Part shown: one piece after another, positions 1 to 64,000 of the stretch
Numbering within the stretch: the first letter of the stretch is position 1
Layout: every line of letters begins with the position of its first letter
DNA from: Desulfovibrionales bacterium
GTDB lineage: Bacteria; Desulfobacterota; QYQD01
Reading direction: 5' to 3'
Length of the DNA stretch: 64,000 nucleotides
Assembly: GCA_028715605.1 (NCBI GenBank)
Contig: JAQURM010000006.1
Span: forward strand, 59,589-123,588
Position numbers and translations under genes: made by a program
The notes under the pieces: model-generated
What the model was told of the DNA's origin: nothing
The model's database searches: none
Seen by the model: only the letters and a program-made list of their open reading frames with translations

Positions 1-60
1 ATTTTTGTCCAAAATGTCAAAGTGAAAATTAGCGTATAACTGAAGTTTTCTGAGTTGTTA

Positions 61-239
61 GGAAACCCCTTGTGTTTCTGAGCGAAACTTGCTGGAGCAG
101 TCCGCCTTAGGCGGATCGCGGGCGAGCAGGAAGGGGAAAGCCAGCCCTTTAGAGGCTGGAAGGGGCAAACCTTCCCCGCCTGCGAGTCCCGAAAGGGTCG
201 CTGCGCAAGCCGTGAAGCGAAGAAACTAAGGGGTTTCAC
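61..239. ncRNA. Unclassified structured RNA element, copy 1. The second copy is at 60031-60199. The closing stem is GTTTCT...AGAAAC. Internal hairpins are CCGCC-TTA-GGCGG, CCAGCC-CTTTAGA-GGCTGG and CCC-GAAA-GGG.
   Basis: About 150 nt is near-identical between the two copies. Where the copies differ, both still form a hairpin at the same place (CCAGCC..GGCTGG here versus TCCGCC..GGCGGA in copy 2). The element is ORF-free. The strand is undetermined. Confidence 0.5.
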
Positions 240-325
240 TTAAGAAATGTAAAATTATAAATAAGATCAAGTAATATGGAATGCGTCTATAAAAACTCAG
301 GAAGATGCTAAATTAATACGAACTC

Positions 326-1255
326 ATGTTCGAACCAGCCTACATAGAAACATATAAAAGTGGCGAGATCAAGCCCCGTGTCGAAAAACTTAATAGAATA
401 CTTGAAGAATGTTGCCTATGTCCACGAAAGTGCTGCGTTAATCGGATTCAGAACGAAAAAGGGATATGCCGTACAGGCAGACTTCCCATGATCTCCAGTT
501 TTAGCCCGCATTTTGGAGAAGAGGCCCCGCTTGTAGGTCGACATGGATCGGGGGCCATATTTATAACAAACTGTAATCTCCTTTGCGTTTTTTGTCAGAA
601 CTGGGAAACCAGTCACCTCGGAGAAGGCGAAGAAATCTCCCTGGAACAATTTGCAATGGTGATGCTATATTTACAGAACATGGGTTGCCATAACATCAAT
701 TTTGTCACCCCAACCCATGTTGTGCCCCAGATACTGGAGGCCCTATCCATAGCCATTGAGGGCGGACTTTGCGTCCCCTTGGTTTATAATACGGGCGGCT
801 ATGATTCCATCGAGACGATTAAGCTGCTGGACGGTATTTTTGATATCTATCTGCCTGATTTTAAATACTGGGATGAAGAGGTGGCCATAAGACTCTCCAA
901 GGCGCCCGGTTACCCGGAGATAGCCGGACAGGCCATTAAAGAAATGCACCGCCAGGTGGGCGACCTGACTGTAGATTCCAGTGGCATAGCACAGCGTGGA
1001 CTCCTGGTGCGCCATCTGGTCCTGCCGGATGGTCTGGCCGGGACGCGGGATGTTATGCGTTTTCTGGCCCGGGAAATATCGCCGAATACCTACGTGAATA
1101 TAATGGACCAGTATCGGCCCTGCGGCGAGGCGTACAAATATCCTCCCATTGACCGGCGTATAACTGCCGAGGAATACCGTGAGGCGATCACGATGGCCGG
1201 AGAAGAAGGGGTAACCAGGCTTGACCCGCGGAAACGGACATTTATCCTGTGCTGA
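326..1255 (+). CDS. Radical SAM protein, PflX-like (pyruvate formate-lyase activating enzyme family)
   Basis: CNLLCVFCQN matches the CxxxCxxC radical-SAM motif. There is an additional N-terminal Cys cluster, CCLCPRKCC. Confidence 0.7.
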   Translation: MFEPAYIETYKSGEIKPRVEKLNRILEECCLCPRKCCVNRIQNEKGICRTGRLPMISSFSPHFGEEAPLVGRHGSGAIFITNCNLLCVFCQNWETSHLGEGEEISLEQFAMVMLYLQNMGCHNINFVTPTHVVPQILEALSIAIEGGLCVPLVYNTGGYDSIETIKLLDGIFDIYLPDFKYWDEEVAIRLSKAPGYPEIAGQAIKEMHRQVGDLTVDSSGIAQRGLLVRHLVLPDGLAGTRDVMRFLAREISPNTYVNIMDQYRPCGEAYKYPPIDRRITAEEYREAITMAGEEGVTRLDPRKRTFILC

Positions 1256-1269
1256 CGGCTTCGTAAGAA

Positions 1270-1439
1270 GTCAATTTCTCACGCAAAGGCGCAAAGACCG
1301 CGAAGTAAAAATGAAAATCTGGAAATCAAGAAATCAGGAATAAAAGATTTTTTCATGAGTTCCTGAGTTCCAAATTTTATTCTTTTTGCGTCCTTGGCGG
1401 CTTTGCGTGATATTTTGGAATTTTTACGAGATCATCAAC
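1270..1439. repeat. MITE-like repeat family A, copy 1. It has terminal inverted repeats cacgcaaaggcgcaaagaccgcgaag / gcgtccttggcggctttgcgtga.
   Basis: Near-identical to 31107-31276. An inverted copy lies at 35484-35622. Shorter variants lie at 34750-34832, 43262-43334 and 62440-62500. Confidence 0.8.
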
Positions 1440-1456
1440 ATTGAAGTCTTAAGCTT

Positions 1457-2086
1457 ATGAGCGATAGGCGTATATTTGCGGTTGGGGATATTCATGGATG
1501 TCTGGATAAGCTGGAAGGGTTAATGGGTACCCTGCCGGTTAACCTCGGACAGGATGCTCTTATCTTTCTTGGAGATTATATTAACCGCGGTCCGGCTTCC
1601 CGTGAAGTCATCGACTATCTCTTAGATTTAAAAGATAAGGCAAATCATATAGTATTTCTTATGGGTAACCATGAAAAGATGTTCCTCGATTATCTTGACC
1701 GGGTCAATCCCTTTTTATTCATCCTGAATGGAGGCCAGAAGACCATCGATGCCTATAGCAAAAAGGGGGAGTTTTCCCTGCCCCCGGATCATCATGATTT
1801 TTTTCGTTCGCTGCGCCTTATACATGAGACAGAGGACTATATCTTTGTTCATGCCGGCCTTCGGCCTTATTTACCGTTAGAGGATCAAAAAATAGAGGAC
1901 ATTCTCTGGATAAGAGAGGCCTTTTTTTCTTCTATGTACGATTTTGGCAAGAAAGTCGTCTTCGGTCACACGCCATTTGGTGAGCCGCTGGTGATGGGAA
2001 ACAAGATAGGCATTGACACCGGTGCAGTTTACGGCAATAAACTGACATGCGTTGAGCTACCCGCACAGAAGTTTTATTCTTTTTGA
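1457..2086 (+). CDS. Metallophosphoesterase (Ser/Thr protein phosphatase / ApaH-like family)
   Basis: Calcineurin-like motifs: GDIHG, GDYINRG and GNHE. Confidence 0.7.
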   Translation: MSDRRIFAVGDIHGCLDKLEGLMGTLPVNLGQDALIFLGDYINRGPASREVIDYLLDLKDKANHIVFLMGNHEKMFLDYLDRVNPFLFILNGGQKTIDAYSKKGEFSLPPDHHDFFRSLRLIHETEDYIFVHAGLRPYLPLEDQKIEDILWIREAFFSSMYDFGKKVVFGHTPFGEPLVMGNKIGIDTGAVYGNKLTCVELPAQKFYSF

Positions 2087-2263
2087 CCATATTTATACCC
2101 CTTTGTCGAGCAATCAGTATTCAGCTTAAGATGCTGTTCGTCGTATTCTTTTGGCTGACGGCGGATGGCGGATAGCTGAAAGCTTGAAGTTCGTCTCGGT
2201 AAATTTGTTCGCCCAGGGCCGGATGAGCGCTGACTACAACCCGTCAGGAATTTTCAATCAGGA

Positions 2264-2292
2264 TTTAAGAAAAAAACTCCTCATGCCGATGC
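2264..2292 (+). promoter_or_regulatory. Possible sigma-28 (FliA)-type promoter upstream of cheA: TTAAGAAA-N12-GCCGATGC
   Basis: GCCGAT matches the -10 of the flagellar sigma consensus GCCGATAA. An A/T-rich -35-like stretch is present. Confidence 0.25.
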
Positions 2293-2351
2293 AAAAAACA
2301 GTGGTAGTCCCATTATGTATAGTCAAATAAGGAAAACCTAGAGGGATAGAG

Positions 2352-4610
2352 ATGGACAACGAACTCAAAACCTTGCAGGAGATATTAGATGATATCGCGC
2401 TTAAGGCTATAATGCTGACCCCGGGCAATCTAGTTGAGTTAGGGGAGCTCCTCTCCAAGATCGAAGAGGTTATGGCCTATGAGGATACAACCCTCCCGGC
2501 GGCTGTAAAGAAGATAGGCGGGGGACTCAAACTTATTATAGAAAAGATCATATTGGGCGAGCTACCCGACACGGACGTAGTCTATGAAAAAATAAGCCAG
2601 GCCATCTCTATCTTACAGGATATTTGCAGAGAAAAAGACCAGGAGCAGGCCGGCGCTTCTCTTAAAAACTTTAATGGACTGCTTAAAGAATTAAATCTTG
2701 CGGATACGGAAGTGCAAACAGCGGGACAAGATGACACAACAATGGAAGAGGAGGCAACCCCTGAGGTTTCTGTGACCAAAAGCAAACCGGTTATAGACAT
2801 TACTCAAGATAAAGAATTGCTTGCCGGATTTATCAGCGAGAGCATGGAACATCTTGAACAAATTGAGGTGGACATCCTCTCTCTTGAACAGTCTCCCGAT
2901 GATAAGGACTGCATAAACACTATTTTTAGACCATTCCATACTATAAAAGGTGTCTCAGGCTTTTTGAATCTACAGGATATTAATAAGTTAGCACATGAAA
3001 CGGAAAATATCCTGGATAAAGCCCGAAACGGCGAGCTTTCGATCTCCTCAGAAATTATTGACCTTATCCTGGACGCCTGTGATGTCCTGAAAAGGATGAT
3101 AATGGACATAAAAACGGCCCTGGAGACAGGTACATTGGAGCAAAAGGATTACGACCTGGACAGTTTTATCAACCGGATAAGGGCCGCGCAGGAAGGGGTG
3201 GTAGGAGAAGAGGCCACCCTGCCGGAGCCTAAATTAGTAGGGGAGATACTGGTCAAAAAGGGTGTGGCCGATACAGAGGCCATAGATAAGGCCCTGGAAA
3301 AACAGCGAGATTCCGGTGAAAAAATCGGGGAGATTATCATCAGAGAGGCCGCTGTTAAACCCAAAGAGGTCGCCCATGCCCTGCGTGAACAAAAAGCTAT
3401 GACCTCCATTGCTTCTGCCGGGACTGCCAATAGTGCCGTCAAGGTGGACATCGGCAAGCTCGATAACCTGGTAGATATGGTCGGTGAGCTGGTCATCACC
3501 CAGTCCCTTATCTGGCAGAATTCCCACGTCCAGACCATACGGGATCAGAAACTTATGCGTGATTTCTCCCAGCTAAGCCGTATTACTACCGATCTACAGA
3601 AGACAGCCATGTCTTTGCGAATGGTGCCCATAAAACAGACCCTTCAGAAGATGATCCGGTTGGTACGGGATCTGGCCAAAAAATCTGAAAAACAAGCTGA
3701 TCTTCAGATGAGCGGTGAGGATACAGAGATCGACCGCAATATGGTTGACGCCATTTACGATCCCCTGGTGCATATGATACGTAACTCTATAGACCATGGC
3801 ATTGAGATGCCGGATGAAAGAGCAACTAAAGGCAAGCCGGCCACCGGCACTATCTGGTTAAGGGCTTATCAAAAAGGCGGTAACATTGTGATTGAGATCG
3901 AGGATGACGGACAGGGCCTGAACCGCGAGAAGATATTAAAAAAGGCCAAGGAAAAGGGATTGATTAAAAACACCGAGGGTCTCTCCACATTTGAAATTGA
4001 TAATCTTATATTCCAGGCCGGATTTTCTACAGCCGATAAGATAACCGATGTCTCCGGCCGGGGCGTAGGGATGGATGTAGTAAAGAAAGCCATAGAGAAG
4101 TTGCGCGGCAAGGTGGAGATAAGTTCGCGCCCCGGGCAAGGTTCCACATTCACCATTAAGGTTCCGCTTACCCTGGCTATTATCGACGGCATAATAGTAA
4201 AGGTAGGGGTGGAACGTTATATAGTGCCAACAGTGGTCATTAAAGAGACTATAAGGCCGCGGCAGGAAGAATATAGCACTGTCCATGGCAAGGGCGAGAT
4301 GATTAAGGTCAGGGGAAATCTTATCCCGTTAGTAAGATTATATAAGATGTTTGATATTGATGCCGAACATAAAGACCCTTGCGAGTCTCTGGTGGTTGTG
4401 GTTGAAAACGAAGGACGGCAAAAATGCCTGCTGGTTGATGACCTCCTTGGCAAACAAGAAGTGGTCATCAAGAGTCTCGGAGACCACATGAAAAATGTCA
4501 GAGGACTGGCTGGAGGGACTATTTTAGGAGACGGGAAAGTAGGGCTGATTTTAGATATAAACGGCATATTTAGTGTGGCTGAAGAACAAAATTTGGGGAT
4601 GCTGCATTAA
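2352..4610 (+). CDS. cheA: Chemotaxis histidine kinase CheA
   Basis: Hpt H-box HTIKGVSGFL. HATPase G-boxes are present. There is a C-terminal CheW-like domain. Confidence 0.9.
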   Translation: MDNELKTLQEILDDIALKAIMLTPGNLVELGELLSKIEEVMAYEDTTLPAAVKKIGGGLKLIIEKIILGELPDTDVVYEKISQAISILQDICREKDQEQAGASLKNFNGLLKELNLADTEVQTAGQDDTTMEEEATPEVSVTKSKPVIDITQDKELLAGFISESMEHLEQIEVDILSLEQSPDDKDCINTIFRPFHTIKGVSGFLNLQDINKLAHETENILDKARNGELSISSEIIDLILDACDVLKRMIMDIKTALETGTLEQKDYDLDSFINRIRAAQEGVVGEEATLPEPKLVGEILVKKGVADTEAIDKALEKQRDSGEKIGEIIIREAAVKPKEVAHALREQKAMTSIASAGTANSAVKVDIGKLDNLVDMVGELVITQSLIWQNSHVQTIRDQKLMRDFSQLSRITTDLQKTAMSLRMVPIKQTLQKMIRLVRDLAKKSEKQADLQMSGEDTEIDRNMVDAIYDPLVHMIRNSIDHGIEMPDERATKGKPATGTIWLRAYQKGGNIVIEIEDDGQGLNREKILKKAKEKGLIKNTEGLSTFEIDNLIFQAGFSTADKITDVSGRGVGMDVVKKAIEKLRGKVEISSRPGQGSTFTIKVPLTLAIIDGIIVKVGVERYIVPTVVIKETIRPRQEEYSTVHGKGEMIKVRGNLIPLVRLYKMFDIDAEHKDPCESLVVVVENEGRQKCLLVDDLLGKQEVVIKSLGDHMKNVRGLAGGTILGDGKVGLILDINGIFSVAEEQNLGMLH

Positions 4611-4616
4611 TTATAG

Positions 4617-4707
4617 TGAATGTCATTAGTCAATAGTCATTTGTCACTGGTAAAAGAGATCAATCTTCCACCTTCAACCAATGACCGATGACTAATGACC
4701 AGTGACC
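4617..4707. repeat. Palindromic GTCA-heptamer repeat (family B), gtcattagtcaatagtcatttgtcactggt ... accaatgaccgatgactaatgaccagtgac
   Basis: A near-identical copy lies at 19593-19681. Partial copies lie at 12650-12690 and 31081-31106. Confidence 0.75.
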
Positions 4708-4753
4708 TTGCCTATAAGCTGAAGGCTTATATATGAAAAAGGGGAGTTAACTT

Positions 4754-5134
4754 ATGCCAGCAGATAAGAATATGAGAATATTGGTGGTTGATGACTTTAA
4801 CACCATGCGCCGTATAGTAAAAAACATTCTGAAACAACTGGGATTCGAAAATGTAGGCGAGGCCGAAAACGGTCAAGAGGCGCTTGAGGTCTTGAAAAAG
4901 GAAAAATTTGACTTCGTAATAACCGACTGGAACATGCCGGTTATGACCGGTCTTGATCTGCTTAAGGCAATCAAGGCGGATGCCGCATTAAAGGACATCC
5001 CCGTAATGATGGTCACTGCCGAGGCACAGCAACAGAATATCGTGGAGGCGGTTAAGACTGGGGCCAGTAACTATATTGTCAAGCCATTTACGGCCGAAGT
5101 TCTGGAAGAAAAGATAAGCAAGATATTCAAGTAA
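4754..5134 (+). CDS. cheY: Chemotaxis response regulator CheY
   Basis: Single REC domain of 126 aa with a conserved Asp (ITDWNMP). Confidence 0.85.
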
Positions 5135-5138
5135 TCTG

Positions 5139-5963
5139 ATGTTCGACGACCTTACCGATAACGAATTCGAACTCTTCAGTAAGCTCGTCTATACTAAGTC
5201 CGGCATTAACCTCCACACAGGCAAGAAGGAATTACTGCGCGCTAGGCTGGCCAAAAGGCTGAGAAGCTCTAATTTTCAGAGTTTTCAGGAATATTATGAT
5301 TACGTGTTGCAGGATAAGAGTGGGGAGGAACTGGTTCGGCTGCTGGATAGCGTGTCCACCAACCTGACCAGTTTTTTTCGTGAATCCAAGCACTTTCAAT
5401 TCCTGGCAGATGAGGCGCTGCCAAGCCTGCTTGCAGATAAAAAAAGGGGCGGAAGGATAAAAATCTGGAGCGCCGGTTGTTCATCGGGCGAGGAGCCTTA
5501 TTCTCTTGCAATAACTATTTTAGAACATACGGCAATTACCCCGGCGTTGAACCTAAAAATATTGGCAACCGATATATCTACAAGGGTCTTAACTACAGCC
5601 GAGCAGGGGATATACCCGGAAGAACGATGCAAAGATATTGATATTAATATCCTGAAAAAATACTTCCAAAAAGGACAGGGCCGGTGGCAGGGATACGTCC
5701 AGGTTAAGCCTGTGGTCAGGAACTGCATCCAGTTTATGAGATATAACCTCATGGAACCATGTCCATGTAAGGAACCTATGGACATAATTTTTTGCCGTAA
5801 TGTGATGATCTATTTCGATAAGAACACACAGGAAAAAGTAGTAAACGGTTTTTATTCGGCGCTAGGTGAAGGAGGCTACCTTTTTATCGGGCACTCAGAA
5901 AGCCTGACGGGTATAAAGCATGCCTTTAAATATGCGCGTCCGACTGTCTATCAGAAAAAATAG
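5139..5963 (+). CDS. cheR: Chemotaxis protein methyltransferase CheR
   Basis: CheR N-terminal helix followed by a SAM-dependent MTase domain. Confidence 0.85.
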   Translation: MFDDLTDNEFELFSKLVYTKSGINLHTGKKELLRARLAKRLRSSNFQSFQEYYDYVLQDKSGEELVRLLDSVSTNLTSFFRESKHFQFLADEALPSLLADKKRGGRIKIWSAGCSSGEEPYSLAITILEHTAITPALNLKILATDISTRVLTTAEQGIYPEERCKDIDINILKKYFQKGQGRWQGYVQVKPVVRNCIQFMRYNLMEPCPCKEPMDIIFCRNVMIYFDKNTQEKVVNGFYSALGEGGYLFIGHSESLTGIKHAFKYARPTVYQKK

Positions 5964-5977
5964 AAAAAGGATCGGTT

Positions 5978-6463
5978 GTGGCCAGCAAACTCGTCGTCGG
6001 TATTGCAGATATGTGCGTAAGCAAGGACCCATCGGCTATTTTAATTACTTACTCCCTGGGGTCCTGCATCGGCGTGTCCATTTATGATCCTGTAGTCAAG
6101 GTGGGGGGATTGCTTCATCTAATGCTTCCGGAATCAAAGATAGCCCCTGATAAGGCAGAAAAAAATCCGTGCATGTTTGCAGATACAGGCGTGCCCTTGC
6201 TTTTCAAAGAGGCATATAAATACGGCGCTGATAAGAAACGCATGATAATTAAAATAGCCGGGGGGGGGCAGGTTATGGATGCCAGCGGCTTTTTCAATAT
6301 CGGCAAACGTAACTACATGGCCCTTCGCAAGATCTTTTGGAAAAATGACGTTCTTATAAGCAAAGAAGACATAGGTGGTAATGTCAACCGCACTATGCGC
6401 CTTGAGATAGGCACGGGGCGCGTCTATCTCAAGGTATCGGACAGCGGAGAGATAGAACTATGA
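5978..6463 (+). CDS. cheD: Chemoreceptor glutamine deamidase CheD
   Basis: CheD family: SLGSCIG with the catalytic Cys. Confidence 0.8.
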   Translation: MASKLVVGIADMCVSKDPSAILITYSLGSCIGVSIYDPVVKVGGLLHLMLPESKIAPDKAEKNPCMFADTGVPLLFKEAYKYGADKKRMIIKIAGGGQVMDASGFFNIGKRNYMALRKIFWKNDVLISKEDIGGNVNRTMRLEIGTGRVYLKVSDSGEIEL

Positions 6464-7293
6464 AAGATATCAGGACCATTACTAAAGATATCAAGGAATT
6501 GCCGCCACTTCCGGAAGTAGCTCAAAAGGTATTTTCCTTACTACATGACCCTAAAAGCAATGTTCAGGATCTGGTCAAGGTTGTACAGCTTGATCAGGCT
6601 ATGACGGCTAATATATTGAAATTATGCAATTCTGCATACTTCGGCCTGAAGAGAAAGATCAGTTCTTTGCAGGAGGCCCTGGTCTTGCTCGGCCATAAAA
6701 AATTACACGAGATTATTATGACAGACAACAGCAGTAAATATTATAAAAAAGTCGGCCTGGGTTATAACCTGGAAAAAGGCGAGCTCTGGAAACATTCTGT
6801 GGCCTGCGCCCTTCTTTCTCAGATATTGGTGCGAAAAACAGGCTTACCCGAAGATCCTTTCTTATTTAACGCCGCCCTCCTTCACGATATCGGCAAGGTG
6901 ATACTCAGCACTTACGTCAAGACAGAATATGATCAAATAATCAGGTTGGTTAAAGAACAGCAATATCCCTTTTTGCAGGCAGAAAAAGAGGTTATCGGGA
7001 TTGATCACGCCGAATTAGGGGGACGAATCGCTGAGGAATGGAATTTCCCCGGCGCCCTGGTAGAAGCGATTGCCCAACATCATACGCCTGATGCGGAGAA
7101 TTACATCTCCTGCATCGTTCATCTCTGTAATCTGATGACTATCATGATGGGTATCGGCACGGGTTATGGCCTCGCTGACTATGGGAAAGATGCTGTCATG
7201 AAAAAATTAGGTCTGAAAGAAAGACATCTCGAATCATGTATGGTTGAACTATGGCATGAACTCCAGAAGGCGGAAGACCTGCTCAAATGTTAA
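6460..7293 (+). CDS. HDOD domain signalling protein
   Basis: HD-related output domain pattern (HDIGK, AELGG). The gene sits inside the che operon. Confidence 0.6.
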   Translation: MKDIRTITKDIKELPPLPEVAQKVFSLLHDPKSNVQDLVKVVQLDQAMTANILKLCNSAYFGLKRKISSLQEALVLLGHKKLHEIIMTDNSSKYYKKVGLGYNLEKGELWKHSVACALLSQILVRKTGLPEDPFLFNAALLHDIGKVILSTYVKTEYDQIIRLVKEQQYPFLQAEKEVIGIDHAELGGRIAEEWNFPGALVEAIAQHHTPDAENYISCIVHLCNLMTIMMGIGTGYGLADYGKDAVMKKLGLKERHLESCMVELWHELQKAEDLLKC

Positions 7294-7337
7294 CTCAATA
7301 AATGCCTGCCTGACGGCGGGCAGGGAGGCGGCTTCTT

Positions 7338-7717
7338 ATGGCCTTTAATATCTTAATAGTCGATGACTCTATGGCCATGCGCAGCGTTATACGCAAGGTC
7401 ATCTCGATTTCCGGCTTCGATGTCGGGACCTTTTTTGAGGCCGGCAATGGAAAAGAAGCGCTCGAAGTCCTTAATGGGCAGTGGATAGACCTGGTTCTAA
7501 GTGATATTAATATGCCGGAGATGGATGGCCTCACCTTTGTAAAAAAGATGAGAGGGCATGAGATCTATAAAAACATCCCGGTAGTTATGATAACCACCGA
7601 AGGCTCCCAGGCCTGTATAGATGAAGCCATGTCTTTGGGGGTTAAGGGGTATATCCAGAAGCCGTTTATGCCTGAGGTAATCAAGGAAAAACTCGAAGAG
7701 ATTATGGAGAAGACCCG

Positions 7718-7721
<4 letters not shown>
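7338..7721 (+). CDS. CheY-like single-domain response regulator
   Basis: REC domain with DDS...LVLSDINMPEMDG. Confidence 0.8.
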
Positions 7722-9258
<1,537 letters not shown>

Positions 9259-9399
9259 GATGACCTTGCAAGAAGTATTTCATTCTATAAAAGTTGACAT
9301 AATATATCTTATCCGACATTACGCAGGGTATGCAAAACTCTTCTTATTTCTATATTGCTCCGGCAGTTAAGTACATGAAAAATGTCATGCCGGATCCCC

Positions 9400-9525
9400 G
9401 GTCAAGTTGAGGACAGGCTTTATCCGGCATCCAGTTCCTTGCTGGATTCCCGCCCTGCCTCCAGCGGACCATGGGCAGGGTCGGACCTGGACGGTTTTCG
9501 CGGGAATGACGGCATCGAGTATTTT
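9400..9525. repeat. Palindromic repeat family D (gtcattcc[c/t]gcgaaa.c...ggaatccag)
   Basis: Related copy at 33378-33450. This is a GC-rich island inside an AT-rich intergenic region. Confidence 0.6.
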
Positions 9526-9769
9526 GTTGCCGGAGTAATAAGACCTCCAACTGACAGATAATCACATATTATTATTATCCATAAAATCAATATAATATCA
9601 AATATATATAATGTTATACATTATAATTCATGTTAAAGTATTTGATATTACGTTAATTAATTAATTCTATTTAAACCATGGAAAATTTTTTCCGTTTTAT
9701 AAGAAAATTTTTTCCACTTTTTTTAAAAAAAATTCCTTTTAGTCGATAAAATAAGATATAGTATAAGAC

Positions 9770-10861
9770 ATGGAGACGGCATCCAGTATGGATATTATGG
9801 ATATGATAGTTGGTGAAAGTGAGCCAATTACAAGAATAAAAGAACTTATTAAGCAAATAGTCGATACCGATCTGACGGTTGTAATTTACGGAGAAAGCGG
9901 TGTCGGCAAGGAATTAGTTGCCCGGTCTTTGCATTTCCAGTCTCACCGCAAGGATTTCCCATTTGTTAAGGTCAATTGTGCCGCCCTTCCCTCCGAGCTC
10001 CTGGAAAGTGAATTGTTTGGCTATGAAAAGGGCGCCTTTACCGGGGCTGACGGACTGAAACCTGGTAAATTTGAACAGGCAAATGACGGCACCATATTCT
10101 TAGACGAAATTGGAGATATGCCGTTAACATTGCAATCAAAATTATTGCAGGTACTTCAGGATGGCGAATTTTCGAGAATTGGCGGCAAAAAGGATGTCAA
10201 GGTGAATACCTGGATAGTCTCAGCAACCAACCACGACTTGGAAAACGAGGTTAAGCGAGGTCTTTTTAGAGAAGACCTTTTTTATCGTTTAAATATCATA
10301 AAAATCCTGGTGCCTCCTCTCCGCGACAGAAAGGAAGATATACCCATTTTATTTGAGCATTTCCTCTCACGCTATGGTGAGCAGTTTAATCCTGATTTCG
10401 TTCTGGATAAAGAAGTACTAGATATCTTTTCCAGTTACCACTGGCCTGGAAATGTGCGAGAAATGGAAAACTACATAAAAAGACTCCTGGTCCTGAATGA
10501 TTGGGAACAATTAAAGGAAGAAATCCTCGATAAAATCCACGCGGCGCCCACAAGAAGAGATATGTCCATAGCCACGCCGGATGTAAAAGCAAAAGAAAAA
10601 ATATCCCGGGATGTTCTGGAGAAGTTAATAGATCTGGGTGAAGAAAAAGAGAGGATTATTTCCCTTCCTTCCCTTAAAGAAATTAAAAAACAGGCCCTCC
10701 TGAAGATCGAAAAAGAGGTGATAGAGGAGGTTTTGAAGAGAACGAACTGGAATAAGAAGCTGGCCGCACGACATCTTAAGATCAGTTATAAGGCCCTGCT
10801 CTATAAAATAAAGGAGGCGGACATAAAAAAACCACCCGATTTAGACAAGGAAAGAAAATGA
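9770..10861 (+). CDS. Sigma-54-dependent transcriptional activator with no N-terminal sensory/receiver domain (PspF-like architecture)
   Basis: It starts directly with an AAA+ sigma-54 interaction domain (GESGVGKE; GAFTGA present). There is a C-terminal Fis-type HTH. Confidence 0.8.
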   Translation: METASSMDIMDMIVGESEPITRIKELIKQIVDTDLTVVIYGESGVGKELVARSLHFQSHRKDFPFVKVNCAALPSELLESELFGYEKGAFTGADGLKPGKFEQANDGTIFLDEIGDMPLTLQSKLLQVLQDGEFSRIGGKKDVKVNTWIVSATNHDLENEVKRGLFREDLFYRLNIIKILVPPLRDRKEDIPILFEHFLSRYGEQFNPDFVLDKEVLDIFSSYHWPGNVREMENYIKRLLVLNDWEQLKEEILDKIHAAPTRRDMSIATPDVKAKEKISRDVLEKLIDLGEEKERIISLPSLKEIKKQALLKIEKEVIEEVLKRTNWNKKLAARHLKISYKALLYKIKEADIKKPPDLDKERK

Positions 10862-11045
10862 GGTAGTATTCACTATAAGACTTGCAGATGAGAAAAATAT
10901 TTCCACTACCAGGAGAAAAAATTTCCACAATAAGTTACCACTATTTCCATTTACGTCTTAAACGTTTCTGTCCGGTATTTACACATATAATTAAATCATT
11001 CATAATATCCAACAGTTATTAATTGTCTATGGCCTATAAAAGTTC

Positions 11046-11060
11046 TGGCACCTTTTTTGC
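11046..11060 (+). promoter_or_regulatory. Sigma-54 promoter TGGCAC-N5-TTGC
   Basis: Exact -24/-12 consensus, about 85 nt upstream of the 11145 start codon. Confidence 0.6.
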
Positions 11061-11144
11061 TCAATATTGGAAGCGTTCAAAATAGTTATGTCACCGGCAC
11101 TCTTATGTTAAGTTTAGTCCGGACTTAAAGAAAGTGGTGTTAAT

Positions 11145-12635
11145 ATGCACTTAGATGGTGAAAGAAGAAGACATTTTCGTATCCCGTTACGGCTTCCCGT
11201 CCGTCACCGTGTTGCCGGCAGAGATTTTGAAGACAGTATTGCCTTAGATATTCATCAAAACGGGGCGTTTATTTTATCGGAAGAACTACCGGACGTTGGA
11301 ACCGCCATAAATCTGAATTTTACCATTCCGGAAACGGACCAGTTAGTCAGAGTCAAAGGCGACGTACGCTGGGTCATTGATCGTCAACCCAATCATGAAT
11401 CCGGTATGGGCGTTAAATTTGAAAAACCTGTCTCCTTTGTAATGCCCATAGAATTGGTCTCACAATATATGGATAATAACCTGGCGGCATTTGTTGATTA
11501 TGCCCGGCATCCATTTTACCCTGAGATTCAACAACTCAAAAATCTGAATAACCACGTCATTAACTCGGTAAATAATGGGGTTATTATATTAGACGAGGAA
11601 TTTGTAATCAGAAATTACAATCCAAAGCAATGTGCTGCATTCATACCGGAAAAGCAAAAAGTAATCGGCCGACCCATCTGGGAGGTGAATAAGCTATTTA
11701 ATTTACGGTATCAGGAAAAGACATTTAAAGACATATTGCAGGAAGTCTTGGGTGGTAAGAGCTATAGAATTAAAAATGTTGCTTATGAACCACCTCTAAA
11801 AGAATCAAATAATCACTATCTAGACTTAGAACTAAGGCCTGTTATTGAGACTAGTGGAGCTGTTTCAGGTATAATAATCGTAATCCAGGACGTTTCAAAG
11901 GAAAGGCAATGGTCCTTACGGGAAAAAGAGCTTGAATCAGTCCTTATTGAACAATCCAGACATTCTTCCGTCGGGTTAATAATAAAAGGGTTATTGAATA
12001 ATATGGTTAATCCCCTTTCTTCCATACAAGGCCGACTTGAACTGTTAAATCTCGAGATGCAGGCCGGTAAAAATAACTTGGCAGATTCTTCTCATAGCGC
12101 CCAGGGGATAGATAAACTTGATAAGTATATAGAAGGTCTGAGGATGATCGGTCATAATGTACAAATCCTCTCTGATCTATGTCGTAATTTCATGGCCAGG
12201 ATAAAGAAAGAGCAGGACACGATGCCCCGGCTTCTTAATCTGAACGATATTATTATGAACGAGATTATGTTCCTGGAAGCAAACCAGAAATTCAGGTATG
12301 AAATTAACAAAAAGTTGGCCCTGGCAAAAGACCTTCCCTTTATATGGGGGGCTTATATCGATTTTTCACAACTTATTTTCAATCTCTTAGACTATTGCAT
12401 CAAGGCCATGAACCTTTCTGATAAAAAGGAGCTTTTTATTTCCACCGGATTTGAAAATAATATGATTTGTCTGGATATAAAACATTCGGGTACGGCCTCA
12501 AAACAAGCACCACAAAACGATTTTCTGCTATGTCTTCTTAATCTTTTAAGAAAAAAATACAATTTTGACCTATCCGTCCAGGAACAATATAGCAACACCA
12601 TATTTTCTCTACGTATCCCGGTTTCTGAAGATTAA
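11145..12635 (+). CDS. PilZ domain - PAS - degenerate histidine-kinase-like protein
   Basis: N-terminal PilZ motifs RRHFR and DIHQNG. A PAS region follows. The DHp-like segment has the phospho-His position replaced (LLNNMVNPL). The HATPase domain is truncated. Confidence 0.6.
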   Translation: MHLDGERRRHFRIPLRLPVRHRVAGRDFEDSIALDIHQNGAFILSEELPDVGTAINLNFTIPETDQLVRVKGDVRWVIDRQPNHESGMGVKFEKPVSFVMPIELVSQYMDNNLAAFVDYARHPFYPEIQQLKNLNNHVINSVNNGVIILDEEFVIRNYNPKQCAAFIPEKQKVIGRPIWEVNKLFNLRYQEKTFKDILQEVLGGKSYRIKNVAYEPPLKESNNHYLDLELRPVIETSGAVSGIIIVIQDVSKERQWSLREKELESVLIEQSRHSSVGLIIKGLLNNMVNPLSSIQGRLELLNLEMQAGKNNLADSSHSAQGIDKLDKYIEGLRMIGHNVQILSDLCRNFMARIKKEQDTMPRLLNLNDIIMNEIMFLEANQKFRYEINKKLALAKDLPFIWGAYIDFSQLIFNLLDYCIKAMNLSDKKELFISTGFENNMICLDIKHSGTASKQAPQNDFLLCLLNLLRKKYNFDLSVQEQYSNTIFSLRIPVSED

Positions 12636-12752
12636 AAGGCAGTCCCAGGAGTCATTAGTCCCAAGTCGATAGTCAGCAGTCAGAAGAAGAGTGATGGGGC
12701 ATGGCTCATAGCTCAGGTTCATAGCTGAAAGCTGATCGCTGAGACATGACCT

Positions 12753-13841
12753 ATGATCGAAATCGATGGCTCCTATGGAGAGGGAGGCGGGCAGATATTA
12801 CGGACCGCTCTAAGTCTATCCTGTCTCCTCCAGAAGCCCTTCCGCATCTATAACATCCGCGCTAACAGAAAAAATCCCGGTCTGCGCCCGCAGCATCTGG
12901 CCGGTGTAAGGGCAGCAAGGGAGATCAGCCAGGCAGCAGTTGACGGCGCTACCATCGGTTCAACTACCCTTGCCTTTCGGCCTGTTACACTAAAAGGCGG
13001 CAAGTATCTCTTTGATGTGTCCGAAGAAAGAGGAAGCGCCGGATCTGTCTCTCTGGTTTTTCAAACCATATCACTTCCATTAGCTTTTGCAGGCGAGCCT
13101 TCCGATGTGACCATAAAAGGCGGCACTCATGTGCCTTGGAGTCCACCCTTTCACTACCTGGCCGGGGTATTTATCCCCACCATAGAGGGAATGGGCATGG
13201 TGGTGGATTCCCATCTTGAACGATGGGGTTGGTATCCTATGGGCGAAGGTATTGTCCATTTCTCCATAAAGCCGGTTACCCGGCTGAAGGGTATATCTAA
13301 AACCGACAATCTGCAACCGGAAGAGGTGACCGCAATATCAGCAGCTTCTAATCTTCCGGAACACATCGTAACCCGGCAGAAGAGACAATTGTTAAAGAGA
13401 ATTTTCAAAGATACGCCACAGCGTGCCACTGAGGGGACAACAGTATCCTGTGAAGAGATTGCGGCGCCTTCAATTGGTCAGGGAACTTTTGTGTTCTTAA
13501 GGGTTCGGGGAGGCGATTCCTTTGCCGGTTTTTCGGCCTTAGGGGCCAGAGGGAAACGGGCGGAAGAAGTAGCCGATGAGACTGCCGATTTATTCCTCTC
13601 CTTTCTGGATAGTCAGGCGGCCGTAGATAGACACCTGGCCGATCAGCTCATTCCCTATATGGCCATGGCAGATGGGAAAAGCAAAATATTTACCGCAGAA
13701 ATAACCCTGCACCTCATGACCAATATCCGTGTTGTTGAACAGTTTACTCAAGCCAAGTTTCACGTAGAAGGTACGCTTGGCACTACCGGCATCGTAACAT
13801 GCGTTCCAGAATCCCCAAAAACCCCTATTATAACACGTTAG
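12753..13841 (+). CDS. rtcA: RNA 3'-terminal phosphate cyclase RtcA
   Basis: Strong end-to-end resemblance to RtcA (DGSYGEGGGQILRTALSLS). Confidence 0.85.
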   Translation: MIEIDGSYGEGGGQILRTALSLSCLLQKPFRIYNIRANRKNPGLRPQHLAGVRAAREISQAAVDGATIGSTTLAFRPVTLKGGKYLFDVSEERGSAGSVSLVFQTISLPLAFAGEPSDVTIKGGTHVPWSPPFHYLAGVFIPTIEGMGMVVDSHLERWGWYPMGEGIVHFSIKPVTRLKGISKTDNLQPEEVTAISAASNLPEHIVTRQKRQLLKRIFKDTPQRATEGTTVSCEEIAAPSIGQGTFVFLRVRGGDSFAGFSALGARGKRAEEVADETADLFLSFLDSQAAVDRHLADQLIPYMAMADGKSKIFTAEITLHLMTNIRVVEQFTQAKFHVEGTLGTTGIVTCVPESPKTPIITR

Positions 13842-13850
13842 GTGCTTGAA

Positions 13851-13975
13851 ACCTTCCTACCTACACTCAGAAAAGGCTATTAATCTGGAACTCAGAAAAT
13901 CAGGAAAAGATAGACCCTCTTTATTTGGGTTTGCACTTCCCTGAGTTCCTGATTTCCAAATTTGATTGAGCTTTG
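13851..13975. repeat. Repeat family E (acactcagaaaaggctattaatctggaactca...)
   Basis: Related copy at 60765-60960. Confidence 0.6.
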
Positions 13976-13981
13976 ACCTTC

Positions 13982-16252
13982 TTATTTTGTACTTAGAAGG
14001 GCCTTTTCCGCCTCTCTAGCCTCCAGGAAGGCGCGACTTATACTTAGTGCCCGATTTAGTTCTGCTTTGGCCCGGGCCTTATTTCCTTTCTTCAGATAGG
14101 CCATGCCTAAGTGATAATGGATGGTAGGATGATTAGGAATCTTCTTAATGGCATCTTCAAACTCTCTTATAGCCCTATCAACAACGTTTTTCTTATAGTA
14201 GATCCATCCCAGAGTATCAGCGATGCCCGGGTCTTCAGGGTTCTGCTCTTTGGCCATTTGGGCCAGGGTAAGGGCTTCATCTATGTTTCCGCCATGTTCC
14301 GCCAGGTTACAGGCCAGGTTATTTGCCGCCGGTGCAAATTTCGGATTGATTTTTAAGATTTCCCGATATTCTTTCTGGGCAGCGTCATATTTACCCCGGG
14401 ATTCATATAAGACCCCCAGACTCATGCGGGCGGTTATAGCCTTTGGATTCCTTTTTATAGCCTCCTGAAACTCTGCCATGGCCTTATCTGTGCGTTTTGT
14501 GGCTGCATAAAGCCTCCCCAGGGCCATATACGGAGAGACAAAGTCAGGACTGATACTAATCGCCTTCTTGTAGTTTACTTCCGCAAGATCAACCTTCTGA
14601 TCCGCCAGGTGGAGATTGCCGAGCAGGTTATAGATAAAAGGATTGTTGGGGGAACGTTTAAGTTGTTCTTCCGACCGGGTTATGGCCTTTTTTAGATCTC
14701 TCCCCGCCACGTGAATAGAAACCACCTGGTTCAAGGCATCAATAAGATGGGGATTTAACTTTAAGGCGTCTTCAAACTCATTTAACGCCGGATTATTCTG
14801 GCCCATCACACGGTAAGCTATACCCAGACGATAATAACCTGCCGGTGACCTGGGAGCTATTTTCTTGGCCTCCTGATATTCCGTTTGCGCCTCCTTGACC
14901 TTCTTTTGCCCCATATAACTGTCTCCTAGGAGGAGCCTGGCCTGGAGATTTCCCGGCTGAATCTTGATCGCTTCCTGCAATTCCCTTTGCGCAGCATCAA
15001 CGGCCCGTTCTCCCAGATATATCTCGGCCAGTAGCAATCTTGCCTTTGTAAGGCCCGGCGACTGCTTAACGACCTCGACTAGGCTGTTTTTGGCCAGTTG
15101 CGTTTCACCTTTTCCTATATGGGCTAAGGCCTTATAATAGCGGACGTCCTGAAGACGCGGCTCCTCTTTAAGAATCCCATCAAATTCGGTCAAGGCATTG
15201 GTAAAATCTCTCTTCTTGAGATAAATCCGGCCCTTAAGTATCCGGGCCGGGATGTTCTTTTCGTTTTCGTCAAGGATGTCTTCTAGTTTTTTTTCGGCCT
15301 CTTTTATCTTTCCGAAATCATAATAGAGCGTGGCTATGGCATTTTTGATATTCAGATTGTCCGGTTTTGCCTCTGAAGCCTTCTTGAAACCGGCAAGGGC
15401 CGGTTCAAATTTATTCTGTAAGGCATAATATTGTCCCAGGACCATAAAAGGTTTCGGGTCCTTGGGATCGATCTGGGCGGCCTTTTTAAAGGTACCCTCA
15501 GCCTCTGCCGGCCTGCGTGTTGCCATATAGAAATTGCCTAGTATAATGTAATAGTCTGCCTTCTTGGGATTTAAGGAGATAATTTTTTTCAATTCGGCTT
15601 CTGCCTGGTCAATCCGTCCGGTATGGGCATAAAAATCAGCCAGTGTGAGCCGGGGGCCAGGCGCTTTTTCATCTGCCGCCATTGCCTTTTTAAGGTATTC
15701 CTCCGCGAGATCTAATTTCTTCTGCCTTGCATAAATCCTGGCCAGTAATATGTAGGCCGGGGACTGTTTAGGATCGAGAGCAATAATTTTATTCAGGGTG
15801 GCAATAGTTTCGTCAGGTTTACCTTCTGCCAATAGAATGTTGCCTGACAGATAGAGGGCGTCAATATTGTCAGGCTCCTTTTTTAGGACTAAGGCGGCCT
15901 TTTCCTTTGCCTCCGGCAGTTTTCGGCCTAACATGTATAAATTCCCAAGTTTAATCTGGGCATCGTAAAGCTCAGGATTAAGTTCCACCGTTCGGTTTAG
16001 TTCTCCAAACGCACCCCTTAGATTCCCCTTTTTGAGTTGAGCAAGGCCTAATTGATAGTGCCCATCCACATATTTGGGATCGATCTGGAGGGCGTTCTTA
16101 AATTCAATAATAGCCTCATCCAGCTTATTTTCCTTAACCAACTCCATGCCCTTTTTATAATGTTTGGCCTTTTTTTCCTCGGGAGTGCTGCAAGCGACAC
16201 AAATCAGCATCATTACTGCAACCAGGGAAAACCAAAACTTCTTTGTTCTCAT
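13982..16252 (-). CDS. TPR-repeat protein with an N-terminal signal peptide (756 aa)
   Basis: Hydrophobic N-terminus and more than 15 tandem TPR units. Confidence 0.8.
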   Translation of the reverse strand: MRTKKFWFSLVAVMMLICVACSTPEEKKAKHYKKGMELVKENKLDEAIIEFKNALQIDPKYVDGHYQLGLAQLKKGNLRGAFGELNRTVELNPELYDAQIKLGNLYMLGRKLPEAKEKAALVLKKEPDNIDALYLSGNILLAEGKPDETIATLNKIIALDPKQSPAYILLARIYARQKKLDLAEEYLKKAMAADEKAPGPRLTLADFYAHTGRIDQAEAELKKIISLNPKKADYYIILGNFYMATRRPAEAEGTFKKAAQIDPKDPKPFMVLGQYYALQNKFEPALAGFKKASEAKPDNLNIKNAIATLYYDFGKIKEAEKKLEDILDENEKNIPARILKGRIYLKKRDFTNALTEFDGILKEEPRLQDVRYYKALAHIGKGETQLAKNSLVEVVKQSPGLTKARLLLAEIYLGERAVDAAQRELQEAIKIQPGNLQARLLLGDSYMGQKKVKEAQTEYQEAKKIAPRSPAGYYRLGIAYRVMGQNNPALNEFEDALKLNPHLIDALNQVVSIHVAGRDLKKAITRSEEQLKRSPNNPFIYNLLGNLHLADQKVDLAEVNYKKAISISPDFVSPYMALGRLYAATKRTDKAMAEFQEAIKRNPKAITARMSLGVLYESRGKYDAAQKEYREILKINPKFAPAANNLACNLAEHGGNIDEALTLAQMAKEQNPEDPGIADTLGWIYYKKNVVDRAIREFEDAIKKIPNHPTIHYHLGMAYLKKGNKARAKAELNRALSISRAFLEAREAEKALLSTK

Positions 16253-16290
16253 TCAAGTCTCCTTGTCATTGAGCCTTCAGCTTTCAGCTA

Positions 16291-17034
16291 TCAGCCATGA
16301 GCTGTTCGTTGCCGCACTATCTCAAAGAGAATCACGGCTCCGGCCACCGCGGCATTAAGGGAAGAGACCTTCCCTGACATGGGGATAGAGACCATTAGAT
16401 CACAATGCCTTCTGACCAAAGGACGCATGCCTTTTGCCTCGCTGCCGATAACTAAGGCCACATTAGTTTTAAGATCCGTCTCATAAATCGTCTTATCGGC
16501 CCCGGCATCTGTGCCGATAACCCAATATCCGGCCTCTTTTAATCTTTCAAGCGCCCTCACAATATTTGTAACCCTGGCCACAGGCACATAAGTGAGCGCG
16601 CCGGCGGCCACCTTTTCTACTGTCCCGGTGACCTGTGCAGACCGGTCCTTAGGAATTACAATGCCTTGAACCCCGGCAGCGTGTCCGCTTCTTATTAATG
16701 AGCCAAGGTTCTGGGGATCAACTATCCCGTCCAACACCATTATCAGCCCGTATGTCGCAGGAGCGGCATAACTTAATATATCTTCTAAGGTTTTGTAACT
16801 AATTTCTTGAATATATGCGACTATACCCTGATGATGGCTATGGCCGACAATGTGTTCCAGTACCTCTTCCTTCTCAAACTGTACGCTAACTGACAGCGAA
16901 CGGGCCAGTTCTATGATGGCCTGCCTGGCCTTTCCCTGACCGCCGTACTTAACCAGGATCTTTTGGACTAATTCCGGATTGTTTTTGAGCTTTTCTTGGA
17001 CCGGGTGTATTCCCCATATCAGATCAGGCATCAT
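16291..17034 (-). CDS. rlmB: 23S rRNA 2'-O-methyltransferase, RlmB / TrmH (SpoU) family
   Basis: SpoU MTase motifs and the RlmB N-terminal domain. Confidence 0.75.
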   Translation of the reverse strand: MMPDLIWGIHPVQEKLKNNPELVQKILVKYGGQGKARQAIIELARSLSVSVQFEKEEVLEHIVGHSHHQGIVAYIQEISYKTLEDILSYAAPATYGLIMVLDGIVDPQNLGSLIRSGHAAGVQGIVIPKDRSAQVTGTVEKVAAGALTYVPVARVTNIVRALERLKEAGYWVIGTDAGADKTIYETDLKTNVALVIGSEAKGMRPLVRRHCDLMVSIPMSGKVSSLNAAVAGAVILFEIVRQRTAHG

Positions 17035-17055
17035 CTACCCGCTATTCGCTAAACG

Positions 17056-17667
17056 CTATACGCTGATTGACAACCAGTTGAGTGAAGGAACGACGCGGGA
17101 GCGGCGGCAACGTTCGGCCTGGACTATAGCTGTAAAATTACGAACTGCCTCGTCCAGGTCATCATTTATGATAACGTAATCATATTCCCGAACAGCCCTT
17201 ACCTCGCTGCGGGCATTGGCCATACGCAGTTTTAAGGCCTCTTCGTCATCACTCTGTCTTTTCCTGAGCCGTTCCTCCAAAACCTCCCAGGAGGGGGGCA
17301 AGATAAATATGAGTATGGCCTCAGATAGTTGATCCCGCACCTGTCTTGCGCCCTGGACATCTATGTCCAGCAGGATGTCTTTCCCTGATCCCAGGCAGTC
17401 ATTTATCTGTCTTTTAGCCGTGCCATAGTAGTTGTTATGTACAAGGGCCCACTCCAGAAAATCTTTGCGTTCCCTCATGCGAAGAAATTCATCTTCGGAG
17501 ACAAAGAAATAATCAACCCCGTCCTTTTCGCCGTAACGCGGCGGACGTGTGGTATGTGAGATAGAATAGGCCAGATCCGGTATAGACTCCAGGACCCGAT
17601 GGCATACCGTGGTCTTTCCGGCCCCGGAAGGCGCAGAAATTACGAACAAACTACCTTTTCCCGGCAC
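17056..17667 (-). CDS. gmk: Guanylate kinase
   Basis: P-loop GAGKTT with the Gmk signature. Confidence 0.9.
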   Translation of the reverse strand: MPGKGSLFVISAPSGAGKTTVCHRVLESIPDLAYSISHTTRPPRYGEKDGVDYFFVSEDEFLRMRERKDFLEWALVHNNYYGTAKRQINDCLGSGKDILLDIDVQGARQVRDQLSEAILIFILPPSWEVLEERLRKRQSDDEEALKLRMANARSEVRAVREYDYVIINDDLDEAVRNFTAIVQAERCRRSRVVPSLNWLSISV

Positions 17668-17951
17668 TATTTTTCTTTCACCTCTTCTTCCTTGTAAATA
17701 TCACTCGTAAAACGCTGGGCAATAGTCTCGGCCTGGATTGCGGAGAGGATAATATGGTTGCTGTCCGTAACGATAATAGAACGCGTCCTCCTACCCTGGG
17801 TAGCATCAATCAGCAGCTTACTTCCTTTGGCCTCTTCCTTTAATCTCTTCATCGGCGCTGAACTTGGGTTGACAATAGCAATTATCCTGTCCATCACCAC
17901 GGAATTGCCAAAACCTATGTTGAGCAATCTTGAATCCATAGTCTTACTCAC
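17667..17951 (-). CDS. DUF370 (RemA/YlzA-like) protein
   Basis: Small conserved protein in the yicC-DUF370-gmk arrangement. Confidence 0.7.
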
Positions 17952-18012
17952 TTTTTAATGACTCCCTTACATAAAATTAGCTATCAGCAAGCTAAAAGCT
18001 GATGGCTGATAG

Positions 18013-18894
18013 CTACTCTACATTTTGCACCTGTTCCCGCATCTTTTCCAGTTCACACTTGATATCCACAACCTTGTGGGAAATAAACGTATCTCCTCCG
18101 GCCTTTGAACCTATGGTATTGGCCTCACGGTGCATTTCCTGGATAAGGAAATCAAGTTTTCTGCCTATAGCTCCATCGGTATCCGTTAATCCCCTGAATT
18201 GATCGAAATGACTTCTTATGCGGACCAGCTCCTCGGTAACGTCAGAACGGTCCGCCATAATGGCTACCTCCTGGGCAAGACGCATTGGGTCAGCCTCTAT
18301 ATCCTCTAAAAGTGTCTTAATTCTCTCCTGCAGCTTATCCCTGTACAACTTTATTACCTCAGGGACGCGATTCTGTATATCATTAACCAAAGAAGAAAGG
18401 AGGTCAAGTCGTTTTATAAGATCGGCATAAAGCGCCCTACCCTCCTCTATCCTCATTTGTTCCATAGAACTCATGCCTTCGACAAGGATTGGTTCCATAA
18501 TCTTCCAATCTTTTTCCAGGTCTATCTCTTCCTCTTTTATCAAAATAAGATCCTTAAGGGAAGCCATAAGGGAGAGTTCTATCTCCCCCTTAAGGTCGAA
18601 TTGTTCCTTCAGGCGGCCTAGAATCTTGTGATAGGCAGCAGCCAATCCCATGTCCAACTCGAGGTTTTGTATCCTTGTTGCGTCGCCATTAACCTGGAGC
18701 ATAATTTCTATTCTGCCCCGGGAAAATTGTGAGGCTATCTTTTTCTTGATTCGTTCTTCTAGGGGTGTATATTTTTTGGGGAGCCGTAAACTGATATCTA
18801 AATATCTATGGTTTACCGACTTCATTTCGATAGTCAGTAGTCCACACGGTAGTTCACCATTGGCCCGACCAAAGGCCGTCATACTTTTAAGCAC
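18013..18894 (-). CDS. yicC: YicC/YloC family stress-induced protein
   Basis: N-terminal MTAFGRA...SVNHRYLD is characteristic of the family. Confidence 0.8.
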   Translation of the reverse strand: MLKSMTAFGRANGELPCGLLTIEMKSVNHRYLDISLRLPKKYTPLEERIKKKIASQFSRGRIEIMLQVNGDATRIQNLELDMGLAAAYHKILGRLKEQFDLKGEIELSLMASLKDLILIKEEEIDLEKDWKIMEPILVEGMSSMEQMRIEEGRALYADLIKRLDLLSSLVNDIQNRVPEVIKLYRDKLQERIKTLLEDIEADPMRLAQEVAIMADRSDVTEELVRIRSHFDQFRGLTDTDGAIGRKLDFLIQEMHREANTIGSKAGGDTFISHKVVDIKCELEKMREQVQNVE

Positions 18895-18997
18895 TGTTTA
18901 CTCCTTGCTATCAGCTTTCAGCGTTCAGCAGTCAGCTTTATTTGACTCCCAGACTTTGACTTTTGTTTTCTGATAGCTGACCGCTGATTGCTGAGAG

Positions 18998-19519
18998 CTA
19001 TTTTAACTGAAAAAGATATTTTCGCCGGATCTGTTCCATGATCGTCCTCACCTTCTGACTGGCATAATCCGGATATGTCCAGGGCAGGGTCTGAAACCCG
19101 CCCTTACTGTAGATGAGGGTGAGATCAGCATAAATCCCCTTGCCCAGGTAAATACGATGGGTATAGTTCTTACCCGTGGCCAGAATCAACCTTTCGGCCA
19201 CTATGTACCCCGGATCAATATTTACCTGTCGCCTGCCTTCCAAGGCCCCTTCCATCTCCGCGGCATTGGTCTCATGTTTAAGGTCTGGCAGGAGATAAGG
19301 GTCTATCAGCTTTTCAACGGCGGCAAACCGCCGCACAAGAGGAGCGCCCAGCTCTGTGTTATAATAATCCGTCTGATCAAAAGGCAAAACTTCGCTTATG
19401 AAGTCCACATCGCCCCATCGGTCGGCCAAGGCCTTTATAGTCTCATTAATCAGGGCTTCGTCCTTAGCTATAATGCTCACCAAAAGTTTGGCTGGAGGGG
19501 AAGGTTTTGGCTTGCTCAT
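18998..19519 (-). CDS. Hypothetical protein (possibly DUF4416 family)
   Basis: The ORF has a start, a stop and coding-like composition. There is no recognisable catalytic motif. Confidence 0.4.
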   Translation of the reverse strand: MSKPKPSPPAKLLVSIIAKDEALINETIKALADRWGDVDFISEVLPFDQTDYYNTELGAPLVRRFAAVEKLIDPYLLPDLKHETNAAEMEGALEGRRQVNIDPGYIVAERLILATGKNYTHRIYLGKGIYADLTLIYSKGGFQTLPWTYPDYASQKVRTIMEQIRRKYLFQLK

Positions 19520-19592
19520 ATTATCTTATTTCACCGCAACGGACGCAAAGTTTTTATCTTTTTATCTCAGCGTTTCCAGCGGCAAATATCGT

Positions 19593-19681
19593 GAATGTCA
19601 TTAGTCAATAGTCATTTGTCGCTGGTAAAAGAGATCAGTCTTTCAGGCTCAACCAATGACCGATGACTAATGACCAGTGAC
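19593..19681. repeat. Palindromic GTCA-heptamer repeat (family B), copy 2
   Basis: Near-identical to 4617-4707. Confidence 0.75.
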
Positions 19682-19692
19682 ATCGTCTATAA

Positions 19693-20682
19693 TTACAGGT
19701 TAGTAATGGCATTTATCAATTCCACCGCCCGTACAGTAGCCGTGCCAATTTTCCCTACCACGATGCCGGCGGCAAAATTAGCCAGGGTGGCTGCCTCGCG
19801 CGGGGTAAGGCCGGCAGCAAGTCCCATGGTCATAGTAGCAATCACCGTGTCCCCGGCCCCCGTGACATCATAAACCTCTTTGGCCACCGTGGGGATGAAA
19901 TACATCCCCTGCCCTTTCTCGATAAGCGCCATGCCGGCCTCTCCACGGGTAACAAGGGCGGCCTTGCATTGGACCAGCTTCTTTAGTTTTTCCCCGGCCC
20001 GGGTTAGTGATTCGTCTGAATCAATCCTGATACCCGTTATGCTTTCCGCCTCAAGCTGGTTTGGGGTAAAAATAGTCACACCCTTGAAGAGGCGCACATC
20101 CCGCACCTTGGGATCCACGGCCCAGATAACCTTATTTTTGGACAGAAGGGCCCTTAAGCCATCCATCAACTTTGGACAGATCACTCCCTTGGCGTAGTCT
20201 GAAATTATAACGGCAGAGATATCGGCAAGGTTGTCGCGGACACAGTATAAGATTTTCTTGATACTCTCTTTTGATATTTTTTCCCGGTTCTCCCGGTCAA
20301 AACGCACTACCTGCTGTCCATGGGCTACGATACGTGTCTTGACCGTAGTCGGCCTCAATTCCTCGACCACGATGCCCTCAGTAGTACAGCCGAGTTTCCG
20401 TAATTCCCTGACCACGCGGCGTCCCATCTCATCCCTGCCCACGACCGCACAAAGAGATGCCTTTGCGCTGAGCGAGCAGATATTGTGCACTACGTTTCCC
20501 GCCCCTCCCAGCATCCGGGACTCATCCCTTACATCAACCACCGGTATCGGGGCCTCAGGAGAGATGCGGGATACCTTGCCCCATATAAATTCGTCCATCA
20601 TGACATCGCCGATAACCATGATTTTTACGGCGTGAAAACGGTTAACAGCTTCCTTCAATTTTTCTTTATCAAGGCCTGTCAT
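19693..20682 (-). CDS. hldE: D-glycero-beta-D-manno-heptose-7-phosphate kinase (RfaE/HldE domain I, PfkB family)
   Basis: Close match to the HldE N-terminal kinase domain (VIGDVMMDEFIWGKVSRISPEAPIPVV). Confidence 0.8.
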   Translation of the reverse strand: MTGLDKEKLKEAVNRFHAVKIMVIGDVMMDEFIWGKVSRISPEAPIPVVDVRDESRMLGGAGNVVHNICSLSAKASLCAVVGRDEMGRRVVRELRKLGCTTEGIVVEELRPTTVKTRIVAHGQQVVRFDRENREKISKESIKKILYCVRDNLADISAVIISDYAKGVICPKLMDGLRALLSKNKVIWAVDPKVRDVRLFKGVTIFTPNQLEAESITGIRIDSDESLTRAGEKLKKLVQCKAALVTRGEAGMALIEKGQGMYFIPTVAKEVYDVTGAGDTVIATMTMGLAAGLTPREAATLANFAAGIVVGKIGTATVRAVELINAITNL

Positions 20683-20768
20683 ATCTCTAACCTAACTTTG
20701 AACGTTATATTAAGTCTTGACGGGTAACATACCATATATCCACACCGGGAAGCAATATATGTGCATGT

Positions 20769-21929
20769 TCAAATCAGCCCCATTAACCTAAATATCCGCT
20801 CGAACCTCATCTCCCAGGTATGTTCGCGGTGGGCGCGCCGATACCCGCTCTTTCTTATGGCCTCGGCCTTTTCAGGATTGGAAAGAAGGTCTTGAATTTT
20901 TGAAACAAGATCTTCAAGGCCGGTATATGTCACAATATCCGTGCCCAGATCATAGAATTGTTCCAGTTCCCGATTATACTCAGTCAGATATAATCCACCG
21001 CTCATGGGAATCTCAAAATCTCTGCCCTTGAGGCAGTAGGTATCCTTGTGCCCCACTACTCCGCCAAACCCGAGGTTTATCTTGCTTCTTGAATACATAC
21101 GCACCATGTCTTCCGTGGATAGCGGGCCATTCGGCCAACCATAGCCGTAAGGTTCAACCTTGATGCCTTGCTCTTTAAGCCTCTCAATGACTGCTGGACG
21201 GTTTCCATAACATTGCCCTACGAAGGACACATCAATGGTTTTATCTACGTCACATGGCCTGTGAATCTCAGGGTTAGCGCCTTCCGGCAGATAAACTGGA
21301 AGAGCCCCTTCCACACAATACTTTTTCAGCGCATCCTCGGTGCTTGTCCAGCAAAGGTCGAAATAACGGCAAATGTCCCGGGAACCCATGGCCTGATCCT
21401 GTCTGATTTTTCCCACAAAATGTTCCTTGTCATTCAGGGCGAGATTAAGCATGGGAACGCCAAAGGCCCTTAGTGCCTGCATGGTCTCCGGTGTTACCAG
21501 TTCCCCGGAAAGATAAGTAAAAATCACATCGATATTATCTTCTTTGACCCACCGTCCTATGCGATTGACGAGATCCTCGTTCATAGCTGCTTTTACCGAT
21601 TTGTGCCAGTCCTTTTGTTGATGGTTGAACTCATCAAACCAGTCATAATGTCGAACAGTGCCGAACTTTGCAAGGGCAGGCTTCAGGGATTCGTTCTCCC
21701 AGTTATAATGATGATAAATGGCAAGGATGTGCAGTTCACCCCTTCGTTTTGCTTTTAAACGGGGAATTTTCTGTTTTATGGTATGCCGGATAGCCCGATC
21801 ATCAGGTATGGTGAGATGGCGTGATGCAAATATCGAATTATAATGGTCGAGTTCCCGTTCCAACCTCCTTTTGTTTTTCCAGGCCCTGAATTGCTTTCTA
21901 TATTTCTTAAACGGATCGTTCACGATCAT
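20769..21929 (-). CDS. Glycosyltransferase (GT1-fold, CgeB-like; putative)
   Basis: C-terminal GT-B-like motifs. Located inside the polysaccharide cluster. Confidence 0.4.
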   Translation of the reverse strand: MIVNDPFKKYRKQFRAWKNKRRLERELDHYNSIFASRHLTIPDDRAIRHTIKQKIPRLKAKRRGELHILAIYHHYNWENESLKPALAKFGTVRHYDWFDEFNHQQKDWHKSVKAAMNEDLVNRIGRWVKEDNIDVIFTYLSGELVTPETMQALRAFGVPMLNLALNDKEHFVGKIRQDQAMGSRDICRYFDLCWTSTEDALKKYCVEGALPVYLPEGANPEIHRPCDVDKTIDVSFVGQCYGNRPAVIERLKEQGIKVEPYGYGWPNGPLSTEDMVRMYSRSKINLGFGGVVGHKDTYCLKGRDFEIPMSGGLYLTEYNRELEQFYDLGTDIVTYTGLEDLVSKIQDLLSNPEKAEAIRKSGYRRAHREHTWEMRFERIFRLMGLI

Positions 21930-22884
21930 CTGAACTCCCGGGTTTTCTTATGGTATAAAGCCTCGGTCCCCTTGACTTATCTTCTCGACTATTCATCATA
22001 TTCAAGACATGCCCGGCATCAATGGCTGGTATGGCAAACCGTTGAGCGACATCAACACATACTAAAAGGGCGCCAACACCTGCCCCAACAAGACATATAT
22101 TAGTATCTGATGGTATCCGCCTTAAAATATTTTTCTTCATCTCAGGCCACCGTGTTGCGACATAGGAATCAGGAAGTTCTGTAAAGACAATTTCCGGACA
22201 GCTGGAAAATCGCTCAAACCATTGGATGCACGAGTCCATATTGCATTCCGAACTCAGGATACATACTTTTTTACGATTAACAAGACGGGCAAAATCCTCG
22301 GATGTTAGATAGGCATAAACTACATAAAACGGCAGATAATTGTCACCAGTCAGTTCAATGTGGTTCTGGTAGAGAAAATTCACGAATGTTGAGGCTGAAC
22401 TACCTTGTTTGGAATTACGTAAGAAGGAGAGAAATCCTTTTGTTTCTTGATGCATATTCTCCGGGAAAATTAAAGGGGCAAACTTTCCCAATCCAGCAAG
22501 CGTTTTCAGCGCCTCGAGATGTGAAGGCATTGCCTTTTTGATAGCCCAAACAGACTCTGCCTGTTGATAAAGGCCGTTACAACCCAGTGTATAATTGTAA
22601 AAGGCATACTCACCATCGGCAAAGCGTACAACAGGGACCCCCTTCTTGTGCAACACGCCCTGCTCAATCAGCTTGTGTAACATATCCAAATAATGATCAC
22701 CATATGATACGTTCTGATGAAAGAGGCATGTTTCTTGGTCTAATGCCTCGTGCCCGAATACTTTAAATACCGTTGTGTTATCGATATCCTTTAACACGAG
22801 TCTGTCGAATCGGAATATTTGACTTGCTATCATGCGGTCCAACTGACAAATCTTCTTCATAAAACTCTTCCTAAAATCATTCAC
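21907..22884 (-). CDS. Putative GT-D (DUF1792-like) glycosyltransferase
   Basis: RFADGEYAF is a DxE-type motif. The cluster context supports the call. Confidence 0.35.
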   Translation of the reverse strand: MNDFRKSFMKKICQLDRMIASQIFRFDRLVLKDIDNTTVFKVFGHEALDQETCLFHQNVSYGDHYLDMLHKLIEQGVLHKKGVPVVRFADGEYAFYNYTLGCNGLYQQAESVWAIKKAMPSHLEALKTLAGLGKFAPLIFPENMHQETKGFLSFLRNSKQGSSASTFVNFLYQNHIELTGDNYLPFYVVYAYLTSEDFARLVNRKKVCILSSECNMDSCIQWFERFSSCPEIVFTELPDSYVATRWPEMKKNILRRIPSDTNICLVGAGVGALLVCVDVAQRFAIPAIDAGHVLNMMNSREDKSRGPRLYTIRKPGSSDDRERSV

Positions 22885-23735
22885 TCCTTTCGTGCGACCA
22901 CGGCATAACTATTACCGGAAAACCCTTTTGCAATTAATCGGGCAAAGAGACTTATACCCGGAATCTGCTCCAGCTTGTTTTTGATATACTCCGAATGATA
23001 ATTCTTTGTACGGATGGTTCTAAAACCATGCTTTAATAATATGCCTTTTAACGTTTTCGGGGTAAAATGATAAAGATGGTAAGGAATAGACCAACCTGTC
23101 CACTCAGCCCAGGTCTTTTTTGCATCTGTTCCTTCATAATTGGGGACATCGACTATCATAAGCCCACCTGGTTTTAACCACACCCAGGCTTTTTTCAAGT
23201 AATCCTCTGGGCTATGGGTATGCTCCAAAAAATGCCACATTGTAATCATATCGACTGATTGGTCTTCAAAGTCGATTTTTCCAATAGATCCTATCCGTAC
23301 TGGTATTTTAAGTTCATCCATTATGTAGGAAGCTGCATAATCAGAAATATCTACCCCCTCTACGTCATATCCATACATACGGGAGGCATGCAAAAAATAT
23401 CCCATGCCGCATCCGATATCGACAAGTCGGCCATTCTTTTTTAATGAACGAAAAAACTTGATCCGATGGTCCTCCTGGGAGATACGGCGTCTCATTTCGA
23501 GAGAGTTAACTTGTAAGCCCTTGTCATAATGGCTTTGGAAATAACTTTCTTTATAAAGCTGGTTTAATTCTGTTGGATCTGGGCGAGGATCAAGAAAACC
23601 TAGTCCGCAATTATCACATTTGAAGGCAGTCCAATCTCCCTTTTGAATCAGAACAGATCGATTTGGACTGTTGCATAGGATGCAGTTTGAAGGGGCTGAT
23701 TCCATAATTTTCCTACCTTGGTAATTGATGTACAA
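22881..23735 (-). CDS. Class I SAM-dependent methyltransferase with an N-terminal zinc ribbon
   Basis: VDIGCGMGYF is SAM-binding motif I. N-terminal CxxC...CxxC. Confidence 0.75.
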   Translation of the reverse strand: MYINYQGRKIMESAPSNCILCNSPNRSVLIQKGDWTAFKCDNCGLGFLDPRPDPTELNQLYKESYFQSHYDKGLQVNSLEMRRRISQEDHRIKFFRSLKKNGRLVDIGCGMGYFLHASRMYGYDVEGVDISDYAASYIMDELKIPVRIGSIGKIDFEDQSVDMITMWHFLEHTHSPEDYLKKAWVWLKPGGLMIVDVPNYEGTDAKKTWAEWTGWSIPYHLYHFTPKTLKGILLKHGFRTIRTKNYHSEYIKNKLEQIPGISLFARLIAKGFSGNSYAVVARKE

Positions 23736-24612
23736 GGTTCTTTATTGTATGATAAATCACTCGATATTTGATCAGTTTTTCCTTTGCCCTTGCCTTGTCT
23801 TTCATAAAAGGAATCGTTAGATTCAGCGTTGCTATCCTCCAGTAGGCTTTTACTAAATGTGCTCTACGGATTTTCTCGATTGTTTCAGGAAGATAATGCT
23901 TTTTATAAAAGACATATTCTGCAAGAATTTTTTTTCTCCATTTATCTGATGATGTAACGTTTCGTTCACTCTGTCCTCCCAGATGAACAACAACGGCGGA
24001 ATCACAATAACCAATCTCATATCCTAACTTTCGAATTCTTAGACACATATCCTGATCTTCGCCATAGAGAAAGAAGTCTTCATCAAACCCACTGATTTTT
24101 TTTATTATTTCTGCACGTGCTATCATGCTTGCACCCAAAACACAGGCGATAGAACCTGTTAGTCCGGATAGCTCATTAGTGGTGTATTTCTCTCCCGGAT
24201 ATCTGTAAGATATGGATTCTTGTAACGTCCCGTCTGGATTGATGACTTTCGTACCGGCAAGGCCGATATGAGGATTACCATCCATGAATAAAATCAGCTT
24301 CTTCAAGCACTCTGGATGCGCAATCTTTGTATCTGGATTAAGGAAAAAGATGTAGCGTCCCTGGCACCGTTCCAGTGCTTGGTTATTAGCTGCAGCAAAT
24401 CCCTTATTTTCGCTGTTTGTAATGAAATGAACTGATGGATAATTATCTTTGATGAAAATAGCACTTCCATCAGTTGAAGCATTATCAACAACAAATATTT
24501 CTTTGCTGCAACCATCGATCGCCTTAATTGAGTCAAGGCAGGCTCCGACAAGGTCAACTGTGTTATAAGAGACAATGATGATAGATATTTCTACTTTTTT
24601 ATAACCAGCCAT
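23713..24612 (-). CDS. Glycosyltransferase family 2
   Basis: IIIVSYNT...VVDNASTDGS with a DxD region. Confidence 0.8.
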   Translation of the reverse strand: MAGYKKVEISIIIVSYNTVDLVGACLDSIKAIDGCSKEIFVVDNASTDGSAIFIKDNYPSVHFITNSENKGFAAANNQALERCQGRYIFFLNPDTKIAHPECLKKLILFMDGNPHIGLAGTKVINPDGTLQESISYRYPGEKYTTNELSGLTGSIACVLGASMIARAEIIKKISGFDEDFFLYGEDQDMCLRIRKLGYEIGYCDSAVVVHLGGQSERNVTSSDKWRKKILAEYVFYKKHYLPETIEKIRRAHLVKAYWRIATLNLTIPFMKDKARAKEKLIKYRVIYHTIKNLVHQLPR

Positions 24613-24631
24613 CCCATGTAGTTTTAAATAG

Positions 24632-25255
24632 TTAATCTATTGCCCCTTCGTGAATCCGTATTATGTCGTCTTTGACATCAAAAATTGAATTTGGATACCT
24701 TCCCCCTACAAACTTTTTAAGTTGAGACAAGGTAGGGTAACCATTTTGTCCGGTGAAACTTCTTGCATCATCAATTAAGATGACATGGTTCTTAATAGGA
24801 TGGCTGAAAATGTATTGCAATTCTTTCATTATCGGTGTGTCTAAATCTCCCTTACCAGTTTCTCCACCTGAATAATGTGCATCAAGCCAAAACAGAACCG
24901 GTTCTTTAATATTACTTAAAATTTTCGGTAAAATATATCCACTATCAGCATGATACAGACAAATATGATTATGACCCACAAACCTTTTAACTGCGTTTTG
25001 ATACAAAGGTTCAGATACTTCTATGGAGTGTATAGATGTAAAGTGATTTCTCATCGACTCAACCATATCTCCATAATACGTTCCGGTTTCTACCATAATT
25101 CTAATTCTAAACCTATTCGCATATTTTTTTACTATCCATTGCTTCACTACATGGGGAGGGGGTACAGGTCTTCCTTTAATTATCCAAAACAATCTATCCC
25201 ATGCTTTAGCAGGCAAGATTTTTTTTATCTCTCGTTTAAAATTTTTGTAACCCAC
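24632..25255 (-). CDS. Putative sugar O-methyltransferase (TylF/CmcI-like class I MTase fold)
   Basis: VETGTYYGD (GxG-like) and LFWLDAH motifs. Confidence 0.4.
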   Translation of the reverse strand: MGYKNFKREIKKILPAKAWDRLFWIIKGRPVPPPHVVKQWIVKKYANRFRIRIMVETGTYYGDMVESMRNHFTSIHSIEVSEPLYQNAVKRFVGHNHICLYHADSGYILPKILSNIKEPVLFWLDAHYSGGETGKGDLDTPIMKELQYIFSHPIKNHVILIDDARSFTGQNGYPTLSQLKKFVGGRYPNSIFDVKDDIIRIHEGAID

Positions 25256-26395
25256 TTAACACATCTCCTCATCATATACCTTCAAAACCGTATCCACTAT
25301 TGCCTCCCATGTATTATGGAGTGCTGTTTTGAATGCTTCCCTGCCCATCCTGGTCCTGACTTCCTCATCCATCATCAAAACAATTCTGCTGGCGATTTCA
25401 TCTGCATTGTCTGTATTATCAATAACAAATCCGTTAACCCCCTCTTTCACTAGATCCTTTGCCCCTACGTTTCCGCTAATCATGACCGGCAAGGAAGCCG
25501 CCATAGCCTCAAGTACGGACATTCCAAAGGTATCAAATTTCGAAAGTATGGAAAAGATATCGCAGGCCGGATAAATTTGATCGAGCAGCTCTTTCTGAAC
25601 AACCCCTGAAAAAACGACCTGGTCTTTTATTCCTAAATTGTGAGCCAAACTTTTGTACTTCTCATCATCACCTTTTCCTACGACCAGTAATTTAACCCTT
25701 TCTGAGGGGTGTCTCAACTTGAAGTTAGCTAACCCCATCATAAGCTTATCAAGGCCCTTAATATCAAAATTCATAGAAACAAATAAGATTACCTGATCTG
25801 ATAGATCCATGCCAATTTTTTTTCTTATCTTCTGGCGGCAAAGCTGTCGATCAACCGTCTGAAATCTTTGGATATCAACACCGGGATGAATGACCTGAAC
25901 TTTATCAGGATCAACCTCTCGATATTCCTGTAAGAATTTTCCCTTTGCCAGGTTGGATACGGCAAGAAATGTCCGGCATCTTCTGTTTGTGACCATTTTT
26001 TTTTCGGCCCAAGCCGTTGCGTAATCAAAAAGGCTCATGCGTTTTTTACGCACTTCACGGACCCAGATTCGGTGCGGGATACCGTGCATGGTAAATATGT
26101 CAGCATCAAAAATCCTGTCATGGGCGTGGATCAAGTTAAAGTCCATTCTCGATATCTTGCGGCCTGCAAAATACGCGAAACTGACTGTGGTCAGGAATTT
26201 GGGGAGACCAATAACCGGAATGTGATGAAAGGTAATATGTTCTGAGTTTTTTTGCCATTTATTAGCAAAAACATGCACTTCAAATCGTCTGTCCTGAGCA
26301 ATCCTTTCCGTCAATTCAGCGGCAAATCCCTCCGCCCCGCCCACCAGACCATATTTGGGGATGACAATGGCTATTTTGCGAACATTCGGGATCAT
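25256..26395 (-). CDS. Glycosyltransferase family 4 (GT-B)
   Basis: GT1/GT4 C-terminal E-x7-E region and overall architecture. Confidence 0.75.
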   Translation of the reverse strand: MIPNVRKIAIVIPKYGLVGGAEGFAAELTERIAQDRRFEVHVFANKWQKNSEHITFHHIPVIGLPKFLTTVSFAYFAGRKISRMDFNLIHAHDRIFDADIFTMHGIPHRIWVREVRKKRMSLFDYATAWAEKKMVTNRRCRTFLAVSNLAKGKFLQEYREVDPDKVQVIHPGVDIQRFQTVDRQLCRQKIRKKIGMDLSDQVILFVSMNFDIKGLDKLMMGLANFKLRHPSERVKLLVVGKGDDEKYKSLAHNLGIKDQVVFSGVVQKELLDQIYPACDIFSILSKFDTFGMSVLEAMAASLPVMISGNVGAKDLVKEGVNGFVIDNTDNADEIASRIVLMMDEEVRTRMGREAFKTALHNTWEAIVDTVLKVYDEEMC

Positions 26396-26430
26396 GCAAT
26401 TTCAAAATAAGCGCAGTAACGTAAACAATC

Positions 26431-27693
26431 TCAACTGGATGCCGATGTGATATCTAGTTGACTATCCAACTCCATATTCAGATGCCATAAAATAGTCATC
26501 ATGGCGAAAATAGCGTAAAGCACAATCGCAGGCGGGCCACTGTGTATGTTTTCAAACATCCCTTGGATAAAGACGGCAACAAATGCAGCCATGAGACAAA
26601 GCCCCCATCTTCTTATAACATCGTCTTTTCCATATTTAATTTTCTTCCATCCCATTCGGACAAACGTGAATATTATATATAAATATAACGCAAGTCCCAC
26701 AAGACCAAGTCTCACGGCCACATCAATCAATAGGTTGTGAGGAGCCTTATAAGTAATTGGTTGCCTATATTTAGTAGGCACCCTTGCATTGTATTTGTCT
26801 AAAAGTTTTTCATCTGCATACGTTTGCATCCCAAAACCGATACCAGTAATTGGGTAATCTTTAATAACTTCGATAAAATTATAAGCTATTCCTGTTCTAG
26901 GATCGTCCCGTAATTTATTTATAATATTTTCCATGGTGAGACGGTGACTTACAGGCAAAAACGCGATAGCGATTAAAAGAGATACAGTAAAAACCACCAA
27001 TACCTTTTTATTTTTCAGAGATAATATAGTTAATGAAAAGACCATAGCAAGCAAGGTGCCGCGCGTTTGCGTTAAAAGTGTTGCCAGAGATGTTATTATT
27101 AGGCAAATAACGAGGAAGGTTTTACGATATCCATTTGTTAGTTGGCGGAAAAGGTATAATGACAGGATAATGGCAAATAAGGTTACAATGCCAATAATAT
27201 TAATTGGGATTTCAGTAAAACCGAGACCAAGTTGGGTTGCTATATCATTTCCCATGAAGAAGTAAAAATAAGTGATTGCCCAAATTGAAAAAGCCGCTGC
27301 TGATAAAATTATGATCCATATTAGAACTCCGAGCCGTTTCTTAGTATTAAAAAAATTGACCAATAGATAATAGAAAGTCAGATACTTTAGTAAATGTGCA
27401 TAAAAATCATGGATGCTATTTGGCTTATCAAGCGCAAAAAAGAGGCCAAAGAAACTCCAAAGAACAAACAATGTAAACGGGATGGATAAAGGTGTCTTAA
27501 AGGAAAAAGCAGTCTTTTTAAAAACCAAAAGCAGAAGTACGATGAAAGCCGAAAGATAAAAACAAATTTCTTTTATAGTAGTTGTGTGGGGAAAGGGATT
27601 GAAGAATAGGAATACTCCCATTAAGATAGGAATACTTATGTTGAGCGAGTTAATCGCCTTCCCATTTAATTTAAGTTTTCTTAACTGATACAT
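26431..27693 (-). CDS. O-antigen ligase / polymerase family membrane protein (WaaL/Wzy-like)
   Basis: About 10-12 predicted TM segments with a large periplasmic loop. Located in the GT cluster. Confidence 0.65.
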   Translation of the reverse strand: MYQLRKLKLNGKAINSLNISIPILMGVFLFFNPFPHTTTIKEICFYLSAFIVLLLLVFKKTAFSFKTPLSIPFTLFVLWSFFGLFFALDKPNSIHDFYAHLLKYLTFYYLLVNFFNTKKRLGVLIWIIILSAAAFSIWAITYFYFFMGNDIATQLGLGFTEIPINIIGIVTLFAIILSLYLFRQLTNGYRKTFLVICLIITSLATLLTQTRGTLLAMVFSLTILSLKNKKVLVVFTVSLLIAIAFLPVSHRLTMENIINKLRDDPRTGIAYNFIEVIKDYPITGIGFGMQTYADEKLLDKYNARVPTKYRQPITYKAPHNLLIDVAVRLGLVGLALYLYIIFTFVRMGWKKIKYGKDDVIRRWGLCLMAAFVAVFIQGMFENIHSGPPAIVLYAIFAMMTILWHLNMELDSQLDITSASS

Positions 27694-27866
27694 GGGACTT
27701 TAAGCTATATCGTACATACTGTCCGTTTTTTTGATAAGTTATAATAAGAGGAGCTACGGCTCGAATACTCCGTTTATATATCATACTTTCCTATAAATTT
27801 CATTGTCTTAATGGCACCGTAGTGGTATGAAAAGTGTAAAGTACGGTCAGTTAACTTCTTATTTCT

Positions 27867-28694
27867 ATGGATATCGTATCCATGTGGCCTGCTTACGGTC
27901 AGCGCATAGCCAGATTTGGGGAGTCACAACGCATGCGTCTCAGAATTTTCATAAAAGGCGTGCCATTTTTTGTTTTTATGAAGGGAATGCCTCTATTTTT
28001 GAAAAATTATTATGAGATCAAACGACAGGCAAAACAAACAAAAATAGCTCTCCCCTTTGGGGAAATGTATCCTTGCTTAGAGGACAGGTATAAAGAAAGC
28101 GGAATCGCATCAGGACACTATTTCTATCAGGACTTGCTAGTTGCTCATAAGATATTCAAAAATAAACCAATTAAACACGTCGATATTGGCTCAAGAATAG
28201 ACGGCTTTGTTGCTCATGTTGCATCGTTTAGAGAAATTGAAGTTTTTGATATTAGGGAGTTAAATAGTAATATTCAAAATATTCGCTTTAGGCGTGTCGA
28301 TCTTATGGATAGAAATTTCAATTTAACAGATTACTGCGATTCAGTTTCATGTCTTCATGCGCTGGAACATTTTGGCCTCGGTAGATATGGAGATAGGTTG
28401 GACTATAATGGACACCTGTTAGGTTGGGAGAATATTTATAAGATGCTAAAAAAACGGGGGAAGCTTTATTTTTCCGTACCTATTGGTGAACAAAGGATTG
28501 AATTTAATGCCCACAGGATTTTTTCCATAGAATATCTGTTAAACTTGCTGGGTGATAAATATAAAATCAATGCTTTTTCCTATGTAAATGATCGTGGCGA
28601 TCTTATTGCAAATGCCGACTTAGAAGAAGTATCCATCAAAAACAATTTTTCGTGTCATTATGGATGTGGCATATTTGAGCTTTCCAAAACCTGA
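27867..28694 (+). CDS. Putative methyltransferase (DUF268-like); the true start is probably the internal ATG at 27978
   Basis: Rossmann-like HVDIGSRIDG...EIEVFDI. It is the only plus-strand gene in this stretch of the cluster. Confidence 0.35.
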   Translation: MDIVSMWPAYGQRIARFGESQRMRLRIFIKGVPFFVFMKGMPLFLKNYYEIKRQAKQTKIALPFGEMYPCLEDRYKESGIASGHYFYQDLLVAHKIFKNKPIKHVDIGSRIDGFVAHVASFREIEVFDIRELNSNIQNIRFRRVDLMDRNFNLTDYCDSVSCLHALEHFGLGRYGDRLDYNGHLLGWENIYKMLKKRGKLYFSVPIGEQRIEFNAHRIFSIEYLLNLLGDKYKINAFSYVNDRGDLIANADLEEVSIKNNFSCHYGCGIFELSKT

Positions 28695-29677
28695 TGATTT
28701 CGCAATCGCAAAAAATGGTAAGCTGCCTTGAGGGCGGTCACCTTACACCACCAAGACTCATTCCACTCCATAGGGACATTATTACAATCTGTTCGACCAA
28801 TAGCGCATGAATCATACTTCCGGGGTGAGAGTTGTGGATAATCGTTTGCAATATCACAGAGAAAGACATAATCTTCCGGTTTCATCAGGGCTGCCAGATC
28901 ATTTCCCAGTATGGCCTCAGTTGTGCAATTTCCATCATAGGTCTGTACCCCTGTTTCAGCAGGAGGATAAACACGGATAGGGATTTGTTCATCATCCTGG
29001 TCTTGCTTGGGATTTATCAACGCACGCATAGCCCGTTTAAGCCTTTGTTTCCAAGATAATCGAGAATTGGGGTCCAGAGGTGTTCCTTCGACTGGTGGTG
29101 CATTCCAGCAGCGGACACGTGCATGACGGGGCAAAATATCGTGCATGTGAAACAAGGCGTTTCTCCGGTTCGTGGGTATTACATGCGTTTCAATGAACCA
29201 GCGTGCAAATATCTCCGTATGGAGGCTATCCAGGAAATATATATCGTAATCTAATTGCCCCGGTTTTGACAACTTTCTCGCGTCCCCCACATGCAAGTTG
29301 ACAACCTCTACCAATTGATGTTCTTTGAATAATGTGGTGGCAGCGTTTGCAGCTTTTGCGTCTAATTCATAGGTATCAAGTTTACCTTGGCCGTTCTTCT
29401 TAAGAGCTATCGCCATGAACATCGCTGAATAGCCTGAGGCAGTAGACATTTCCAGAATTTTGTCCGGCTTCAAGTATCGGATCAGGCAATACAACAGTTG
29501 ACCCGAAAACCAGTCATATTGACCCGTTGTAGGAAACATAGTTTTGTTATAACGATTCTCGGGCAAAAACTCTAATGCCCCTGTTTCGGAACCGAACTGC
29601 TCAATTGCCCTATGAAATAACGTGCGGATATCTACAACAATCTCTTTCAAAGAAAAGATTACCTCTACACGAGTCAA
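28658..29677 (-). CDS. Class I SAM-dependent O-methyltransferase (family-3-like)
   Basis: ILEMSTASGYSAMFMA resembles the caffeoyl-CoA OMT motif I. Confidence 0.6.
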   Translation of the reverse strand: MTRVEVIFSLKEIVVDIRTLFHRAIEQFGSETGALEFLPENRYNKTMFPTTGQYDWFSGQLLYCLIRYLKPDKILEMSTASGYSAMFMAIALKKNGQGKLDTYELDAKAANAATTLFKEHQLVEVVNLHVGDARKLSKPGQLDYDIYFLDSLHTEIFARWFIETHVIPTNRRNALFHMHDILPRHARVRCWNAPPVEGTPLDPNSRLSWKQRLKRAMRALINPKQDQDDEQIPIRVYPPAETGVQTYDGNCTTEAILGNDLAALMKPEDYVFLCDIANDYPQLSPRKYDSCAIGRTDCNNVPMEWNESWWCKVTALKAAYHFLRLRNHQVLESSNMPHP

Positions 29678-29915
29678 ACAAAAATCAGTGGGATACGGGA
29701 ACCTTGCTATAAGTATTTTAAGTTAATATGGCTATAACTTGCCTACCCGGGTGCATGTTTCAAAGAAGCTTGATATATATCACTCCAGAGAAATTCGCCA
29801 TCCAATGAATCTACTCTCTTGTATAGCTCCTCAGGTCCTACCCAGTCTGTCAATAATAGATCCTTGATTCGCCAATCGGCCTATTGATAAAAGGTAATTT
29901 CTACAATTTTTCGCG

Positions 29916-30230
29916 TCATAAAAATTCCCTTGTAACTTCAAAAGATATCAAAGGAATTGGTCTCGTTAACCCATTTAATACTGATTTTTCAAATCGTTCA
30001 ACATCTATTTTACAGAACGCGGGGCGTCCATATAAGCTAATTAACGTATTAAGTGTCGTGGTCGATACCTGTTCTATTTTTGGTAATCTGCCCTCATTTC
30101 TACATTTATCGGACATTGTAGAAATCGTATGTTCATCCTCACATATCGCAATTTCTCCATATCCTTCATAACATCCGATTGTTTTGTCGATTATAATGAC
30201 GTTTTTTGTCTTTTCCAAGCAAAAAATCAT
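29916..30230 (-). pseudogene. Truncated FkbM-family methyltransferase remnant. It lacks the N-terminal SAM-binding region.
   Basis: CKIDVERFEKSVLNG corresponds to the FkbM KIDVEG motif. Only 104 aa survive, and only about 60 nt lie upstream. Confidence 0.4.
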
Positions 30231-30292
30231 TCTTTTAATAAGATTATATCTATGTTAAGTATTATTCGAATTTCTAAAATAATAGCCAACTT

Positions 30293-31075
30293 ATGGACAA
30301 TAAGATACCTTTCTCCGTAGCTGTCATAACCAAAAACGAGGCAACTAACCTGCCCGATTGCCTCAAAAGCATAGATTTTGCCGGGCAGATTGTGGTGGTG
30401 GATTCTGGGAGCACGGATGACACGGTAAAAATTGCATCAGACTTTGGGTGCGAGGTATTTATCGAACCCTGGCGGGGATTTGGCCCTCAGAAACAAATTG
30501 CCATCAATAAGTGCAGAAATAGATGGATACTTGTGCTGGATGCGGATGAGCGAATCCCACCGGAAACCGCCCTTACCATAAAAAATATCATTTCTAACGA
30601 TTCAGGGAGTGCTGTCGGGTACAGTTTTCCCAGAAAAAACTACTTTCAGGGCCGCTGGATCAGGCACTCCGGGTGGTGGCCGGACCGGGTGGTCAGGCTT
30701 TTTCAGAAGGATCGCGGCCAAATGTCTCCGGCCAAAGTTCACGAATCCATCGTGGTCAATGGCCCTGTGCAGGACTTGGATGTGCCCATAGAGCATTATA
30801 CCGAAAGCCGCCTCAGCCGGATTTTACTTAAAATCGACCATTATTCCACCCTGGCTGCCCAGGAGGCCTTTGACCAGGGCAGAAAAGCCTCGGTCTGGTC
30901 TGCCACCCTGCGCGCAGTTCTTACATTTTTTCAGGACTATTTTTTACGACTCGGAGTTCTGGATGGCGCACAGGGATTTACCCTGGCCATTACCGATTCG
31001 GTGAATAAATTTTTTAAGTACGCCAAGTTGGCTGAATTAAATAGACGGGCTAAACCAGATCGACATGGTCGCTGA
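30293..31075 (+). CDS. Glycosyltransferase family 2 (LPS core type)
   Basis: VITKNEATNLPDCL...VVDSGSTDDT. Confidence 0.8.
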   Translation: MDNKIPFSVAVITKNEATNLPDCLKSIDFAGQIVVVDSGSTDDTVKIASDFGCEVFIEPWRGFGPQKQIAINKCRNRWILVLDADERIPPETALTIKNIISNDSGSAVGYSFPRKNYFQGRWIRHSGWWPDRVVRLFQKDRGQMSPAKVHESIVVNGPVQDLDVPIEHYTESRLSRILLKIDHYSTLAAQEAFDQGRKASVWSATLRAVLTFFQDYFLRLGVLDGAQGFTLAITDSVNKFFKYAKLAELNRRAKPDRHGR

Positions 31076-31106
31076 CTATAGGCAACGTCACTGGTCAATA
31101 GTCAAA

Positions 31107-31276
31107 GTCAATTTCTCACGCAAAGGCGCAACGACCGCGAAGTAAAAATGAAAATCTGGAAATCAAGAAATCAGGAATAAAAGATTTTTTCATGAGTTCC
31201 TGAGTTCCAAATCTTATTCTTTTTGCGTCGTTGGCGGCCTTGCGTGATATTTTGGACTTTTTACGAGATTGTCAAC
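31107..31276. repeat. MITE-like repeat family A, copy 2
   Basis: About 95% identical to 1270-1439. Confidence 0.8.
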
Positions 31277-31297
31277 TCTGTGGCTCTGTGGTAACAA

Positions 31298-32212
31298 ATG
31301 GATATTTCAATCATTATCGTCAACTGGAACACGAAAGACCTGCTACGAAACTGCCTGAATTCCATCTACGGGAAAGTACAAGGTATCGCCCTTGAGATCA
31401 TCGTGATTGACAATGCTTCTCATGATGGAAGTGTGGCCATGCTGCGTGAGGAGTTTCCGCAGGTTACGATTATCGAAAACAACACCAACCGGGGTTTCGG
31501 GGCGGCCAATAACCAGGCTTTTGGTATTATGAAGGGTCGATATGCATTGTTGCTGAATACAGATACAGTTTTAAAAGAACATGCCGTTTATGAACTATTT
31601 TCTTTCATGGAGGTCCATCCGGATGCGGCCATGGCCTGCGGACAGCTTTTAAACGCCGATGGGAGCAAACAAAACTCAATCGCCAATTTCCCCGATCTAT
31701 TAACACTTTTTCTTAATACCCCTCTCCTCGAATACCTGTTTCCAAAGCGCTATCCCAGCAAGCGATATGATTATAAGGGGCCGGTTGAGGTTGATTCAGG
31801 GATCGGGGCCTGCCTTCTGGTGCGGAAGCAGGCCATAGACGAAGTTGGAATGTTCGATGAGCGCTACTTTTTCTTTTTTGAAGAGACGGACTGGGCGTTA
31901 CAGATGAAGACCGCCGGTTGGAAGATTTACCATGTCCCTTCAGCCCGTATTTATCATCTCCAGGGACAAAGCATCGGCCGGAATGTTCGTTCCCGGATCG
32001 AATTTTACCGTTCCCGATACCAATTCTTTAAGAAATGGAAAAGCCGTAGCTATTACCAGATTATTTTTTTCGTTATCTTCATACGTACGATCATAAATTG
32101 GTTATTAACTTCTCTTGGAAATCTGGCTATGCTTTTTACAAATAAAAATTTAAGGAATAAATGGGTAGTCAATTCAAAGCTTATACTCTGGCACTTAAAC
32201 GGTCGCCCCTGA
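31298..32212 (+). CDS. Glycosyltransferase family 2
   Basis: SIIIVNWNT...VIDNASHDGS. Confidence 0.8.
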   Translation: MDISIIIVNWNTKDLLRNCLNSIYGKVQGIALEIIVIDNASHDGSVAMLREEFPQVTIIENNTNRGFGAANNQAFGIMKGRYALLLNTDTVLKEHAVYELFSFMEVHPDAAMACGQLLNADGSKQNSIANFPDLLTLFLNTPLLEYLFPKRYPSKRYDYKGPVEVDSGIGACLLVRKQAIDEVGMFDERYFFFFEETDWALQMKTAGWKIYHVPSARIYHLQGQSIGRNVRSRIEFYRSRYQFFKKWKSRSYYQIIFFVIFIRTIINWLLTSLGNLAMLFTNKNLRNKWVVNSKLILWHLNGRP

Positions 32213-32220
32213 GTGGATAG

Positions 32221-33315
32221 ATGTTTATTAAAGGTCAACCTCTTCAAAAAAGAGATACAGAAAATATTCTCATCATACAACTGGGTGATATTGGTGATGT
32301 AGTCTGGGTTACCCCGACCTTATGGGCCGTCAAAGAAAAATATCCGGACGCAAAAGTATCTATTCTTGTGTGGGAAGGTTTTGGAACACTTTTAGCGGAA
32401 GATCCGTCCCTCCATAAGATATTTGAGGTCAGGCGTTATAAAGGAAGCTTCTTTAAAAAAGCCATCGAGCAAATACGCTTTATAAGAGGCTTGCGTAAGG
32501 AACATTTTGACCTTGTCTTTGATCTACGGGCCGGGGATCGGGGAGCCATAATGGCCTATATTACAGGCGCCCCGGTGAGAGTGTCCATGTTTTACTGTGA
32601 AGTACCGTTCTGGCGGAATATGTTATTTACCCATGTAGTCGATCCCCCGGTACCAACAAAAAAAACACTGGGAGCTGCAGAACAATCCCTCCGTATTGTG
32701 AGAGAATTAGGCATCGATACGGAAAATACCGTTCCCAAATTGTGGGTTTCTGAAAATGTTAAAGAACAGGTGCATAAGCTTCTCGACGGTGAGGGACTTT
32801 TTGGCATTAATCAACGATGGATTACATTAAATCCCTTTTCCAGGTGGCAATATAAAGAATGGAGTCATGATAAATGGGTCCAGGTCATCGACTGGATATG
32901 GGATAGACACGGCTTTCCAGCCGTCATCGTGGGCTCCCATGAGGAGAAAAATAAGGCCTTTGAATTGGTTAAAAAATGCCGGGGAAGAGTATTTAATCTT
33001 GCCGGCCAGACTACGTTGAGTGAGTTAGCCGGAGTATTAGCCCTGAGTTTTTTACATATAGGGGTAGACAGCGCGGCTCCTCATATAGCTGCGGCTGTGG
33101 GCACTCCCACCATAACCATCTATGGTCCCTCAGACTGGAGGGACTGGGCACCTCCGGGCGACGATCACCGTGTCGTCACTCCCGATGACGACTGCGCGCC
33201 CTGTCATCAGAAAGGCTGTGATTCTACGGGGTGGAGTAGATGCCTTCATAACTTAGAAACGGATAAGGTACAAAGAGCTATTCAAGAGATGATGGATATA
33301 TTAACGCCGAGGTAG
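32221..33315 (+). CDS. Glycosyltransferase family 9 (LPS heptosyltransferase) with a C-terminal Cys-rich tail
   Basis: GDIGDVVWVTPTL and the GT9 C-terminal domain. C-terminal CAPCHQKGC. Confidence 0.75.
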   Translation: MFIKGQPLQKRDTENILIIQLGDIGDVVWVTPTLWAVKEKYPDAKVSILVWEGFGTLLAEDPSLHKIFEVRRYKGSFFKKAIEQIRFIRGLRKEHFDLVFDLRAGDRGAIMAYITGAPVRVSMFYCEVPFWRNMLFTHVVDPPVPTKKTLGAAEQSLRIVRELGIDTENTVPKLWVSENVKEQVHKLLDGEGLFGINQRWITLNPFSRWQYKEWSHDKWVQVIDWIWDRHGFPAVIVGSHEEKNKAFELVKKCRGRVFNLAGQTTLSELAGVLALSFLHIGVDSAAPHIAAAVGTPTITIYGPSDWRDWAPPGDDHRVVTPDDDCAPCHQKGCDSTGWSRCLHNLETDKVQRAIQEMMDILTPR

Positions 33316-33377
33316 TATCTCTGAGTATAAAACACACATGTCGACACGTCGGCACAAGGAACAATGAAAATGTCATT

Positions 33378-33450
33378 CCTGCCCCGTGTGTCATTCCTGC
33401 GAAAGCAGGAATCCAGAAACTAAAACCCTGGATTCCGTGTCAAGCACGGA
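33378..33450. repeat. Palindromic repeat family D (gtcattcctgcgaaagcaggaatccag ... cacggaatgac)
   Basis: Nested inverted repeats. Related to 9400-9525. Confidence 0.6.
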
Positions 33451-33469
33451 ATGACAGATAATATGATTG

Positions 33470-33637
33470 TTATTCAATCTTTTTGGCCTCGTCAATCAAC
33501 ATGACAGGTATATCGTCCTTGATTTCATAAAGAAGCTTACACTTATCACAGATCAATCCATCCTTGGCCTCGTTCAATCTGACATTGCCCTTGCATTTAG
33601 GACAAGCCAGAATATCTAAAAGTTCCTTGTTGATCAT
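33470..33637 (-). CDS. ycaR: Trm112/YcaR-family small zinc-ribbon protein (UPF0434). Not in the supplied ORF track.
   Basis: My own translation gives 55 aa: MINKELLDILACPKCKGNVRLNEAKDGLICDKCKLLYEIKDDIPVMLIDEAKKIE. It contains the CPxC...CxxC motif. It sits downstream of waaC and lpxK as it does in E. coli. Confidence 0.7.
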   Translation of the reverse strand: MINKELLDILACPKCKGNVRLNEAKDGLICDKCKLLYEIKDDIPVMLIDEAKKIE

Positions 33638-33699
33638 GATAACTCCTTAATCGGACGCAGATTTGCGTTGAATTTATTATAATCTCCCTAACTATATTT

Positions 33700-34746
33700 T
33701 CAGTCCTTTGGCGATAGGTTGATCCTGTTCCATATCGCCTGCAAAACCTCTTCCACCTCGATTGTATTCATGCATCTCGGATCAGTACACTTTTTTTTGA
33801 AGCAGGGACTACAGGGCAGTTCCTTGCGAATAACCACATGACCATCCCCGAATGGCCCGGTTCTCCAGGGGGCGGTGGGGCCAAAAAGGGATACTACCGA
33901 CGTCCCTACGGCAGCCGCAATGTGCATGGGTCCGGTGTCTGTCGTCACCATCACCCGACTGAGGCTATAGAGATAAGCCAGCTCCCTTAAGTTGGTTCGT
34001 CCGCAAAGATTAACCGCCCTCTCCTGCATATGTTCCATAATTGACTGAATCGCAGCGTCATCTTCTCTGCCGCCGGTAAAAATAACCGGGAGCTTAAGTT
34101 CCTTTATACAATGATCAGCCAGCAGGGCAAACCTTTTTTTATCCCAGAGTTTGCTGTCCCACTTGGCCACAGGATTTATGGCTATAAAAGGCCCCTCGAT
34201 CCTCTCTCTTTCCAGTATTCGCGTTACAGACTCTTTATCAGCACTCGAAACAGGAATCGGAAAGTAATAACCATTTGGCTGCGCCCCCAGATATTTTGCC
34301 AGATTCATGTAACGCAGAATAGCATGTTCTTCGATATCATAAGGAGGGATTCTTTCATTCAGAAAGATAGAACTCCCCTCATCTCCACTGGCGTAGCCAA
34401 CTTTTCGCTTGCCCCGGGCGAGAAAGATCAACAGTCCGCTCTTTAGAAGGGCGTGCAGGTCGAGAACAACATCGTATTCAGTATCTCTTAGCTCATGAAT
34501 GAAGGATTTTATCTCGCTTATAGCCCTTTTTCTATTACCTGCGTGGCCGAGGGCCTTAAGCCAGCTTTTGCGTTTTGACACAATAAGGCGATCCAGCAAA
34601 GGATGGCCTTCGAGTAAACTGGAGGCGGCTTCCTCTACCAGCCAGGCAATGTGGGCCGAGGGAAATCTCTGGCGCAATGCGTAGAGGACAGGCAGGGAAT
34701 GAACTACGTCGCCGATGGCGCTTAGTTTGACGATGAGGATATTCAT
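33700..34746 (-). CDS. waaC: ADP-heptose:LPS heptosyltransferase I
   Basis: ILIVKLSAIGDVVHSLP...WLVEE matches the WaaC N-terminus. Confidence 0.7.
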   Translation of the reverse strand: MNILIVKLSAIGDVVHSLPVLYALRQRFPSAHIAWLVEEAASSLLEGHPLLDRLIVSKRKSWLKALGHAGNRKRAISEIKSFIHELRDTEYDVVLDLHALLKSGLLIFLARGKRKVGYASGDEGSSIFLNERIPPYDIEEHAILRYMNLAKYLGAQPNGYYFPIPVSSADKESVTRILERERIEGPFIAINPVAKWDSKLWDKKRFALLADHCIKELKLPVIFTGGREDDAAIQSIMEHMQERAVNLCGRTNLRELAYLYSLSRVMVTTDTGPMHIAAAVGTSVVSLFGPTAPWRTGPFGDGHVVIRKELPCSPCFKKKCTDPRCMNTIEVEEVLQAIWNRINLSPKD

Positions 34747-34749
34747 ATC

Positions 34750-34832
34750 TCACCGCAAAGGCGCAAAGACCGCGAAGACAACATATTGTTATCAAAGAAA
34801 AAACTTTGCGTCCTTGGCGGCTCTGCGGTGAA
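34750..34832. repeat. Family A short variant (TIR-only mini-element)
   Basis: tcaccgcaaaggcgcaaagaccgcgaag ... gcgtccttggcggctctgcggtga. Confidence 0.7.
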
Positions 34833-34855
34833 TACTTTCTTATCTTCTTCTTTTA

Positions 34856-35461
34856 TCACTTCAGGTCCTTCTTTGCGTCTTTGCGGTGAGATGATATGTC
34901 CTGGAGTATCCACCGGGCTGCTTCATAAAGGTCTTCGGCCACAAAATCCGGCCTTATAGGACTTGAGTCATCCAGATACATCAACTCACCTCTGCCGTAA
35001 CCGGTCAGCACCAGGATACCTTTGGCCCCGGCATTATGGGCAAGTTCTATGTCCAGGAAGCGGTCGCCTATCACATAAGATCTCGAGAGATCAATAGCCA
35101 GCTCTTGAGCCGCTTTTTTTAACAGGCCGGTTTTGGGCTTGCGACAATCGCAGGCCACCCGGTAAGAAGGAACAACGGCCTCGCGGTGATGCGGGCAGTA
35201 ATAAATCCCATCAAGACGCGCATCCTGTTCTTTCAGGATGTCTATCATCTTGTTATTCACTACACCAATCAACTCCTCCGGGAAATATCCCCGGGCCGGG
35301 CCGGACTGATTGGTAGCCACAACTACCTTTAATCCGCTATTGTTTAAGAGCCTTATGGCCTCAGCGGCACGCGGGAGGATATGAAACCGCGAAAGGTGAT
35401 TAATATATCCCATCTCTTCATTAATGGTCCCATCCCGATCCAGAAAGACGCCGATATTCAA
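34856..35461 (-). CDS. gmhB: D,D-heptose 1,7-bisphosphate phosphatase GmhB
   Basis: HAD-IIIA motif FLDRDGTIN. The last ~10 codons are encoded by a family-A repeat terminus. Confidence 0.8.
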   Translation of the reverse strand: MNIGVFLDRDGTINEEMGYINHLSRFHILPRAAEAIRLLNNSGLKVVVATNQSGPARGYFPEELIGVVNNKMIDILKEQDARLDGIYYCPHHREAVVPSYRVACDCRKPKTGLLKKAAQELAIDLSRSYVIGDRFLDIELAHNAGAKGILVLTGYGRGELMYLDDSSPIRPDFVAEDLYEAARWILQDISSHRKDAKKDLK

Positions 35462-35483
35462 TTTTCATACTCCTCGTAATAGT

Positions 35484-35622
35484 CCACGCGAAAGCGCAAA
35501 GACCGCAAAAAGAATAAAATTTGGAACTCAGGAACTCATGAAAAAATCTTTTATTCCTGATTTTTTGATTTCCAGATTCTCTTTTTTTTTCTTAGCGCGT
35601 TTTGCGTCCTTGTGGTGAGACG
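35484..35622. repeat. MITE-like repeat family A, inverted copy
   Basis: Reverse complement of the 1290-1400 core. Confidence 0.75.
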
Positions 35623-35627
35623 AACGG

Positions 35628-36722
35628 TTACTGTTTCTCCAGCATTTTTAGCGTAGCCTCGTAAACCTCTTTCGTCGTAATCTCTTTCATGCAGCGAAAG
35701 TCTGCCGGACAGACCGTTTTCAGGCAAGGGCTGCAATCTATATCCTTGCGCAGGATCACGGCCCGGTCTGAAAATGGCCCGGTAGTCACCGGATTGGTAG
35801 AGCCGAAGATGGCCACCAGGGGAACATGCAGGGCTGCGGCTACGTGCATCAGGCCTGAATCGTTGGTAATGAAGACCCGGCAACAGGCCATCAAGGCCAT
35901 GGCCTGGCCCAAGGTGGTCTTCCCTGCCATATTGATCACTCGCCCCGATGCCGCGGCTAAGGCCCCCTCCCCTACTTTTCTATCCGCATTAGTCCCAAAA
36001 ATGACTACCCTGGCATCCGCCTGTTTTGTAAGCATCCCGGCCAATTCCACAAAACGTTCCGGCAGCCACCTTTTGGCCGGGCCATAAGAAGCGCCGGGGT
36101 TGATACCGATCAGTTTATTCTCATCTGAAAATCCCCCCTCACCCCCCATTTTTAAAGTGGGAATTAGAGGGAGGAGCGCCTTCCGTGCCCAGGCGATATC
36201 ATCAGGTGCGGGTTTTAAAAAAAGCTGCGGCTTTTGCTCCACCTCCAGGCCCAGGCCTTCCAGCATACGGAGGTAGTAATAGACCTGATGTATCTTCTTT
36301 GTCTCTTTTTTCAGAGGTACGCTATGTGTCAGTAGAAGACTTCGTGCATCCGTATTATAACCGACACGCCTTGGGATGTGCGCCAGATAGGCCAACCAGG
36401 CCGCTTCAAAGGCATTTTGCAGTAGGAAAGCCAGGTCAAAGCCTTCGTCGGCCAATTCCCTGGCCAGACGTGCCTGCCCACGCAAACCCTTGTGGCTATG
36501 CATGCTGTCATAGACAATAATATGATCGATATAGGGATTGGCGGCAAAGACATCTTTGACCCAGGGCTTGGCCAGGATACTTATCTTCGCATGAGGGAAA
36601 TTTTGCCGGATGGTCTTAACCGCCGGAGTGGTTATTATGGCGTCGCCAATCCAGTTGGTGGATCGGATAAGGATATTCTTAATGTTTTTGTCTTGTTTCA
36701 GTTGCATTAGATGCCCATACAC
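35628..36722 (-). CDS. waaF: ADP-heptose:LPS heptosyltransferase II
   Basis: LIRSTNWIGDAIITTP...ILAKPW matches the WaaF N-terminus. It contains a short in-frame G-tract repeat insertion (MGGEGGFSDE). Confidence 0.75.
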   Translation of the reverse strand: MYGHLMQLKQDKNIKNILIRSTNWIGDAIITTPAVKTIRQNFPHAKISILAKPWVKDVFAANPYIDHIIVYDSMHSHKGLRGQARLARELADEGFDLAFLLQNAFEAAWLAYLAHIPRRVGYNTDARSLLLTHSVPLKKETKKIHQVYYYLRMLEGLGLEVEQKPQLFLKPAPDDIAWARKALLPLIPTLKMGGEGGFSDENKLIGINPGASYGPAKRWLPERFVELAGMLTKQADARVVIFGTNADRKVGEGALAAASGRVINMAGKTTLGQAMALMACCRVFITNDSGLMHVAAALHVPLVAIFGSTNPVTTGPFSDRAVILRKDIDCSPCLKTVCPADFRCMKEITTKEVYEATLKMLEKQ

Positions 36723-37927
36723 TCATCAATAAAAGAAGAAAAATCAGATTCAAAGGTAATTTCTGTCCTTAATACTCCGATAGGGATCTTTGCTCCAATC
36801 CGTTTATCAATTTTAACAGCGTCTTTTTCTGTAGTGATTATAAACTCCGCGCCTTTTCTGGCGGCCCTCTCCTCGATCTCTTCCAGGTCACCTCTATGAT
36901 AATCATAGTGGTCACGATAAGCTATAAGATCAACCAGATCAATATCTAAACGAATCAGCATCTTTCTGAAAGACTCGGGATGGGCTATACCACAAAAGGC
37001 AAGGGCCTTCTTTCCTTTTAGTTCTGATAGGTTATGTGATGCCTTTTCATCTGAAAATCCCCCTATATCCCCCTTTTCCAAAGGGGGAATTGATGGGCCC
37101 CCGTCTTTCCCCAAAGGGGGACTTAACGTATCCCCCCCTTTACTAAAGGGGGGTGAGGGGGGATTTTCATTGTCCTTTGTCCGCCCAAGGCGGATGAATG
37201 TTTCGTTCAACAAATAGAAGGAAACCGGTTTGCAATAACTTATAAAAACCGGCCTATCAGGGAATTCTCTATGTAAAAAGAGCCTTAATTTTTCAACGGT
37301 AGATTCAGTGCCTTCCTCCGCATAGGTCAAAATAAAGGCATCCGCACGCTTAAGCGCTGAAAGGGGTTCGCGTAAGGTTCCGGCCGGAAATACCTGCCCA
37401 TTTCCAAAGGGGTTGACGGTCCGGAGAAGGAGGATATTTAGATCTCTGGCCAATCCCAAGTGTTGGTAGCCATCATCAAGTAAAACCACATCAGGGCTAA
37501 AATCTTCTATGGCCCTCATCCCCACCGGAAACCGCTTTTTACCGATAAGAAGCGGGACACCCGGAAGACTGCTGGCCATCATGAACGGCTCATCTCCGGC
37601 CTCATCCGGACCAAGAAGGATGTGCCGGCCGTCAGAGACGACGGATACGGGGCCCTTATTTTTCGCCTTATAACCCCGGCTCACTATGGCAACCCTTTTA
37701 CCCCTGCCTTGCAGGTATCTGGCCAGCCATATAGTCAGGGGCGTCTTTCCCGTGCCCCCCAGTGTCAGGTTGCCGATGCTAATGACCCGGCAGGGCAGAC
37801 TCCGGGTCTTAAAGAGACCAAAGTCATAAAGTTTTGCTCTCAATCTCATGATCTGGCCGTACAGATGGCCAAAGGGTAAGAGTAGAGTTACGAGTTGCGA
37901 GTTTCGGGTTGCGAGTTTTGGGTTCAT
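36707..37927 (-). CDS. lpxK: Tetraacyldisaccharide 4'-kinase LpxK, with an in-frame insertion of about 45 aa
   Basis: GNLTLGGTGKTP Walker A. The ORF is 406 aa against a usual ~330. A low-complexity Pro/Gly stretch is encoded by a palindromic element. Confidence 0.85.
   Translation of the reverse strand: MNPKLATRNSQLVTLLLPFGHLYGQIMRLRAKLYDFGLFKTRSLPCRVISIGNLTLGGTGKTPLTIWLARYLQGRGKRVAIVSRGYKAKNKGPVSVVSDGRHILLGPDEAGDEPFMMASSLPGVPLLIGKKRFPVGMRAIEDFSPDVVLLDDGYQHLGLARDLNILLLRTVNPFGNGQVFPAGTLREPLSALKRADAFILTYAEEGTESTVEKLRLFLHREFPDRPVFISYCKPVSFYLLNETFIRLGRTKDNENPPSPPFSKGGDTLSPPLGKDGGPSIPPLEKGDIGGFSDEKASHNLSELKGKKALAFCGIAHPESFRKMLIRLDIDLVDLIAYRDHYDYHRGDLEEIEERAARKGAEFIITTEKDAVKIDKRIGAKIPIGVLRTEITFESDFSSFIDECMGI
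37052..37169. repeat. G/C-tract palindromic element inserted in-frame in lpxK (gaaaatccccc ... ggggggattttc), with internal CCCCC-N-GGGGG hairpins
   Basis: The terminal inverted repeats are seen directly in the sequence. A shorter cognate lies at 36124-36175 inside waaF. Confidence 0.7.
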
Positions 37928-37933
37928 TAATGC

Positions 37934-39256
37934 TTAATGCCTTGTTCCTTTGAGGTTTGATGTGCGCAGGAAAGTTCCAGAAATAAGGTCAATGGCCTTC
38001 TCCACTGCGCCTCTATTTTCCTCGATAACCTGAAAGGCCCTCTCCCCTGACTTTTGGGCCAAAACATCGTTAGACAGGATAATTTCTAAAATATTTACAA
38101 GTTCGTTTGCACTATTCACCATGTAGCCACCACCCTTCCTTATAAGAGCCGTGGCCGCCTCTTTAAAATCCTCTGTGTGAGGCCCGAATACTACCGGCTT
38201 GGCATGGGCAGCGACCTCCAGGACGTTATGTCCCCGTTCCGGCGCCAGACTGCCGCCGATAAAGGCTACCGTGGCCAGGGCATATAATTTCGAAAGTTCC
38301 CCAAGCGTATCAAGAACAACTATCCGCACCGTGTTACTTTCCGGCAACCCCGGGAGTTCAGTCTTTTTATAGGCATCAAGACCGGCAGATTGGGCCAGCC
38401 CCTTCACATCGTCCGCCCGCCCCGGGTCTCGTGGAGCCAGTAAGAGAAAGAGATCAGGATAAGTAAGAATTAACTTACCATAGGCCGAAAGGATTATCTC
38501 CTCTTCTCCTGCGTGGGTACTGCCGGCGATAAAGACTTTACTTCCAGGAGGTATGTGCAGATTACGTCTTAACTTCCCGGTCTCCTTTTCTCCGACCTGC
38601 ACGCCTTCCTGATCAAATTTCAGGTTACCGATCCTGAATATCTTCCGGGGACTTATGCCAAGCTCTATCATCCTTTCTTCGTCGGCGCGTGACTGCATGG
38701 CAAATTTGTCTATTAAAGAAAAAATAGGGCCAAAAAACAGGCTGAACCTTTTATAATTATTAAAAGAGGCGTCTGATATACGCCCGTTCAGCAGGATAAT
38801 TGGTGTCCCACGGCGTGAAAGGGCGCTCAGCATATTGGGCCACAGGTCGGTCTCAATCAGGACAAAAAGGTCAGGCCTGATGTCTTTAACTACCTGCCGC
38901 ACCGACCAGAACAGGTCGAGGGGATAAGTAATCAGGTAATCGACCATGTCACCGAGTTTTTGCCGTGCGATACCCGCTCCTGTGGCTGTGGAGGTAGAGT
39001 AAATTATCACCCAATCCGGAAATCGCTGCCGTATCTCCCTGACCAAGGCTATTGAAGACATCACCTCACCCACGGACAGGGCGTGAATCCATATCCTGGG
39101 GCCGGAGTCATTTACCGCATCCATGGAAGGGGGGCGTAGCCCCAGCCGGTTTAAAATCCTCTGTCTGTACTTTGGCGTAAAGGCTATTCTAAGCAGGATG
39201 AACGGCAGGAATATAAAGATGAATATTAATTGTAAGACGTTATATAATGTGAACAT
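37934..39256 (-). CDS. waaA: Kdo transferase (3-deoxy-D-manno-octulosonic acid transferase)
   Basis: WIHALSVGEV with the KdtA N-terminal and GT-B C-terminal domains. Confidence 0.85.
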   Translation of the reverse strand: MFTLYNVLQLIFIFIFLPFILLRIAFTPKYRQRILNRLGLRPPSMDAVNDSGPRIWIHALSVGEVMSSIALVREIRQRFPDWVIIYSTSTATGAGIARQKLGDMVDYLITYPLDLFWSVRQVVKDIRPDLFVLIETDLWPNMLSALSRRGTPIILLNGRISDASFNNYKRFSLFFGPIFSLIDKFAMQSRADEERMIELGISPRKIFRIGNLKFDQEGVQVGEKETGKLRRNLHIPPGSKVFIAGSTHAGEEEIILSAYGKLILTYPDLFLLLAPRDPGRADDVKGLAQSAGLDAYKKTELPGLPESNTVRIVVLDTLGELSKLYALATVAFIGGSLAPERGHNVLEVAAHAKPVVFGPHTEDFKEAATALIRKGGGYMVNSANELVNILEIILSNDVLAQKSGERAFQVIEENRGAVEKAIDLISGTFLRTSNLKGTRH

Positions 39257-39281
39257 GTTACAAGCTATCAGCTTTCAGCTA

Positions 39282-41042
39282 TCAGCTCTCTGTATCCTTT
39301 GTGCTCTCTGCGGTGAGATCCGACTCATCCCGGAATTGCATATCGTGCAATTTACGATATTCACCGCCCAAAGCCAAAAGCTCATCATGTTTTCCTTCTT
39401 CCACGATGGCTCCATCCTTGATGACGATAATCCGGTCAGCATTTCGAATAGTGGAAAGCCGATGGGCAATGACCAAGGTGGTCCTTCCCTGCATCAAATT
39501 ATCCAGGGCCTTCTGCACCTCAAGTTCAGACTCAGTGTCCAAAGAAGATGTGGCTTCATCCAGAATTAAAATAGGCGCATTTTTAAGAAGCGCCCTGGCG
39601 ATGGAAATCCGCTGCCTTTCGCCACCTGAGAGCCTGACCCCCTGTTCACCGATTGCGGTATCCCATCTCTGAGGTAACCTCTCAATAAAATCGGAGGCAT
39701 AGGCGGCACGAGCGGCCTCTATTATTTCCCCTTCAGACTTCCTGACGTCGCCATAGGCTATGTTGTTACGTACTGTGTCATTGAAGAGGATCGTCTGCTG
39801 GCTCACTATGCCTATTTGGGAACGGAGGGAAGAGATGGTAACGTCTCTGATGTCTGTGCCGTCAATATAAATTGCGCCATCGGTTACGTCATAGAAGCGG
39901 GGAATAAGGTTGACCAGCGTGGTCTTGCCTCCGCCGCTAATCCCGACAATGGCCAGGATTTCACCGGCCTTCACCTTAAGATTTATATCCCTGAGCACAA
40001 CCGCCTCGTCATATCTAAAGGATACATTTTTAAACTCAATATGCTGCCGGATAGGCGGTAGCGCTACAACACCCTCTTTGTCTCTTATCTCAGGGGGGGT
40101 ATCTAAAAGGTCAAAGACCCGGATAGCGCCAGCCACCCCTTGCTGTATCGCACTGTTCGCGCCGCTGAGGTTTTTCACCGGTTCATACAGCATTATCAGG
40201 GCTGTTAGAAAGGAAAAAAATGTACCCGGCGTTGAGTCGCCTTTTATGACCTGTAAGCCTCCGTACCACACTATAAAGGCAATTCCAATACCACCCAATA
40301 ATTCCATAAGGGGATGGGCGACAGCCTTTACCTTAACGTCGCTCATGATAATGTCGTAAAGTCTTTTAATCTGCTTTCTGAATCTCTTGATTTCATACTC
40401 TTCCATAGTAAAGGCTTTTACGATACGACTGCCGGTAATACCCTCGTGCAGCAATACAGTTACATCTCCCACAATCTGCTGGCTTTTGGTGCTGATGTTA
40501 CGCAATTTTCTGCCGAATTTAACGATAGGAATTACCGCGACAGGAAATATCGTCATGGCTATAAGCGCCAATCTCCAGTCTTGATAGAAGATGACAAAGG
40601 TCAGACCTATTACAGTAAAAGTATCTTTTAAGATGCCGACAACGACATTTGAAACCGCACCCTGAATCATACCTACGTCGTTTAGAACTCGTGAGATAAG
40701 GACGCCGGTCGGCGTACGATGGAAATAGGATAGGGATAGGCAATTTAAGTGCCTGTATACCGCTTCCCTGAGATCCGCCACAATCTTTTGTCCCACGGAG
40801 TTTATAAGGTAAAAATAACCATAGTAAAAAATACCTTTGCTCAAGAAAAGAAAAACTATGGCCAGCGGAATCAAATGGATCATGGTCATGTCTTTCTTAA
40901 AGAAGACCTCATCCAGCATGGGCTTTACTACATAAGCCGTGGCTGAAGTAAGAAGGGCCACTCCCACCATGCAGGTCATGGCTACGGCCATTCTCTTCCA
41001 GTAAGGAACGATCAAATTAAATAGACGTTTATAAATTGACAT
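39282..41042 (-). CDS. msbA: Lipid A export ABC transporter MsbA (permease/ATPase)
   Basis: Six TM segments followed by an ABC domain (LSGGERQRISIARALL, Walker A/B). Confidence 0.85.
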   Translation of the reverse strand: MSIYKRLFNLIVPYWKRMAVAMTCMVGVALLTSATAYVVKPMLDEVFFKKDMTMIHLIPLAIVFLFLSKGIFYYGYFYLINSVGQKIVADLREAVYRHLNCLSLSYFHRTPTGVLISRVLNDVGMIQGAVSNVVVGILKDTFTVIGLTFVIFYQDWRLALIAMTIFPVAVIPIVKFGRKLRNISTKSQQIVGDVTVLLHEGITGSRIVKAFTMEEYEIKRFRKQIKRLYDIIMSDVKVKAVAHPLMELLGGIGIAFIVWYGGLQVIKGDSTPGTFFSFLTALIMLYEPVKNLSGANSAIQQGVAGAIRVFDLLDTPPEIRDKEGVVALPPIRQHIEFKNVSFRYDEAVVLRDINLKVKAGEILAIVGISGGGKTTLVNLIPRFYDVTDGAIYIDGTDIRDVTISSLRSQIGIVSQQTILFNDTVRNNIAYGDVRKSEGEIIEAARAAYASDFIERLPQRWDTAIGEQGVRLSGGERQRISIARALLKNAPILILDEATSSLDTESELEVQKALDNLMQGRTTLVIAHRLSTIRNADRIIVIKDGAIVEEGKHDELLALGGEYRKLHDMQFRDESDLTAESTKDTES

Positions 41043-41096
41043 AGAGACCCGAGTAACGGCTTAACCTGTTTAAACGGTTCAAGCCGTTTGAACTGC

Positions 41097-42263
41097 TTAA
41101 ACTGTTTGAACTTCCGACTCCCTCACCATCTGACATATAATTTCCGCCGCGCGGGTAGATGCACCCGGCTCGCCCAGCCTGTTTTTTACTCCTTCAAGTT
41201 CATTTTTCATAGTCCGGCGATACTTATCATGCACTATAATTTTATAGACCTCTTCCGCTATCCTCTGGCCGTTAACCTCTTCCTGGACCAATTCAGGGAC
41301 GATCCTTCGACCGGCCACCAGGTTGACCAGGCCAATATGAGATACCCTTACCATTATTTTTCCCACAAGATAACTCAATCTTGAAACCTTATAGACGATT
41401 ATCATAGGCACACCTATAATAGCCGCCTCCAGGGTTACCGTACCCGAAGCGGCGATAACGGCACGGGCCGCCTTCATAGTATCATAGATCCCGTCTTCAA
41501 TAACCCTAATTTTAAGCCCGGTCGAATGGATAAAATCTTCAACGCATCTTCTATCGATAGTTGGAGCCAAGGGCAGGACAAACTGAATGCCCGGGATCTT
41601 TTCTTCTAATCTTCCGGCTGCATCTATAATAGAAGGCATAAGCCTGTTTACCTCCTGCAACCGGCTGCCGGGAAAGAGACCAACAACAGGCCGGCTGCGG
41701 TCAATCTCAAAATGTTTATAAAAATATTCCTCTTCAAAAGCCGGTTTAACCACGTCCAGAAGTGGATGCCCAACAAAGTCCACCTCCATCTGATGCCTGC
41801 GGTAAAACTCTACCTCAAAAGGGAGGATGACCACCATTCTATTTACAAGGCGCCTTATCTTTCCGACCCGCCCGCTGCGCCAGGCCCATACCTGCGGGCT
41901 TATATAGTACATAACCGGAATTCCCAGACCCTTGGCCTTGGCCGCTAAGAGGAGGTTAAAATCCGGATAGTCAATCAGTATAACCAGATCCGGCCGCTTA
42001 TCACGCATGGCCTTTCGTAAAATACGCTGGGCCTGAACAATCTGCCATAGATGTGTGAATACTTCAGAGATGCCTACTACGGCCAACCGGGTAGAATCGA
42101 GGAGTGTTTTAACCCCGGCCTCGCGCATCTTTTCCCCGCCCAGCCCCCAAAAATCTATTTCGGGATTAATATCATGCACGGCCCGGACCAGACTGGACCC
42201 GTGCATATCACCGGAGGCCTCGCCGGCTACTATGAGGATGTTGTTAGCTGACCCGGCAGGCAT
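41097..42263 (-). CDS. lpxB: Lipid-A-disaccharide synthase LpxB
   Basis: ILIVAGEASGDMHG matches the LpxB N-terminus. Confidence 0.85.
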   Translation of the reverse strand: MPAGSANNILIVAGEASGDMHGSSLVRAVHDINPEIDFWGLGGEKMREAGVKTLLDSTRLAVVGISEVFTHLWQIVQAQRILRKAMRDKRPDLVILIDYPDFNLLLAAKAKGLGIPVMYYISPQVWAWRSGRVGKIRRLVNRMVVILPFEVEFYRRHQMEVDFVGHPLLDVVKPAFEEEYFYKHFEIDRSRPVVGLFPGSRLQEVNRLMPSIIDAAGRLEEKIPGIQFVLPLAPTIDRRCVEDFIHSTGLKIRVIEDGIYDTMKAARAVIAASGTVTLEAAIIGVPMIIVYKVSRLSYLVGKIMVRVSHIGLVNLVAGRRIVPELVQEEVNGQRIAEEVYKIIVHDKYRRTMKNELEGVKNRLGEPGASTRAAEIICQMVRESEVQTV

Positions 42264-43278
42264 GTTCCGGCAAGGACATATTTAGTGAGCGACCAAGGTT
42301 CTCTATAGTCCGATTTATTTGTTTCATAATCTTTAAGGCCACATGGAGGGCCCTTTGGCCATCCTCGCCTGAAACAACCGGCGGCTTCCTGGTTCGGACA
42401 GAAGAGACAAAGGCCCTGAGTTCTTCTGCCAGAGAGTCACTCTCAGGGAAAGAAGCGACCTGTTCCTCAATGCCCGGGAAACCATACATACCGTTTTGAG
42501 CAGTTTTCTTAATAACTACGATTTCCCTGCGTGCATAATCGACGGACAGGTAGGCGTTGGGCTGGAATATTCTTATCTTCCGCATATTTTTATTAGAGAT
42601 GCGGCTTACTGTGACATTAGCCGTGCAGCCGTTTTCAAATTCCAGACGCACATTGGCTATATCTGTATTAGGCGTGATAACCGGTACTCCGACCGCATGG
42701 ATATCCTTAAGCTTTGATTTGACGATATTCAGGATAATATCAATATCATGTATCATGAGGTCCAGGACCACGTCCACATCGATTCCCCGGCCCTTAAAAG
42801 TTGAAAGCCGGTGAGACTCGATAAAAAGCGGATTCTCAAGGTGGTCCCTTAAGGCCACTACCGCCGGATTAAAGCGTTCCAGATGGCCGACCTGCAAGAT
42901 AAGATTTTTTGCCTTCGCCAGTTTAATCAACCGGCCTGCTTCGGACAGGGTACAGGTCATGGGCTTTTCAAGTAAAACGTCTATCCCCTGTCTGAGAAAA
43001 TGGCCGGCGACCGGGTAGTGCAGAGTGGTGGGGACGACCACACTTACCGCTTCAACCTTTCCGATGAGATCCTTATAGTTAGTATAGGGTTTAGCCCCAT
43101 ATTTTTCTGCAATTTCATGGGCCCGTTTTTTGTCGATATCCACTACCCCAATCAGATCGGCCTCTGCCATAGATGCATATTTTTCGGCATGGTACTGGCC
43201 TAAATAGCCTACACCTACAACCCCGACTTTAACTTTCTGCATAAACTCTCCAAAAATGAATTTCACCGCAACGGGCAA
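42244..43278 (-). CDS. Gfo/Idh/MocA family NAD(P)-dependent oxidoreductase
   Basis: N-terminal Rossmann motif GVVGVGYLGQYH. It sits between lpxI and lpxB. Confidence 0.75.
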   Translation of the reverse strand: MPVAVKFIFGEFMQKVKVGVVGVGYLGQYHAEKYASMAEADLIGVVDIDKKRAHEIAEKYGAKPYTNYKDLIGKVEAVSVVVPTTLHYPVAGHFLRQGIDVLLEKPMTCTLSEAGRLIKLAKAKNLILQVGHLERFNPAVVALRDHLENPLFIESHRLSTFKGRGIDVDVVLDLMIHDIDIILNIVKSKLKDIHAVGVPVITPNTDIANVRLEFENGCTANVTVSRISNKNMRKIRIFQPNAYLSVDYARREIVVIKKTAQNGMYGFPGIEEQVASFPESDSLAEELRAFVSSVRTRKPPVVSGEDGQRALHVALKIMKQINRTIENLGRSLNMSLPEHACRVS

Positions 43279-43334
43279 AGGGCAAAGAGAAAAACCGTAT
43301 CTTTCCTTAGCGTTCTTTGCGTCTCTGCGGTGAA
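43262..43334. repeat. Family A short variant
   Basis: ttcaccgcaacgggcaaagggcaaagag ... ctttgcgtctctgcggtgaa. Confidence 0.6.
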
Positions 43335-43349
43335 TAATTTACGATAAGT

Positions 43350-44153
43350 TTACAGGGCAATAACGGCGATTTTACTGCGGTCGGCCTCCCGCAGCATCTC
43401 CTCTTTTTCAAAAATCAATACCTTGTCCGATTCGACGGCCAGACAGGAGGCCCGTACCTCCTGCATAGTGCGGATGGTCTGAAGACCAACCGCCGGTAAA
43501 TCAAAACGAAGATCCTGTTTCGGTTTAAGAACTTTTACCACGACCGCCCCTTTATTAGCCAGTTGCCCGCCCCGCCGGATAGTTTCATCCGTCCCTTCGA
43601 TGGCTTCCACTGCCAGAACGACCAGATCTTTAACCACAATGCATTGCCCGATATCAAGTCCACCGATCTCCTTGGCCACTTTCCATCCGAATTCTACGTC
43701 GTTCATCTCCTCTTCCGTGGGCTTACGCCGGGTCAAAACACCCTTCGGCGACAGAAGAGACCGGAGAAACAGGGTTGATTCGCGGACTGTTATGCCCTCT
43801 TCCTCCAGGACACCGGCCAATGCCCGCAAGATGCCGTCATCCAGCCGGTTCTTTAACCTCGACCATACAGAAATGGCCTTCATATCCGGCCAAACCTTTC
43901 TATAGATATTCTTTTTATCTATACCCCCGGCCATGACCACATCGCGCACCCCTTCTTGCTTGAAGATATCGATTATCTTCCCCAACTGGCCCAACTTTAA
44001 CCAGAAAATCTTATCTACAGTCTCAGCCAGTTCCGGCCTGGTCTCTCCTTTGTGCGCAATAGCTATGACCTCAAAACCTTCCCGGCGCGCCGCCTCGGAA
44101 AAAATGAGCGGGAACCTGCCACTGCCCGAGATGATCCCGATTTTCCTGGTCAT
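43350..44153 (-). CDS. lpxI: LpxI-family (DUF1009) UDP-2,3-diacylglucosamine hydrolase (putative)
   Basis: KIGIISGSGRFPL N-terminus. It is sandwiched between lpxA and lpxB. Confidence 0.55.
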   Translation of the reverse strand: MTRKIGIISGSGRFPLIFSEAARREGFEVIAIAHKGETRPELAETVDKIFWLKLGQLGKIIDIFKQEGVRDVVMAGGIDKKNIYRKVWPDMKAISVWSRLKNRLDDGILRALAGVLEEEGITVRESTLFLRSLLSPKGVLTRRKPTEEEMNDVEFGWKVAKEIGGLDIGQCIVVKDLVVLAVEAIEGTDETIRRGGQLANKGAVVVKVLKPKQDLRFDLPAVGLQTIRTMQEVRASCLAVESDKVLIFEKEEMLREADRSKIAVIAL

Positions 44154-44926
44154 TTTCTTGGAATGCCCCTCTTAGAGTTCTTAATAAAATCGATAAAGTA
44201 TTGAACCTCTGGCACCTGCAAAACCTCTCTTTCTGCGGTTTCAACGGCCTCTTTGAGAGTGAGCGGCGAACGGACTATTAATTTATAAGCCGACCTCAGG
44301 GCATCTATGGCCTCGGGCGAAAAATTATGCCTCTTTAAGCCGATAATATTTATACCAAAGAGCTTGGCCCTCTCCCCTGAAGCTATAACGTAAGGCGGGA
44401 TGTCTTTAATGATACCGGATAAACCACCCACAAAGGCATAACCTCCGATACGGGAAAATTGGTGGACAGCCACCAGGCCGCCCAGGACGGCATGATCCTG
44501 GATTTCCACGTGCCCTCCCAAGGTGGCGCAGTTGGCGAAGATAACATGGTTTCCGATCTTACAGTCATGAGCTATATGTGTATAAGCCATCAAAAAGTTA
44601 TAGTCGCCGATCCGGGTGACTCTTCCACCGTTTTCTGTCCCCCTGTGAATGGTGACATACTCCCGTATAATATTGCCGTTGCCGATCTCAACCGCGGTAG
44701 GGTTCCCTTTATATTTCATATCCTGGGGAGCCGCACCGATAGTCGCAAATTGCGCTATCTTGCAGTCTTCACCGATAGTGGTGCAGCCCTCTATGGTAGT
44801 ATGGGGACCAACTGTAGTCCGGGCCCCGATCTTTACATCATTGCCAATTATGACATAAGGACCGATTTCGACACCCTCTGCCAAAACAGCGTTTGTATCG
44901 ACAATAGCTGTAGGGTGAATCTTCAT
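44150..44926 (-). CDS. lpxA: UDP-N-acetylglucosamine O-acyltransferase LpxA
   Basis: Left-handed beta-helix hexapeptide repeats. The N-terminus is MKIHPTAIVD. Confidence 0.9.
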   Translation of the reverse strand: MKIHPTAIVDTNAVLAEGVEIGPYVIIGNDVKIGARTTVGPHTTIEGCTTIGEDCKIAQFATIGAAPQDMKYKGNPTAVEIGNGNIIREYVTIHRGTENGGRVTRIGDYNFLMAYTHIAHDCKIGNHVIFANCATLGGHVEIQDHAVLGGLVAVHQFSRIGGYAFVGGLSGIIKDIPPYVIASGERAKLFGINIIGLKRHNFSPEAIDALRSAYKLIVRSPLTLKEAVETAEREVLQVPEVQYFIDFIKNSKRGIPRK

Positions 44927-44944
44927 GTGATCTCCTTTTTTCTA

Positions 44945-45055
44945 TGCAGAATACAGATGTCAGAATCCAGAAGCCGGAATTAGAGGTAGTATTACGTTCG
45001 AATGTTATTCTGACTCCTGACTTCTGTCTCCTATCTCCTATCTCCTGTATTCCCA
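44945..45055. repeat. Repeat family C
   Basis: Inverted relative to 60655-60715 (cgttcgaatgtt.ttctgac.tctg...). Confidence 0.5.
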
Positions 45056-45058
45056 AGA

Positions 45059-45520
45059 TTAAGCACCGGTATCATCCGACATAGCAGCCATCAGTTCGGC
45101 TTCAGCCACCAGCTTGCCGTCGACCGTGGCCCGGCCGGCCATCATGTACATCTTCATTTTTCGTTTCAGCATGGTTAAATCAAAGACAATCTGATCTCCG
45201 GGGACTACCGTCTTCCGGAAACGAACCTTATCCAGGCCGATAAAATAAAACAGCCTGTTTTTCATTTCCTCCTCGTTGGAAAGATAGGCCAGTATCCCCC
45301 CTACCTGGGCCATAGCCTCTAAAATCAGCACCCCTGGCATGATCGGCTGACCCGGAAAGTGGCCCTGAAAAAATGGTTCGTTAATAGTGACATTCTTAAG
45401 GCCTTTTATCGATTCTCCCGACTTGCACTCCAGGATTTTATCTACCAATAAAAATGGGTACCGATGCGGTAATATCTTCAATATCTCTCTGATGTTTATC
45501 TTGTTTGTTTCCATGTTCAT
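45059..45520 (-). CDS. fabZ: 3-hydroxyacyl-ACP dehydratase FabZ
   Basis: HRYPFLLVD and GHFPGQPIMPGVL hot-dog motifs. Confidence 0.9.
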   Translation of the reverse strand: MNMETNKINIREILKILPHRYPFLLVDKILECKSGESIKGLKNVTINEPFFQGHFPGQPIMPGVLILEAMAQVGGILAYLSNEEEMKNRLFYFIGLDKVRFRKTVVPGDQIVFDLTMLKRKMKMYMMAGRATVDGKLVAEAELMAAMSDDTGA

Positions 45521-46554
45521 TTCTCATGTCCCCCTGCATTCTTTTCCAGGTTGGCGATTCTCTTCTTAAGATCACGGACTTCTTTAAGAAGATCAGGTAA
45601 ACGTCGATAGACAGCGCTGGCTTTTAACCACTCCTGGTGTGAAATGGCCGGGATGCCGGAGACTGTCGAATCTTCCGGCAGGGAACCCGGCACGCCTGAT
45701 TTTGCCCCGACCATAACCCGGTCGCCGATTTTAATGTGTCCGGCCACCCCTACCTGTCCGGCCAGAATGACGTTGTTGCCGATCTCCACGCTGCCGGAAA
45801 TACCCACTTGAGAAATGAGAAGCGTGTCTTCTCCGACTATCACATTGTGAGCCACCTGGACCAGATTATCAATCTTTGTGCCACGCTTAATCCACGTCTT
45901 TCCCATGGCGGCCCGGTCAATAGTGGTATTGGCGCCAATCTCTACTTCGTCATCAATCTGCACAATGCCAAGTTGCGGGATCTTAACATGTTTAGCCTCA
46001 TCCCTGGCATAACCAAAGCCATCGCTGCCGATTACCACCCCACTGTGTATTATGACCCGCGCGCCGATAATACACCTATCCATTATGGTTACATTCGGAT
46101 AGATAGTACTCCCCTCGCCGATAGAAACCTCGTTTCCGATATACACTCCGGGATAAATGGTAACTCCCGACTCAACTCGCACATTGTCTCCAATATAGAC
46201 AAAGGGATATATGCTGACGTTGGGATTAATCCGGCAGTCTTTGCCCATCCAGGCCTCTTTACTTATGCCCCTTGCCTCAAATGGCCTGGTGCTGAAAAGG
46301 GCGGCTGCCCGGGCATAGGCCAGATAAGGGTTCTCTGTCCTTATAATGGGTACACGAGCCCCGGTCACCTCCATAGGCACAATGAGGGCCGATGCCCGGG
46401 TGGTTTCCATCTTCGTCAGGTATTTTCTGTGGGCGACAAAACTGATCTGGCCGTCCATTGCCTCATCAAGGCTGGCTATACCGGTGATGATGAGATCGCC
46501 ATCTCCTACCAGTGACCCATGGCAATATTCGGCTATTTCTTTTAGTGTTTTCAT
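45517..46554 (-). CDS. lpxD: UDP-3-O-acylglucosamine N-acyltransferase LpxD
   Basis: LpxD N-terminal domain followed by hexapeptide repeats. Confidence 0.9.
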   Translation of the reverse strand: MKTLKEIAEYCHGSLVGDGDLIITGIASLDEAMDGQISFVAHRKYLTKMETTRASALIVPMEVTGARVPIIRTENPYLAYARAAALFSTRPFEARGISKEAWMGKDCRINPNVSIYPFVYIGDNVRVESGVTIYPGVYIGNEVSIGEGSTIYPNVTIMDRCIIGARVIIHSGVVIGSDGFGYARDEAKHVKIPQLGIVQIDDEVEIGANTTIDRAAMGKTWIKRGTKIDNLVQVAHNVIVGEDTLLISQVGISGSVEIGNNVILAGQVGVAGHIKIGDRVMVGAKSGVPGSLPEDSTVSGIPAISHQEWLKASAVYRRLPDLLKEVRDLKKRIANLEKNAGGHEK

Positions 46555-46559
46555 TACGT

Positions 46560-46650
46560 AAGGGCTTTCAGCGATCAGCCCTCAGCTTCCCTTCATATCC
46601 CACAGGTGCACCCATCATAGCTGATAACTGAATGCTGATCGCTGAAAGTT
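46560..46650. repeat. AGCTGA-hexamer repeat block
   Basis: Sequence ttcagcgatcagccctcagc...agctgataactgaatgctgatcgctgaaag. Related blocks lie at 12690-12740, 16258-16292, 17985-18015, 18905-18995 and 39258-39290. Confidence 0.7.
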
Positions 46651-46653
46651 TAT

Positions 46654-49341
46654 TTAAAAGGCCCCTCCAATTGTAAAATCCCAGCTACTCGATTTTTCAC
46701 CCGGCTCAGGGTCTATGTTATAACCCCACTCCAGGCGCAGCGGCCCAATGGGTGAAAACCAGCGAAAACCGAAACCAACGCTGGTTCGGAGGTCGGTCAG
46801 GTTGTAACTGTCCTCTTCCCGAAAGGCGTTACCGGCATCAAAAAAGACCACACCCTTTAGCCCGGCCTTCTTTATCAGGGGGAATATATACTCAACGTTG
46901 AAGAGCAGCATCTTTTCACCGCCGATACGCTCACCGGTAGCCGGGTCGATAGGGCTGACATCCCCGAACTTAAACCCGCGCACTGAATTTAGACCGCCCA
47001 GATAAAACTTTTCATATACAGGCAGCTTACCGTCCGGATTCTCCTTCACATAACCTATAGCCCCGTTAATGTGCCCCACTGTATCCCAGAAAAGCGGATA
47101 GTACCAGCCTGATTTGGCCGTGTACTTAGTATAGGCACTGTCACCCCCCAGGAATCCGCCCGCATACTCGACGGAAAAGCTGTTTATCGACCCGGCAGTG
47201 GGATCGACGTAACTGTTGCGTGTATCCCTCTCTATAGCGGCATTTAAGGCGCTGGTTACATGGATGTCCATGGACTCAACTATCACCCATGAGGCTGTGG
47301 AACTAACGTCCGACATGGTGGCATCTTCGAATCTATAACCGCCAAATACCCTCAGATTGTCGGTTAAGGGATAGCCCAGCCTTAATCCTCCGCCGGTACT
47401 CTTCTTGGTATAATCATCGTACTCCGTTTCCCAGTTGAAAAGGTCGACGCCGGTGGCCAGTTTGGTATCAAGAAAATAAGGTTCTGTAAAACTAAGGTTA
47501 TAACGGGTGGAACGGCTGCTGGTTTGGGCCCGCAGGCTCAACTCCTGGCCGCGGCCAAAAAGGTTTCGCTGTGATATCTCGGCCATACCAATAAAGTGCT
47601 CCACAGAGCTGTAACCGCCGCCTATACTGAAGGCCCCGGTAGGCTTTTCTTTAATCTCGACCTTGAGGTCCATTTTAGTTTCGTCAGCGCCTTTGACCGG
47701 GGCTATATTCACATCCTCGAAGAAGCCAAGCCTCTGCAACCTCTGATTGCTCTTACGCAGGCCTTCGGCGTTAAATTGATCTCCTTCCGCTATCCTGAGT
47801 TCACGTCTTATAACCTTATCCCGCGTCTTGGTATTTCCGGATATCTCTATACGATCGAAATGGACTTTTCCCCCGGGCTGAATAAAAAAAGTTATATTTA
47901 CCTTTTTCCCCGTATCATCCTTGGCGATCTCGGGTGCGACCTCGGCATAGGCATAACCGGCGTCCGCATAGACATCTGTTAAGACCAGGATATCCTTCCT
48001 TAAGACATCACGACTGTAGGTCTTTTCCTGGCGAATCTTCAATATCGACAGCAACTCCTCTTTTGGCTTTATGAGCTTACCTTCAATATCCACCGACCCC
48101 ACTGTAAATTGAGAACCTTCCTCTATAGGGATAGTGATAAATATGAATTTCTCCTTGTGTTCGATCTCAGGCTCTCCGATCTTGACCTCGATATACCCGT
48201 TGTTATAGTAAAATGAAGTTATCTTGGATAAATCACGCTCCAAAACATCCCGGTTTAAAATGCCGGAGGATGTGAGCCAGGATAAAAACCCCTTTTCCGT
48301 AGTTTCCAGCATATCTTTTAATTGCTTGCTGCCAAAGACCTTGTTTCCAACGAACCGGATCTCCTTTATATGCACCTTTTCGCCTTCTTTAATGGAAAAG
48401 GTCAGTATAGCCTCATTATTAGGCAGGTCTGATAACTTGTGATCCAGAAGTGTCCCGTAATAACCTTTCTCCCGATAGAGAGATCTGATCTTTTCCTCAG
48501 ACTCCTGGATATCCTTGAGCTTTAAAATTGAGTTTGTCCGGACGCTGATTACTTCTTTTATTTTCTCCGTTTCGACACCGATATTCCCTTCTACCTTGAT
48601 GTCTTTTATAACCGGCTTCTCTGTAACCAGAAAGGTCACAATTTTCCCTTCAGGAGAGTCTTTAACATCGATATTTATCTCTGTAAAATAACCCATCGCA
48701 AAAATGGAGCGCATATCTTCGCTCAACCTGTCCTTGTTAAAAATATCGCCCGGTTTGGACTTGATATGGGTACGGATGGCCTCAGATTCAATCCTTCGAT
48801 TACCGGAAAACAAGACCTCTCCTATACGTTCTTTTTTTAAGACGGCGAACTGGATGTTGCCCACTATCTTATGCAGCGCCTTATCCAATTGTTCGGCCCC
48901 GGTGGTTTCGGCATAAAGCGGCACGGGAGCTTTAGGGTCGGCGACTTCAAGTAGCCAGACATCCAGGCTCAGGCGCTGGCCGATTTTAGTAATGCTGCCC
49001 CATACGATGCAATCCGCCCCCAGCTTCACTGCCGCATCCCGCATGTATCTGGCATCAAAAAGCCTGTTTCTGTCGATCTCTCCGGCTACCCGGGCCGGAT
49101 CGATTACTCCAAAGCCCGCCGATGTCAGAGCAGACATCAGGTTCTTTTCCATCGAAGCGACCAGGGAACTGATGTCTTCTTTACTGTGCACGATAAAAGG
49201 CGCAGCCGCTATAGCCTTTTTTTCTGCGGCTATGGCCGGTTGAAAAATAGAGCTCATCATGAAAAACAGGATCAATGACCTTAAAAATATCTTCATATCA
49301 AGAAAATCTCCCGGGATCAGATTGTTCCAGGCGTCCGTCAA
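46654..49341 (-). CDS. bamA: Outer membrane protein assembly factor BamA
   Basis: Signal peptide, five POTRA repeats and a C-terminal Omp85 beta-barrel ending in F. Confidence 0.9.
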   Translation of the reverse strand: MTDAWNNLIPGDFLDMKIFLRSLILFFMMSSIFQPAIAAEKKAIAAAPFIVHSKEDISSLVASMEKNLMSALTSAGFGVIDPARVAGEIDRNRLFDARYMRDAAVKLGADCIVWGSITKIGQRLSLDVWLLEVADPKAPVPLYAETTGAEQLDKALHKIVGNIQFAVLKKERIGEVLFSGNRRIESEAIRTHIKSKPGDIFNKDRLSEDMRSIFAMGYFTEINIDVKDSPEGKIVTFLVTEKPVIKDIKVEGNIGVETEKIKEVISVRTNSILKLKDIQESEEKIRSLYREKGYYGTLLDHKLSDLPNNEAILTFSIKEGEKVHIKEIRFVGNKVFGSKQLKDMLETTEKGFLSWLTSSGILNRDVLERDLSKITSFYYNNGYIEVKIGEPEIEHKEKFIFITIPIEEGSQFTVGSVDIEGKLIKPKEELLSILKIRQEKTYSRDVLRKDILVLTDVYADAGYAYAEVAPEIAKDDTGKKVNITFFIQPGGKVHFDRIEISGNTKTRDKVIRRELRIAEGDQFNAEGLRKSNQRLQRLGFFEDVNIAPVKGADETKMDLKVEIKEKPTGAFSIGGGYSSVEHFIGMAEISQRNLFGRGQELSLRAQTSSRSTRYNLSFTEPYFLDTKLATGVDLFNWETEYDDYTKKSTGGGLRLGYPLTDNLRVFGGYRFEDATMSDVSSTASWVIVESMDIHVTSALNAAIERDTRNSYVDPTAGSINSFSVEYAGGFLGGDSAYTKYTAKSGWYYPLFWDTVGHINGAIGYVKENPDGKLPVYEKFYLGGLNSVRGFKFGDVSPIDPATGERIGGEKMLLFNVEYIFPLIKKAGLKGVVFFDAGNAFREEDSYNLTDLRTSVGFGFRWFSPIGPLRLEWGYNIDPEPGEKSSSWDFTIGGAF

Positions 49342-50038
49342 CTATAGTCAGGCAGCGTCCCATGCACTGCGCCAGCCGCAGATTATGGGTTACCACGATT
49401 GTGGCCATATTATTCTTTTCCCCCAGGCCCAAGATGAGATCGTGTACCTTTTGGCCTGTTTTTGTATCCAGATTCCCTGTGGGTTCATCTGCCAGAAGGA
49501 GCCGGGGGGACAGGACTATGGCCCGGGCCAGGGCCACCCTCTGCTGCTCACCTCCGGAAAGTTCTCCAACCCTGTGCCTCAGGCGGTCTTTTAACCCGAC
49601 CTCACAAAGAACGCCTTCGGCCAGGGCGCGGGCGCTCTTTTTCTCCTGGCGGGCGATAAGCGCCGGGATCATCACATTTTCAATAGCGGTAAATTCAGGC
49701 AAAAGGTGGTGGAACTGAAAAACAAAGCCTATATATCTATTTCGAAAGGCGGCCAGATTCTCGTCACTTAACTTCGATACATCCAGTCCATTATAAAGAA
49801 TACTGCCGCTATCCGGTATTTCCAGGGTGCCAAGAAGGTGTAACAGTGTGGACTTGCCTACTCCGGAAGCGCCGACTATGGCCAAAGACTCTCCAACCTT
49901 TACGGTCAGGTCGATGTCTTTCAGCACTTCTATCCTTTGCCCGTCTGTGGCAAATGATTTATGGATGTTACGGGCCTCTACGACCGGTCCGGTTCCCTGG
50001 CCCATGGAGAAGCCGGTGAGCAAGTCCTTGCTATTCAT
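49298..50038 (-). CDS. lolD: Lipoprotein-releasing system ATP-binding protein LolD
   Basis: ABC ATPase with LolD-like sequence. Adjacent to the LolC/E permease. Confidence 0.8.
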   Translation of the reverse strand: MNSKDLLTGFSMGQGTGPVVEARNIHKSFATDGQRIEVLKDIDLTVKVGESLAIVGASGVGKSTLLHLLGTLEIPDSGSILYNGLDVSKLSDENLAAFRNRYIGFVFQFHHLLPEFTAIENVMIPALIARQEKKSARALAEGVLCEVGLKDRLRHRVGELSGGEQQRVALARAIVLSPRLLLADEPTGNLDTKTGQKVHDLILGLGEKNNMATIVVTHNLRLAQCMGRCLTIVDGRLEQSDPGRFS

Positions 50039-51284
50039 ATCTCAAAGCAGTCGCCGGTTCCAGCCTTGAAGCCTGCCAGGAAGGATAAAGGGTAGCCAAA
50101 AAACTGATAACTATAGCCGCAAATGAAATTAAGGCCACATCCAGCGCCTCCACCTTTACCGGCAGGGTGGATATGTAATAAACATCGCTGGGCAATTTAA
50201 TGAACTTATATTTTTTAAGCAGGCTCGTGAGGCCAAAACCACCTATAATTCCAAGCATGGTCCCGGTAAAGCCGACGATTACCCCTTCCATGACGAAGAT
50301 TTTCATGATGCTCTTCCGCGTAGCGCCCATAGACTTTAAGATGGCTATATCCTTGTTTTTCTCCATAACCACCATTATCAGCGTACTGACAATGTTGAAG
50401 GCCGCCACCAGGACAATCAGGGCCAGGATTATGAACATGGCTATCTTTTCCAGTTTTAAGGCCGAAAAAAGGTTCTTATTCATCTTCATCCAGTCCCTGG
50501 TCCAGTAAGGATAGCCAAGCGTGTTGTTGATAGCGGCAGCCACCTGGTCGGCCTTATAGATATCTGCTACCTTTACCTCCAGGCCGGTTATTCTGCCGCC
50601 TAAATCCAATAAAGATTGGGCCGCTCTCAGGGATATGAAGGCCATGGAAGAATCATATTCAAACATACCACAATCAAATATACCGACTACCCTGAAGGCC
50701 TCCATCCTGGGTATGACCCCCACAGGCGTAATCATGCCGGTCGGGGACATAAGTTGTACCCGGTCGCCCCTTATCACACCCAGATTTTTGGCCAGTTCCC
50801 TGCCGATTATGATACCCGGAGTCCCTTCTGTGTTTCCCCCCGGCGCTTTCTGCCCGGAAGGAATCTCCAGATTTTCCAATGAACCTTCGACCATGTATCG
50901 ATGCAGGTTAATGACCTTTTTGGATGACTTAAGATCAATTCCTCTTAAGACCACGCCTGAGGCCCCGAGCTGCGAGCTCAGCATGGCCTGAGAATAAATA
51001 AAAGGGGTAGTAGCCACTACCCCTTTTGTCTTTTCTGCCTTTTCCTGCAGACCCTTTACATCCCCAATGGAATCACCATATTTAAGCACCATGACATGGG
51101 CATTAAGGCCCAGTATTTTGCCCTTCAGATCCTCTTCAAAGCCGGTCATAACCGCCAGAACGACTATCAGGGCCATTACCCCGACCATGACCCCGGCCAC
51201 GGAAATAAAGGTAATAACCGAGATAAAGGTTTGCTTTCTCTTTGCCTTCAGATAACGAAGGCCGATAAACCATTCAAAGTTCAT
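50031..51284 (-). CDS. lolC: Lipoprotein-releasing system permease LolC/E
   Basis: FtsX-like four-TM protein with a MacB-type periplasmic domain. N-terminus FIGLRYLKAKR. Confidence 0.8.
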   Translation of the reverse strand: MNFEWFIGLRYLKAKRKQTFISVITFISVAGVMVGVMALIVVLAVMTGFEEDLKGKILGLNAHVMVLKYGDSIGDVKGLQEKAEKTKGVVATTPFIYSQAMLSSQLGASGVVLRGIDLKSSKKVINLHRYMVEGSLENLEIPSGQKAPGGNTEGTPGIIIGRELAKNLGVIRGDRVQLMSPTGMITPVGVIPRMEAFRVVGIFDCGMFEYDSSMAFISLRAAQSLLDLGGRITGLEVKVADIYKADQVAAAINNTLGYPYWTRDWMKMNKNLFSALKLEKIAMFIILALIVLVAAFNIVSTLIMVVMEKNKDIAILKSMGATRKSIMKIFVMEGVIVGFTGTMLGIIGGFGLTSLLKKYKFIKLPSDVYYISTLPVKVEALDVALISFAAIVISFLATLYPSWQASRLEPATALRYE

Positions 51285-51312
51285 ACTTGGTCGCAGGCCA
51301 TAACCTATGAAT

Positions 51313-52818
51313 TTAACGCTCAGGACGCAGATGCGGGAATAAGATTACGTCCCGGATAGAAGGTGAATCCGTAAAAAGCATAACCAGCCGGTCTATCCCG
51401 ATCCCCTCCCCGGCCGCAGGGGGCATGCCGTACTCCAGGGCCCGGAGAAAATCCTCATCCAGAATAGGGACGATTTCCTCGTCCTCATCTACCGTATCCC
51501 TGTTCATTATCTGTTTAACCAACCGCTCCCGTTGATCAACCGGGTCATTCAACTCGGAAAAGGCATTGGCCATCTCCCGGCCGGCGATAAACAGTTCAAA
51601 ACGATCTACCACCTCGTTATCCGCCTCATTCTTTCGGGAAAGCGGAGAGACCTCCAAAGGATAGGCATAGATAAAGGTTGGTTGGATCAGCTTCGGCTCT
51701 ACCAGATGATCAAAGAGCTTTACGAGCGTCTTGCCGAGGCCGTCTTTTTCACCCAGTTTGATACCCAGGGAAACGGCATAGGCCCTGGCCCCTGTCTCAT
51801 CATGAAGAAGCTCATCCTGCAACCCGCCGACTTGCACCAGGGCATCCTTCAGGGCATACCTCTTCCACGGTGGGGTGAAGTCTATCTCATAATCCTGGTA
51901 AGAAATGACCGGCTGACCACAAATCTTCCCGGCCAGCATAAAAAACATCTCTTCGGTAAGGGCCATCAGATCTTCATAGGTGGCATAGGCCTGATAAAAT
52001 TCCAGCATGGTGAATTCAGGATTGTGCTGGATAGAGATGCCCTCATTACGAAAGTTGCGATTAATTTCAAAAACCCGTTCAAACCCGCCCACGACCAGGC
52101 GTTTCAGATATAATTCCGGGGCAATTCTCAGGTACAGCTCCATATCGAGGGCATTATGGTAGGTCTTAAATGGTTTGGCCGTGGCCCCACCGGGAATGGG
52201 CTGCATCATCGGCGTCTCAACCTCCAGAAAACCCCTTTCAGCAAGAAAATTCCTCACTTCCTGGATTATCCGGATGCGTTTCAAAAAGACTTCCCGTACC
52301 TGGGGATTGACCATTAAATCGACATACCGCTGGCGATAGCGCGTTTCCACGTCCGTAAGGCCATGGAACTTCTCCGGTAAAGGACGGAGTGATTTGGTCA
52401 AAAGGTTTAGTTTCTTAGCCAGAATCGTCAATTCGCCGGTTTTAGTCCTGAAAGTTGTCCCTTCAATACCCACAACATCGCCGATATCCAGACGCCTGCA
52501 CACCTCATAACTTTCACTACCCAGGACATCCTTCCGCAAATAGACCTGAATCTTTCCATTCCCGTCCTGGACATGGGTAAAGATGCTCTTTCCAAAGTCC
52601 CTCAGTGCGATCATCCGGCCGGCTATAACGAACTTCTGATCCTCGCCGGGGAGGTCATTAACCTGGGCATATTTACATATTATGTCCCCTATCCTGTCCT
52701 TGCCCCTGAAGTTATTGGGATAAAGGGGGACTCCCATTTCTTTCAGGTCACTGGCCTTTTTTTGTCTCTGCTCTATCAGCTTATTAAAATCTTCCACTTT
52801 TCGCACCGTATTGAACAA
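51313..52818 (-). CDS. lysS: Lysine--tRNA ligase (class II)
   Basis: OB-fold N-terminus and class II motifs, including GLGIDRLVML. Confidence 0.9.
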   Translation of the reverse strand: MFNTVRKVEDFNKLIEQRQKKASDLKEMGVPLYPNNFRGKDRIGDIICKYAQVNDLPGEDQKFVIAGRMIALRDFGKSIFTHVQDGNGKIQVYLRKDVLGSESYEVCRRLDIGDVVGIEGTTFRTKTGELTILAKKLNLLTKSLRPLPEKFHGLTDVETRYRQRYVDLMVNPQVREVFLKRIRIIQEVRNFLAERGFLEVETPMMQPIPGGATAKPFKTYHNALDMELYLRIAPELYLKRLVVGGFERVFEINRNFRNEGISIQHNPEFTMLEFYQAYATYEDLMALTEEMFFMLAGKICGQPVISYQDYEIDFTPPWKRYALKDALVQVGGLQDELLHDETGARAYAVSLGIKLGEKDGLGKTLVKLFDHLVEPKLIQPTFIYAYPLEVSPLSRKNEADNEVVDRFELFIAGREMANAFSELNDPVDQRERLVKQIMNRDTVDEDEEIVPILDEDFLRALEYGMPPAAGEGIGIDRLVMLFTDSPSIRDVILFPHLRPER

Positions 52819-52871
52819 AAAAATTAACCGTCAACCACAAGTAACTAATTTATTTTCTTTGAATAGTCAAG

Positions 52872-53516
52872 CTAAATAGAGGCGATATAGCGCAGCCCTT
52901 CAAGTAGAACAAATCGTCCCAGAACAACCACTTCACAGGGCATGCTTTTGACAAAGACAGGATTTTCAGAAAGGCCGCCGGAGAGGTAAAGCTTGGGTGG
53001 AGATCCGGCAAAACGGTAGGCGTTTAGGGCGATGCCTTTAATGAAAGAGGCCACCGCCTCTTCCGGCCGGGCGCCCTGAATAATGGCATCAAAGATATGG
53101 CTGAGACCCAGTACCCCGCAGGTCACCGGTAAGTAGGTAGATGGTACAGGCATCCGGCGGTGATCGAGATCATAATACCTCTCCAGTAATTCTATGGTAA
53201 ACCCCAGGGAGGCCCCGCACTCGGCATTCCATCCGGTGTCCCTGACCTTATCCCTGCTGAAACTCACAAATTTCAGGTCCCGGCTGCCGCAATCCAGGAT
53301 GACAAAATCATCCTCTTTAATCAGCTTCTTAGCGCCGCGGGCCAGGGCCGTAAGCTCATTAACGTAGCGTTCTCCGAACCGCGCCCCATTATGGCCGGTG
53401 GCCAACGTAGTACGGAGGCCACCAGCTATATCCATACTGCGCACAATGCGCGGGACAGGTTCTTTTTCTATATCCCATAATTTTGTATAAGATGTGCCGA
53501 AATCACCTAATATCAA
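52872..53516 (-). CDS. Acyl-CoA dehydratase activase-like ASKHA ATPase (BadF/BadG/BcrA/BcrD superfamily). Short and apparently cluster-less.
   Basis: ILGDFGTSYTK, ILDCGSRDLK and SGGLSENP align with the activase phosphate-1, phosphate-2 and adenosine motifs. Confidence 0.5.
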   Translation of the reverse strand: MILGDFGTSYTKLWDIEKEPVPRIVRSMDIAGGLRTTLATGHNGARFGERYVNELTALARGAKKLIKEDDFVILDCGSRDLKFVSFSRDKVRDTGWNAECGASLGFTIELLERYYDLDHRRMPVPSTYLPVTCGVLGLSHIFDAIIQGARPEEAVASFIKGIALNAYRFAGSPPKLYLSGGLSENPVFVKSMPCEVVVLGRFVLLEGLRYIASI

Positions 53517-54316
53517 TCTGTTGCTCCATTTAATTCAAGGAATGCCTGAACTTTTGACTTGGTGCTATGCCCCATATATACATCAGCATCCACATAGAGT
53601 CCACAGGGATGTCTTTTGGCCAGATAATAGGCTAAGGCCGTCTTCTGACAAAAAGACTGGGCAAAGAATACGGTAGGGACATCAGGGTTGGCTATTTTTT
53701 CCAACTCTGCATCAGCCGGGGTCTTATTCTCCATACACCTTGTCCAGCCAAAGACATGGGTGCGGGCCGGGAACAAAGTTAAAATAGAAAAGTCTCTCGG
53801 CGGTACGCCCCAGAATCCGGCCATCGGCTCACATCGAACCGGGTCATTTCTCATTGCCTTCGGCTCCAACACACTCTGCGTTATCAGCTCCATTTTTTCT
53901 ACCAAAGGCAGGTCGCTCTCGCAGACCGGGTTGCCGAAACGCATCTTATCTTCGTTGCGTGTCTGAATAATCGGGATATTAAGTTCTACTTTTAAGATAT
54001 CAGCAAGATAAAGGGCCCCGCTGCACTTTCCCTCGCCCACATCTATATAAATGGCATCTAAAGACATCTTCTTGGCATTGGTCAAGACCGTGCGCAAGAT
54101 GGCACAATAAACCCGCGGTATATACGAAGCCGTAATCTCCAGGTCAGGTTTTACATGCAGGGCGTCAAGATCATAAATCTTTGCGCCTTCCCCTTTAAGG
54201 CGAAACATGACCTCCCTCGGAGGCATACCCACTATTCCAACGTTTCTATCCATAACATACTTTAAATACGTTATTAAATCATATTGCCTTGGGGACGAGG
54301 ACCAGAACCTCGGCAA
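53513..54316 (-). CDS. Hypothetical protein translationally coupled to the activase-like ATPase (possible 2-hydroxyacyl-CoA dehydratase-like or YjiM-like partner)
   Basis: 4-nt overlap with the downstream ATPase gene. No diagnostic motif was recognised. Confidence 0.3.
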   Translation of the reverse strand: MPRFWSSSPRQYDLITYLKYVMDRNVGIVGMPPREVMFRLKGEGAKIYDLDALHVKPDLEITASYIPRVYCAILRTVLTNAKKMSLDAIYIDVGEGKCSGALYLADILKVELNIPIIQTRNEDKMRFGNPVCESDLPLVEKMELITQSVLEPKAMRNDPVRCEPMAGFWGVPPRDFSILTLFPARTHVFGWTRCMENKTPADAELEKIANPDVPTVFFAQSFCQKTALAYYLAKRHPCGLYVDADVYMGHSTKSKVQAFLELNGATD

Positions 54317-54382
54317 ATCCGCCTGAGGTGGACTGTCCTACCACTAGACGATCTCTAAGGATTTCGAGTGGTGTTTTCTTTG

Positions 54383-56719
54383 CTATCGGTTCTTATCCAA
54401 TACCTCGCGGATGATCTCGGCCAAATTACGCATCACAAACGGTTTCATGATAAGCGCTTGAATGCCCCCCGTTTCTTTCGTGATTCGTTCACTGTATCCA
54501 CTACAAAGAATAATCGGAATATCGGGTCTTATCTTCAAGAGTTCTTTGGCCAGCATGTCACCTGTCATACGAGGCATGGTCTGATCGGTGATGATTAGAT
54601 CGAATCTGTCCGGCTGTGACCGAAAGGTTTCCAGAGCCTCGATGCTGCTTGTCGTGACAACGGCCGTGTAACCCAAATATCGCAGCATCTCTCGTCCGAT
54701 GTCGATCAGCGTTTCCTCATCATCTACAAACAGGATACGCTCGTTCCCCCGGGGAAGATCCCCAAACTGTGCGGTTTCTTCGCTAGGCGGCATGTCAACT
54801 CTGGGCAAATAAATATGGAATGTCGTTCCTTTTCCGGGCTCGCTATAGACGACAATCTTTCCCCCACAGCTCTGTATTATGCCGTGGATTACAGCCAATC
54901 CAAGCCCGGTTCCCTCACCTTTCTCTTTGGTAGTAAAATACGGATCGAAGATTCTTGCCATGACCGAAGGGGTCATACCACAGCCCGTGTCGGACACCGT
55001 GAGCCTCACATATGGACCAGGTTTCATGTCCGGACATTGGGCCACGCCGGCAGCATCAAGAACCACTTCTACGACGCTCACCTCCAGCACGCCTCCCCTT
55101 TCTCGCATGGCATGGGCCGAATTGGTGCAAAGATTTATCAACACCTGATTTAGTCGGGTGGGGTCAAGCAGCACCCTGCCCGAGTCCGTCCGAATGTCCT
55201 GACGAATCTCAATGGTAGCGGGTAAGGTTGACCGAAGCCACTTGAGGGCTTCTTTGGTAGCGGCGCCTATTTGCAGCACCTTTGGTTCCTGTTCGCCTTG
55301 GCGACTGAATGTGAGGATTTGCCTTACCAGGCCTGTCGCCCGTTCCGCAGCCTTGAGCACCTCATCAAGCTTGGCCTTCGCCGGACTCCCTTCCGCAATA
55401 ATCAATTCGGCGAGTTCCGTATACCCGATAATGCCCGCAAGGATGTTATTGAAATCGTGGGCGATACCTCCGGCCAGCGTGCCTATGGCCTCCATCTTCT
55501 GCGCTTGTCGGAGCTGGGATTCAAGCCGCTTGCGTTCAGTTTCATCGCGGATGATGCCCTTATATCCCAGGATGCTTCCGTCCGCGGCGCGGCGAACTGT
55601 TGAGGTGAGCAAACAGTCTAACTCGGTGCCATCCTTCTTGATGAACTTCATTTCATAGTCTCTCACAGATCCTTTTTGCTCTATTTCCTGCTGAAAGCGG
55701 CGCCTATCGTCAGGGTTCACATATATCTTCAGGACGTCCATCCCTATCATCTCTTCCCTGATATAGCCGAAGAGATCAAGCGTAGCCCGGTTAACGTCAA
55801 TAAACTGCCCATCCCTGCCGCTTATATAGATCGGGTCTCTAGAGTCCTCAAAAATGGTGCGGTATCTTCGCTCACTTTCCTGCAGTGCCTCCTCCGCCCG
55901 CTTTTGCTCGGTTATGTCGCGAAAAATTCCCTGCAAGCATATCCTGTCACCTAAACGGAGGAGGTTGGCCTTAATGGCCACCTCCTTGATTTCACCGGTG
56001 CTGGTGATGACCTGCGTTTCCAGAACTTGTCCCTCGCCCTCTTCGAGGTGCTTGTCGAAGGTCTCGGAAAATTTCCCTTTAACTCTGTCAGGAGGATGTA
56101 GGATGGTCTGATGTTGCCCGATCAATTCGGATTTCTCCCTGCCAACCAGTCTGGCTGCCGCATGGTTACAGTCAACGATCACGCCCGTTTTGGCGTCGGC
56201 GAGGATTATGCCATCCCGGGCTTCTTCGAACAGTCTCCTATACCTTTCTTCACTGTCCCGTAGCGCCTCCTCCGCTCGCCTGCGATCGGTGATATCTTTG
56301 GCGATCTCAATTGCCGCCATTTCTCCCGAGGCCAGCCTAAAGGGCGAGGCGCTCAATTCAATAAGTCTCCCGTTTGGCTGAAGAATCTCCTCGATCTCCG
56401 TCTTCCAATTCTCTATTGCCCTCCTCATAGGGCAATTTGCGCATGGGGCATCCCGCTCCAGGAAAACCTTGTAGCACAGGTGTCCCTCAAGTTCATCCTT
56501 GCCAATGATCTTTTTCAAATTGTCGTTGGCGTACACGACCTTGTAATCGTAGGTGGTAATGTCCACCCCATCGCCCATAGCGGGTAGTATATCCTTAAAT
56601 TTGTCCCGCACCAGCCGGATATCTGCCTCCGCACCCGTGAGTTCCGAGACTTCTTTCTCCAGCTTCTTGACCCTTTGTTTCAGTTCTTCGTAGGTTGGTT
56701 TCTCAGCCGTTGAGCACAC
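54383..56719 (-). CDS. Multi-PAS hybrid sensor histidine kinase with a C-terminal receiver
   Basis: At least three PAS/PAC modules, HisKA (AHDFNNILAGI), HATPase, and a REC domain with a conserved Asp. Confidence 0.85.
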   Translation of the reverse strand: MCSTAEKPTYEELKQRVKKLEKEVSELTGAEADIRLVRDKFKDILPAMGDGVDITTYDYKVVYANDNLKKIIGKDELEGHLCYKVFLERDAPCANCPMRRAIENWKTEIEEILQPNGRLIELSASPFRLASGEMAAIEIAKDITDRRRAEEALRDSEERYRRLFEEARDGIILADAKTGVIVDCNHAAARLVGREKSELIGQHQTILHPPDRVKGKFSETFDKHLEEGEGQVLETQVITSTGEIKEVAIKANLLRLGDRICLQGIFRDITEQKRAEEALQESERRYRTIFEDSRDPIYISGRDGQFIDVNRATLDLFGYIREEMIGMDVLKIYVNPDDRRRFQQEIEQKGSVRDYEMKFIKKDGTELDCLLTSTVRRAADGSILGYKGIIRDETERKRLESQLRQAQKMEAIGTLAGGIAHDFNNILAGIIGYTELAELIIAEGSPAKAKLDEVLKAAERATGLVRQILTFSRQGEQEPKVLQIGAATKEALKWLRSTLPATIEIRQDIRTDSGRVLLDPTRLNQVLINLCTNSAHAMRERGGVLEVSVVEVVLDAAGVAQCPDMKPGPYVRLTVSDTGCGMTPSVMARIFDPYFTTKEKGEGTGLGLAVIHGIIQSCGGKIVVYSEPGKGTTFHIYLPRVDMPPSEETAQFGDLPRGNERILFVDDEETLIDIGREMLRYLGYTAVVTTSSIEALETFRSQPDRFDLIITDQTMPRMTGDMLAKELLKIRPDIPIILCSGYSERITKETGGIQALIMKPFVMRNLAEIIREVLDKNR

Positions 56720-57195
56720 CTCCCTTGCCGTTTTTAAAAAAGCCCGAACAATGTTATGCTGATACCATGTACAGGCCTCTAACAGAGGTTAGCCCCATCT
56801 TTACTTCTTTCCGTTTACGCTCACCTTGCCGTCACGTCAGGAAACCATATGATAACCAGATACGAATTGTCAATTTGTTTGAGTAACCACTGGGAGCGCC
56901 GGTGAAATATCGACATTTGTTTACCAACACCCTGATTGCTTTTTCACCTATTTAAAATCAAATATATCATTTTCAATCTGTTTCGCAAGAGAGACTGTCC
57001 TGCTCTTTGATGATGAGGATATGGTTCTTGGTGTTGGCGAAAAGATTCTCCGGTGGTTGTGATGGTTTTATCCAGAAGCCCTTTGATATCAAAGCATCGT
57101 CTCATAAGATAAGGGAGATTTTGGAAAAGCAATAGGCTATAGTGCTCCACCCGAAATAACAACTTGCTATATATTGTGACAGCGTTAGAGTCGCA

Positions 57196-57232
57196 AAAAT
57201 TAAAAAGGGCTACAGATTGTTCTCTGTAGCCC
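57196..57232 (-). terminator. Rho-independent terminator downstream of tRNA-Gln. The hairpin is flanked by T/A runs on both strands.
   Basis: gggctacagattgttctctgtagccc with aaaaa on one side and tctgatttt on the other. Confidence 0.6.
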
Positions 57233-57244
57233 TCTGATTTTATT

Positions 57245-57318
57245 TGGCTGGGGGACGAGGATTCGAACCTCGGTAGACAGATCCAGAGTCTGCCGTCCTG
57301 CCGCTGGACGATCCCCCA
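57245..57318 (-). tRNA. tRNA-Gln (anticodon CUG)
   Basis: Hand-folded cloverleaf UGGGGGAUCGUCCAGCGGCAGGACGG...CUCUGGA...GGUUCGAAUCC...CCCCAGCCA. Close to E. coli tRNA-Gln. CCA is encoded. Confidence 0.85.
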
Positions 57319-57416
57319 ACAATCTCAAATAACCATGCCTGATGCCCCGAATAATTAAGAAAAAACCGGATAAAAGTCAAGGACAAATTGGGCTCCGACC
57401 TTTAACAGCCCTGACC

Positions 57417-58766
57417 TTAATCAGACAGGCCGTAGCGTTTTATCTTCTCGCGGAGGGTCTTACGATCAATGCCCAGCGCCCTGGCTACCTCGGACTTGTT
57501 TCCTTTATAGCGATGCAATACGTGCGCAATATGATTGCGCTCCATATCGGAAAGGGCGTAAGAACCGGCAGAGAGTGACGGGCTGGAACCCGGCAATCCG
57601 GCATACATAAAATCATGGACGTCCAGAGTCGGCTTTTCGGTCAGGATAACCACACGTTCGAGCGTGTTTTCCAACTCCCGCACATTACCCGGCCAATTAT
57701 GGTTCATCAATGACTGCAATGCCTCATCAGATATGGAAAGGCCGTCTCTTTTATACTTGGCGCCAAGTCTTTCCAGAAAATACAGGACCAATACCGGGAT
57801 ATCCTCCTTACGCTCGCGAAGAGGAAGGAGATATACGGGCATGACGTTCAGGCGGAAAAAAAGGTCCTCGCGAAATGCCCCGCGCTGGATGGCCCCATCG
57901 AGATTCTTGTTCGTAGCCGCGATAATACGGACATCTACTTTAATGGAACGATGGCTGCCGACCTTGGATATGGTCTTCTCTTCTACGGCCTTGAGCAGCT
58001 TGGCCTGGACATCCAGGCTGATATTGGCGATTTCATCAAAAAAGATAGTGCCGCCTTGCGCCAGCTCGAATTTGCCGATCTTGGTAGCCTCTGCACCGGT
58101 AAAGGAGCCTTTGACGTGCCCGAAGAGTTCGCTCTCAAAAAGGGTTTCCACCAGTGTTCCGCAATCCACGGCCACAAAGGGATTTTTACTGCGCTGGCTC
58201 ATCTCATGGATCTGCCTGGCCACCAGTCCCTTTCCGGTTCCGCTCTCACCGGTTATAAGTACGGTGCTGTCCGTCGGCGCTATTAGTTCCATCATACGGA
58301 TGATCTTGGACATCGCCTTGCCTTGATAGACAATGCGGGGCGTACCCTCTTTACTCTTAAGCTCCTGCTTCAGATAAATATTCTCCATGGCCAGGCGCCT
58401 GGTATCCATGGCCCGTTTTACCAGTATGCGAAGCTCGTCCGGTTCAAAGGGCTTTGGGAAAAAGTCATAGGCCCCGGCCTTCATGGCCTCTACCGCCAAA
58501 GGTATAGTGCCAAAGCCGGAAATAACAATTACCACCGCCTGCGGGTCCTGCTCCTTGATCTGGTTAAGCACCTCCATGCCGCCCATGTCCGGCATCCTCA
58601 TATCCAGTAGAACCAGATCAAAGGAAGACTCTTCAAATGCCTTCAGACCGGACCGGCCGGTGGCAGCCGTGACCACCTCATAACCTTCCCTGGAAAGGGC
58701 ATGGTAGCAGCCGTCGCGGATGGCCTCGTCATCGTCGATAATTAGTATCTTACCGCGCATCCTCAT
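57417..58766 (-). CDS. Sigma-54-dependent response regulator (NtrC family: REC-AAA+-Fis HTH)
   Basis: REC domain (ILIIDDDEAIRDG), AAA+ domain (GESGTGKG, GSFTGA) and HTH. The start is taken at MRMRGKILII. The track ORF extends to 58928. Confidence 0.85.
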   Translation of the reverse strand: MRMRGKILIIDDDEAIRDGCYHALSREGYEVVTAATGRSGLKAFEESSFDLVLLDMRMPDMGGMEVLNQIKEQDPQAVVIVISGFGTIPLAVEAMKAGAYDFFPKPFEPDELRILVKRAMDTRRLAMENIYLKQELKSKEGTPRIVYQGKAMSKIIRMMELIAPTDSTVLITGESGTGKGLVARQIHEMSQRSKNPFVAVDCGTLVETLFESELFGHVKGSFTGAEATKIGKFELAQGGTIFFDEIANISLDVQAKLLKAVEEKTISKVGSHRSIKVDVRIIAATNKNLDGAIQRGAFREDLFFRLNVMPVYLLPLRERKEDIPVLVLYFLERLGAKYKRDGLSISDEALQSLMNHNWPGNVRELENTLERVVILTEKPTLDVHDFMYAGLPGSSPSLSAGSYALSDMERNHIAHVLHRYKGNKSEVARALGIDRKTLREKIKRYGLSD

Positions 58767-59832
58767 GGTTATCTTTTCCTGCCGGCAGTTGGATGATAAA
58801 TGTCGTGTCCTCTCCTGGCCTGGAGTTGATCTGAATCGATCCCCCGTGCTTCCGGATGATTCCATGGCTGATGGAAAGGCCCAGTCCAGTCCCCTTGCCA
58901 CGTTTTTTCGTCGTAAAGAAGGGCTCAAATATCTTATTCAGGTTTTTCTTGCTTATACCCGGCCCGGTATCTTTAAAGTACATGAAAAAGTTAGACTCTT
59001 CCTTCGAATATCCGGTCTCAATCGTTAAGGTCCCCTGCCCTTCCATGGCCTCCGCCGCATTAATCATCATATTTAAGGCCACCTGCTCCAGATTGCTGCG
59101 ATTTCCCCATACCCGGGGCAGATTCTCGCCCAGCTTCATCTCTACGCGAACCGGCCTGAAGAGGATGTGGTCACGAATCAGGTCAAACATATCGAGGATA
59201 ACCTGGTTGATATTCACCCACTCCCTTTCGGCCGTGTCACTGCGGCCAAAATCAAGGAGCCCGCGCACAATCATACGACAACGGGTCGCTAATCTGGAAA
59301 TCTTCTCCAGACGCTGGGCCTGGGCATCGCCTTCAGGCAGGTCTTCCAGGGCCAGTTTCGCGTACATCAGTATGCCGCCCAGGGGATTATTAATCTCATG
59401 CGCCAGCTCTGCGGAAAGCTTACCCATGGCCGCAAGCCGCTCCAGATGTAGGAGCTGTTTCTCCAGCCTCTTGCGTTCACTGAAATCCCTGACAATCCCC
59501 TCATAGCCGACGACCTCACCCCTTCCATCCCTTATGGCATTACCAGTCAAAGAGACGGATATCTTGCCGCCATCCTTTTTTCTGAGGGTGAGTTCATAAT
59601 TACGTATAAAACCTTCCTGCTCGATCCTTTTTCTAAAATCTTTCTCATCCTGCGGATAGTAAGATAACCGATGAATTGACCCCACGGCCAGGAGTTCCTG
59701 AGGTGAGGCATATCCAAGCAGGCCGGCGCCATGGGGATTTACAGCCAGCAATCGACCCTCCCGGTCCGCTATAAAAAGCATCTCCCGGGCATTCTCAAAA
59801 AAATGCTGGAAACTTTTATCAGAAATCTCCAT
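58750..59832 (-). CDS. Cytoplasmic PAS sensor histidine kinase, cognate to the downstream NtrC-type regulator
   Basis: PAS domain, HisKA (AHEINNPL) and HATPase. It overlaps the response-regulator start by about 16 nt. Confidence 0.85.
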   Translation of the reverse strand: MEISDKSFQHFFENAREMLFIADREGRLLAVNPHGAGLLGYASPQELLAVGSIHRLSYYPQDEKDFRKRIEQEGFIRNYELTLRKKDGGKISVSLTGNAIRDGRGEVVGYEGIVRDFSERKRLEKQLLHLERLAAMGKLSAELAHEINNPLGGILMYAKLALEDLPEGDAQAQRLEKISRLATRCRMIVRGLLDFGRSDTAEREWVNINQVILDMFDLIRDHILFRPVRVEMKLGENLPRVWGNRSNLEQVALNMMINAAEAMEGQGTLTIETGYSKEESNFFMYFKDTGPGISKKNLNKIFEPFFTTKKRGKGTGLGLSISHGIIRKHGGSIQINSRPGEDTTFIIQLPAGKDNHEDAR

Positions 59833-60030
59833 CGGATCTATTCCATCGGTCAGCTTTGGGCTTTCGACCTATAGTGCAAAGCCGAAAACGGGTATCTCAC
59901 AGATGGACACTATCTAATAACAAACAGGGTAAAAGTCAACTTTAACCGCTTTAAGTTAGCAGTCGAGCACAGGCAACCACGGTTATAAGCGTTTAAACTG
60001 GAGCTTCCTGACTTTTTAGAGAATTCCTAT

Positions 60031-60199
60031 GTTTCTGAGCGAAACTTGCTGGAGCAGTCCGCCTGAGGCGGATCGAGGGATAGCGGGAAGGGGAAAGTCC
60101 GCCTTAGGCGGAAAGGGGCAAACGTTCCCCGCCTGCGACTCCCGAAAGGGTCGCTGCGCAAGCCGTGAAGCGAAGAGACGAGGGGTTCCCTAAAGAAAC
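60031..60199. ncRNA. Unclassified structured RNA element, copy 2
   Basis: See the 61-239 entry. The differences between the two copies are compensatory within their hairpins. Confidence 0.5.
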
Positions 60200-60274
60200 G
60201 CAGAATTGCCGGTAGATTATAGTATTATGAGAATACTTCTTAAAAAAATCAGAGAACTCCAGGCGCTTAAAAAC

Positions 60275-60303
60275 TTGACACCTTCTTGCCCAGGTGTTAA
60301 ATA
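60275..60303 (+). promoter_or_regulatory. Sigma-70 promoter for tRNA-Pro: TTGACA, 17-nt spacer, TAAATA
   Basis: Perfect -35, canonical spacing and a near-consensus -10. The transcription start site would be about 10 nt before the tRNA. Confidence 0.6.
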
Positions 60304-60320
60304 ATGCTCACGGTAAAAAT

Positions 60321-60397
60321 CGGGACGTAGCGCAGCTTGGTAGCGCACCTGAATGGGGTTCAGGGGGCCGGAGGTTCAAATCCTCTCGTCCCGACCA
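60321..60397 (+). tRNA. tRNA-Pro (anticodon GGG)
   Basis: Acceptor stem CGGGACG/CGUCCCG. Anticodon loop AUGGGGU. T-loop GGTTCAAATCC. CCA is encoded. Confidence 0.85.
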
Positions 60398-60405
60398 GAT
60401 TTTTC

Positions 60406-60444
60406 GAAAAGCGGCCTATCTGATGGATAGGCCGCTTTCTTTTT
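60406..60444 (+). terminator. Rho-independent terminator after tRNA-Pro
   Basis: Hairpin aaaagcggcctatc-tgatg-gataggccgcttt, followed by cttttt. Confidence 0.7.
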
Positions 60445-60649
60445 GTGCTTTCAGGGGTTGGCTATCTCTGGCTGGATGTCCGGCCTACGGTCGGCCTAAG
60501 GCCGAGCCTTAGCCTTGGGCTCGAACAGGAGACAGGATATTCCTGAGCTTGCTTGCACTACTGCCGACGGGAATTCCTGGCTTTTGAAATTCATGGCCCG
60601 ACACCCATGCGGGAAGTTTTTATCCCAGGTCACATAATAGTGCTTGCAC

Positions 60650-60960
60650 TTATGGCAGTCGATCATATTTCAGAATACGGAATTCAGGAGCCAGAAGTCA
60701 GAAAACATTCGAACGACTCGAACAATTAGAACGCCTGTAAGACGTTAGGTGTTTGAAACAGTCCTACATTCAGAAAAGGCTATTAATCTGGAACTCACAA
60801 CCCCATGAAAAGAAGATACAAAAATCTCACTTCAATTTGGAACTCATGAACTCATGAAAAACAGAGCAACCAGAGGCCGAACTGTTGAAAATCAATTTCT
60901 CAAAAATACTTTCCTGATTTCCTGAGTTCCTGATTAAAACGCCTTCCTGAATTCCTGATT
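60650..60960. repeat. Composite repeat region (families C and E) in the ORF-free tract downstream of tRNA-Pro
   Basis: Shares segments with 44945-45055 and 13851-13975. Confidence 0.55.
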
Positions 60961-61056
60961 TGATATGTTTCTTTGCACTTTTTATCATGCATTTTCAAAA
61001 CGCTAAATTGTTACGAACGCTTGAAGGCCAATTACTGATCGCCGGGAGGGGTATAG

Positions 61057-62415
61057 TCAGGCGTGGCCGAGACATGACCTGATATTCTGACCGATCTCCC
61101 GAACCCTGGATAATACCTCTCCTTCGTTTACAGTCTTGATAATCCCGTTCTCCATGATGACCCGGCCGTTTATCACCGAAGAAATCACATCCGCGCCGTT
61201 TACGGCATAGACCAGGTGCGAGTACAGGTTATAGACCGGCGTCAGATGGGGCTTATTCATATCTATAACAATGATGTCCGCCTTCTTGCCGACCTCGATA
61301 CTTCCGATCTTTCTACCGGACCTGAGAACCCTTGCTCCATTAGTAGTAGCCATGTGCACCGCCGTTCTGGCATCTATAACCGTGGGATCCAGGCAATAGA
61401 CCTTGTGCAGTTTGGCCATGGTGTCTATCTCCTGAAAAAGGTCCAGGTTATTGTTACTGGCGCACCCATCCGTGCCTATGCCTACGGTTATGCCCGCTTC
61501 CAGGAGCTGCGGCACCGGCGCCACCCCCGAGGCCAGTTTCATGTTGCTCTCCGGGCAATGGACGACCTTTACCCTGTTCTCAGCCAATGCCTCTATATCC
61601 GCCTTATCCAACACTACACAATGGTTGGCCACCAGATGCTCATCCAGAAGCCCCAGTTCCTTCAGATGAATGACCGGTGAATGCCTGTACCGGGCCCGGA
61701 TAGCCTCTACTTCGCTTTTGGTCTCAGCCAGGTGGATAACGATAGGCACGTCGTATAGCACAGCCAGGTCTTTGGCCCGCTGAAGGAGGTCCGGCGAACA
61801 GGTATAGGTGGCATGGGGATCGATGGTAATAGAGATAAGAGGGTGTCCCTTCCACTTGAGAATGAGTTCTTCTGTATATTTGAAGCCGTTTTCCAGTTCG
61901 CCGTAATTGGGCGAAGGAAAATCAAATAATCCCTCGCCGATCCAGGCCCGGAGACCGGCCTTGGCCGCGGCCTGAGCCACCTGATCCGTAAAGAGGTACA
62001 TATCACAAAAGGTGGTGGTTCCGGAGCGTATCATCTCCACACAAGCCAGAAGGGTTGCCCAATAGACCACATCCGCGTTCATCTTACGCTCGGCCGGAAA
62101 GATATAATCATTGAGCCAGGTCATAAGGGGCAGGTCATCGGCCAACCCCCGGAAGCAGGTCATGGCCGCGTGGGTATGGCAGTTGATAAGACCGGGCATA
62201 ATCACCCCGCCCCGGGCCTCCAGTACACGCCCTGCCTTTACTGAACCGGCAATTAGCGGCCCCGGACCCACGGCAATAATGCTGTCATCCTTTATAGCCA
62301 CGGCCCCGTCTTCAATAATTTCCCCGTCGGGATTAAGGGTAAGTACCGTACCCCCGCTAATGACCAGGTCAGCCGCTATTTTATCGTTACCACCGCTCAT
62401 ATAGTTTCCCTTCAT
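61057..62415 (-). CDS. mtaD: 5-methylthioadenosine / S-adenosylhomocysteine deaminase (amidohydrolase superfamily)
   Basis: HTHAAM metal-binding motif. Good N-terminal resemblance to MtaD. Confidence 0.75.
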   Translation of the reverse strand: MKGNYMSGGNDKIAADLVISGGTVLTLNPDGEIIEDGAVAIKDDSIIAVGPGPLIAGSVKAGRVLEARGGVIMPGLINCHTHAAMTCFRGLADDLPLMTWLNDYIFPAERKMNADVVYWATLLACVEMIRSGTTTFCDMYLFTDQVAQAAAKAGLRAWIGEGLFDFPSPNYGELENGFKYTEELILKWKGHPLISITIDPHATYTCSPDLLQRAKDLAVLYDVPIVIHLAETKSEVEAIRARYRHSPVIHLKELGLLDEHLVANHCVVLDKADIEALAENRVKVVHCPESNMKLASGVAPVPQLLEAGITVGIGTDGCASNNNLDLFQEIDTMAKLHKVYCLDPTVIDARTAVHMATTNGARVLRSGRKIGSIEVGKKADIIVIDMNKPHLTPVYNLYSHLVYAVNGADVISSVINGRVIMENGIIKTVNEGEVLSRVREIGQNIRSCLGHA

Positions 62416-62498
62416 GTATTGTTAAGTATTGTCAAAAATAAACCACAGAGGACGCAGAGTTTTTAAAATTTAAAATTCTTTTTCTCTGCGCTCTGTGG

Positions 62499-63410
62499 TT
62501 AATCTTTCATGGCCTTGAGCAGTCTCGAAACCAGAAGGACAAGGTTTGGCTCCGCCTTACCGGCAGTAGCAATAACATCTTCTAAATGGATAGGCTGCAT
62601 ACACTCAGGGAGATTCACATTGGCAATGACAGAGACGGCAAAGACCTTGATCCCGGCGTGGTTGGCTGCTATAACCTCCGGCACCGTGGACATGCCGACC
62701 GCATCCGCGCCGATCATGCGCAAAAAACGGGTCTCGGCCGGGGTCTCCAGGCTGGGGCCGGAAACCGCCACATAGACGCCCTTTTGTACGGGGAGGCCGG
62801 ATGCCAGGGCCACCTCCTCCGCCTTAGCACAGAGAGCCCGATCATAAGGCACCGACATATCCGGAAAGCGCACCCCCCACTCATCCACATTGGGTCCGCT
62901 TAAAGGATTTACTCCCATGAGATTGATGTGGTCACGGATAATCATGAGGTCTCCGGGCTTAAAGACCGGATTTAGTCCTCCGGCGGCGTTTGACAAGATC
63001 AATGTCCTGACGCCCAGGGCGGCCAGTACCCGCACCGGAAAGGTGACCTCCTCCAGAGAGTAGCCCTCGTAAAAATGGAAACGCCCCTGAAAGGCCAGGA
63101 CCGCCTGGCCGCCCAGATGCCCGGTTATCAACTGCCCGGCATGGCTCTCCACGGTAGATTCAGGAAAATGCGGGATGTCATGGTATGGGATGATCTTGTG
63201 CTTCTCAATCCGGTCCGCCAGACCGCCTAAGCCGGTTCCCAGAATAATACCGACTGTGGGCTTTAAATCCAGACCATCCGCTAAAAAGCGTGCAGCCTTC
63301 TCAATTTTTTTACGGTATTCAGATACGGTCACGGCAGTGCATGTCCCTCCGTAATGCAATATTGAAAATTTACCGCTCGAAGATACGCCGAAGGCGTGAG
63401 AGGCCGCCAA
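62499..63410 (-). CDS. Purine nucleoside phosphorylase family I (PNP/MTAP-like). Possibly a methylthioinosine phosphorylase given the mtaD neighbour. The start is uncertain.
   Basis: PNP_UDP_1 fold motifs: GTGLGG, SNAAGG and MSTVPE. Confidence 0.7.
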   Translation of the reverse strand: MAASHAFGVSSSGKFSILHYGGTCTAVTVSEYRKKIEKAARFLADGLDLKPTVGIILGTGLGGLADRIEKHKIIPYHDIPHFPESTVESHAGQLITGHLGGQAVLAFQGRFHFYEGYSLEEVTFPVRVLAALGVRTLILSNAAGGLNPVFKPGDLMIIRDHINLMGVNPLSGPNVDEWGVRFPDMSVPYDRALCAKAEEVALASGLPVQKGVYVAVSGPSLETPAETRFLRMIGADAVGMSTVPEVIAANHAGIKVFAVSVIANVNLPECMQPIHLEDVIATAGKAEPNLVLLVSRLLKAMKD

Positions 63411-63842
63411 GAACGCTGAGATAACATATTTAATGGTTTACAGTTTTTCTCTGCGAACTCTGCCTGGAATCTTATAAGGACATAAATGTAGCCAATATCA
63501 CCAGGGAAAGCAACTGCAAATAGGGAGTGTATAATGTTTCTTTTCAGGAACTATGCGCTTGGACAACGGATAAACTTCAAACATTACACCAGGCCTCTAG
63601 AGACATACAGATTCAGAAACATTATAGTACCGAATAGTACCGAACCAGACCTGCCCTCCTGCCAATAACGATGCCCATCCTGATGTTTTCTTTGGCCAGG
63701 CTGTCTCAAAATTCTCCATACCCATACTATTTCATCTTGGAATATCCATCAATTCCTGATATAAAATCAAACAATATAATTATACTGAGCCGATAATTTT
63801 CCAAATAACAACGTGGCGTGCGCGGTTCAGTTCAACTATACT

Positions 63843-63871
63843 TTTTACGGTCGGCTTCGCGCCGTAAAAAC
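63843..63871. terminator. Bidirectional terminator-like hairpin tttttacggtcggcttcgcgccgtaaaaa
   Basis: Stem ttacgg/ccgtaa flanked by T5 and A5. Confidence 0.4.
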
Positions 63872-63912
63872 TCTTATTCGTTAGCATATCTGATTGAGCA
63901 AAAAGGAGGATC

Positions 63913-64000
63913 AATGCGCCACTTAATCATGATTAATTTTTTATTCGTGCAAATGCTAGTGATATCCTTGGCATTTACGCCTATAGACGCGCAGGCACAA
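63913..64000 (+). CDS. 5' end of a secreted protein gene, truncated by the window edge
   Basis: RBS aaaggagga followed by ATG. MRHLIMINFLFVQMLVISLAFTPIDAQA is a signal-peptide-like sequence. Confidence 0.5.

Follow-up and report, generated by a model that had tools for sequence, protein, structure and literature searches.

Two structured repeats in a 64-kb Desulfovibrionales sequence are probably insertions of a MITE with a covarying, rod-shaped interior

Both copies of a repeat found in the window, which is the whole stretch of 64,000 nucleotides (64 kb) analysed here, are most probably due to insertion of a MITE (a non-autonomous DNA transposon) of ~ 265 bp, a reading to which we assign a probability of about 0.8. 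The terminal inverted repeats, together with target-site duplications of 9–10 bp, identify the element as a MITE. It adds one more member to a known class of mobile repeat and is abundant in related genomes of the sulfate-reducer type; it does not represent a new RNA gene in two copies. The sequence-only reading had proposed a free-standing RNA gene of this sort; the segment it described turned out to be the interior of a MITE, in view of the terminal repeats, duplications, at least 24 copies in a single genome, unrelated neighbours and decaying orthologues. The repeats themselves are real and lie on the plus strand approximately where that reading had placed them, while the number of two is true of the window only, as relatives hold dozens.

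Results

Copies in the window

Structured cores were located with a covariance model at positions 59–243 (copy 1, 193.9 bits) and 60016–60196 (copy 2, 179.4 bits), both on the plus strand, and no third copy scored above noise in the 64 kb window. The two copies are ~ 83% identical over the 181-nt core alignment and 91% identical inside ungapped blocks. The MFE of the core is −90.9 kcal/mol in copy 1 (z −4.7 against shuffles) and −80.2 kcal/mol in copy 2 (z about −3.5, precisely −3.45). All details that had been quoted for the pair were confirmed: the internal hairpin CCAGCC-CTTTAGA-GGCTGG of copy 1 against TCCGCC-TTA-GGCGGA of copy 2, the closing helix in which GTTTCT faces AGAAAC in one copy and AGAGAC in the other, GGGG-N8-CCCC, and CCCGAAAGGG. 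The differing hairpin of copy 2 is nearly a duplicate of its own first hairpin (GTCCGCC-TTA-GGCGGAA and GTCCGCC-TGA-GGCGGAT, respectively), which points to replacement as a block instead of stepwise compensatory mutation.

The repeat had been described as ~ 160 nt long. The unit is longer, and it reaches terminal repeats at 40–54 and 296–310 in copy 1 and at 59998–60012 and 60248–60262 in copy 2, with 9-bp direct repeats outside the latter. Copy 2 (59998–60262, plus strand) is an intact element of 265 bp, comprised of both terminal repeats, the core and an AT-rich module, and flanked by the duplication. Its left terminal inverted repeat CTGGAGCTTCCTGAC (59998–60012) has 2 mismatches to the consensus; the right one, ATCAGAGAACTCCAG (60248–60262), matches the consensus on the minus strand with 3 mismatches and is kept in the orthologous loci L086 and L088. 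The left target-site duplication GCGTTTAAA (59989–59997) is identical in 8/9 positions to the 9 nt following the right terminal repeat, GCGCTTAAA (60263–60271). Within the AT-rich module (60197–60247), a promoter scan predicted a minus-strand promoter-like site, TTAAGA-16-TATAAT, extending from 60243 to 60216, and a similar predicted site, TTCTCA-17/18-GATAAT, occupies the corresponding position in 7 further copies. The entire unit folds into a single long hairpin in which the terminal repeats are paired (−101.5 kcal/mol, z −4.35). As had been noticed from the sequence, copy 2 lies just upstream of a tRNA-Pro promoter: outside the element, a −35 box TTGACA can be read at 60275–60280 and tRNA-Pro(GGG) was called at 60321–60397, both on the plus strand. 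This −35 box begins 13 nt past the terminal repeat, which is the modal spacing of the family.

Copy 1 occupies positions 40–310 (plus strand). Its right end is decayed, and its left terminal repeat and core match the family. On the left it is preceded by the stop codon of fpg/mutM (30–32), and on the right it is followed by the ATG of a radical SAM gene at 326; synteny with locus L090 assigns window positions 1–32 to the 3′ end of fpg. A TGTCAA motif left of the element, considered as a −35 box, was rejected as it sits within the fpg coding sequence. The left terminal inverted repeat CTGAAGTTTTCTGAG (40–54) differs by 2 mismatches from the family consensus CTGGAGTTTCCTGAG, and similarity between copies stops at its 5′ edge. 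The right terminal inverted repeat CTCAGGAAGATGCTA (296–310) is degenerate, agreeing with the consensus CTCAGGAAACTCCAG in 10/15 positions, and with this end decayed no convincing target-site duplication is left at copy 1. Between the core and this repeat lies the AT-rich module (AAGAAATGTAAAATTATAAATAAGATCAAG..., 244–295), which matches the family module with 2 mismatches in 18. Helices of the core (59–243) were mapped from alignment A3. They are P1b (74–79/221–226), a tandem G-A (80–81/219–220), P2a (82–83/217–218), P2b (88–92/205–209), P3 (97–101/200–204), hairpin P4 (102–114), PX (116–118/190–192), P5ext (120–123/186–189), P5 (126–130/179–183), P6 (141–146/154–159) and P7 (162–165/174–177).

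The sole ORF is a mechanical 54-aa frame crossing copy 2. No transposase, reverse transcriptase or nuclease gene adjoins either window copy, and in the Rfam 15 scan of the window only two tRNAs reached the gathering score.

Size of the family

A pattern scan gave 43 genome and 40 metagenome matches, and 47 distinct true copies were retained. The covariance model, which separates true copies from chance loci merely holding both anchor motifs, detected 51 copies in Thermodesulfobacteriota MAGs and metagenomes, of which MAG JBFMFO01 alone harbours at least 24, plus 4 diverged copies of the Binatia type. The latter came from a pattern that forces conservation of two motifs. About 35 genome and metagenome pattern matches were assigned to chance, including a conserved group of Verrucomicrobia type (L027, L062, L076 and L084) that was rejected by the covariance model. 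The match on a viral contig (L002) is also due to chance and falls within a phage gene. Nothing credible was found for four copies in Rfam 15, whose models cover 6S RNA, RNase P, riboswitches, ribozymes and HEARO/omega RNA, up to E 10, in agreement with the sequence-only reading that no known family could be assigned. A BLAST search of plasmids and phages with the whole unit as query gave no match, and a literature search found no report of the core sequence, nor of such a MITE in Thermodesulfobacteriota.

Ends and modular organization

The full unit of ~ 265 bp consists of 15-bp terminal inverted repeats (CTGGAGTTTCCTGAG), a structured core of ~ 180 nt and an optional AT-rich module. The limits of similarity between copies coincide with CTGGAGTTTCCTGAG and CTCAGGAAACTCCAG, or with TAGGACTTTCCCCAC in a second subfamily; upstream sequences outside the terminal repeat are unrelated from copy to copy. 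The distance between the ends ranges from 210 to 269 bp, and no transposase gene is present inside. Target-site duplications, 9–10 bp long and AT-rich, lie directly outside the terminal repeats in at least six copies of the first subfamily. They are perfect in L040 (GATGTTTTT twice), L080 (TTAAATTTTA twice) and L009 (TGGATTTTT twice), and imperfect in window copy 2 and in L005 (8/9 in each). Those of the second subfamily include GGACTTAA and ATAATATG. Binatia-type copies are bounded by an 18-nt flanking inverted repeat, and no target-site duplication could be recognised in them.

Modules differ in presence and orientation. The AT-rich module is missing from some copies (L040, L007), and in L008 and L068 it is located upstream of the core, in inverted orientation. 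In L008, L068 and L088 the core is inverted relative to the remainder of the unit. Scanning did not disclose a convincing promoter on the plus strand inside the element, inspection by eye of the left end for sigma-54 or sigma-70 sites was likewise negative, and no promoter or terminator is conserved along with the core on this strand. The sole recurrent promoter-like site in the element points in the opposite direction.

Fold and covariation

The consensus fold is a long rod built of closing stems, two tandem G-A motifs, internal loops, a bulge and a tip with two hairpins. Internal loops GAAA/CCGUGAA and the UGGA bulge are conserved. The interior of ~ 180 nt is an imperfect palindrome, and the same applies to the whole unit including its terminal repeats. 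Across 43 pairs in 40 copies, 96.8% of cells are paired. Fifteen of the 43 pairs are altered on both sides, a number reached in none of 500 shuffles, and slid controls collapse. G-U outnumbers A-C by 77:22 when cells are counted and by 54:20 when clade events are counted (~ 3:1), pair counts not being phylogenetically independent. The plus strand is the more stable one in 28 of 32 copies. This paired and G-U-biased pattern of substitutions favours selection on the plus strand as a single strand.

The compensatory covariation that had been deduced from two copies thus holds family-wide, as compensatory and wobble changes on the plus strand, with the exception of the copy 2 hairpin described above. 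Random, non-compensatory divergence among copies is not what is seen, so the structural part of the earlier claim survives. Not all of its hairpins do. Covariation is lacking in CCC-GAAA-GGG, which had been regarded as a GNRA hairpin, and is present in a long-range helix that competes with it; Binatia-type copies do not have a GNRA hairpin at this position. The TCCGCC-TKA-GGCGGA hairpin occurs at P4 and/or P6 across copies. A K-turn at GC-GAA-GA-AAC was considered and rejected, since a U-A to C-G covariation at columns 19:168 sets the helix register and indicates a regular helix with a tandem G-A. No hypervariable, guide-like segment was found in the alignment.

Insertion sites

Flanks of the element are characterized by AT-rich DNA and by promoter-like motifs. 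The first 9 flanking nucleotides are 71% A + T, and an outward TTGACA-like box lies at most 32 nt away in 25 of 49 flanks, compared with 7.5 in shuffles (maximum 17). Most of these boxes begin 10–13 nt from the element end. Spacers between divergent genes are occupied more often than those between convergent ones (18 vs 3), and within spacers of tandem genes the core runs antisense to its neighbours 17 times and in the sense direction 5 times. A figure of 24 divergent upstream genes among 28 cases was set aside as inflated by divergent spacers, the informative ratios being 17:5 in tandem arrangements and 18:3 among spacers. Six copies are located in tRNA promoter regions. Neighbouring genes have no functional theme and include dnaB/rplI, serS, pyruvate kinase, dtd and tRNAs, and the orientation of the core relative to neighbouring genes and the promoter varies. 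A riboswitch or a cis-regulatory leader was rejected, as neighbours share no pathway and orientation is not constant.

Orthologous loci

In the relative represented by L090 (GCA_030693185), the spacer between fpg and the radical SAM gene is only 71 nt long and the element is absent. The protein is 91% identical and the gene order is the same; the spacer is too diverged to be aligned base by base, and the unduplicated target was not seen. Insertion at tRNA-Pro is common to every relative examined (two to three), with no clean empty site among them. In one of these orthologues the P6 hairpin is deleted, and in another only an inverted half is left. The tRNA-Pro promoter stays conserved while the element copy decays. 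Decay of orthologous copies in relatives proceeds by deletion.

Discussion

Proposed origin and behaviour

The terminal repeats would be recognised by a transposase supplied in trans, probably of the DDE type given the fixed staggered cut of 9–10 bp; the CT(G) termini prompt no more than a guess at an IS4-like enzyme. Insertion would take place in AT-rich DNA, typically in the UP-element zone just upstream of sigma-70-type −35 hexamers, and such targeting would account for the enrichment in divergent promoter regions and beside tRNA genes. The fold, in the least certain part of the model, would serve the transposon itself and not the host. Most likely, the core would descend from the autonomous parents of the several subfamilies, where as a structured leader or end region it would control transposase expression or assembly at the ends, and single MITE copies would drift and decay afterwards. 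An autonomous partner was sought via orphan terminal repeats and multi-copy ORFs; since neither the window nor ~ 0.7 Mb of loci yielded an autonomous element sharing these terminal repeats, the transposase family and the idea of a parental leader stay conjecture. It is rather unlikely that the core is a functional RNA encoded by the transposon, that is, a strand-specific rod of ~ 170 nt acting in the life cycle of the element. Such an RNA could be a cofactor or regulator of the transposase, or could direct the element to promoter UP elements. Loops GAGCGAAAC, UGGA, CGUGAAGCGAAG and GGGUCGCUG are kept in Thermodesulfobacteriota and Binatia-type genomes, while stems and terminal repeats change. 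If true, a classical transposon with inverted repeats and target duplication would here carry an RNA of a class new to mobile elements.

Alternative explanations

The same conserved structure could belong to a stand-alone family of small RNA genes, whose ~ 170-nt plus-strand product acts in trans or bound to protein, and in which inverted repeats and duplications are incidental or the gene hitch-hikes on a transposon. Its strand-specific conservation, the loops and architecture shared by Binatia-type copies with different stems, and the 17 vs 5 antisense excess in tandem spacers, by which the core is rarely a passenger of an upstream mRNA, would fit this explanation. We nevertheless regard it as very unlikely, because neither a promoter nor a terminator is conserved with the core, sequences upstream of the terminal repeat are unrelated among copies, orthologues lose whole hairpins or half of the core, the core is inverted within the unit in three loci, copy number varies between 2 in this 64-kb window and at least 24 in MAG JBFMFO01, and there is no match to an Rfam family. 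Another explanation, which we hold to be unlikely, is a cis element spread by transposition and serving the host, either as a rod that stabilises, processes or insulates mRNA, or as a unit that modulates the adjacent promoter with its AT-rich module and terminal repeats as upstream binding sites. Precedents exist, since promoters and IHF sites are found in Correia elements and BIMEs, and long RNA hairpins are formed by MITEs (PMC3184786). The strong positional association with −35 boxes and tRNA promoters and the recurrent promoter-like site in the AT-rich module agree with such a role, but AT-rich target preference is a simpler account of position, the tRNA-Pro copy decays in relatives in which the promoter is conserved, and the core has no constant orientation relative to the adjacent promoter.

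Structure may also matter in DNA, single-stranded or cruciform, with hairpin extrusion uniting the ends for transposase; alternatively, replicative template switching from arm to arm would keep the arms complementary without selection on RNA. Together with its terminal repeats the unit makes up a single long imperfect palindrome, G-T is the least destabilising mismatch in DNA as well, and hairpins are swapped or duplicated whole within copies, as TCCGCC-TKA-GGCGGA at P4 and/or P6, in a manner resembling templated repair. Neutral conversion between arms, however, predicts no excess of G-U over A-C on one strand, while 54:20 was observed; the conserved loops and bulge (GAAA/CCGUGAA, UGGA) are asymmetric and not palindromic, and the fixed 9–10-bp duplication with terminal repeats indicates double-strand cut-and-paste or copy-paste, which needs no strand-specific hairpin. 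Either form of this DNA-level explanation is considered unlikely as well. A decaying duplication or chance similarity free of structural constraint, to which the mere two copies in the window and the decay of old individual copies could point, is practically excluded by 51 copies in several genomes, by covariation significant against both controls, and by folding z-scores of −3.5 to −4.7.

Significance of the proposed MITE family

Recognition of the MITE keeps a mobile repeat from being listed as a new RNA gene and adds a previously undescribed family from uncultured Thermodesulfobacteriota, with ends, duplication, subfamilies, consensus fold and a covariance model defined. The near-fixed spacing of 10–13 nt to −35 hexamers, including those of tRNA promoters, makes it a candidate for a transposon homing to UP elements, which could rewire or mark strong promoters. 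Strand-specific structural constraint inside a MITE is rare, with a precedent in bcr1, and the element offers a system in which to ask how a non-autonomous transposon makes use of structured RNA or DNA.

Comparison with known systems

The resemblance to 6S RNA and RNase P RNA suggested by the sequence-only reading did not hold. The element shares with 6S RNA a long closing helix with internal loops, and a CR-I-like string of RNase P, GGGGAAAGUCCGCC, is present in copy 2 only, within a hairpin that other copies have replaced or lost; covariance models of both RNAs gave no match for four copies at E up to 10. IS110 bridge RNAs and the omega RNAs of IS200/IS605 are accompanied by an adjacent recombinase or by TnpB/IscB, contain a variable guide, and come without terminal repeats or duplication. 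An element bearing a guide RNA was rejected, as no such gene is found in the neighbourhood, terminal repeats and duplications are present, and there is no guide-like segment.

REP, BIME and REPIN sequences are similar in being mosaic, modular intergenic repeats in which an AT-rich module separates inverted motifs and which can fold into hairpins. REPs, however, are units of 20–40 bp without target-site duplication, mobilised by RAYT and located mostly at gene 3′ ends, whereas the present element has duplications, is ~ 265 bp long and resides mostly in promoter regions. IS10/IS50-type elements of the IS4 family have a 9-bp duplication, ends starting with CTG and a subterminal AT-rich or host-factor region, and in Tn10 and Tn5 transposase is controlled at the RNA level by sense and antisense transcripts that are structured and overlap close to one end. 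The likeness in duplication length, CTG-starting ends and AT-rich subterminal region may serve as a lead only, and the terminal repeat sequence differs from those of IS10 and IS50.

MITEs are defined as elements shorter than 400 bp without a transposase gene, with terminal inverted repeats, target-site duplications, many intergenic copies, often 5′ of genes, and a long RNA stem-loop (PMC3184786). All features that define MITEs such as Correia/NEMIS of Neisseria, ERIC, RUP and Nezha are found in the present element too, the likeness being one of features. Correia and ERIC duplicate TA, whereas 9–10 bp are duplicated here. Instead of a plain hairpin, the interior forms a rod that forks at its tip and bears conserved asymmetric loops. 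Copies of the element are built from modules, the AT-rich one being optional and the core invertible. The bcr1 repeat of the Bacillus cereus group (~ 155 bp) differs in phylum, sequence, size, a cruciform-like fold of two stem-loops and direct repeats of 5 bp, and is known to be transcribed, while the present element is known from sequence alone. Likewise mobile and non-autonomous, with short direct repeats and a non-conserved genomic distribution, bcr1 is the closest precedent for covariation within a MITE-like repeat.

Distribution of the element

The G+C-rich, hairpin-dense element is present twice in the window, both times on the + strand, as the sequence-only reading had claimed. A covariance model placed the cores at 59-243 (193.9 bits, copy 1) and 60016-60196 (179.4 bits, copy 2), and with filters off it disclosed no further core above noise in the 64 kb window. 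All sequence details quoted in that reading were found. The two cores are 83% identical over a 181-nt alignment, and their folding against shuffled sequence gives z scores of -4.7 (copy 1) and -3.5 (copy 2). At gathering score, Rfam 15 revealed two tRNAs and nothing else in the window, and a search up to E 10 gave no credible match for either window copy or for two copies from other genomes, in agreement with the sequence-only reading, which could place the element in no known family.

A pattern of two conserved loop strings at set spacing (GAGCGAAAC N100-130 CGTGAAGCGAAG) was used in a scan through one genome per species and then through JGI metagenomes, yielding 43 genome loci and 40 metagenome loci. 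About half are chance matches, to be expected since a pilot-scan match inside a phage gene was due to chance, and the remainder are clearly the same element. Distinct copies among these loci number 47, raised to 51 by the covariance model; chance loci with both anchor strings receive no score with it. With 51 copies across MAGs and metagenomes, the initial idea of a two-copy RNA gene is not sustained. At least 24 copies reside in MAG JBFMFO01 (Thermodesulfobacteriota), and the remaining Thermodesulfobacteriota copies in four further MAGs of the phylum and several metagenomes. Four diverged copies, termed Binatia-type, were found in a Candidatus Binatia MAG and in one metagenome contig of similar kind, and they score with the model (E 5e-10 to 3e-5). 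Four mutually similar ~ 150-nt stretches with both anchors (GGAGCGAAACG...CCCGTGAAGCGAAGC) in Limisphaerales-type contigs (L027, L062, L076, L084) were rejected by the model as family members, and probably represent either an unrelated element or a gene segment that is conserved. The radical SAM gene adjoining copy 1 has the same protein sequence in an NCBI-labelled 'Desulfovibrionales bacterium' MAG.

Organization of the unit

Alignment of copies together with their flanks shows similarity that extends well past the limits originally set for the element. The unit is comprised of a 15 bp left terminal repeat (CTGGAGTTTCCTGAG), a spacer of about 4 nt, a core of ~ 180 nt with a 20-bp closing stem of its own, an AT-rich module some 50 nt long, and an inverted 15 bp right repeat (CTCAGGAAACTCCAG). 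Including its terminal repeats, the whole unit folds into a single long hairpin. Copy 2 is intact (59998-60262, + strand, 265 bp), and copy 1 (40-310, + strand) has a good left end and a degenerate right end. A second subfamily is characterized by TAGGACTTTCCCCAC ends, another closing stem (AUGGAAGCC/GGCUUCCAU), and an AT module that has diverged. The AT module is absent from some copies (L040, of 210 bp, and L007), and located on the opposite side of the core in L008 and L068. In L088 (2792-2890, MAG JASEGX01), L008 (6241-6491), and L068 (5163-5400), the core or half-core is inverted with regard to the AT-rich module and right end, consistent with inversion between the arms of the 20-bp closing stem.

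Direct repeats of 9-10 bp, with sequence varying from copy to copy, are found immediately outside the 15-bp repeats: GATGTTTTT twice in L040, TTAAATTTTA twice in L080, TGGATTTTT twice in L009, TCAAATTAA/TCAGATTAA in L005, and GCGTTTAAA/GCGCTTAAA in copy 2. No recognisable target duplication was found at the flanks of copy 1, nor was any seen at those of Binatia-type copies, which carry an 18-nt inverted repeat. In Candidatus Binatia MAG CBDCDW01 (L006, L037, L013), REP-like ACCTGAA(A/T)ACTCGTTCCCCGAGGAG units in both orientations surround Binatia-type cores, and in L013 a 33-nt tandem duplication (TTCGCTCAGGAACAACAACTTCCTTTGCATT) immediately precedes the core.

A MITE (miniature inverted-repeat transposable element) is defined as a small, non-coding element with terminal inverted repeats, target duplications, and many dispersed copies (PMC3184786). 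Because terminal repeats, target duplications, small size, lack of coding capacity, and dispersed copies are combined here, the element is a MITE. In this lineage it has moved many times by transposition into AT-rich sites beside -35 boxes, the staggered cut at the target being a fixed 9-10 bp. All but two of the MITE features tested were found; a cognate insertion sequence was not. The empty-site comparison was made for copy 1, which is separated by 7 nt from the preceding fpg stop codon (30-32) and by 15 nt from the start of the radical SAM gene that follows. A relative (L090) with the order fpg, radical SAM, metallophosphoesterase, cheA, and with a radical SAM protein 91% identical to that in the window, has a 71-nt fpg-radical SAM spacer without the element. 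This spacer is too diverged to be aligned base by base or to display an unduplicated target; the comparison therefore shows a syntenic site that lacks the element and not an empty site exact to the base.

The window also contains another repeat family, unrelated to this one and about 170 nt long, at 1268-1439 and 31105-31276 (direct, 96%), with a further, inverted copy at 35485-35587. It is built of CGCAAAGGCGCAAAGACCGCGAAG motifs plus AATCTGGAACTCAG / TTCCTGAGTTCCAAATT motifs, the latter at no fewer than six places in the window. The 200-nt radical SAM-metallophosphoesterase spacer is taken up entirely by one copy; since the syntenic spacer in L090 has only 11 nt, this repeat too looks like a mobile insertion.

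Insertion sites and neighbouring genes

Genes neighbouring the element are functionally unrelated (dnaB, rplI, serS, pyruvate kinase, D-tyrosyl-tRNA deacylase, endonuclease IV, and others). Copies in the window neighbour a radical SAM enzyme, a PAS histidine kinase with its sigma-54 activator, an amidohydrolase, and tRNA-Pro, and no transposase, reverse transcriptase, or nuclease adjoins either of them. Divergent spacers number 18 versus 3 convergent ones, and where the spacer is of tandem type, 17 cores run antisense to the genes and 5 run sense. In three MAGs (L003, L038, L045), the rplI-dnaB spacer contains an old copy that is antisense to both genes and 56 nt away from the start of dnaB, so the dnaB mRNA or promoter must run through, or start within, the element.

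An outward TTGACA-like hexamer occurs at most 32 nt from the end in 25 of 49 flanks beside recognisable ends (loci L003-L082 and the window), compared to a mean of 7.5 and a maximum of 17 in shuffled flanks. In about 18 flanks it starts 10-13 nt from the end, just past the 9-bp duplication; A+T content of the duplicated 9 nt is 71%. In six cases the element flanks a tRNA gene on its promoter side (Pro in the window and in its ortholog L086, Met, Arg, Cys, and Glu). Next to copy 2, the -35 box TTGACA (60275-60280) is 13 nt beyond the element end, and tRNA-Pro begins at 60321. Directly after tRNA-Pro, a strong intrinsic-terminator-like hairpin of 14 pairs is followed by a T run (60408-60438). 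In the simplest reading, these data suggest that the element prefers the AT-rich UP-element zone immediately upstream of -35 boxes; the spacing may reflect either target choice or selection after insertion.

The tRNA-Pro insertion is old. Its orthologs are found in MAGs JBFMFO01 (kinase 94% identical) and JASEGX01 (kinase 96%), and the right end and flanking 9-mer are common to all three. JBFMFO01 has lost hairpin P6 and the left end, and in JASEGX01 the core is reduced to its 5' half and inverted. Such decay in relatives argues against a host function for this copy.

Fold of the core

A hand-drawn fold was tested on 40 Thermodesulfobacteriota copies (core alignment A3). Its outer half consists of helix P1b, a tandem G-A, P2a, the internal loop GAAA/CCGUGAA, P2b, a UGGA bulge, and P3, and its inner half of the small hairpin P4, PX, P5ext, a second tandem G-A, P5, and tip hairpins P6 and P7. 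Standard pairs occupy 96.8% of 1719 cells, and both sides have changed in 15 of 43 pairs. None of 500 column shuffles matched the observed pairing, double changes, or covariation score, and sliding partners by 1-3 columns lowered pairing to 37-51%. The outer closing stem is compensatory between subfamilies (GGGAACCCC/GGGGUUC versus GGAAGCC/GGCUUCC). G-U wobbles outnumber A-C mismatches (77:22 cells; 54:20 clade events on a neighbour-joining tree), and the + strand is the more stable one in 28 of 32 copies, by a mean of 7.7 kcal/mol. Pairing, wobble bias, and + strand stability thus point to selection on the + strand as a single strand, and the double-changed pairs and G-U excess in the 40 copies uphold the suggestion that structure is kept by compensatory change. 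Binatia-type copies have in common with the family the architecture and loop strings GGAGCAGCGGG and GGGUCGCUGCG, the presence of two anchor strings in them being forced by the search pattern, and differ in their stems.

Two hairpins described from the two window copies have to be revised. The CCC-GAAA-GGG region shows only C-to-U changes, compatible with either fold, while the competing helix P5ext (GGGC/GCCC) has changed on both sides in all four pairs, and in Binatia-type copies a continuous helix (CCCACCG/CGGUGGG) replaces the region and leaves no GNRA hairpin; a GNRA hairpin is therefore not supported. The second hairpin does differ in sequence between the copies, but its difference looks like a block replacement and not like stepwise compensation: UCCGCC-UUA-GGCGGA in copy 2 nearly repeats that copy's own first hairpin, and the same 15-nt palindrome occupies either or both hairpin positions in L030, L055, L074, and L003. 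In the window, the palindrome TCCGCC-TKA-GGCGGA is at 60059-60074 and 60100-60115, and it also occurs in L038, its positions being P4, P6, or both. P4 differs even between orthologs, with this palindrome in the window and GGGGCACCC in MAG JBFMFO01. It seems that hairpins are exchanged in blocks, perhaps through templated repair or inter-copy conversion. Across the family, stepwise covariation is observed at P6 (A-U to C-G at 85:99, C-G to U-A at 83:101).

Mobility and structural constraint

The interior of the element is under strand-specific structural constraint. A purely DNA-level cause, by cruciform formation or arm-to-arm template switching, explains the hairpin swaps but fails on the one-strand wobble bias and conserved asymmetric loops. 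The constraint might instead be expected of true trans-acting small-RNA genes; such a family is unlikely, given that no promoter or terminator accompanies the core across copies, that the core can be inverted inside the unit, that old copies have lost hairpins, and that copy number varies widely. Copies may also serve the host in cis, through promoter modulation or RNA stabilisation, yet at the tRNA-Pro locus the copy decays while the adjoining promoter is perfectly conserved.

A MITE of this kind would be moved by a transposase supplied in trans that recognises the 15-bp ends. The enzyme is probably of DDE type and, with the 9-bp duplication and CT(G) termini as pointers, possibly IS4-like. 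The existence of two subfamilies, each with ends and a closing stem of its own and an AT module to match, implies that no fewer than two cognate transposases are involved. The simplest explanation for constraint on the core is that it is inherited from, and needed by, autonomous parents, in which the core could be, for example, a structured leader or an end region governing how the transposase is expressed or the ends are assembled; the MITE copies, for their part, would drift and decay, as at the tRNA-Pro locus. The purpose of the fold is the weakest part of this account, as neither an autonomous partner in the loci retrieved nor a + strand promoter for the element was found. On the minus strand, the AT module of copy 2 holds a promoter-like site (TTAAGA-16-TATAAT), and those of seven other copies hold TTCTCA-17/18-GATAAT. 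It is speculation that an antisense transcript across the core could arise there; if made, it would recall the sense/antisense pair of the IS10 end.

No description of the family was found in Rfam, in plasmid or phage records, or in searchable literature, and its near-fixed -35 spacing and deep core conservation merit specialist attention. The nearest functional precedent for a mobile repeat that keeps its structure is bcr1 of the Bacillus cereus group, a ~ 155-bp repeat with 5-bp direct repeats, in which RNA structure is kept by compensatory changes and lost in some copies (PMC3184786).

Follow-up and report, generated by a model that had tools for sequence, protein, structure and literature searches.

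The 64,000-nucleotide stretch of Desulfovibrionales bacterium DNA analysed here (GCA_028715605.1 JAQURM010000006.1:59589-123588; hereafter, the window) encodes a sigma-54 enhancer-binding protein (EBP) with no sensory domain of its own. What controls such a protein, and which of its neighbors belong with it? To our knowledge, a sigma-54 activator that lacks a sensor depends on another protein in trans, and few such partners (PspA, NifL, HrpV and FleN) are understood. The first-pass annotation had read the locus as a PspF-like activator preceded by an AT-rich region, a consensus TGGCAC-N5-TTGC promoter, a PilZ–PAS protein with a pseudo-kinase core, and rtcA in the same operon. It had also noted the absence of rtcB and of the CARF-type RtcR, and had suggested an undescribed c-di-GMP-linked, sigma-54-dependent module coupled to RNA end repair. 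The features of the locus are collected in Table 1.

Table 1. Features of the locus, in window coordinates.
Feature	Position	Strand	Remarks
AT-rich control region of EBP gene	9540-9769	+	GC about 0.21-0.26; partly conserved in L004, L002, L006
Two GGAAA-N4-TTTCC-type palindromes	9680-9693 GGAAAATTTTTTCC; 9702-9715 AGAAAATTTTTTCC	.	22 bp apart, just before EBP gene
EBP gene	9770-10861	+	Sigma-54 enhancer-binding protein without a sensor; AAA+ (GAFTGA), lid and Fis-type HTH; 363 aa
Alternative EBP start	9788	+	357-aa form, as called in relatives
Two putative upstream activator sites	10891-10904 AGAAAAATATTTCC; 10914-10926 AGAAAAAATTTCC	.	134-155 bp upstream of promoter
IHF-like site TATCCAACAGTTA	11006-11018	+	One mismatch to WATCAANNNNTTR; between upstream sites and promoter
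Predicted sigma-54 promoter TGGCACCTTTTTTGC	11046-11060	+	-24 TGGCAC / -12 TTGC; exact TGGCAC-N5-TTGC match
PilZ-PAS pseudo-histidine-kinase gene	11145-12635	+	496 aa
PilZ domain	11160-11429 (aa 6-95)	+	PF07238, E 1.9e-13, 51.1 bits vs cutoff 22.5
PAS domain	11538-11894 (about aa 132-250)	+	Pfam match 137-254
DHp-like hairpin	11895-12212 (aa 251-356)	+	Asn285 (11997-11999) at His position
CA-like domain without ATP lid	12222-12620 (aa 360-492)	+	
Spacer, pseudo-kinase gene to rtcA	12636-12752	+	117 nt; poorly conserved, many large indels
rtcA, RNA 3'-terminal phosphate cyclase	12753-13841	+	TIGR03399, 390 bits vs cutoff 250
Structured inverted-repeat region	13842-13981	.	Between convergent rtcA and TPR gene; z -2.4; partly interspersed repeats

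The Enhancer-Binding Protein

The PspF-like architecture first proposed for the EBP is what Pfam finds: Sigma54_activat at residues 13–179, AAA_lid_14 at 185–256, HTH_8 at 312–349 and no N-terminal domain. The frame cannot be extended upstream, since ORF calling begins at the first start codon past a stop. The family matches are to PF00158 (232.9 bits), PF25601 and PF02954. GAFTGA and the Walker A and B motifs are present, with GESGVGKE and FLDEIG readable in the translation. The protein thus combines the AAA+ domain, GAFTGA, the Walker motifs and the C-terminal HTH that define enhancer-binding proteins.

The EBP is not PspF itself, scoring 282.9 bits against a cutoff of 443.55 for the equivalog TIGR02974 and 231.6 against 529 for NF008622; no pspA-like gene occurs among its annotated neighbors. 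Nor is it RtcR: NF038308 gives 293 bits where 650 are required, and the alignment covers model positions 180–503, which is the AAA+/HTH part only. By NCBIfam scores, RtcR is no closer to it than NifA, NtrC or AtoC are. Between the two clades of relatives described below, the recognition helix, ISYKAL(L)YK, hardly differs, L012 carrying one Leu-to-Ser change, and it is unlike that of the NtrC-type EBP of the window.

The PilZ–PAS Pseudo-Kinase

The next gene encodes a fusion of PilZ, PAS and a kinase-like core, as had been annotated. The first two domains are recognized by Pfam and the core by its predicted fold. The AF2 model (pLDDT 76) contains a PilZ barrel, the PAS domain, helices at 251–312 and 318–356, and an alpha/beta domain at 362–492, that is, a DHp hairpin followed by a CA fold. 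Foldseek matches the model to PAS kinases at E values of 1e-18 to 1e-10, and the PDB matches also include NifL in the NifL–NifA complex (9qq6_A, E 3.8e-15) and DivL (4q20). The best NCBIfam match is AtoS, at 58 bits.

The pseudo-kinase reading held up under profile alignment. Neither HisKA nor HATPase_c matches the protein at E<=1 in Pfam, and the sole GHKL-type match, HATPase_c_5 (E 0.037), is below its cutoff; the ordinary kinases of the window (58750–59832 and 54383–56719) score on both. Alignment to FixL (LAHELNQPL) places Asn285, in LLNNMVNPL, at the position of the phosphorylated His. That position is N or T in all seven close homologs and E or D in the distant clade; at the same H-box the nearest true kinases read (I/L)AHNLNxPL. 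The ATP-lid, F-box and G2 segment are deleted, about 20 residues being missing relative to P0022; G1 reads HSGTA, the N box is also lost, and no G1 or G2 regular expression matches in any PilZ-bearing member. The corresponding motifs of the distant clade are LLEDIVNPL and HNGKAL, and the degenerate motifs are fixed family-wide. Our best model is of a protein that keeps the dimeric kinase fold and would be incapable of autophosphorylation or of normal ATP binding. Conservation peaks in the DHp helix that follows the lost His (59% against 23% overall), which could equally reflect receiver docking or general structural constraint on kinases.

In the PilZ domain, RxxxR is kept in all full-length members of both clades and is invariant in the close clade as R8-x3-R12. 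The second motif, (D/N)xSxxG, reads D35-I-H-Q-N-G40 here, with His for Ser. The D/N and the G are conserved, and the Ser position is S, T, N or H across the family. Because the second motif is (D/N)xHxxG rather than (D/N)xSxxG, binding of c-di-GMP by this domain is uncertain.

Promoter and Upstream Sites

The predicted sigma-54 promoter lies 185 nt past the EBP stop and 85 nt ahead of the next ATG. It is the sole exact match to the consensus in 64 kb, against a chance expectation of 0.07, and has the -24 GG and -12 GC elements, placement and orientation of a sigma-54 promoter. Beyond what was first annotated, it is phylogenetically conserved. It is invariant in seven close loci, despite the diverged surrounding spacer in L005, and GG-N10-GC promoters occur upstream of the pseudo-kinase gene in 11 of the 12 regions scanned, in both clades. 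The two putative activator sites are likewise kept in all seven close loci, the diverged L005 included, and the same palindrome is upstream of the promoter in most of the distant loci scanned. Nearly every locus has GGAAA-N4-TTTCC sites, usually paired, 80–165 bp upstream. When one mismatch or none is allowed, the palindrome occurs six times in 64 kb and is concentrated in the two control regions, which contain three of the six. The IHF-like site falls within a block of invariant alignment columns, for which L005 carries a perfect TATCAAGCACTTA, and it may serve as an IHF site.

The region before the EBP gene is AT-rich as described, with a GC content of 0.21–0.26 in 200-nt windows spanning 9500–9799. 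It contains AT-only nested palindromes (9585–9658) and sigma-70-like hexamers, e.g., TTAAAA-18-TAAAAT at 9723–9752. Paired GGAAA-N4-TTTCC palindromes precede the EBP gene in the window, L004, L002, L006, L007 and L008; similar single palindromes are upstream of it in L019 and L021, and L001 has none before its EBP gene. Since these resemble the sites ahead of the pseudo-kinase gene, they suggest putative autoregulatory sites of the EBP.

Conservation of the Two-Gene Pair

Judged by comparison of loci, the two genes, EBP first and pseudo-kinase second, form a conserved, undescribed cassette of predicted sigma-54 regulation. The pairing is found at about nine close and about nine distant loci whose flanks are otherwise unrelated. 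The close clade, which is the window's own, consists of Thermodesulfobacteriota MAGs by annotation. In the distant clade, the pseudo-kinase is 21–25% identical and the EBP 55–60% identical to those of the window, and the flanking genes are completely different. What the two clades have in common is the sigma-54 promoter, the GGAAA-N4-TTTCC upstream site and the EBP recognition helix. At one of the distant loci, L013, the gene before the pseudo-kinase gene encodes a transporter and not the EBP. Both genes of the pair are under purifying selection (dN/dS 0.06–0.15).

Other signaling genes lie nearby. The EBP gene of the distant clade has a divergent RR-GGDEF cyclase gene beside it, and in all loci of that clade a gene for a 121-aa REC protein (77–95% conserved) abuts the pseudo-kinase gene. 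In the close clade, a che-like cluster containing REC genes remains next to the pair, also where rtcA is missing. The proposal of an undescribed c-di-GMP-linked sigma-54 module thus gains support from the PilZ domain, the recurrence of the promoter and the RR-GGDEF neighbor of the distant clade.

rtcA and the Downstream End

rtcA does follow directly on the pseudo-kinase gene, and its product looks catalytically intact. The spacer between them contains five AGTC words, one every 7 nt (12650–12684). Since it has no terminator-like hairpin on the + strand (z -1.2) and no sigma-70-like promoter, co-transcription of rtcA is possible in this lineage. rtcA is nevertheless outside the conserved unit. 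In a close relative (L002/L003, pseudo-kinase 89% identical), the EBP, promoter and pseudo-kinase are intact, and rpsT is downstream instead of rtcA; rtcA is also absent from all of the approximately nine distant loci. The coupling to RNA end repair is therefore not borne out. We regard rtcA as a lineage-specific neighbor that may be reached by read-through from the sigma-54 promoter; its co-transcription would be read-through, not conserved functional coupling. The GC content of rtcA is 0.51, like its flanks, and that of the pseudo-kinase gene is 0.39. In agreement with the first annotation, neither RtcB nor a CARF-type RtcR is encoded among the window genes examined, which are those outside a few mid-sized ORFs at about 22–25.3, 27.9–28.7, 42.2–46.6, 49.3–50.0 and 52.9–54.3 kb. 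The inverted-repeat region beyond rtcA is likely the end of the transcription unit.

Proposed Mechanism and Alternatives

We tentatively propose a self-contained cassette in which the EBP activates the pseudo-kinase gene and the pseudo-kinase acts back on the EBP by binding it directly, gated through PilZ and PAS; we put this a little short of an even chance. Having no cis-regulatory domain, the EBP would be active by default. It would be expressed from a standard promoter within the AT-rich region, occupy the GGAAA-N4-TTTCC palindromes ahead of the sigma-54 promoter and, with an IHF-type bend, switch on transcription of the pseudo-kinase gene by sigma-54 RNA polymerase; it may have other targets outside the 64 kb. 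The sensor that the EBP lacks would be supplied in trans by the pseudo-kinase, whose DHp and CA-like surfaces would dock on the AAA+ domain and, as with NifL on NifA, block assembly of the active ring, the binding being gated by c-di-GMP at PilZ and by a PAS signal. In NifL, the DH and GHKL domains bind the AAA+ domain of NifA and hold the protomers apart (PMC12998190). With the pseudo-kinase gene as the EBP's predicted target, the result would be a feedback loop like that of PspF–PspA, that is, NifL-like hardware with PspA-like logic. rtcA would be a passenger, possibly read through in this lineage. The degeneracy of the two proteins is complementary: the activator is without receiver or sensor, and the kinase is without His, N, G1 and G2 boxes, and ATP lid. 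A former two-component pair may thus have become a phosphorylation-free partner switch, in which c-di-GMP would determine whether the PilZ–PAS pseudo-kinase holds or releases a sensor-less EBP with the operator GGAAA-N4-TTTCC. This fuller account is possible, though we are doubtful of it as a whole.

The pseudo-kinase might instead be a terminal output: a c-di-GMP- and PAS-controlled scaffold docking a receiver protein on its DHp in the manner of DivL, with the EBP controlled by its own level or by another factor. DivL is among the structural matches, and that pseudo-kinase reads DivK~P (PMC4211667). The candidate partners would be the stand-alone REC protein, whose gene adjoins in all distant loci, or a REC protein of the che-like cluster adjacent here. 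The peak of conservation is at the DHp helix, where receivers dock, and within the 64-kb window, the pseudo-kinase's own promoter is the only one with the sites. However, the stand-alone REC gene is not adjacent in the window's clade and has no orthologue in the 64 kb, the best match (36–40%) being to the receiver of the NtrC-type EBP. In the distant clade, it ends a long conserved syntenic block (GalT, DksA, MoaC, DnaJ), and therefore its adjacency may be inheritance rather than function. A default-active EBP would also be left without any control, and on balance we consider this explanation unlikely, if a serious contender.

It is improbable that the promoter serves a pseudo-kinase–rtcA operon coupling c-di-GMP/sigma-54 signaling to RNA 3'-end repair, as an analog of RtcR–RtcBA without CARF or RtcB. 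E. coli rtcBA is sigma-54-dependent, rtcA is the next gene in 5/6 close lineages across a spacer free of terminator-like or sigma-70-like signals, and RtcA looks intact. Against these stand the cassettes that have the pair and promoter intact and no rtcA (L002/L003 and all distant ones), a synteny breakpoint located precisely where the pseudo-kinase gene gives way to rtcA, the indel-ridden spacer, the GC content that sets rtcA with its flanks rather than with the pseudo-kinase gene, and an EBP no nearer RtcR than NifA, NtrC or AtoC. That both genes are non-functional relics of an NtrB/AtoS-type kinase and an NtrC-type regulator would accord with the loss of phosphotransfer parts from both partners and with AtoS as the top NCBIfam match of the pseudo-kinase. 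Decay is scarcely credible given intact ORFs in about 18 loci of two deep clades and the same degenerate motifs fixed throughout the family, and it is already largely refuted by purifying selection and by conservation of the promoter and its upstream sites.

Comparison with Known Systems

The feedback cassette that we favor is closest in parts to NifL–NifA, where a PAS-containing, non-phosphorylating kinase-like protein is encoded beside a sigma-54 EBP, and both NifA and NifL are among the NCBIfam matches here. The proteins are not NifL and NifA (TIGR02938, 34.4 bits against 242; TIGR01817, 346.8 against 529; no GAF domain), and no nif genes occur among the window genes examined. NifL has a nucleotide-binding GHKL domain, an FAD-PAS and no PilZ, whereas the CA-like domain here is without an ATP lid and its nucleotide pocket is lost. 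NifA has a GAF domain, and the EBP has no N-terminal domain. Finally, nifL and nifA form one operon with nif targets, while here the kinase-like gene is itself the predicted sigma-54 target.

PspF is an EBP of AAA+ and HTH only whose sigma-54 target encodes its own negative regulator, and sites near its own promoter allow autoregulation. The EBP shares only the domain architecture with PspF itself; on our model the locus would also have a sigma-54 target encoding the EBP's negative regulator and EBP sites near the EBP gene's own promoter. It differs in that PspA is not kinase-like but a coiled-coil ESCRT-III-like membrane protein, and the psp genes are divergent, not tandem. Caulobacter DivL is likewise a PAS–DHp–CA protein without a phospho-His that senses by binding instead of by catalysis, but it has Tyr at the His position, keeps its CA domain, is membrane-anchored, and has neither a PilZ domain nor a link to a sigma-54 EBP. 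The cassette would exemplify a kinase and its regulator that gave up catalysis for stoichiometric binding in the course of evolution. It would offer a new trans partner in a clear, testable architecture, with two small proteins and with operator and promoter both defined. If our reading is true, the cassette is new, has an operator of its own and is common to two or more deep lineages of uncultured bacteria.

With RtcR–RtcBA, the locus shares a sigma-54 promoter and an EBP upstream of rtcA. It differs in having no CARF and no rtcB among the window genes examined, in the 496-aa signaling gene between promoter and rtcA, and in an association that is not conserved. An rtcA gene downstream of a sigma-54 promoter is not by itself evidence of an Rtc-type RNA-repair regulon.

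FleQ, VpsR and FlrA also link c-di-GMP to sigma-54-type activators. In those proteins, c-di-GMP binds the EBP's own AAA+ domain, whereas here a second protein, the pseudo-kinase, carries the candidate receptor, its PilZ domain. The cassette would thus add a route from c-di-GMP to sigma-54 transcription and, if the reading is true, would be the first instance in which a PilZ domain lets c-di-GMP control a sigma-54 activator in trans. FleQ, too, has a trans partner that holds it, FleN (PMC3424551; PMC12998190).

The activator and the pseudo-kinase

The three open reading frames lie where the first-pass annotation had placed them. The first encodes a sigma-54 enhancer-binding protein (EBP) described there as having no regulatory domain, and the domain models indeed find nothing ahead of Sigma54_activat, which starts at residue 13 and is followed by an AAA lid and a Fis-type HTH. 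Because the frame begins directly after an in-frame stop, which blocks any 5' extension, an N-terminal sensor or receiver domain cannot be hidden there. Both the GAFTGA loop and the Walker motifs are preserved.

Coordinates of the features discussed (window coordinates unless a locus is named)
Feature	Position	Strand	Remarks
EBP gene	9770-10861	+	363 aa; sigma-54 enhancer-binding protein
Sigma-54 promoter TGGCACCTTTTTTGC	11046-11060		directed at the pseudo-kinase gene, 85 nt upstream of its ATG
Pseudo-kinase gene	11145-12635	+	496 aa; PilZ (E 1.9e-13) and PAS
rtcA	12753-13841	+	117 nt after the pseudo-kinase gene; clear RtcA equivalog match
BamA	46654-49341
Hybrid multi-PAS kinase with REC	54383-56719	-
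NtrC-type REC-AAA-HTH activator	57417-58928	-
PAS-HisKA-HATPase_c kinase	58750-59832	-
Stand-alone REC, distant locus L010	7430-7795	-	121 aa; beside the pseudo-kinase gene; also in L018, L019, L021, L023 and L024
Stand-alone REC, distant locus L012	7583-7957	-	as for L010

The second product had been read as a kinase-like protein without its phosphorylatable histidine, and this holds. Neither HisKA nor HATPase_c matches it; as an internal control, both models do pick up two ordinary kinases of the window at normal scores. When it is aligned to a FixL kinase core profile, the H box is not intact: the phospho-His of LAHELNQPL falls opposite Asn285 of LLNNMVNPL. All seven close homologues have N or T here, and the distant relatives, whose motif is LLEDIVNPLSA, have E or D. 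The nearest genuine kinases in an exhaustive search have (I/L)AHNLNxPL and intact G1 and G2 boxes. The G1 box of the pseudo-kinase reads HSGTA (HNGKAL in the distant clade), and about 20 residues spanning the F box, ATP lid and G2 box are gone. His273 (QSRHSS) was considered as a hidden phospho-acceptor and rejected, since it is not conserved (Tyr in the homologue P0004). The gene is under purifying selection (dN/dS 0.06-0.15); its product is a working protein and not a relic. In an AlphaFold model (pLDDT 76) the PilZ domain forms a barrel and is joined by a PAS domain, a DHp hairpin of two helices and a small domain of alpha/beta type. Structures in the PDB that match the model are those of PAS kinases, of NifL in complex with NifA, and of DivL, itself a pseudo-kinase.

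Control regions

The consensus sigma-54 promoter noted at first reading is exact and aimed at the pseudo-kinase gene. It is the sole exact match to TGGCAC-N5-TTGC in the 64 kb, against 0.07 expected by chance. When the spacers between the EBP and pseudo-kinase genes of seven close loci are aligned, TGGCAC-N5-TTGCTC is invariant, and it is kept in L005 although the rest of the spacer there has largely diverged. Conservation in this alignment extends to an IHF-like AT block and to two upstream variants of the palindrome GGAAA-N4-TTTCC, GAGAAAAATATTTCCAC and GAGAAAAAATTTCCAC, which lie about two helical turns apart; two further copies occur just upstream of the EBP gene, at 9680 and 9702. Sites with at most one mismatch number six in the 64 kb, and three of these fall in the two control regions. 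The palindrome recurs in the distant clade, often paired or tripled, 80-165 bp upstream of a GG-N10-GC promoter, which in L015 is concealed within an over-extended gene call. The recognition helix of the EBP, ISYKAL(L)YK, hardly varies between the clades, with a single Leu-to-Ser change in L012, and is unlike that of the NtrC-type EBP of the window, as would be expected if the EBP reads this palindrome.

The leader tolerates large insertions, since lineage-specific ones separate the promoter from the start codon: about 45 nt in L002 and L003 (about 6170-6215 in L002) and, in L001, about 130 nt made up of short tandem-like repeats (about 1540-1670). An Rfam search of 9000-14200 gave nothing meaningful, the lone match being Ocean-VII at 15.6 bits vs a gathering score of 53.5.

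The reported AT-rich stretch ahead of the EBP gene is also borne out, with GC of 0.21-0.26 across 230 nt. Within it, 9585-9658 holds nested AT-only palindromes, an outer pair AATATCAAATA / TATTTGATATT 34 bp apart and an inner ATAATGTTATACATTAT, kept in L004, L002 and L006. Another regulator could use them as an operator to control the EBP gene. A GC-rich segment (9330-9530, about 0.5 GC) separates cheB from the AT-rich region. It varies among close relatives, only the first ~30-50 nt being common, plus two short blocks in L007; the minus-strand ORF of 71 aa that it contains is probably spurious. The che-like cluster directly upstream of the EBP gene (2352-9258) encodes CheA with a CheW domain, CheY, CheR, CheD, an HDOD protein, REC, CheX and CheB, with no MCP gene seen in it. 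The cluster is also adjacent in L002, L004, L007 and L008, including a lineage without rtcA adjacency.

Conservation in two clades

Only a few MAGs and metagenome contigs, the named ones labelled Thermodesulfobacteriota, carry a close homologue of the pseudo-kinase (60-98% identity), and in every close locus the EBP gene is immediately upstream. A word-indexed search returned only six close clusters. An exhaustive profile search was required to reach a second clade, which lies below a score gap from 957 to 143 bits. Its members are full-length PilZ-PAS-DHp*-CA* proteins, with identity of only 21-25%. Directly upstream of these is a sensor-less EBP of ~357 aa, 55-60% identical to that of the window (L010/11/20, L012, L015/16, L017, L018, L019, L021, L023 and L024/25); the exception is L013, with a transporter gene in its place. 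The flanks are wholly unlike those of the window: upstream is a divergent RR-GGDEF cyclase gene, and downstream a convergent stand-alone REC gene and then GalT, DksA, MoaC and DnaJ. Since the flanks are unrelated and rtcA is absent from every distant locus with the pair, the EBP gene followed by the pseudo-kinase gene is the only element common to both clades. Horizontal acquisition of the pair was considered from its GC (0.39-0.42 vs 0.465 for the window) and set aside as a weak signal, other low-GC genes being present in the window.

The cassette would be a variant form of the EBPs regulated in trans, and is not an Rtc-type RNA-repair system. The literature searched does not describe any PilZ pseudo-kinase that is paired with an EBP, and no source searched has an informative name for the cassette proteins.

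Proposed mode of action

The degeneracy of the two proteins is complementary, an activator without a sensor and a sensor without catalysis, and they are strictly paired across deep divergence. The pseudo-kinase is most economically read as the sensor of the EBP, acting in trans. The EBP would be active by default and work through a dedicated operator and sigma-54 promoter, the product being a non-catalytic kinase-fold protein rich in signal domains. NifL is the physical precedent: its DH and GHKL domains clamp the AAA+ domain of NifA and separate the protomers (PMC12998190). PspF-PspA is the circuit precedent, with the inhibitor encoded by the target gene. The main rival is that the pseudo-kinase docks a receiver protein in the manner of DivL, which would suit the strongly conserved DHp helix and the conserved REC neighbor in the distant clade; however, no REC gene adjoins the pseudo-kinase gene in the clade of the window. 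The stand-alone REC itself is conserved at 77-95% identity among loci whose pseudo-kinases share only ~30%, has its phospho-acceptor Asp, and is closer to NtrC-type receivers than to CheY. One possibility is that it serves the sensor-less EBP as a "split" receiver.

The conserved RxxxR motif of PilZ and the neighboring RR-GGDEF gene of the distant clade point to c-di-GMP as a putative input to the cassette. Binding is only putative because the second PilZ motif carries His where Ser is expected. The PilZ domain alone had only weak matches among PDB sequences (E >= 0.16), to a non-canonical PilZ protein of type IV pili, which are uninformative on ligand binding.

The neighboring rtcA

The proposed coupling to RNA end repair is not supported by comparison of loci. 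Although rtcA follows the pseudo-kinase gene in the window, L004, L007, L008 and L001, rpsT takes its place in L002/L003, whose pseudo-kinase is 89% identical; synteny breaks exactly after the pseudo-kinase gene, and the upstream che-like cluster is retained. The spacer before rtcA has no terminator-like hairpin or sigma-70-like promoter, so read-through from the sigma-54 promoter is plausible in this lineage. The spacer is poorly conserved and indel-rich, and the adjacency is not kept. As first noted, rtcB is absent among the window genes examined and the EBP is no CARF-type RtcR, having no CARF domain; its score on the RtcR model is not above those on the NifA, NtrC or AtoC models. The composition of rtcA is like that of its flanks and unlike that of the pseudo-kinase gene. 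Taken with the spacer and the lost association, these lead us to treat rtcA as a neighbor and not as a component of the cassette. A sigma-54 promoter of its own was rejected, the best candidates in 12636-12752 having at least three mismatches and nothing there being conserved.

Five AGTC words, one per 7 nt (AGTCATT AGTCCCA AGTCGAT AGTCAGC AGTCAGA), occupy 12650-12684, within this spacer ahead of rtcA, and are kept in L004 and L008; L007 and L001 have other sequence there. Short interspersed repeats follow rtcA at 13860-13907 and 13942-13963 and recur at 60763-60797, 60910-60937 (minus), 1356-1377 and 35517-35538 (minus). They look like REP/MITE-type intergenic elements, and the structured region that they partly make up could be the end of the transcription unit.

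Elsewhere in the window lies an ordinary sigma-54 two-component set (54383-59832, minus strand); use of sigma-54 by the organism is clear. Genes for the envelope and LPS fill a large region (21907-43278), which carries low-GC glycosyltransferase and O-antigen-ligase genes (GC 0.36-0.42), heptosyltransferases, LpxK, Kdo transferase, an MsbA-like ABC exporter and LpxB.

Follow-up and report, generated by a model that had tools for sequence, protein, structure and literature searches.

Selfish palindromes that lie in frame within housekeeping genes have hitherto been seen as a peculiarity of Rickettsia, shared with few other cases. The Rickettsia palindromic elements (RPEs) are small palindromic repeats, many of them in frame in unrelated housekeeping genes and others in intergenic DNA (Ogata et al. 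2000, as related in PMC10969869 and PMC3184786), and these two accounts hold that RPE peptides are tolerated through being positioned without disturbing protein fold or function. BOX of Streptococcus pneumoniae is given in PMC3184786 (Croucher et al. 2011 cited there) as boxA-boxB(n)-boxC. REPs, which are extragenic by definition, have one end of the palindrome tagged with GTAG or CGTC (PMC3733652). Chunjie, a classical MITE, lies within an operon of a related deltaproteobacterial lineage and leaves the operon undisrupted (PMC3184786, PMC5896051, PMC10969869).

The segment analysed here interrupts lpxK in a 64-kb stretch of DNA, referred to as a whole as the window. It is very probably one copy of a modular, hairpin-rich, non-autonomous family of dispersed repeats, and most likely near-neutral selfish DNA. 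By analogy, the family appears to be a new one of a known kind that is typified by the RPEs.

The host ORF is identified as LpxK by Pfam (PF02606, 3.4e-91) and by its match to the Aquifex LpxK structures 4EHW/4EHX (2e-56), and both the Walker A and DDGYQH motifs are kept (alignment A1). The gene lies in a cluster of the order msbA-like / waaA / lpxK / waaF / HAD phosphatase / GT9. An AlphaFold model of the protein superposes on 4EHY with a target-normalised TM score of 0.89 (0.86-0.89 over the Aquifex LpxK structures). Insert residues 248-293 have pLDDT values below 50 and their flanks values above 85, and the left-module peptide is modelled as a short helix. The prediction is thus of a disordered loop that leaves the rest of the LpxK fold intact, in agreement with the Pro/Gly-rich loop proposed in an earlier sequence-only reading of this DNA. 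The insertion point lies in a permissive surface loop, as that reading had expected, in the C-terminal part of LpxK. As its frame is conserved, the insert is presumably translated. The features of the locus are given in the table.

Features of the lpxK insert, its host gene and the related copy in waaF (positions in the window)
Feature	Position	Strand	Description
lpxK (tetraacyldisaccharide 4'-kinase)	36707..37927	(-)	406 aa, host gene of the insert
Whole composite insert	37045..37200	(-)	156 nt = 52 codons, residues 243-294, TFIRLGRTKDNENPPS...GGFSDE
G-tract module	37052..37169	(-)	outer stem arms around three ~33-nt hairpin units
Hairpin unit 1	37068..37088		TCCCCCTTT-TCC-AAAGGGGGA; 9-bp stem, 100% complementary; minus strand reads PPLEKGD
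Hairpin unit 2	37098..37120		CCCCCGTCTTTCCCCAAAGGGGG; imperfect; encodes SPPLGKDGG
Hairpin unit 3	37133..37153		CCCCCCTTTA-C-TAAAGGGGGG; 10-bp stem, 100% complementary; encodes PPFSKGG
Left-module hairpin	37180..37194		TCCGCC-TTG-GGCGGA in gene orientation; encodes part of ETFIRLGRTKDNE
Direct repeat TTTTCAT (ATGAAAA in gene orientation)	37044..37050		the element's 3'-terminal copy
Second TTTTCAT copy	37164..37170		120 nt from the first; junction of G-tract module and left module
Partial decayed waaF copy	36118..36165	(-)	last hairpin unit, right arm and AGATGAGAA; encodes PLIPTLKMGGEGGFSDEN

The boundaries of the composite were taken from DNA comparison of the window with three related loci (L001, L002 and L003). 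The element itself is as first described, with perfect 12-nt arms, three internal hairpins (unit 2 imperfect) and an in-frame position in a 406-aa LpxK. The insert extends past the right boundary then reported, to 37200, and includes the hairpin module at 37180-37194. It therefore joins a small covarying hairpin module to a G-tract module, with short direct repeats (GAAA; ATGAAAA) flanking; GAAA at 37045-37048 recurs at 37201-37204 and brackets the whole. The inverted arms of the G-tract module, TGAAAATCCCCC/GGGGGATTTTCA at 37052-37063 and 37158-37169, can be extended to 36 nt with 81% complementarity, its hairpin units are spaced at 33 nt (11 codons), and in the lpxK frame it reads ENPPSPPFSKGGDTLSPPLGKDGGPSIPPLEKGDIGGFSDEK. 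The left-module hairpin is followed by a conserved AAAGGACAAT. The true termini of the 156-nt composite are not inverted repeats, and the arms that had been taken for the ends of the element form the outer stem of a single module within the composite. All six matches to CCCCC-N(5-20)-GGGGG in the 64-kb window fall inside the G-tract element, against a chance expectation of 2.2 anywhere in it. Folded as single-stranded DNA the element reaches -35.2 kcal/mol, compared with -22.3 +/- 2.9 for shuffled sequences (z = -4.5; none of 200 shuffles equal). The Rfam 15 covariance models assigned the element to no family, the sole match being a chance-level one to Xist_exon1 (15.5 bits against a gathering threshold of 50), and detected only two tRNAs in the whole window.

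The inferred empty site in lpxK is TTG AAC GAA AAG GCA (LLN-EKASHN), and the loop of the outgroup LpxKs P0014 and P0016-P0019 has exactly this empty length. At the DNA level GGACAAC-GAAAA-GGCATC in L002 and L003 is matched in the window by GGACAAT-GAAAA-[element]-CAGAT-GAAAA-GGCATC. In close relatives (70-85% LpxK identity) the number of 33-nt units here ranges from 0 to about 6: 3-5 in the window and P0003-P0005, about 6 in P0002, and the G-tract module missing altogether in P0008, P0009 and P0013. The full composite occupies a second lpxK site, between DAVKI and KPI, in P0002, P0006 and P0008. Outgroup LpxKs, at 57% identity or less, are without any insert. The first site is common to at least five distinct MAG lineages with differing unit numbers, which speaks against the recent insertion originally suggested; the element entered lpxK in an ancestor of this clade, and the number of units changed later among the lineages. 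It also entered waaF, lpxK at its second site and numerous genes unrelated to these. The waaF gene (ORF 35628-36722), which encodes a GT9 heptosyltransferase, adjoins lpxK, and the shorter cognate reported there is confirmed, with 81% identity to the element over 48 nt; L002 and L006 carry intact hairpin versions at the same waaF site (PLIPPLKKGDTGGFSDEN).

These dispersed copies effectively refute a non-mobile origin, in which a lineage-specific low-complexity linker would have grown by replication slippage in a variable LpxK loop. The 33-nt tandem periodicity is compatible with such growth and the loop is variable in general (P0064 and P0102 have unrelated insertions in it), but near-identical DNA recurs elsewhere in lpxK (the second site), within waaF and many unrelated genes and, across different phyla, at gene starts and between genes. 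Slippage accounts for the change in unit number and not for origin or dispersal, and we give this explanation next to no weight.

An exact 21-mer of the left arm was found in at least 120 metagenome contigs and an exact 17-mer of the right end in at least 120 GTDB contigs. Among the GTDB matches listed there are 58 clear family copies, several Thermodesulfobacteriota, Nitrospirota and Syntrophaceae MAGs having multiple copies per genome. The hosts are uncultivated members of the Nitrospirota and of the Thermodesulfobacteriota, to which the source lineage, order BSN033, belongs, and the element is widespread in uncultivated bacteria of sediment and groundwater. Copies are small (57-300 nt), multicopy and dispersed, and lack a transposase gene. 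A literature search for the element sequence returned unrelated primers only. All carrier genomes are MAGs, in which repeats can mis-join contigs; the probability that the insert is a repeat-induced chimera of assembly or binning is nevertheless practically nil, as assemblies that are independent of one another and differ in study and source (NCBI, JGI, ENA) agree on the site, the intact lpxK flanks and the open frame. The sequence-only reading is upheld in its central point, a palindromic element, formerly or currently mobile, that left the reading frame unbroken: outgroups are without it, relatives vary in it, and unrelated genes and genomes carry many further copies, some of them at gene starts and some between genes.

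In the orientation of lpxK, a full copy begins with (AT)GAAA(C), a small stem-loop variable in sequence and conserved in pairing, and AAAGGAnnAT, continues with the outer stem GAAAAT(AAT)CCCCCC...GGGGGGATTTTC around 0-9 C/G-tract units of about 33 nt, and closes with AG and (AT)GAAA again. This composite recurs as a unit at the second lpxK site and in the UvrD, GT9 and MoeA genes, with asymmetric ends (GAAAC and the small hairpin on one side, GGATTTTCAG on the other). Solo G-tract modules exist (L046, L086), neighbouring units of head-to-tail arrays have a single GAAA(C) in common, and the orientation of copies is constant relative to the asymmetric flanking motif.

This layout bears on the proposal that the element is a classical MITE, that is, an IS deletion derivative moved in trans by a DDE transposase through its terminal inverted repeats, with a 5-7-bp target-site duplication. 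The perfect 12-nt arms, the ATGAAAA repeats that flank the G-tract module (and likewise the solo modules) and the small size, multiple copies and absence of coding capacity all count in favour. However, the composite that recurs at different sites has asymmetric ends and the inverted arms are therefore internal, and the constant orientation of copies and the sharing of GAAA(C) in arrays also count against a MITE. No IS bounded by GAAAATCCCCCC arms was seen in the approximately 0.5 Mb searched. MITE identity is thus not demonstrated, no cognate IS or transposase having been found, and we regard it as unlikely though far from negligible. Filled and empty states at the two lpxK sites show (AT)GAAA(A) repeats of 4-7 bp flanking copies. 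As nearly all subfamily copies are flanked by this motif, it may not have arisen by duplication but be a fixed target or belong to the element itself, and the repeats would fit a target-site duplication and an IS200/IS605-like 'target plus own 3' end' equally well.

Copies inside long ORFs make up 20 of the 58 GTDB-contig copies among the matches listed and 40 of 101 in an unbiased metagenome sample, where both orientations occur and encode similar peptides; the same reading frame is used by 18 of the 20. In-frame copies were found in genes for a class I aminoacyl-tRNA synthetase (IleRS-like), Mfd, LipA, FabZ, PBP1A, ApbE, LarC, a PD-(D/E)XK nuclease, Cas6, an HdrA-like protein, a GT1-TPR protein (two sites), UvrD, a GT9 protein and MoeA. 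Other copies lie in intergenic DNA of different phyla. The rarity claimed for such in-frame insertion holds for bacteria generally but not for this family, in which about 40% of unbiased copies lie in long ORFs. A word-indexed protein search with the insert peptide, a low-complexity query, gave one candidate (a MoeA fragment), and an exhaustive HMMER search gave 14 matches, of which the two to Ig and PKD repeat proteins were false.

Every genic copy has a length divisible by three and no stop in its host frame, a constraint on length that copies outside genes do not obey (length mod 3 = 8:5:4). This constraint would be unnecessary if the segment were removed or skipped, and so counts against its absence from the protein through intron or intein removal or through bypassing of the T4 gene 60 type, with the duplicated GAA codons as take-off and landing sites. 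The matching GAA-A triplets around a stable hairpin do lend the insert a superficial likeness to bypass elements, but no stop codon follows the putative take-off codon, and for removal the segment is far too small to be an intein or group I/II intron and has no Rfam match. We consider either route very improbable.

The left-module hairpin is itself conserved. Across 27 copies of it from many loci (consensus CA-TGAGCC-nnn-GGCTCA-CAAAGG), 91% of cells are paired, compared with 24-51% in slid controls, and five of the six pairs show compensatory changes; the covariation score of 0.53 exceeds that of shuffles (0.12) and was reached by none of 500. Intergenic copies show covariation too, which suggests that it reflects the element's own needs. 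These data weigh on the idea of exaptation, which the sequence-only reading raised. Under a full form of this idea the Pro/Gly-rich loop or the RNA/DNA hairpins would serve LpxK or the LPS operon (as a flexible tether, in mRNA stability or as an antisense terminator). Retention of the insert in frame in several lineages, the helix predicted for the left-module peptide, the covariation and an antisense terminator-like hairpin with a T-run could each be taken in its favour. On the other side, the G-tract module varies from absence to about 6 units among close relatives, more than 15 unrelated families of protein have the same peptide, at positions that do not correspond, the insert is modelled at low confidence, the waaF copy of the window is decaying, and covariation extends to intergenic copies. 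We found no evidence for exaptation and think it quite unlikely. An intrinsic-terminator role was rejected, as the sole terminator-like match is on the antisense strand and the count of such sites is at chance level. A G-quadruplex reading of the G-tracts was set aside, as matching C-tracts lie on each strand and hairpins should dominate.

At gene starts a further behaviour was seen. The terminal ATG of the element opens a long ORF in 17 copies, and in all ten gene-start copies checked with Pfam (nine of those 17 and L011) this ORF is a recognisable gene; for several of them (Epimerase, Response_reg, N_methyl, NTP_transferase, RadA zinc ribbon) the match to the family profile begins at its position 1-3 and within the first ten residues of the protein (1-10). 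Upstream remain the native Shine-Dalgarno (SD) sequence and ATGAAAC. In the unbiased superfamily sample flanks are diverse and gene starts show no peak at SD distance; 'SD + ATG' behaviour of the superfamily as a whole is thereby ruled out, and start-codon behaviour is limited to the ...ATTTTCAGATGAAA subfamily, the sample of which was fetched with an ATGA-containing pattern and may carry ascertainment bias.

When the ORFs of about 60 element-bearing loci were clustered all against all, ordinary multi-domain families alone emerged, with no recurrent transposase, RAYT or other gene. Translations of ORFs between inverted copies (L167, L232) are not recognisably transposase-like, and the 8-kb flanks of copies contain no RAYT gene flanked by repeats. 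A small GIY-YIG ORF beside the L001 copy was rejected as a partner, as it recurs in L071 flanked by a different repeat family. All ten matches in viral contigs are chance SD+ATG occurrences and none a family copy, giving no sign of a phage vector. With no transposase adjoining the copies, it is from distribution and polymorphism that mobility is inferred.

We propose that copies land beside (A)TGAAA, which inside genes would mostly read xAT-GAA-Axx (Asp/Asn-Glu-Lys) and at gene starts ATG-AAA. The element, a near-palindrome, would be free of stops in two of three forward frames and one reverse frame and would encode a Pro/Gly-rich peptide (NPPSPPFxKGGxGGFSDE), so that copies whose length is a multiple of three could persist inside genes as disordered loops. 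Start-codon copies could persist because the element end (GGGGGA-TTTTCAG-ATG) restores an SD-like motif and ATG. Slippage or recombination between the 33-nt repeats would shift the number of units. Mobilisation would occur in trans through an enzyme for which the covarying hairpins, asymmetric ends, fixed orientation to the flanking motif and head-to-tail arrays make a hairpin-recognising ssDNA transposase of HUH type (IS200/IS605 or RAYT-like) our best guess, in preference to a DDE transposase. For the cell the consequence is most likely near-neutral selfish DNA and not adaptation.

A bolder possibility, which we advance tentatively and judge somewhat doubtful, is that of an undescribed cross-phylum superfamily of 'translation-compatible' mobile palindromes, both orientations of which have evolved to read as a harmless Pro/Gly-rich loop and one end of which rebuilds a ribosome-binding site and ATG. 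It would colonise start codons and the interiors of essential genes (those for the IleRS-like synthetase, Mfd, PBP1A, FabZ and LpxK) of free-living bacteria, be moved by a hairpin-specific enzyme targeting (A)TGAAA, and continue to supply loop insertions on a large scale to the proteomes of uncultivated lineages from sediment and groundwater.

These results extend in-frame colonisation by palindromes to free-living Thermodesulfobacteriota and Nitrospirota, through a different, modular element, and the genes affected are central ones (lpxK, the IleRS-like synthetase gene, mfd, fabZ and a class A PBP gene). In MAG annotation, odd length differences, 'low-complexity' inserts and N-terminal extensions are given a simple, maskable cause. 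For protein evolution the copies are a natural experiment on how loops of essential enzymes tolerate 20-100 extra residues, and copy-number polymorphism of the 33-nt unit is a possible strain marker. The covarying hairpins, fixed flanking motif and lack of a known transposase make the hunt for a new mobilising enzyme a concrete task.

Among described systems, the palindromes in coding sequence of Nematomorpha mitochondria are likewise long inverted repeats with both arms translated, but they are organellar and gene-specific and not a dispersed family of many genomes (PMC6649704). Neisseria REP2 and Borrelia inverted repeats, as presented in PMC3184786, also directly precede genes and bring with them a ribosome-binding site and the ATG; in that account they differ in carrying a promoter, in not being found in frame inside genes and in their unrelated sequence. 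Classical MITEs (Correia, ERIC, Nezha, Chunjie, QMITE1/2) resemble the element in their inverted arms, the short direct repeats at their flanks, a small size, a stable fold and an occasional fusion to an ORF (PMC3184786, PMC5896051, PMC10969869), but their TIRs are true termini and often match a resident IS, whereas here the arms are internal to an asymmetric unit with no IS partner known. REP/REPIN sequences with RAYT are also short, GC-rich, imperfect palindromes in high copy, sometimes doublets forming longer hairpins (PMC3116915; PMC3733652), and their hairpin-specific HUH enzyme is the best mechanistic analogue; in contrast to REPs, the GTAG/CGTC tag is absent from the G-tract and left-module hairpins, about 40% of copies are genic, and no RAYT was found nearby. 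The likeness to BOX as outlined in PMC3184786 is one of architecture only, conserved end modules enclosing a variable short central unit (here 0-9 of about 33 nt), together with a MITE-like character, no known transposase and occasional ORF fusions; BOX is described there as mainly intergenic, of one genus and unrelated sequence, and without systematic in-frame occupation of essential genes. The RPEs, as portrayed in the sources cited for them, come closest in kind, as small palindromes without a transposase of their own, in frame in unrelated genes with a tolerated peptide and also intergenic. From RPE-1 to RPE-10, by hosts and published description, the present element is set apart as G/C-tract based; its minimal unit is about 57 nt, compared with the 105-150 bp given for RPEs, and it is built of modules, its 33-nt units varying in number. 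Its carriers are free-living anaerobes of at least two phyla rather than obligate intracellular Alphaproteobacteria, one subfamily sits exactly on start codons, and both orientations encode nearly the same peptide.

The 406-aa ORF encodes LpxK (Pfam 3e-91; similarity to Aquifex LpxK, 2e-56) and belongs to an LPS cluster whose order, in the window's 3' to 5' reading, is GT9, HAD phosphatase, waaF-like GT9, lpxK, waaA and msbA-like. The element lies within this ORF and in frame, as the sequence-only reading had claimed, and the PDB match to the protein falls into two parts (query 12-205 and 303-372) with the insert occupying the gap. An AlphaFold model built with A1, our alignment of LpxK homologues, had a mean pLDDT of 81.6; residues 248-293 are predicted with pLDDT < 50 and the flanks on both sides with > 85, while the left-module peptide appears as a low-confidence helix. 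Superposition of the model on structures of Aquifex LpxK gave a target-normalised TM of 0.86-0.89, and the Walker A and DDGYQH motifs are kept. From model fit and motifs, lpxK looks functional, its insert forming a predicted disordered loop within the enzyme's C-terminal part, in line with the loop expected earlier.

The palindrome first noticed at 37052-37169 (TGAAAATCCCCC...GGGGGGATTTTCA) is real. Its arms pair without a mismatch over 12 nt and are 81% complementary when extended to 36 nt, its three hairpins are spaced at 33 nt, it folds as ssDNA with z = -4.5 against shuffles, and all six CCCCC-N(5-20)-GGGGG matches in the 64-kb window fall within the lpxK element. Its boundaries had to be widened, because the upstream part of copies at a second lpxK insertion point, site 2 (ETHMSHGDTKDNE), has a counterpart in the window, ETFIRLGRTKDNE; the mobile unit is thus a 156-nt composite that joins a left module to the G-tract module. 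In gene orientation the empty lpxK site reads GGACAAC-GAAAA-GGCATC and the filled site GGACAAT-GAAAA-TCCCCCC...GGGGGATTTTCAGAT-GAAAA-GGCATC, and the whole composite is likewise bordered by GAAA on both sides. The shorter cognate reported in the adjoining waaF was also found. The terminator-like site is antisense to lpxK; such sites occur in the region at chance level.

Features of the window and states of the lpxK insertion point (site 1)
Feature	Position	Description
lpxK	36707-37927	minus strand
Composite element	37045-37200	156 nt
G-tract module	37052-37169	
Internal hairpin 1	37068-37088	
Internal hairpin 2	37098-37120	
Internal hairpin 3	37133-37153	
Small hairpin of the left module	37180-37194	followed by AAAGGACAAT
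Cognate in waaF	36118-36165	48 nt
Intrinsic-terminator-like site	37134-37171	+ strand; last hairpin + ATTTTCATTG
Repeat with GTCCGCCTNAGGCGGA hairpins	73-232; 60030-60185	~160 nt; about 91% identical
tRNA gene	60321-60394	
CGCAAAGGCGCAAAGACCGCGAAG... repeat	1282; 31119; 34754; 35487	31-35 nt
CGCAAAGGCGCAAAGACCGCGAAG... pair	1268-1439; 31105-31276	172 nt; 96% identity
GCTATCAGCTTTCAGC... arrays	16273; 18907; 39264; 46557	short; CAGC-containing, heptad-like
P0008, P0009, P0013	site 1	without G-tract module (..KDN-EKASHN..)
Window, P0003, P0004, P0005	site 1	3-5 units
P0002 (551 aa)	site 1	about 6 units
P0014, P0016-P0019 (52-57% identity)	site 1	loop length of the window's minus residues 243-294

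Three other repeats were seen in the window. The GTCCGCCTNAGGCGGA hairpins resemble that of the left module; their second copy lies just upstream of the tRNA gene, and Rfam holds no family for this repeat. The CGCAAAGGCGCAAAGACCGCGAAG... repeat occupies intergenic gaps, including those between LPS genes beside waaF. One GCTATCAGCTTTCAGC... array lies between msbA and waaA, and the motif also occurs upstream of an element copy at another locus (L107).

The closest LpxK proteins, aligned and compared with their DNA, form a presence/absence and unit-number series at site 1 (table; a unit is the ~33-nt hairpin repeat). P0001, from a 'Desulfovibrionales bacterium' MAG, is identical to the window's protein, and the contig of one relative bears the label Desulfobacterota order BSN033. 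The same element sequence occurs at site 2 (DAVKI|KPI) in P0002, P0006 and P0008. LpxKs at 52-57% identity lack the insert, and unrelated lineages carry unrelated insertions, not the same one: Ser/Pro/Thr-rich sequences occupy this loop in the distant P0064 (422 aa) and P0102 (Desulfonema ishimotonii, 388 aa). The loop is permissive and tolerates extra sequence in general. Other repeat families are nested at site 1 in P0012/P0015 and P0006/P0010, and the site, or the element resident there, attracts nested insertions. In A1 these inserts fall into two types: ...GKNVIARSEATWQS...SPSARNDKK, as is typical for repeats of the 'gtcattgcgag' family, and ...RDSRDGCPTTNGDFVISRTGVSP....

In the relative MAG151 (L001:6012-6963) about 950 bp is inserted between waaA and lpxK, where the window has 6 bp; besides an intergenic G-tract copy (6385-6465), this patch holds palindromic repeats of several other families and a GIY-YIG ORF of 86 aa. 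A homologous ORF lies between inverted GTCATTCCCGTGAAAACGGGAATCCAG hairpins at L071:1-800, a layout resembling REP-flanked RAYT genes, although the repeat family differs from that of the lpxK element.

Beyond lpxK the element is dispersed among unrelated genes and genomes, which together with the site-1 polymorphism supports the claim of mobility. The exact right-end 17-mer GGGGGATTTTCAGATGA, scanned against one genome per species, matched at least 120 contigs, and 58 of the matches listed are unmistakable family copies, carried by several Thermodesulfobacteriota MAGs, many Nitrospirota MAGs, a Syntrophaceae MAG and an unclassified bacterium, commonly with several copies in one genome. The remaining listed matches were rejected as chance SD+ATG in unrelated bacteria. 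A minimal copy reads GAAAATCCCCCC-TCA-CCCCCCTTT-AGT-AAAGGGGGG-ATG-GGGGGGATTTTC; variants lack the inner hairpin, have others (CCCTCTCCCC..GGGGAGAGGG), reach 9 units or form head-to-tail arrays. Twenty of the 58 listed copies lie within long ORFs, 18 of them in one frame (..GGFSDE..), 17 open a long ORF with their terminal ATG, and 21 are intergenic or otherwise placed. In-frame hosts are a class I aminoacyl-tRNA synthetase (IleRS-like), Mfd, LipA, FabZ, a class A PBP, ApbE, LarC (three genomes), a PD-(D/E)XK nuclease, Cas6 and an HdrA-like oxidoreductase; an exhaustive HMMER search that took the 54-aa insert as query added a GT1-TPR protein (two copies), UvrD, another GT9 protein and others, and a separate protein search a MoeA fragment. 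At L094 a minus-strand ORF for a 1449-aa hybrid histidine kinase contains two separate in-frame arrays of the element; about 9 units of 11 residues (PPLEKGxPSA...) follow one another in the longer array, the biggest expansion seen.

The left-arm 21-mer AATCCCCCCTCACCCCCCTTT, which carries no flank bias, matched at least 120 metagenome contigs. Among the matches listed, 40 of 101 assessable copies lie within long ORFs in both orientations (forward NPPSPPFxKGGxGGF, reverse PPIPPLxKGGEGGF), so that in this family in-frame insertion is not rare as first supposed, and the core hairpin is common to a wider superfamily with diverse flanks. The viral contigs scanned held no family copies.

Across 27 copies the left-module hairpin varies in sequence and keeps its pairing (91% of cells paired; compensatory changes in 5/6 pairs; covariation score 0.53 vs 0.12 in shuffles), against 24-51% paired when the 3' partner was slid by 1-3 columns. 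What is maintained is therefore pairing of the nucleic acid, and this holds for genic copies as well as intergenic ones. The minimal copy is stop-free in two forward frames and one reverse frame, the third forward frame beginning with TGA. Non-genic copies are unconstrained in length (mod 3, 8:5:4) and genic copies are, necessarily, in frame and open, as predicted by a selection filter on translated insertions; this pattern argues against splicing or translational bypass keeping the insert out of the protein. The element is probably near-neutral for its host, a reading that replaces the exaptation first suggested.

Full-length gene-start copies have a good SD followed by ATGAAAC (or ATGAATC, ATGAGTC) at the upstream end and GGGGGATTTTCAG-ATG-AAA... 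at the downstream end, where the element places GGGGGA 7 nt before the ATG. In all 10 copies checked against Pfam (nine of the 17 ATG-start copies plus locus L011) the terminal ATG opens a recognisable gene, and in several the profile begins at position 1-3 inside the first 10 residues (Epimerase, Response_reg, N_methyl, NTP_transferase, RadA zinc ribbon). The length of the element decides the role of the old ATG, which either is in frame and gives an N-terminal extension or opens a short ORF ending at a TGA that overlaps the new ATG (...GGIFR*), an arrangement resembling coupling. The retrieval pattern itself contains ATGA, which may bias this sample, and the unbiased superfamily sample (metagenome matches listed) lacks the SD-distance peak; gene-start behaviour is therefore claimed for this subfamily only, and is partly inference. 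A precedent exists in Neisseria REP2 and Borrelia repeats, which supply RBS and ATG (PMC3184786).

The MITE label is not demonstrated and needs correction: the real termini of the composite are asymmetric, and ORFs around copies at about 60 element-bearing loci included no recurrent transposase, nor, as judged from their translations, did those between inverted copies. A classical MITE moved by a DDE transposase is possible for the solo G-tract module. Over a DDE transposase we prefer, as a guess of low confidence, a hairpin-recognising single-strand transposase of HUH type (IS200/IS605 or RAYT-like), which is favoured by the asymmetric termini, the covarying hairpins, the constant orientation relative to the flanking motif and the single GAAA(C) common to neighbours in head-to-tail arrays. 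Copies probably land preferentially next to (A)TGAAA, and unit number may change by slippage or recombination.

Rfam gave no match to the family and a full-text literature search by element sequence did not find it; within the limits of the literature searched it appears undescribed. Its significance lies in how broadly it affects essential genes and phyla, and in the question of the mobilising enzyme. Rickettsia palindromic elements are nearest in behaviour (PMC10969869, PMC3184786) and pneumococcal BOX elements in architecture. REP/REPIN-RAYT systems are nearest in likely mechanism, but are distinguished by a GTAG/CGTC tag and an extragenic location that the lpxK element family does not share (PMC3116915, PMC3733652).
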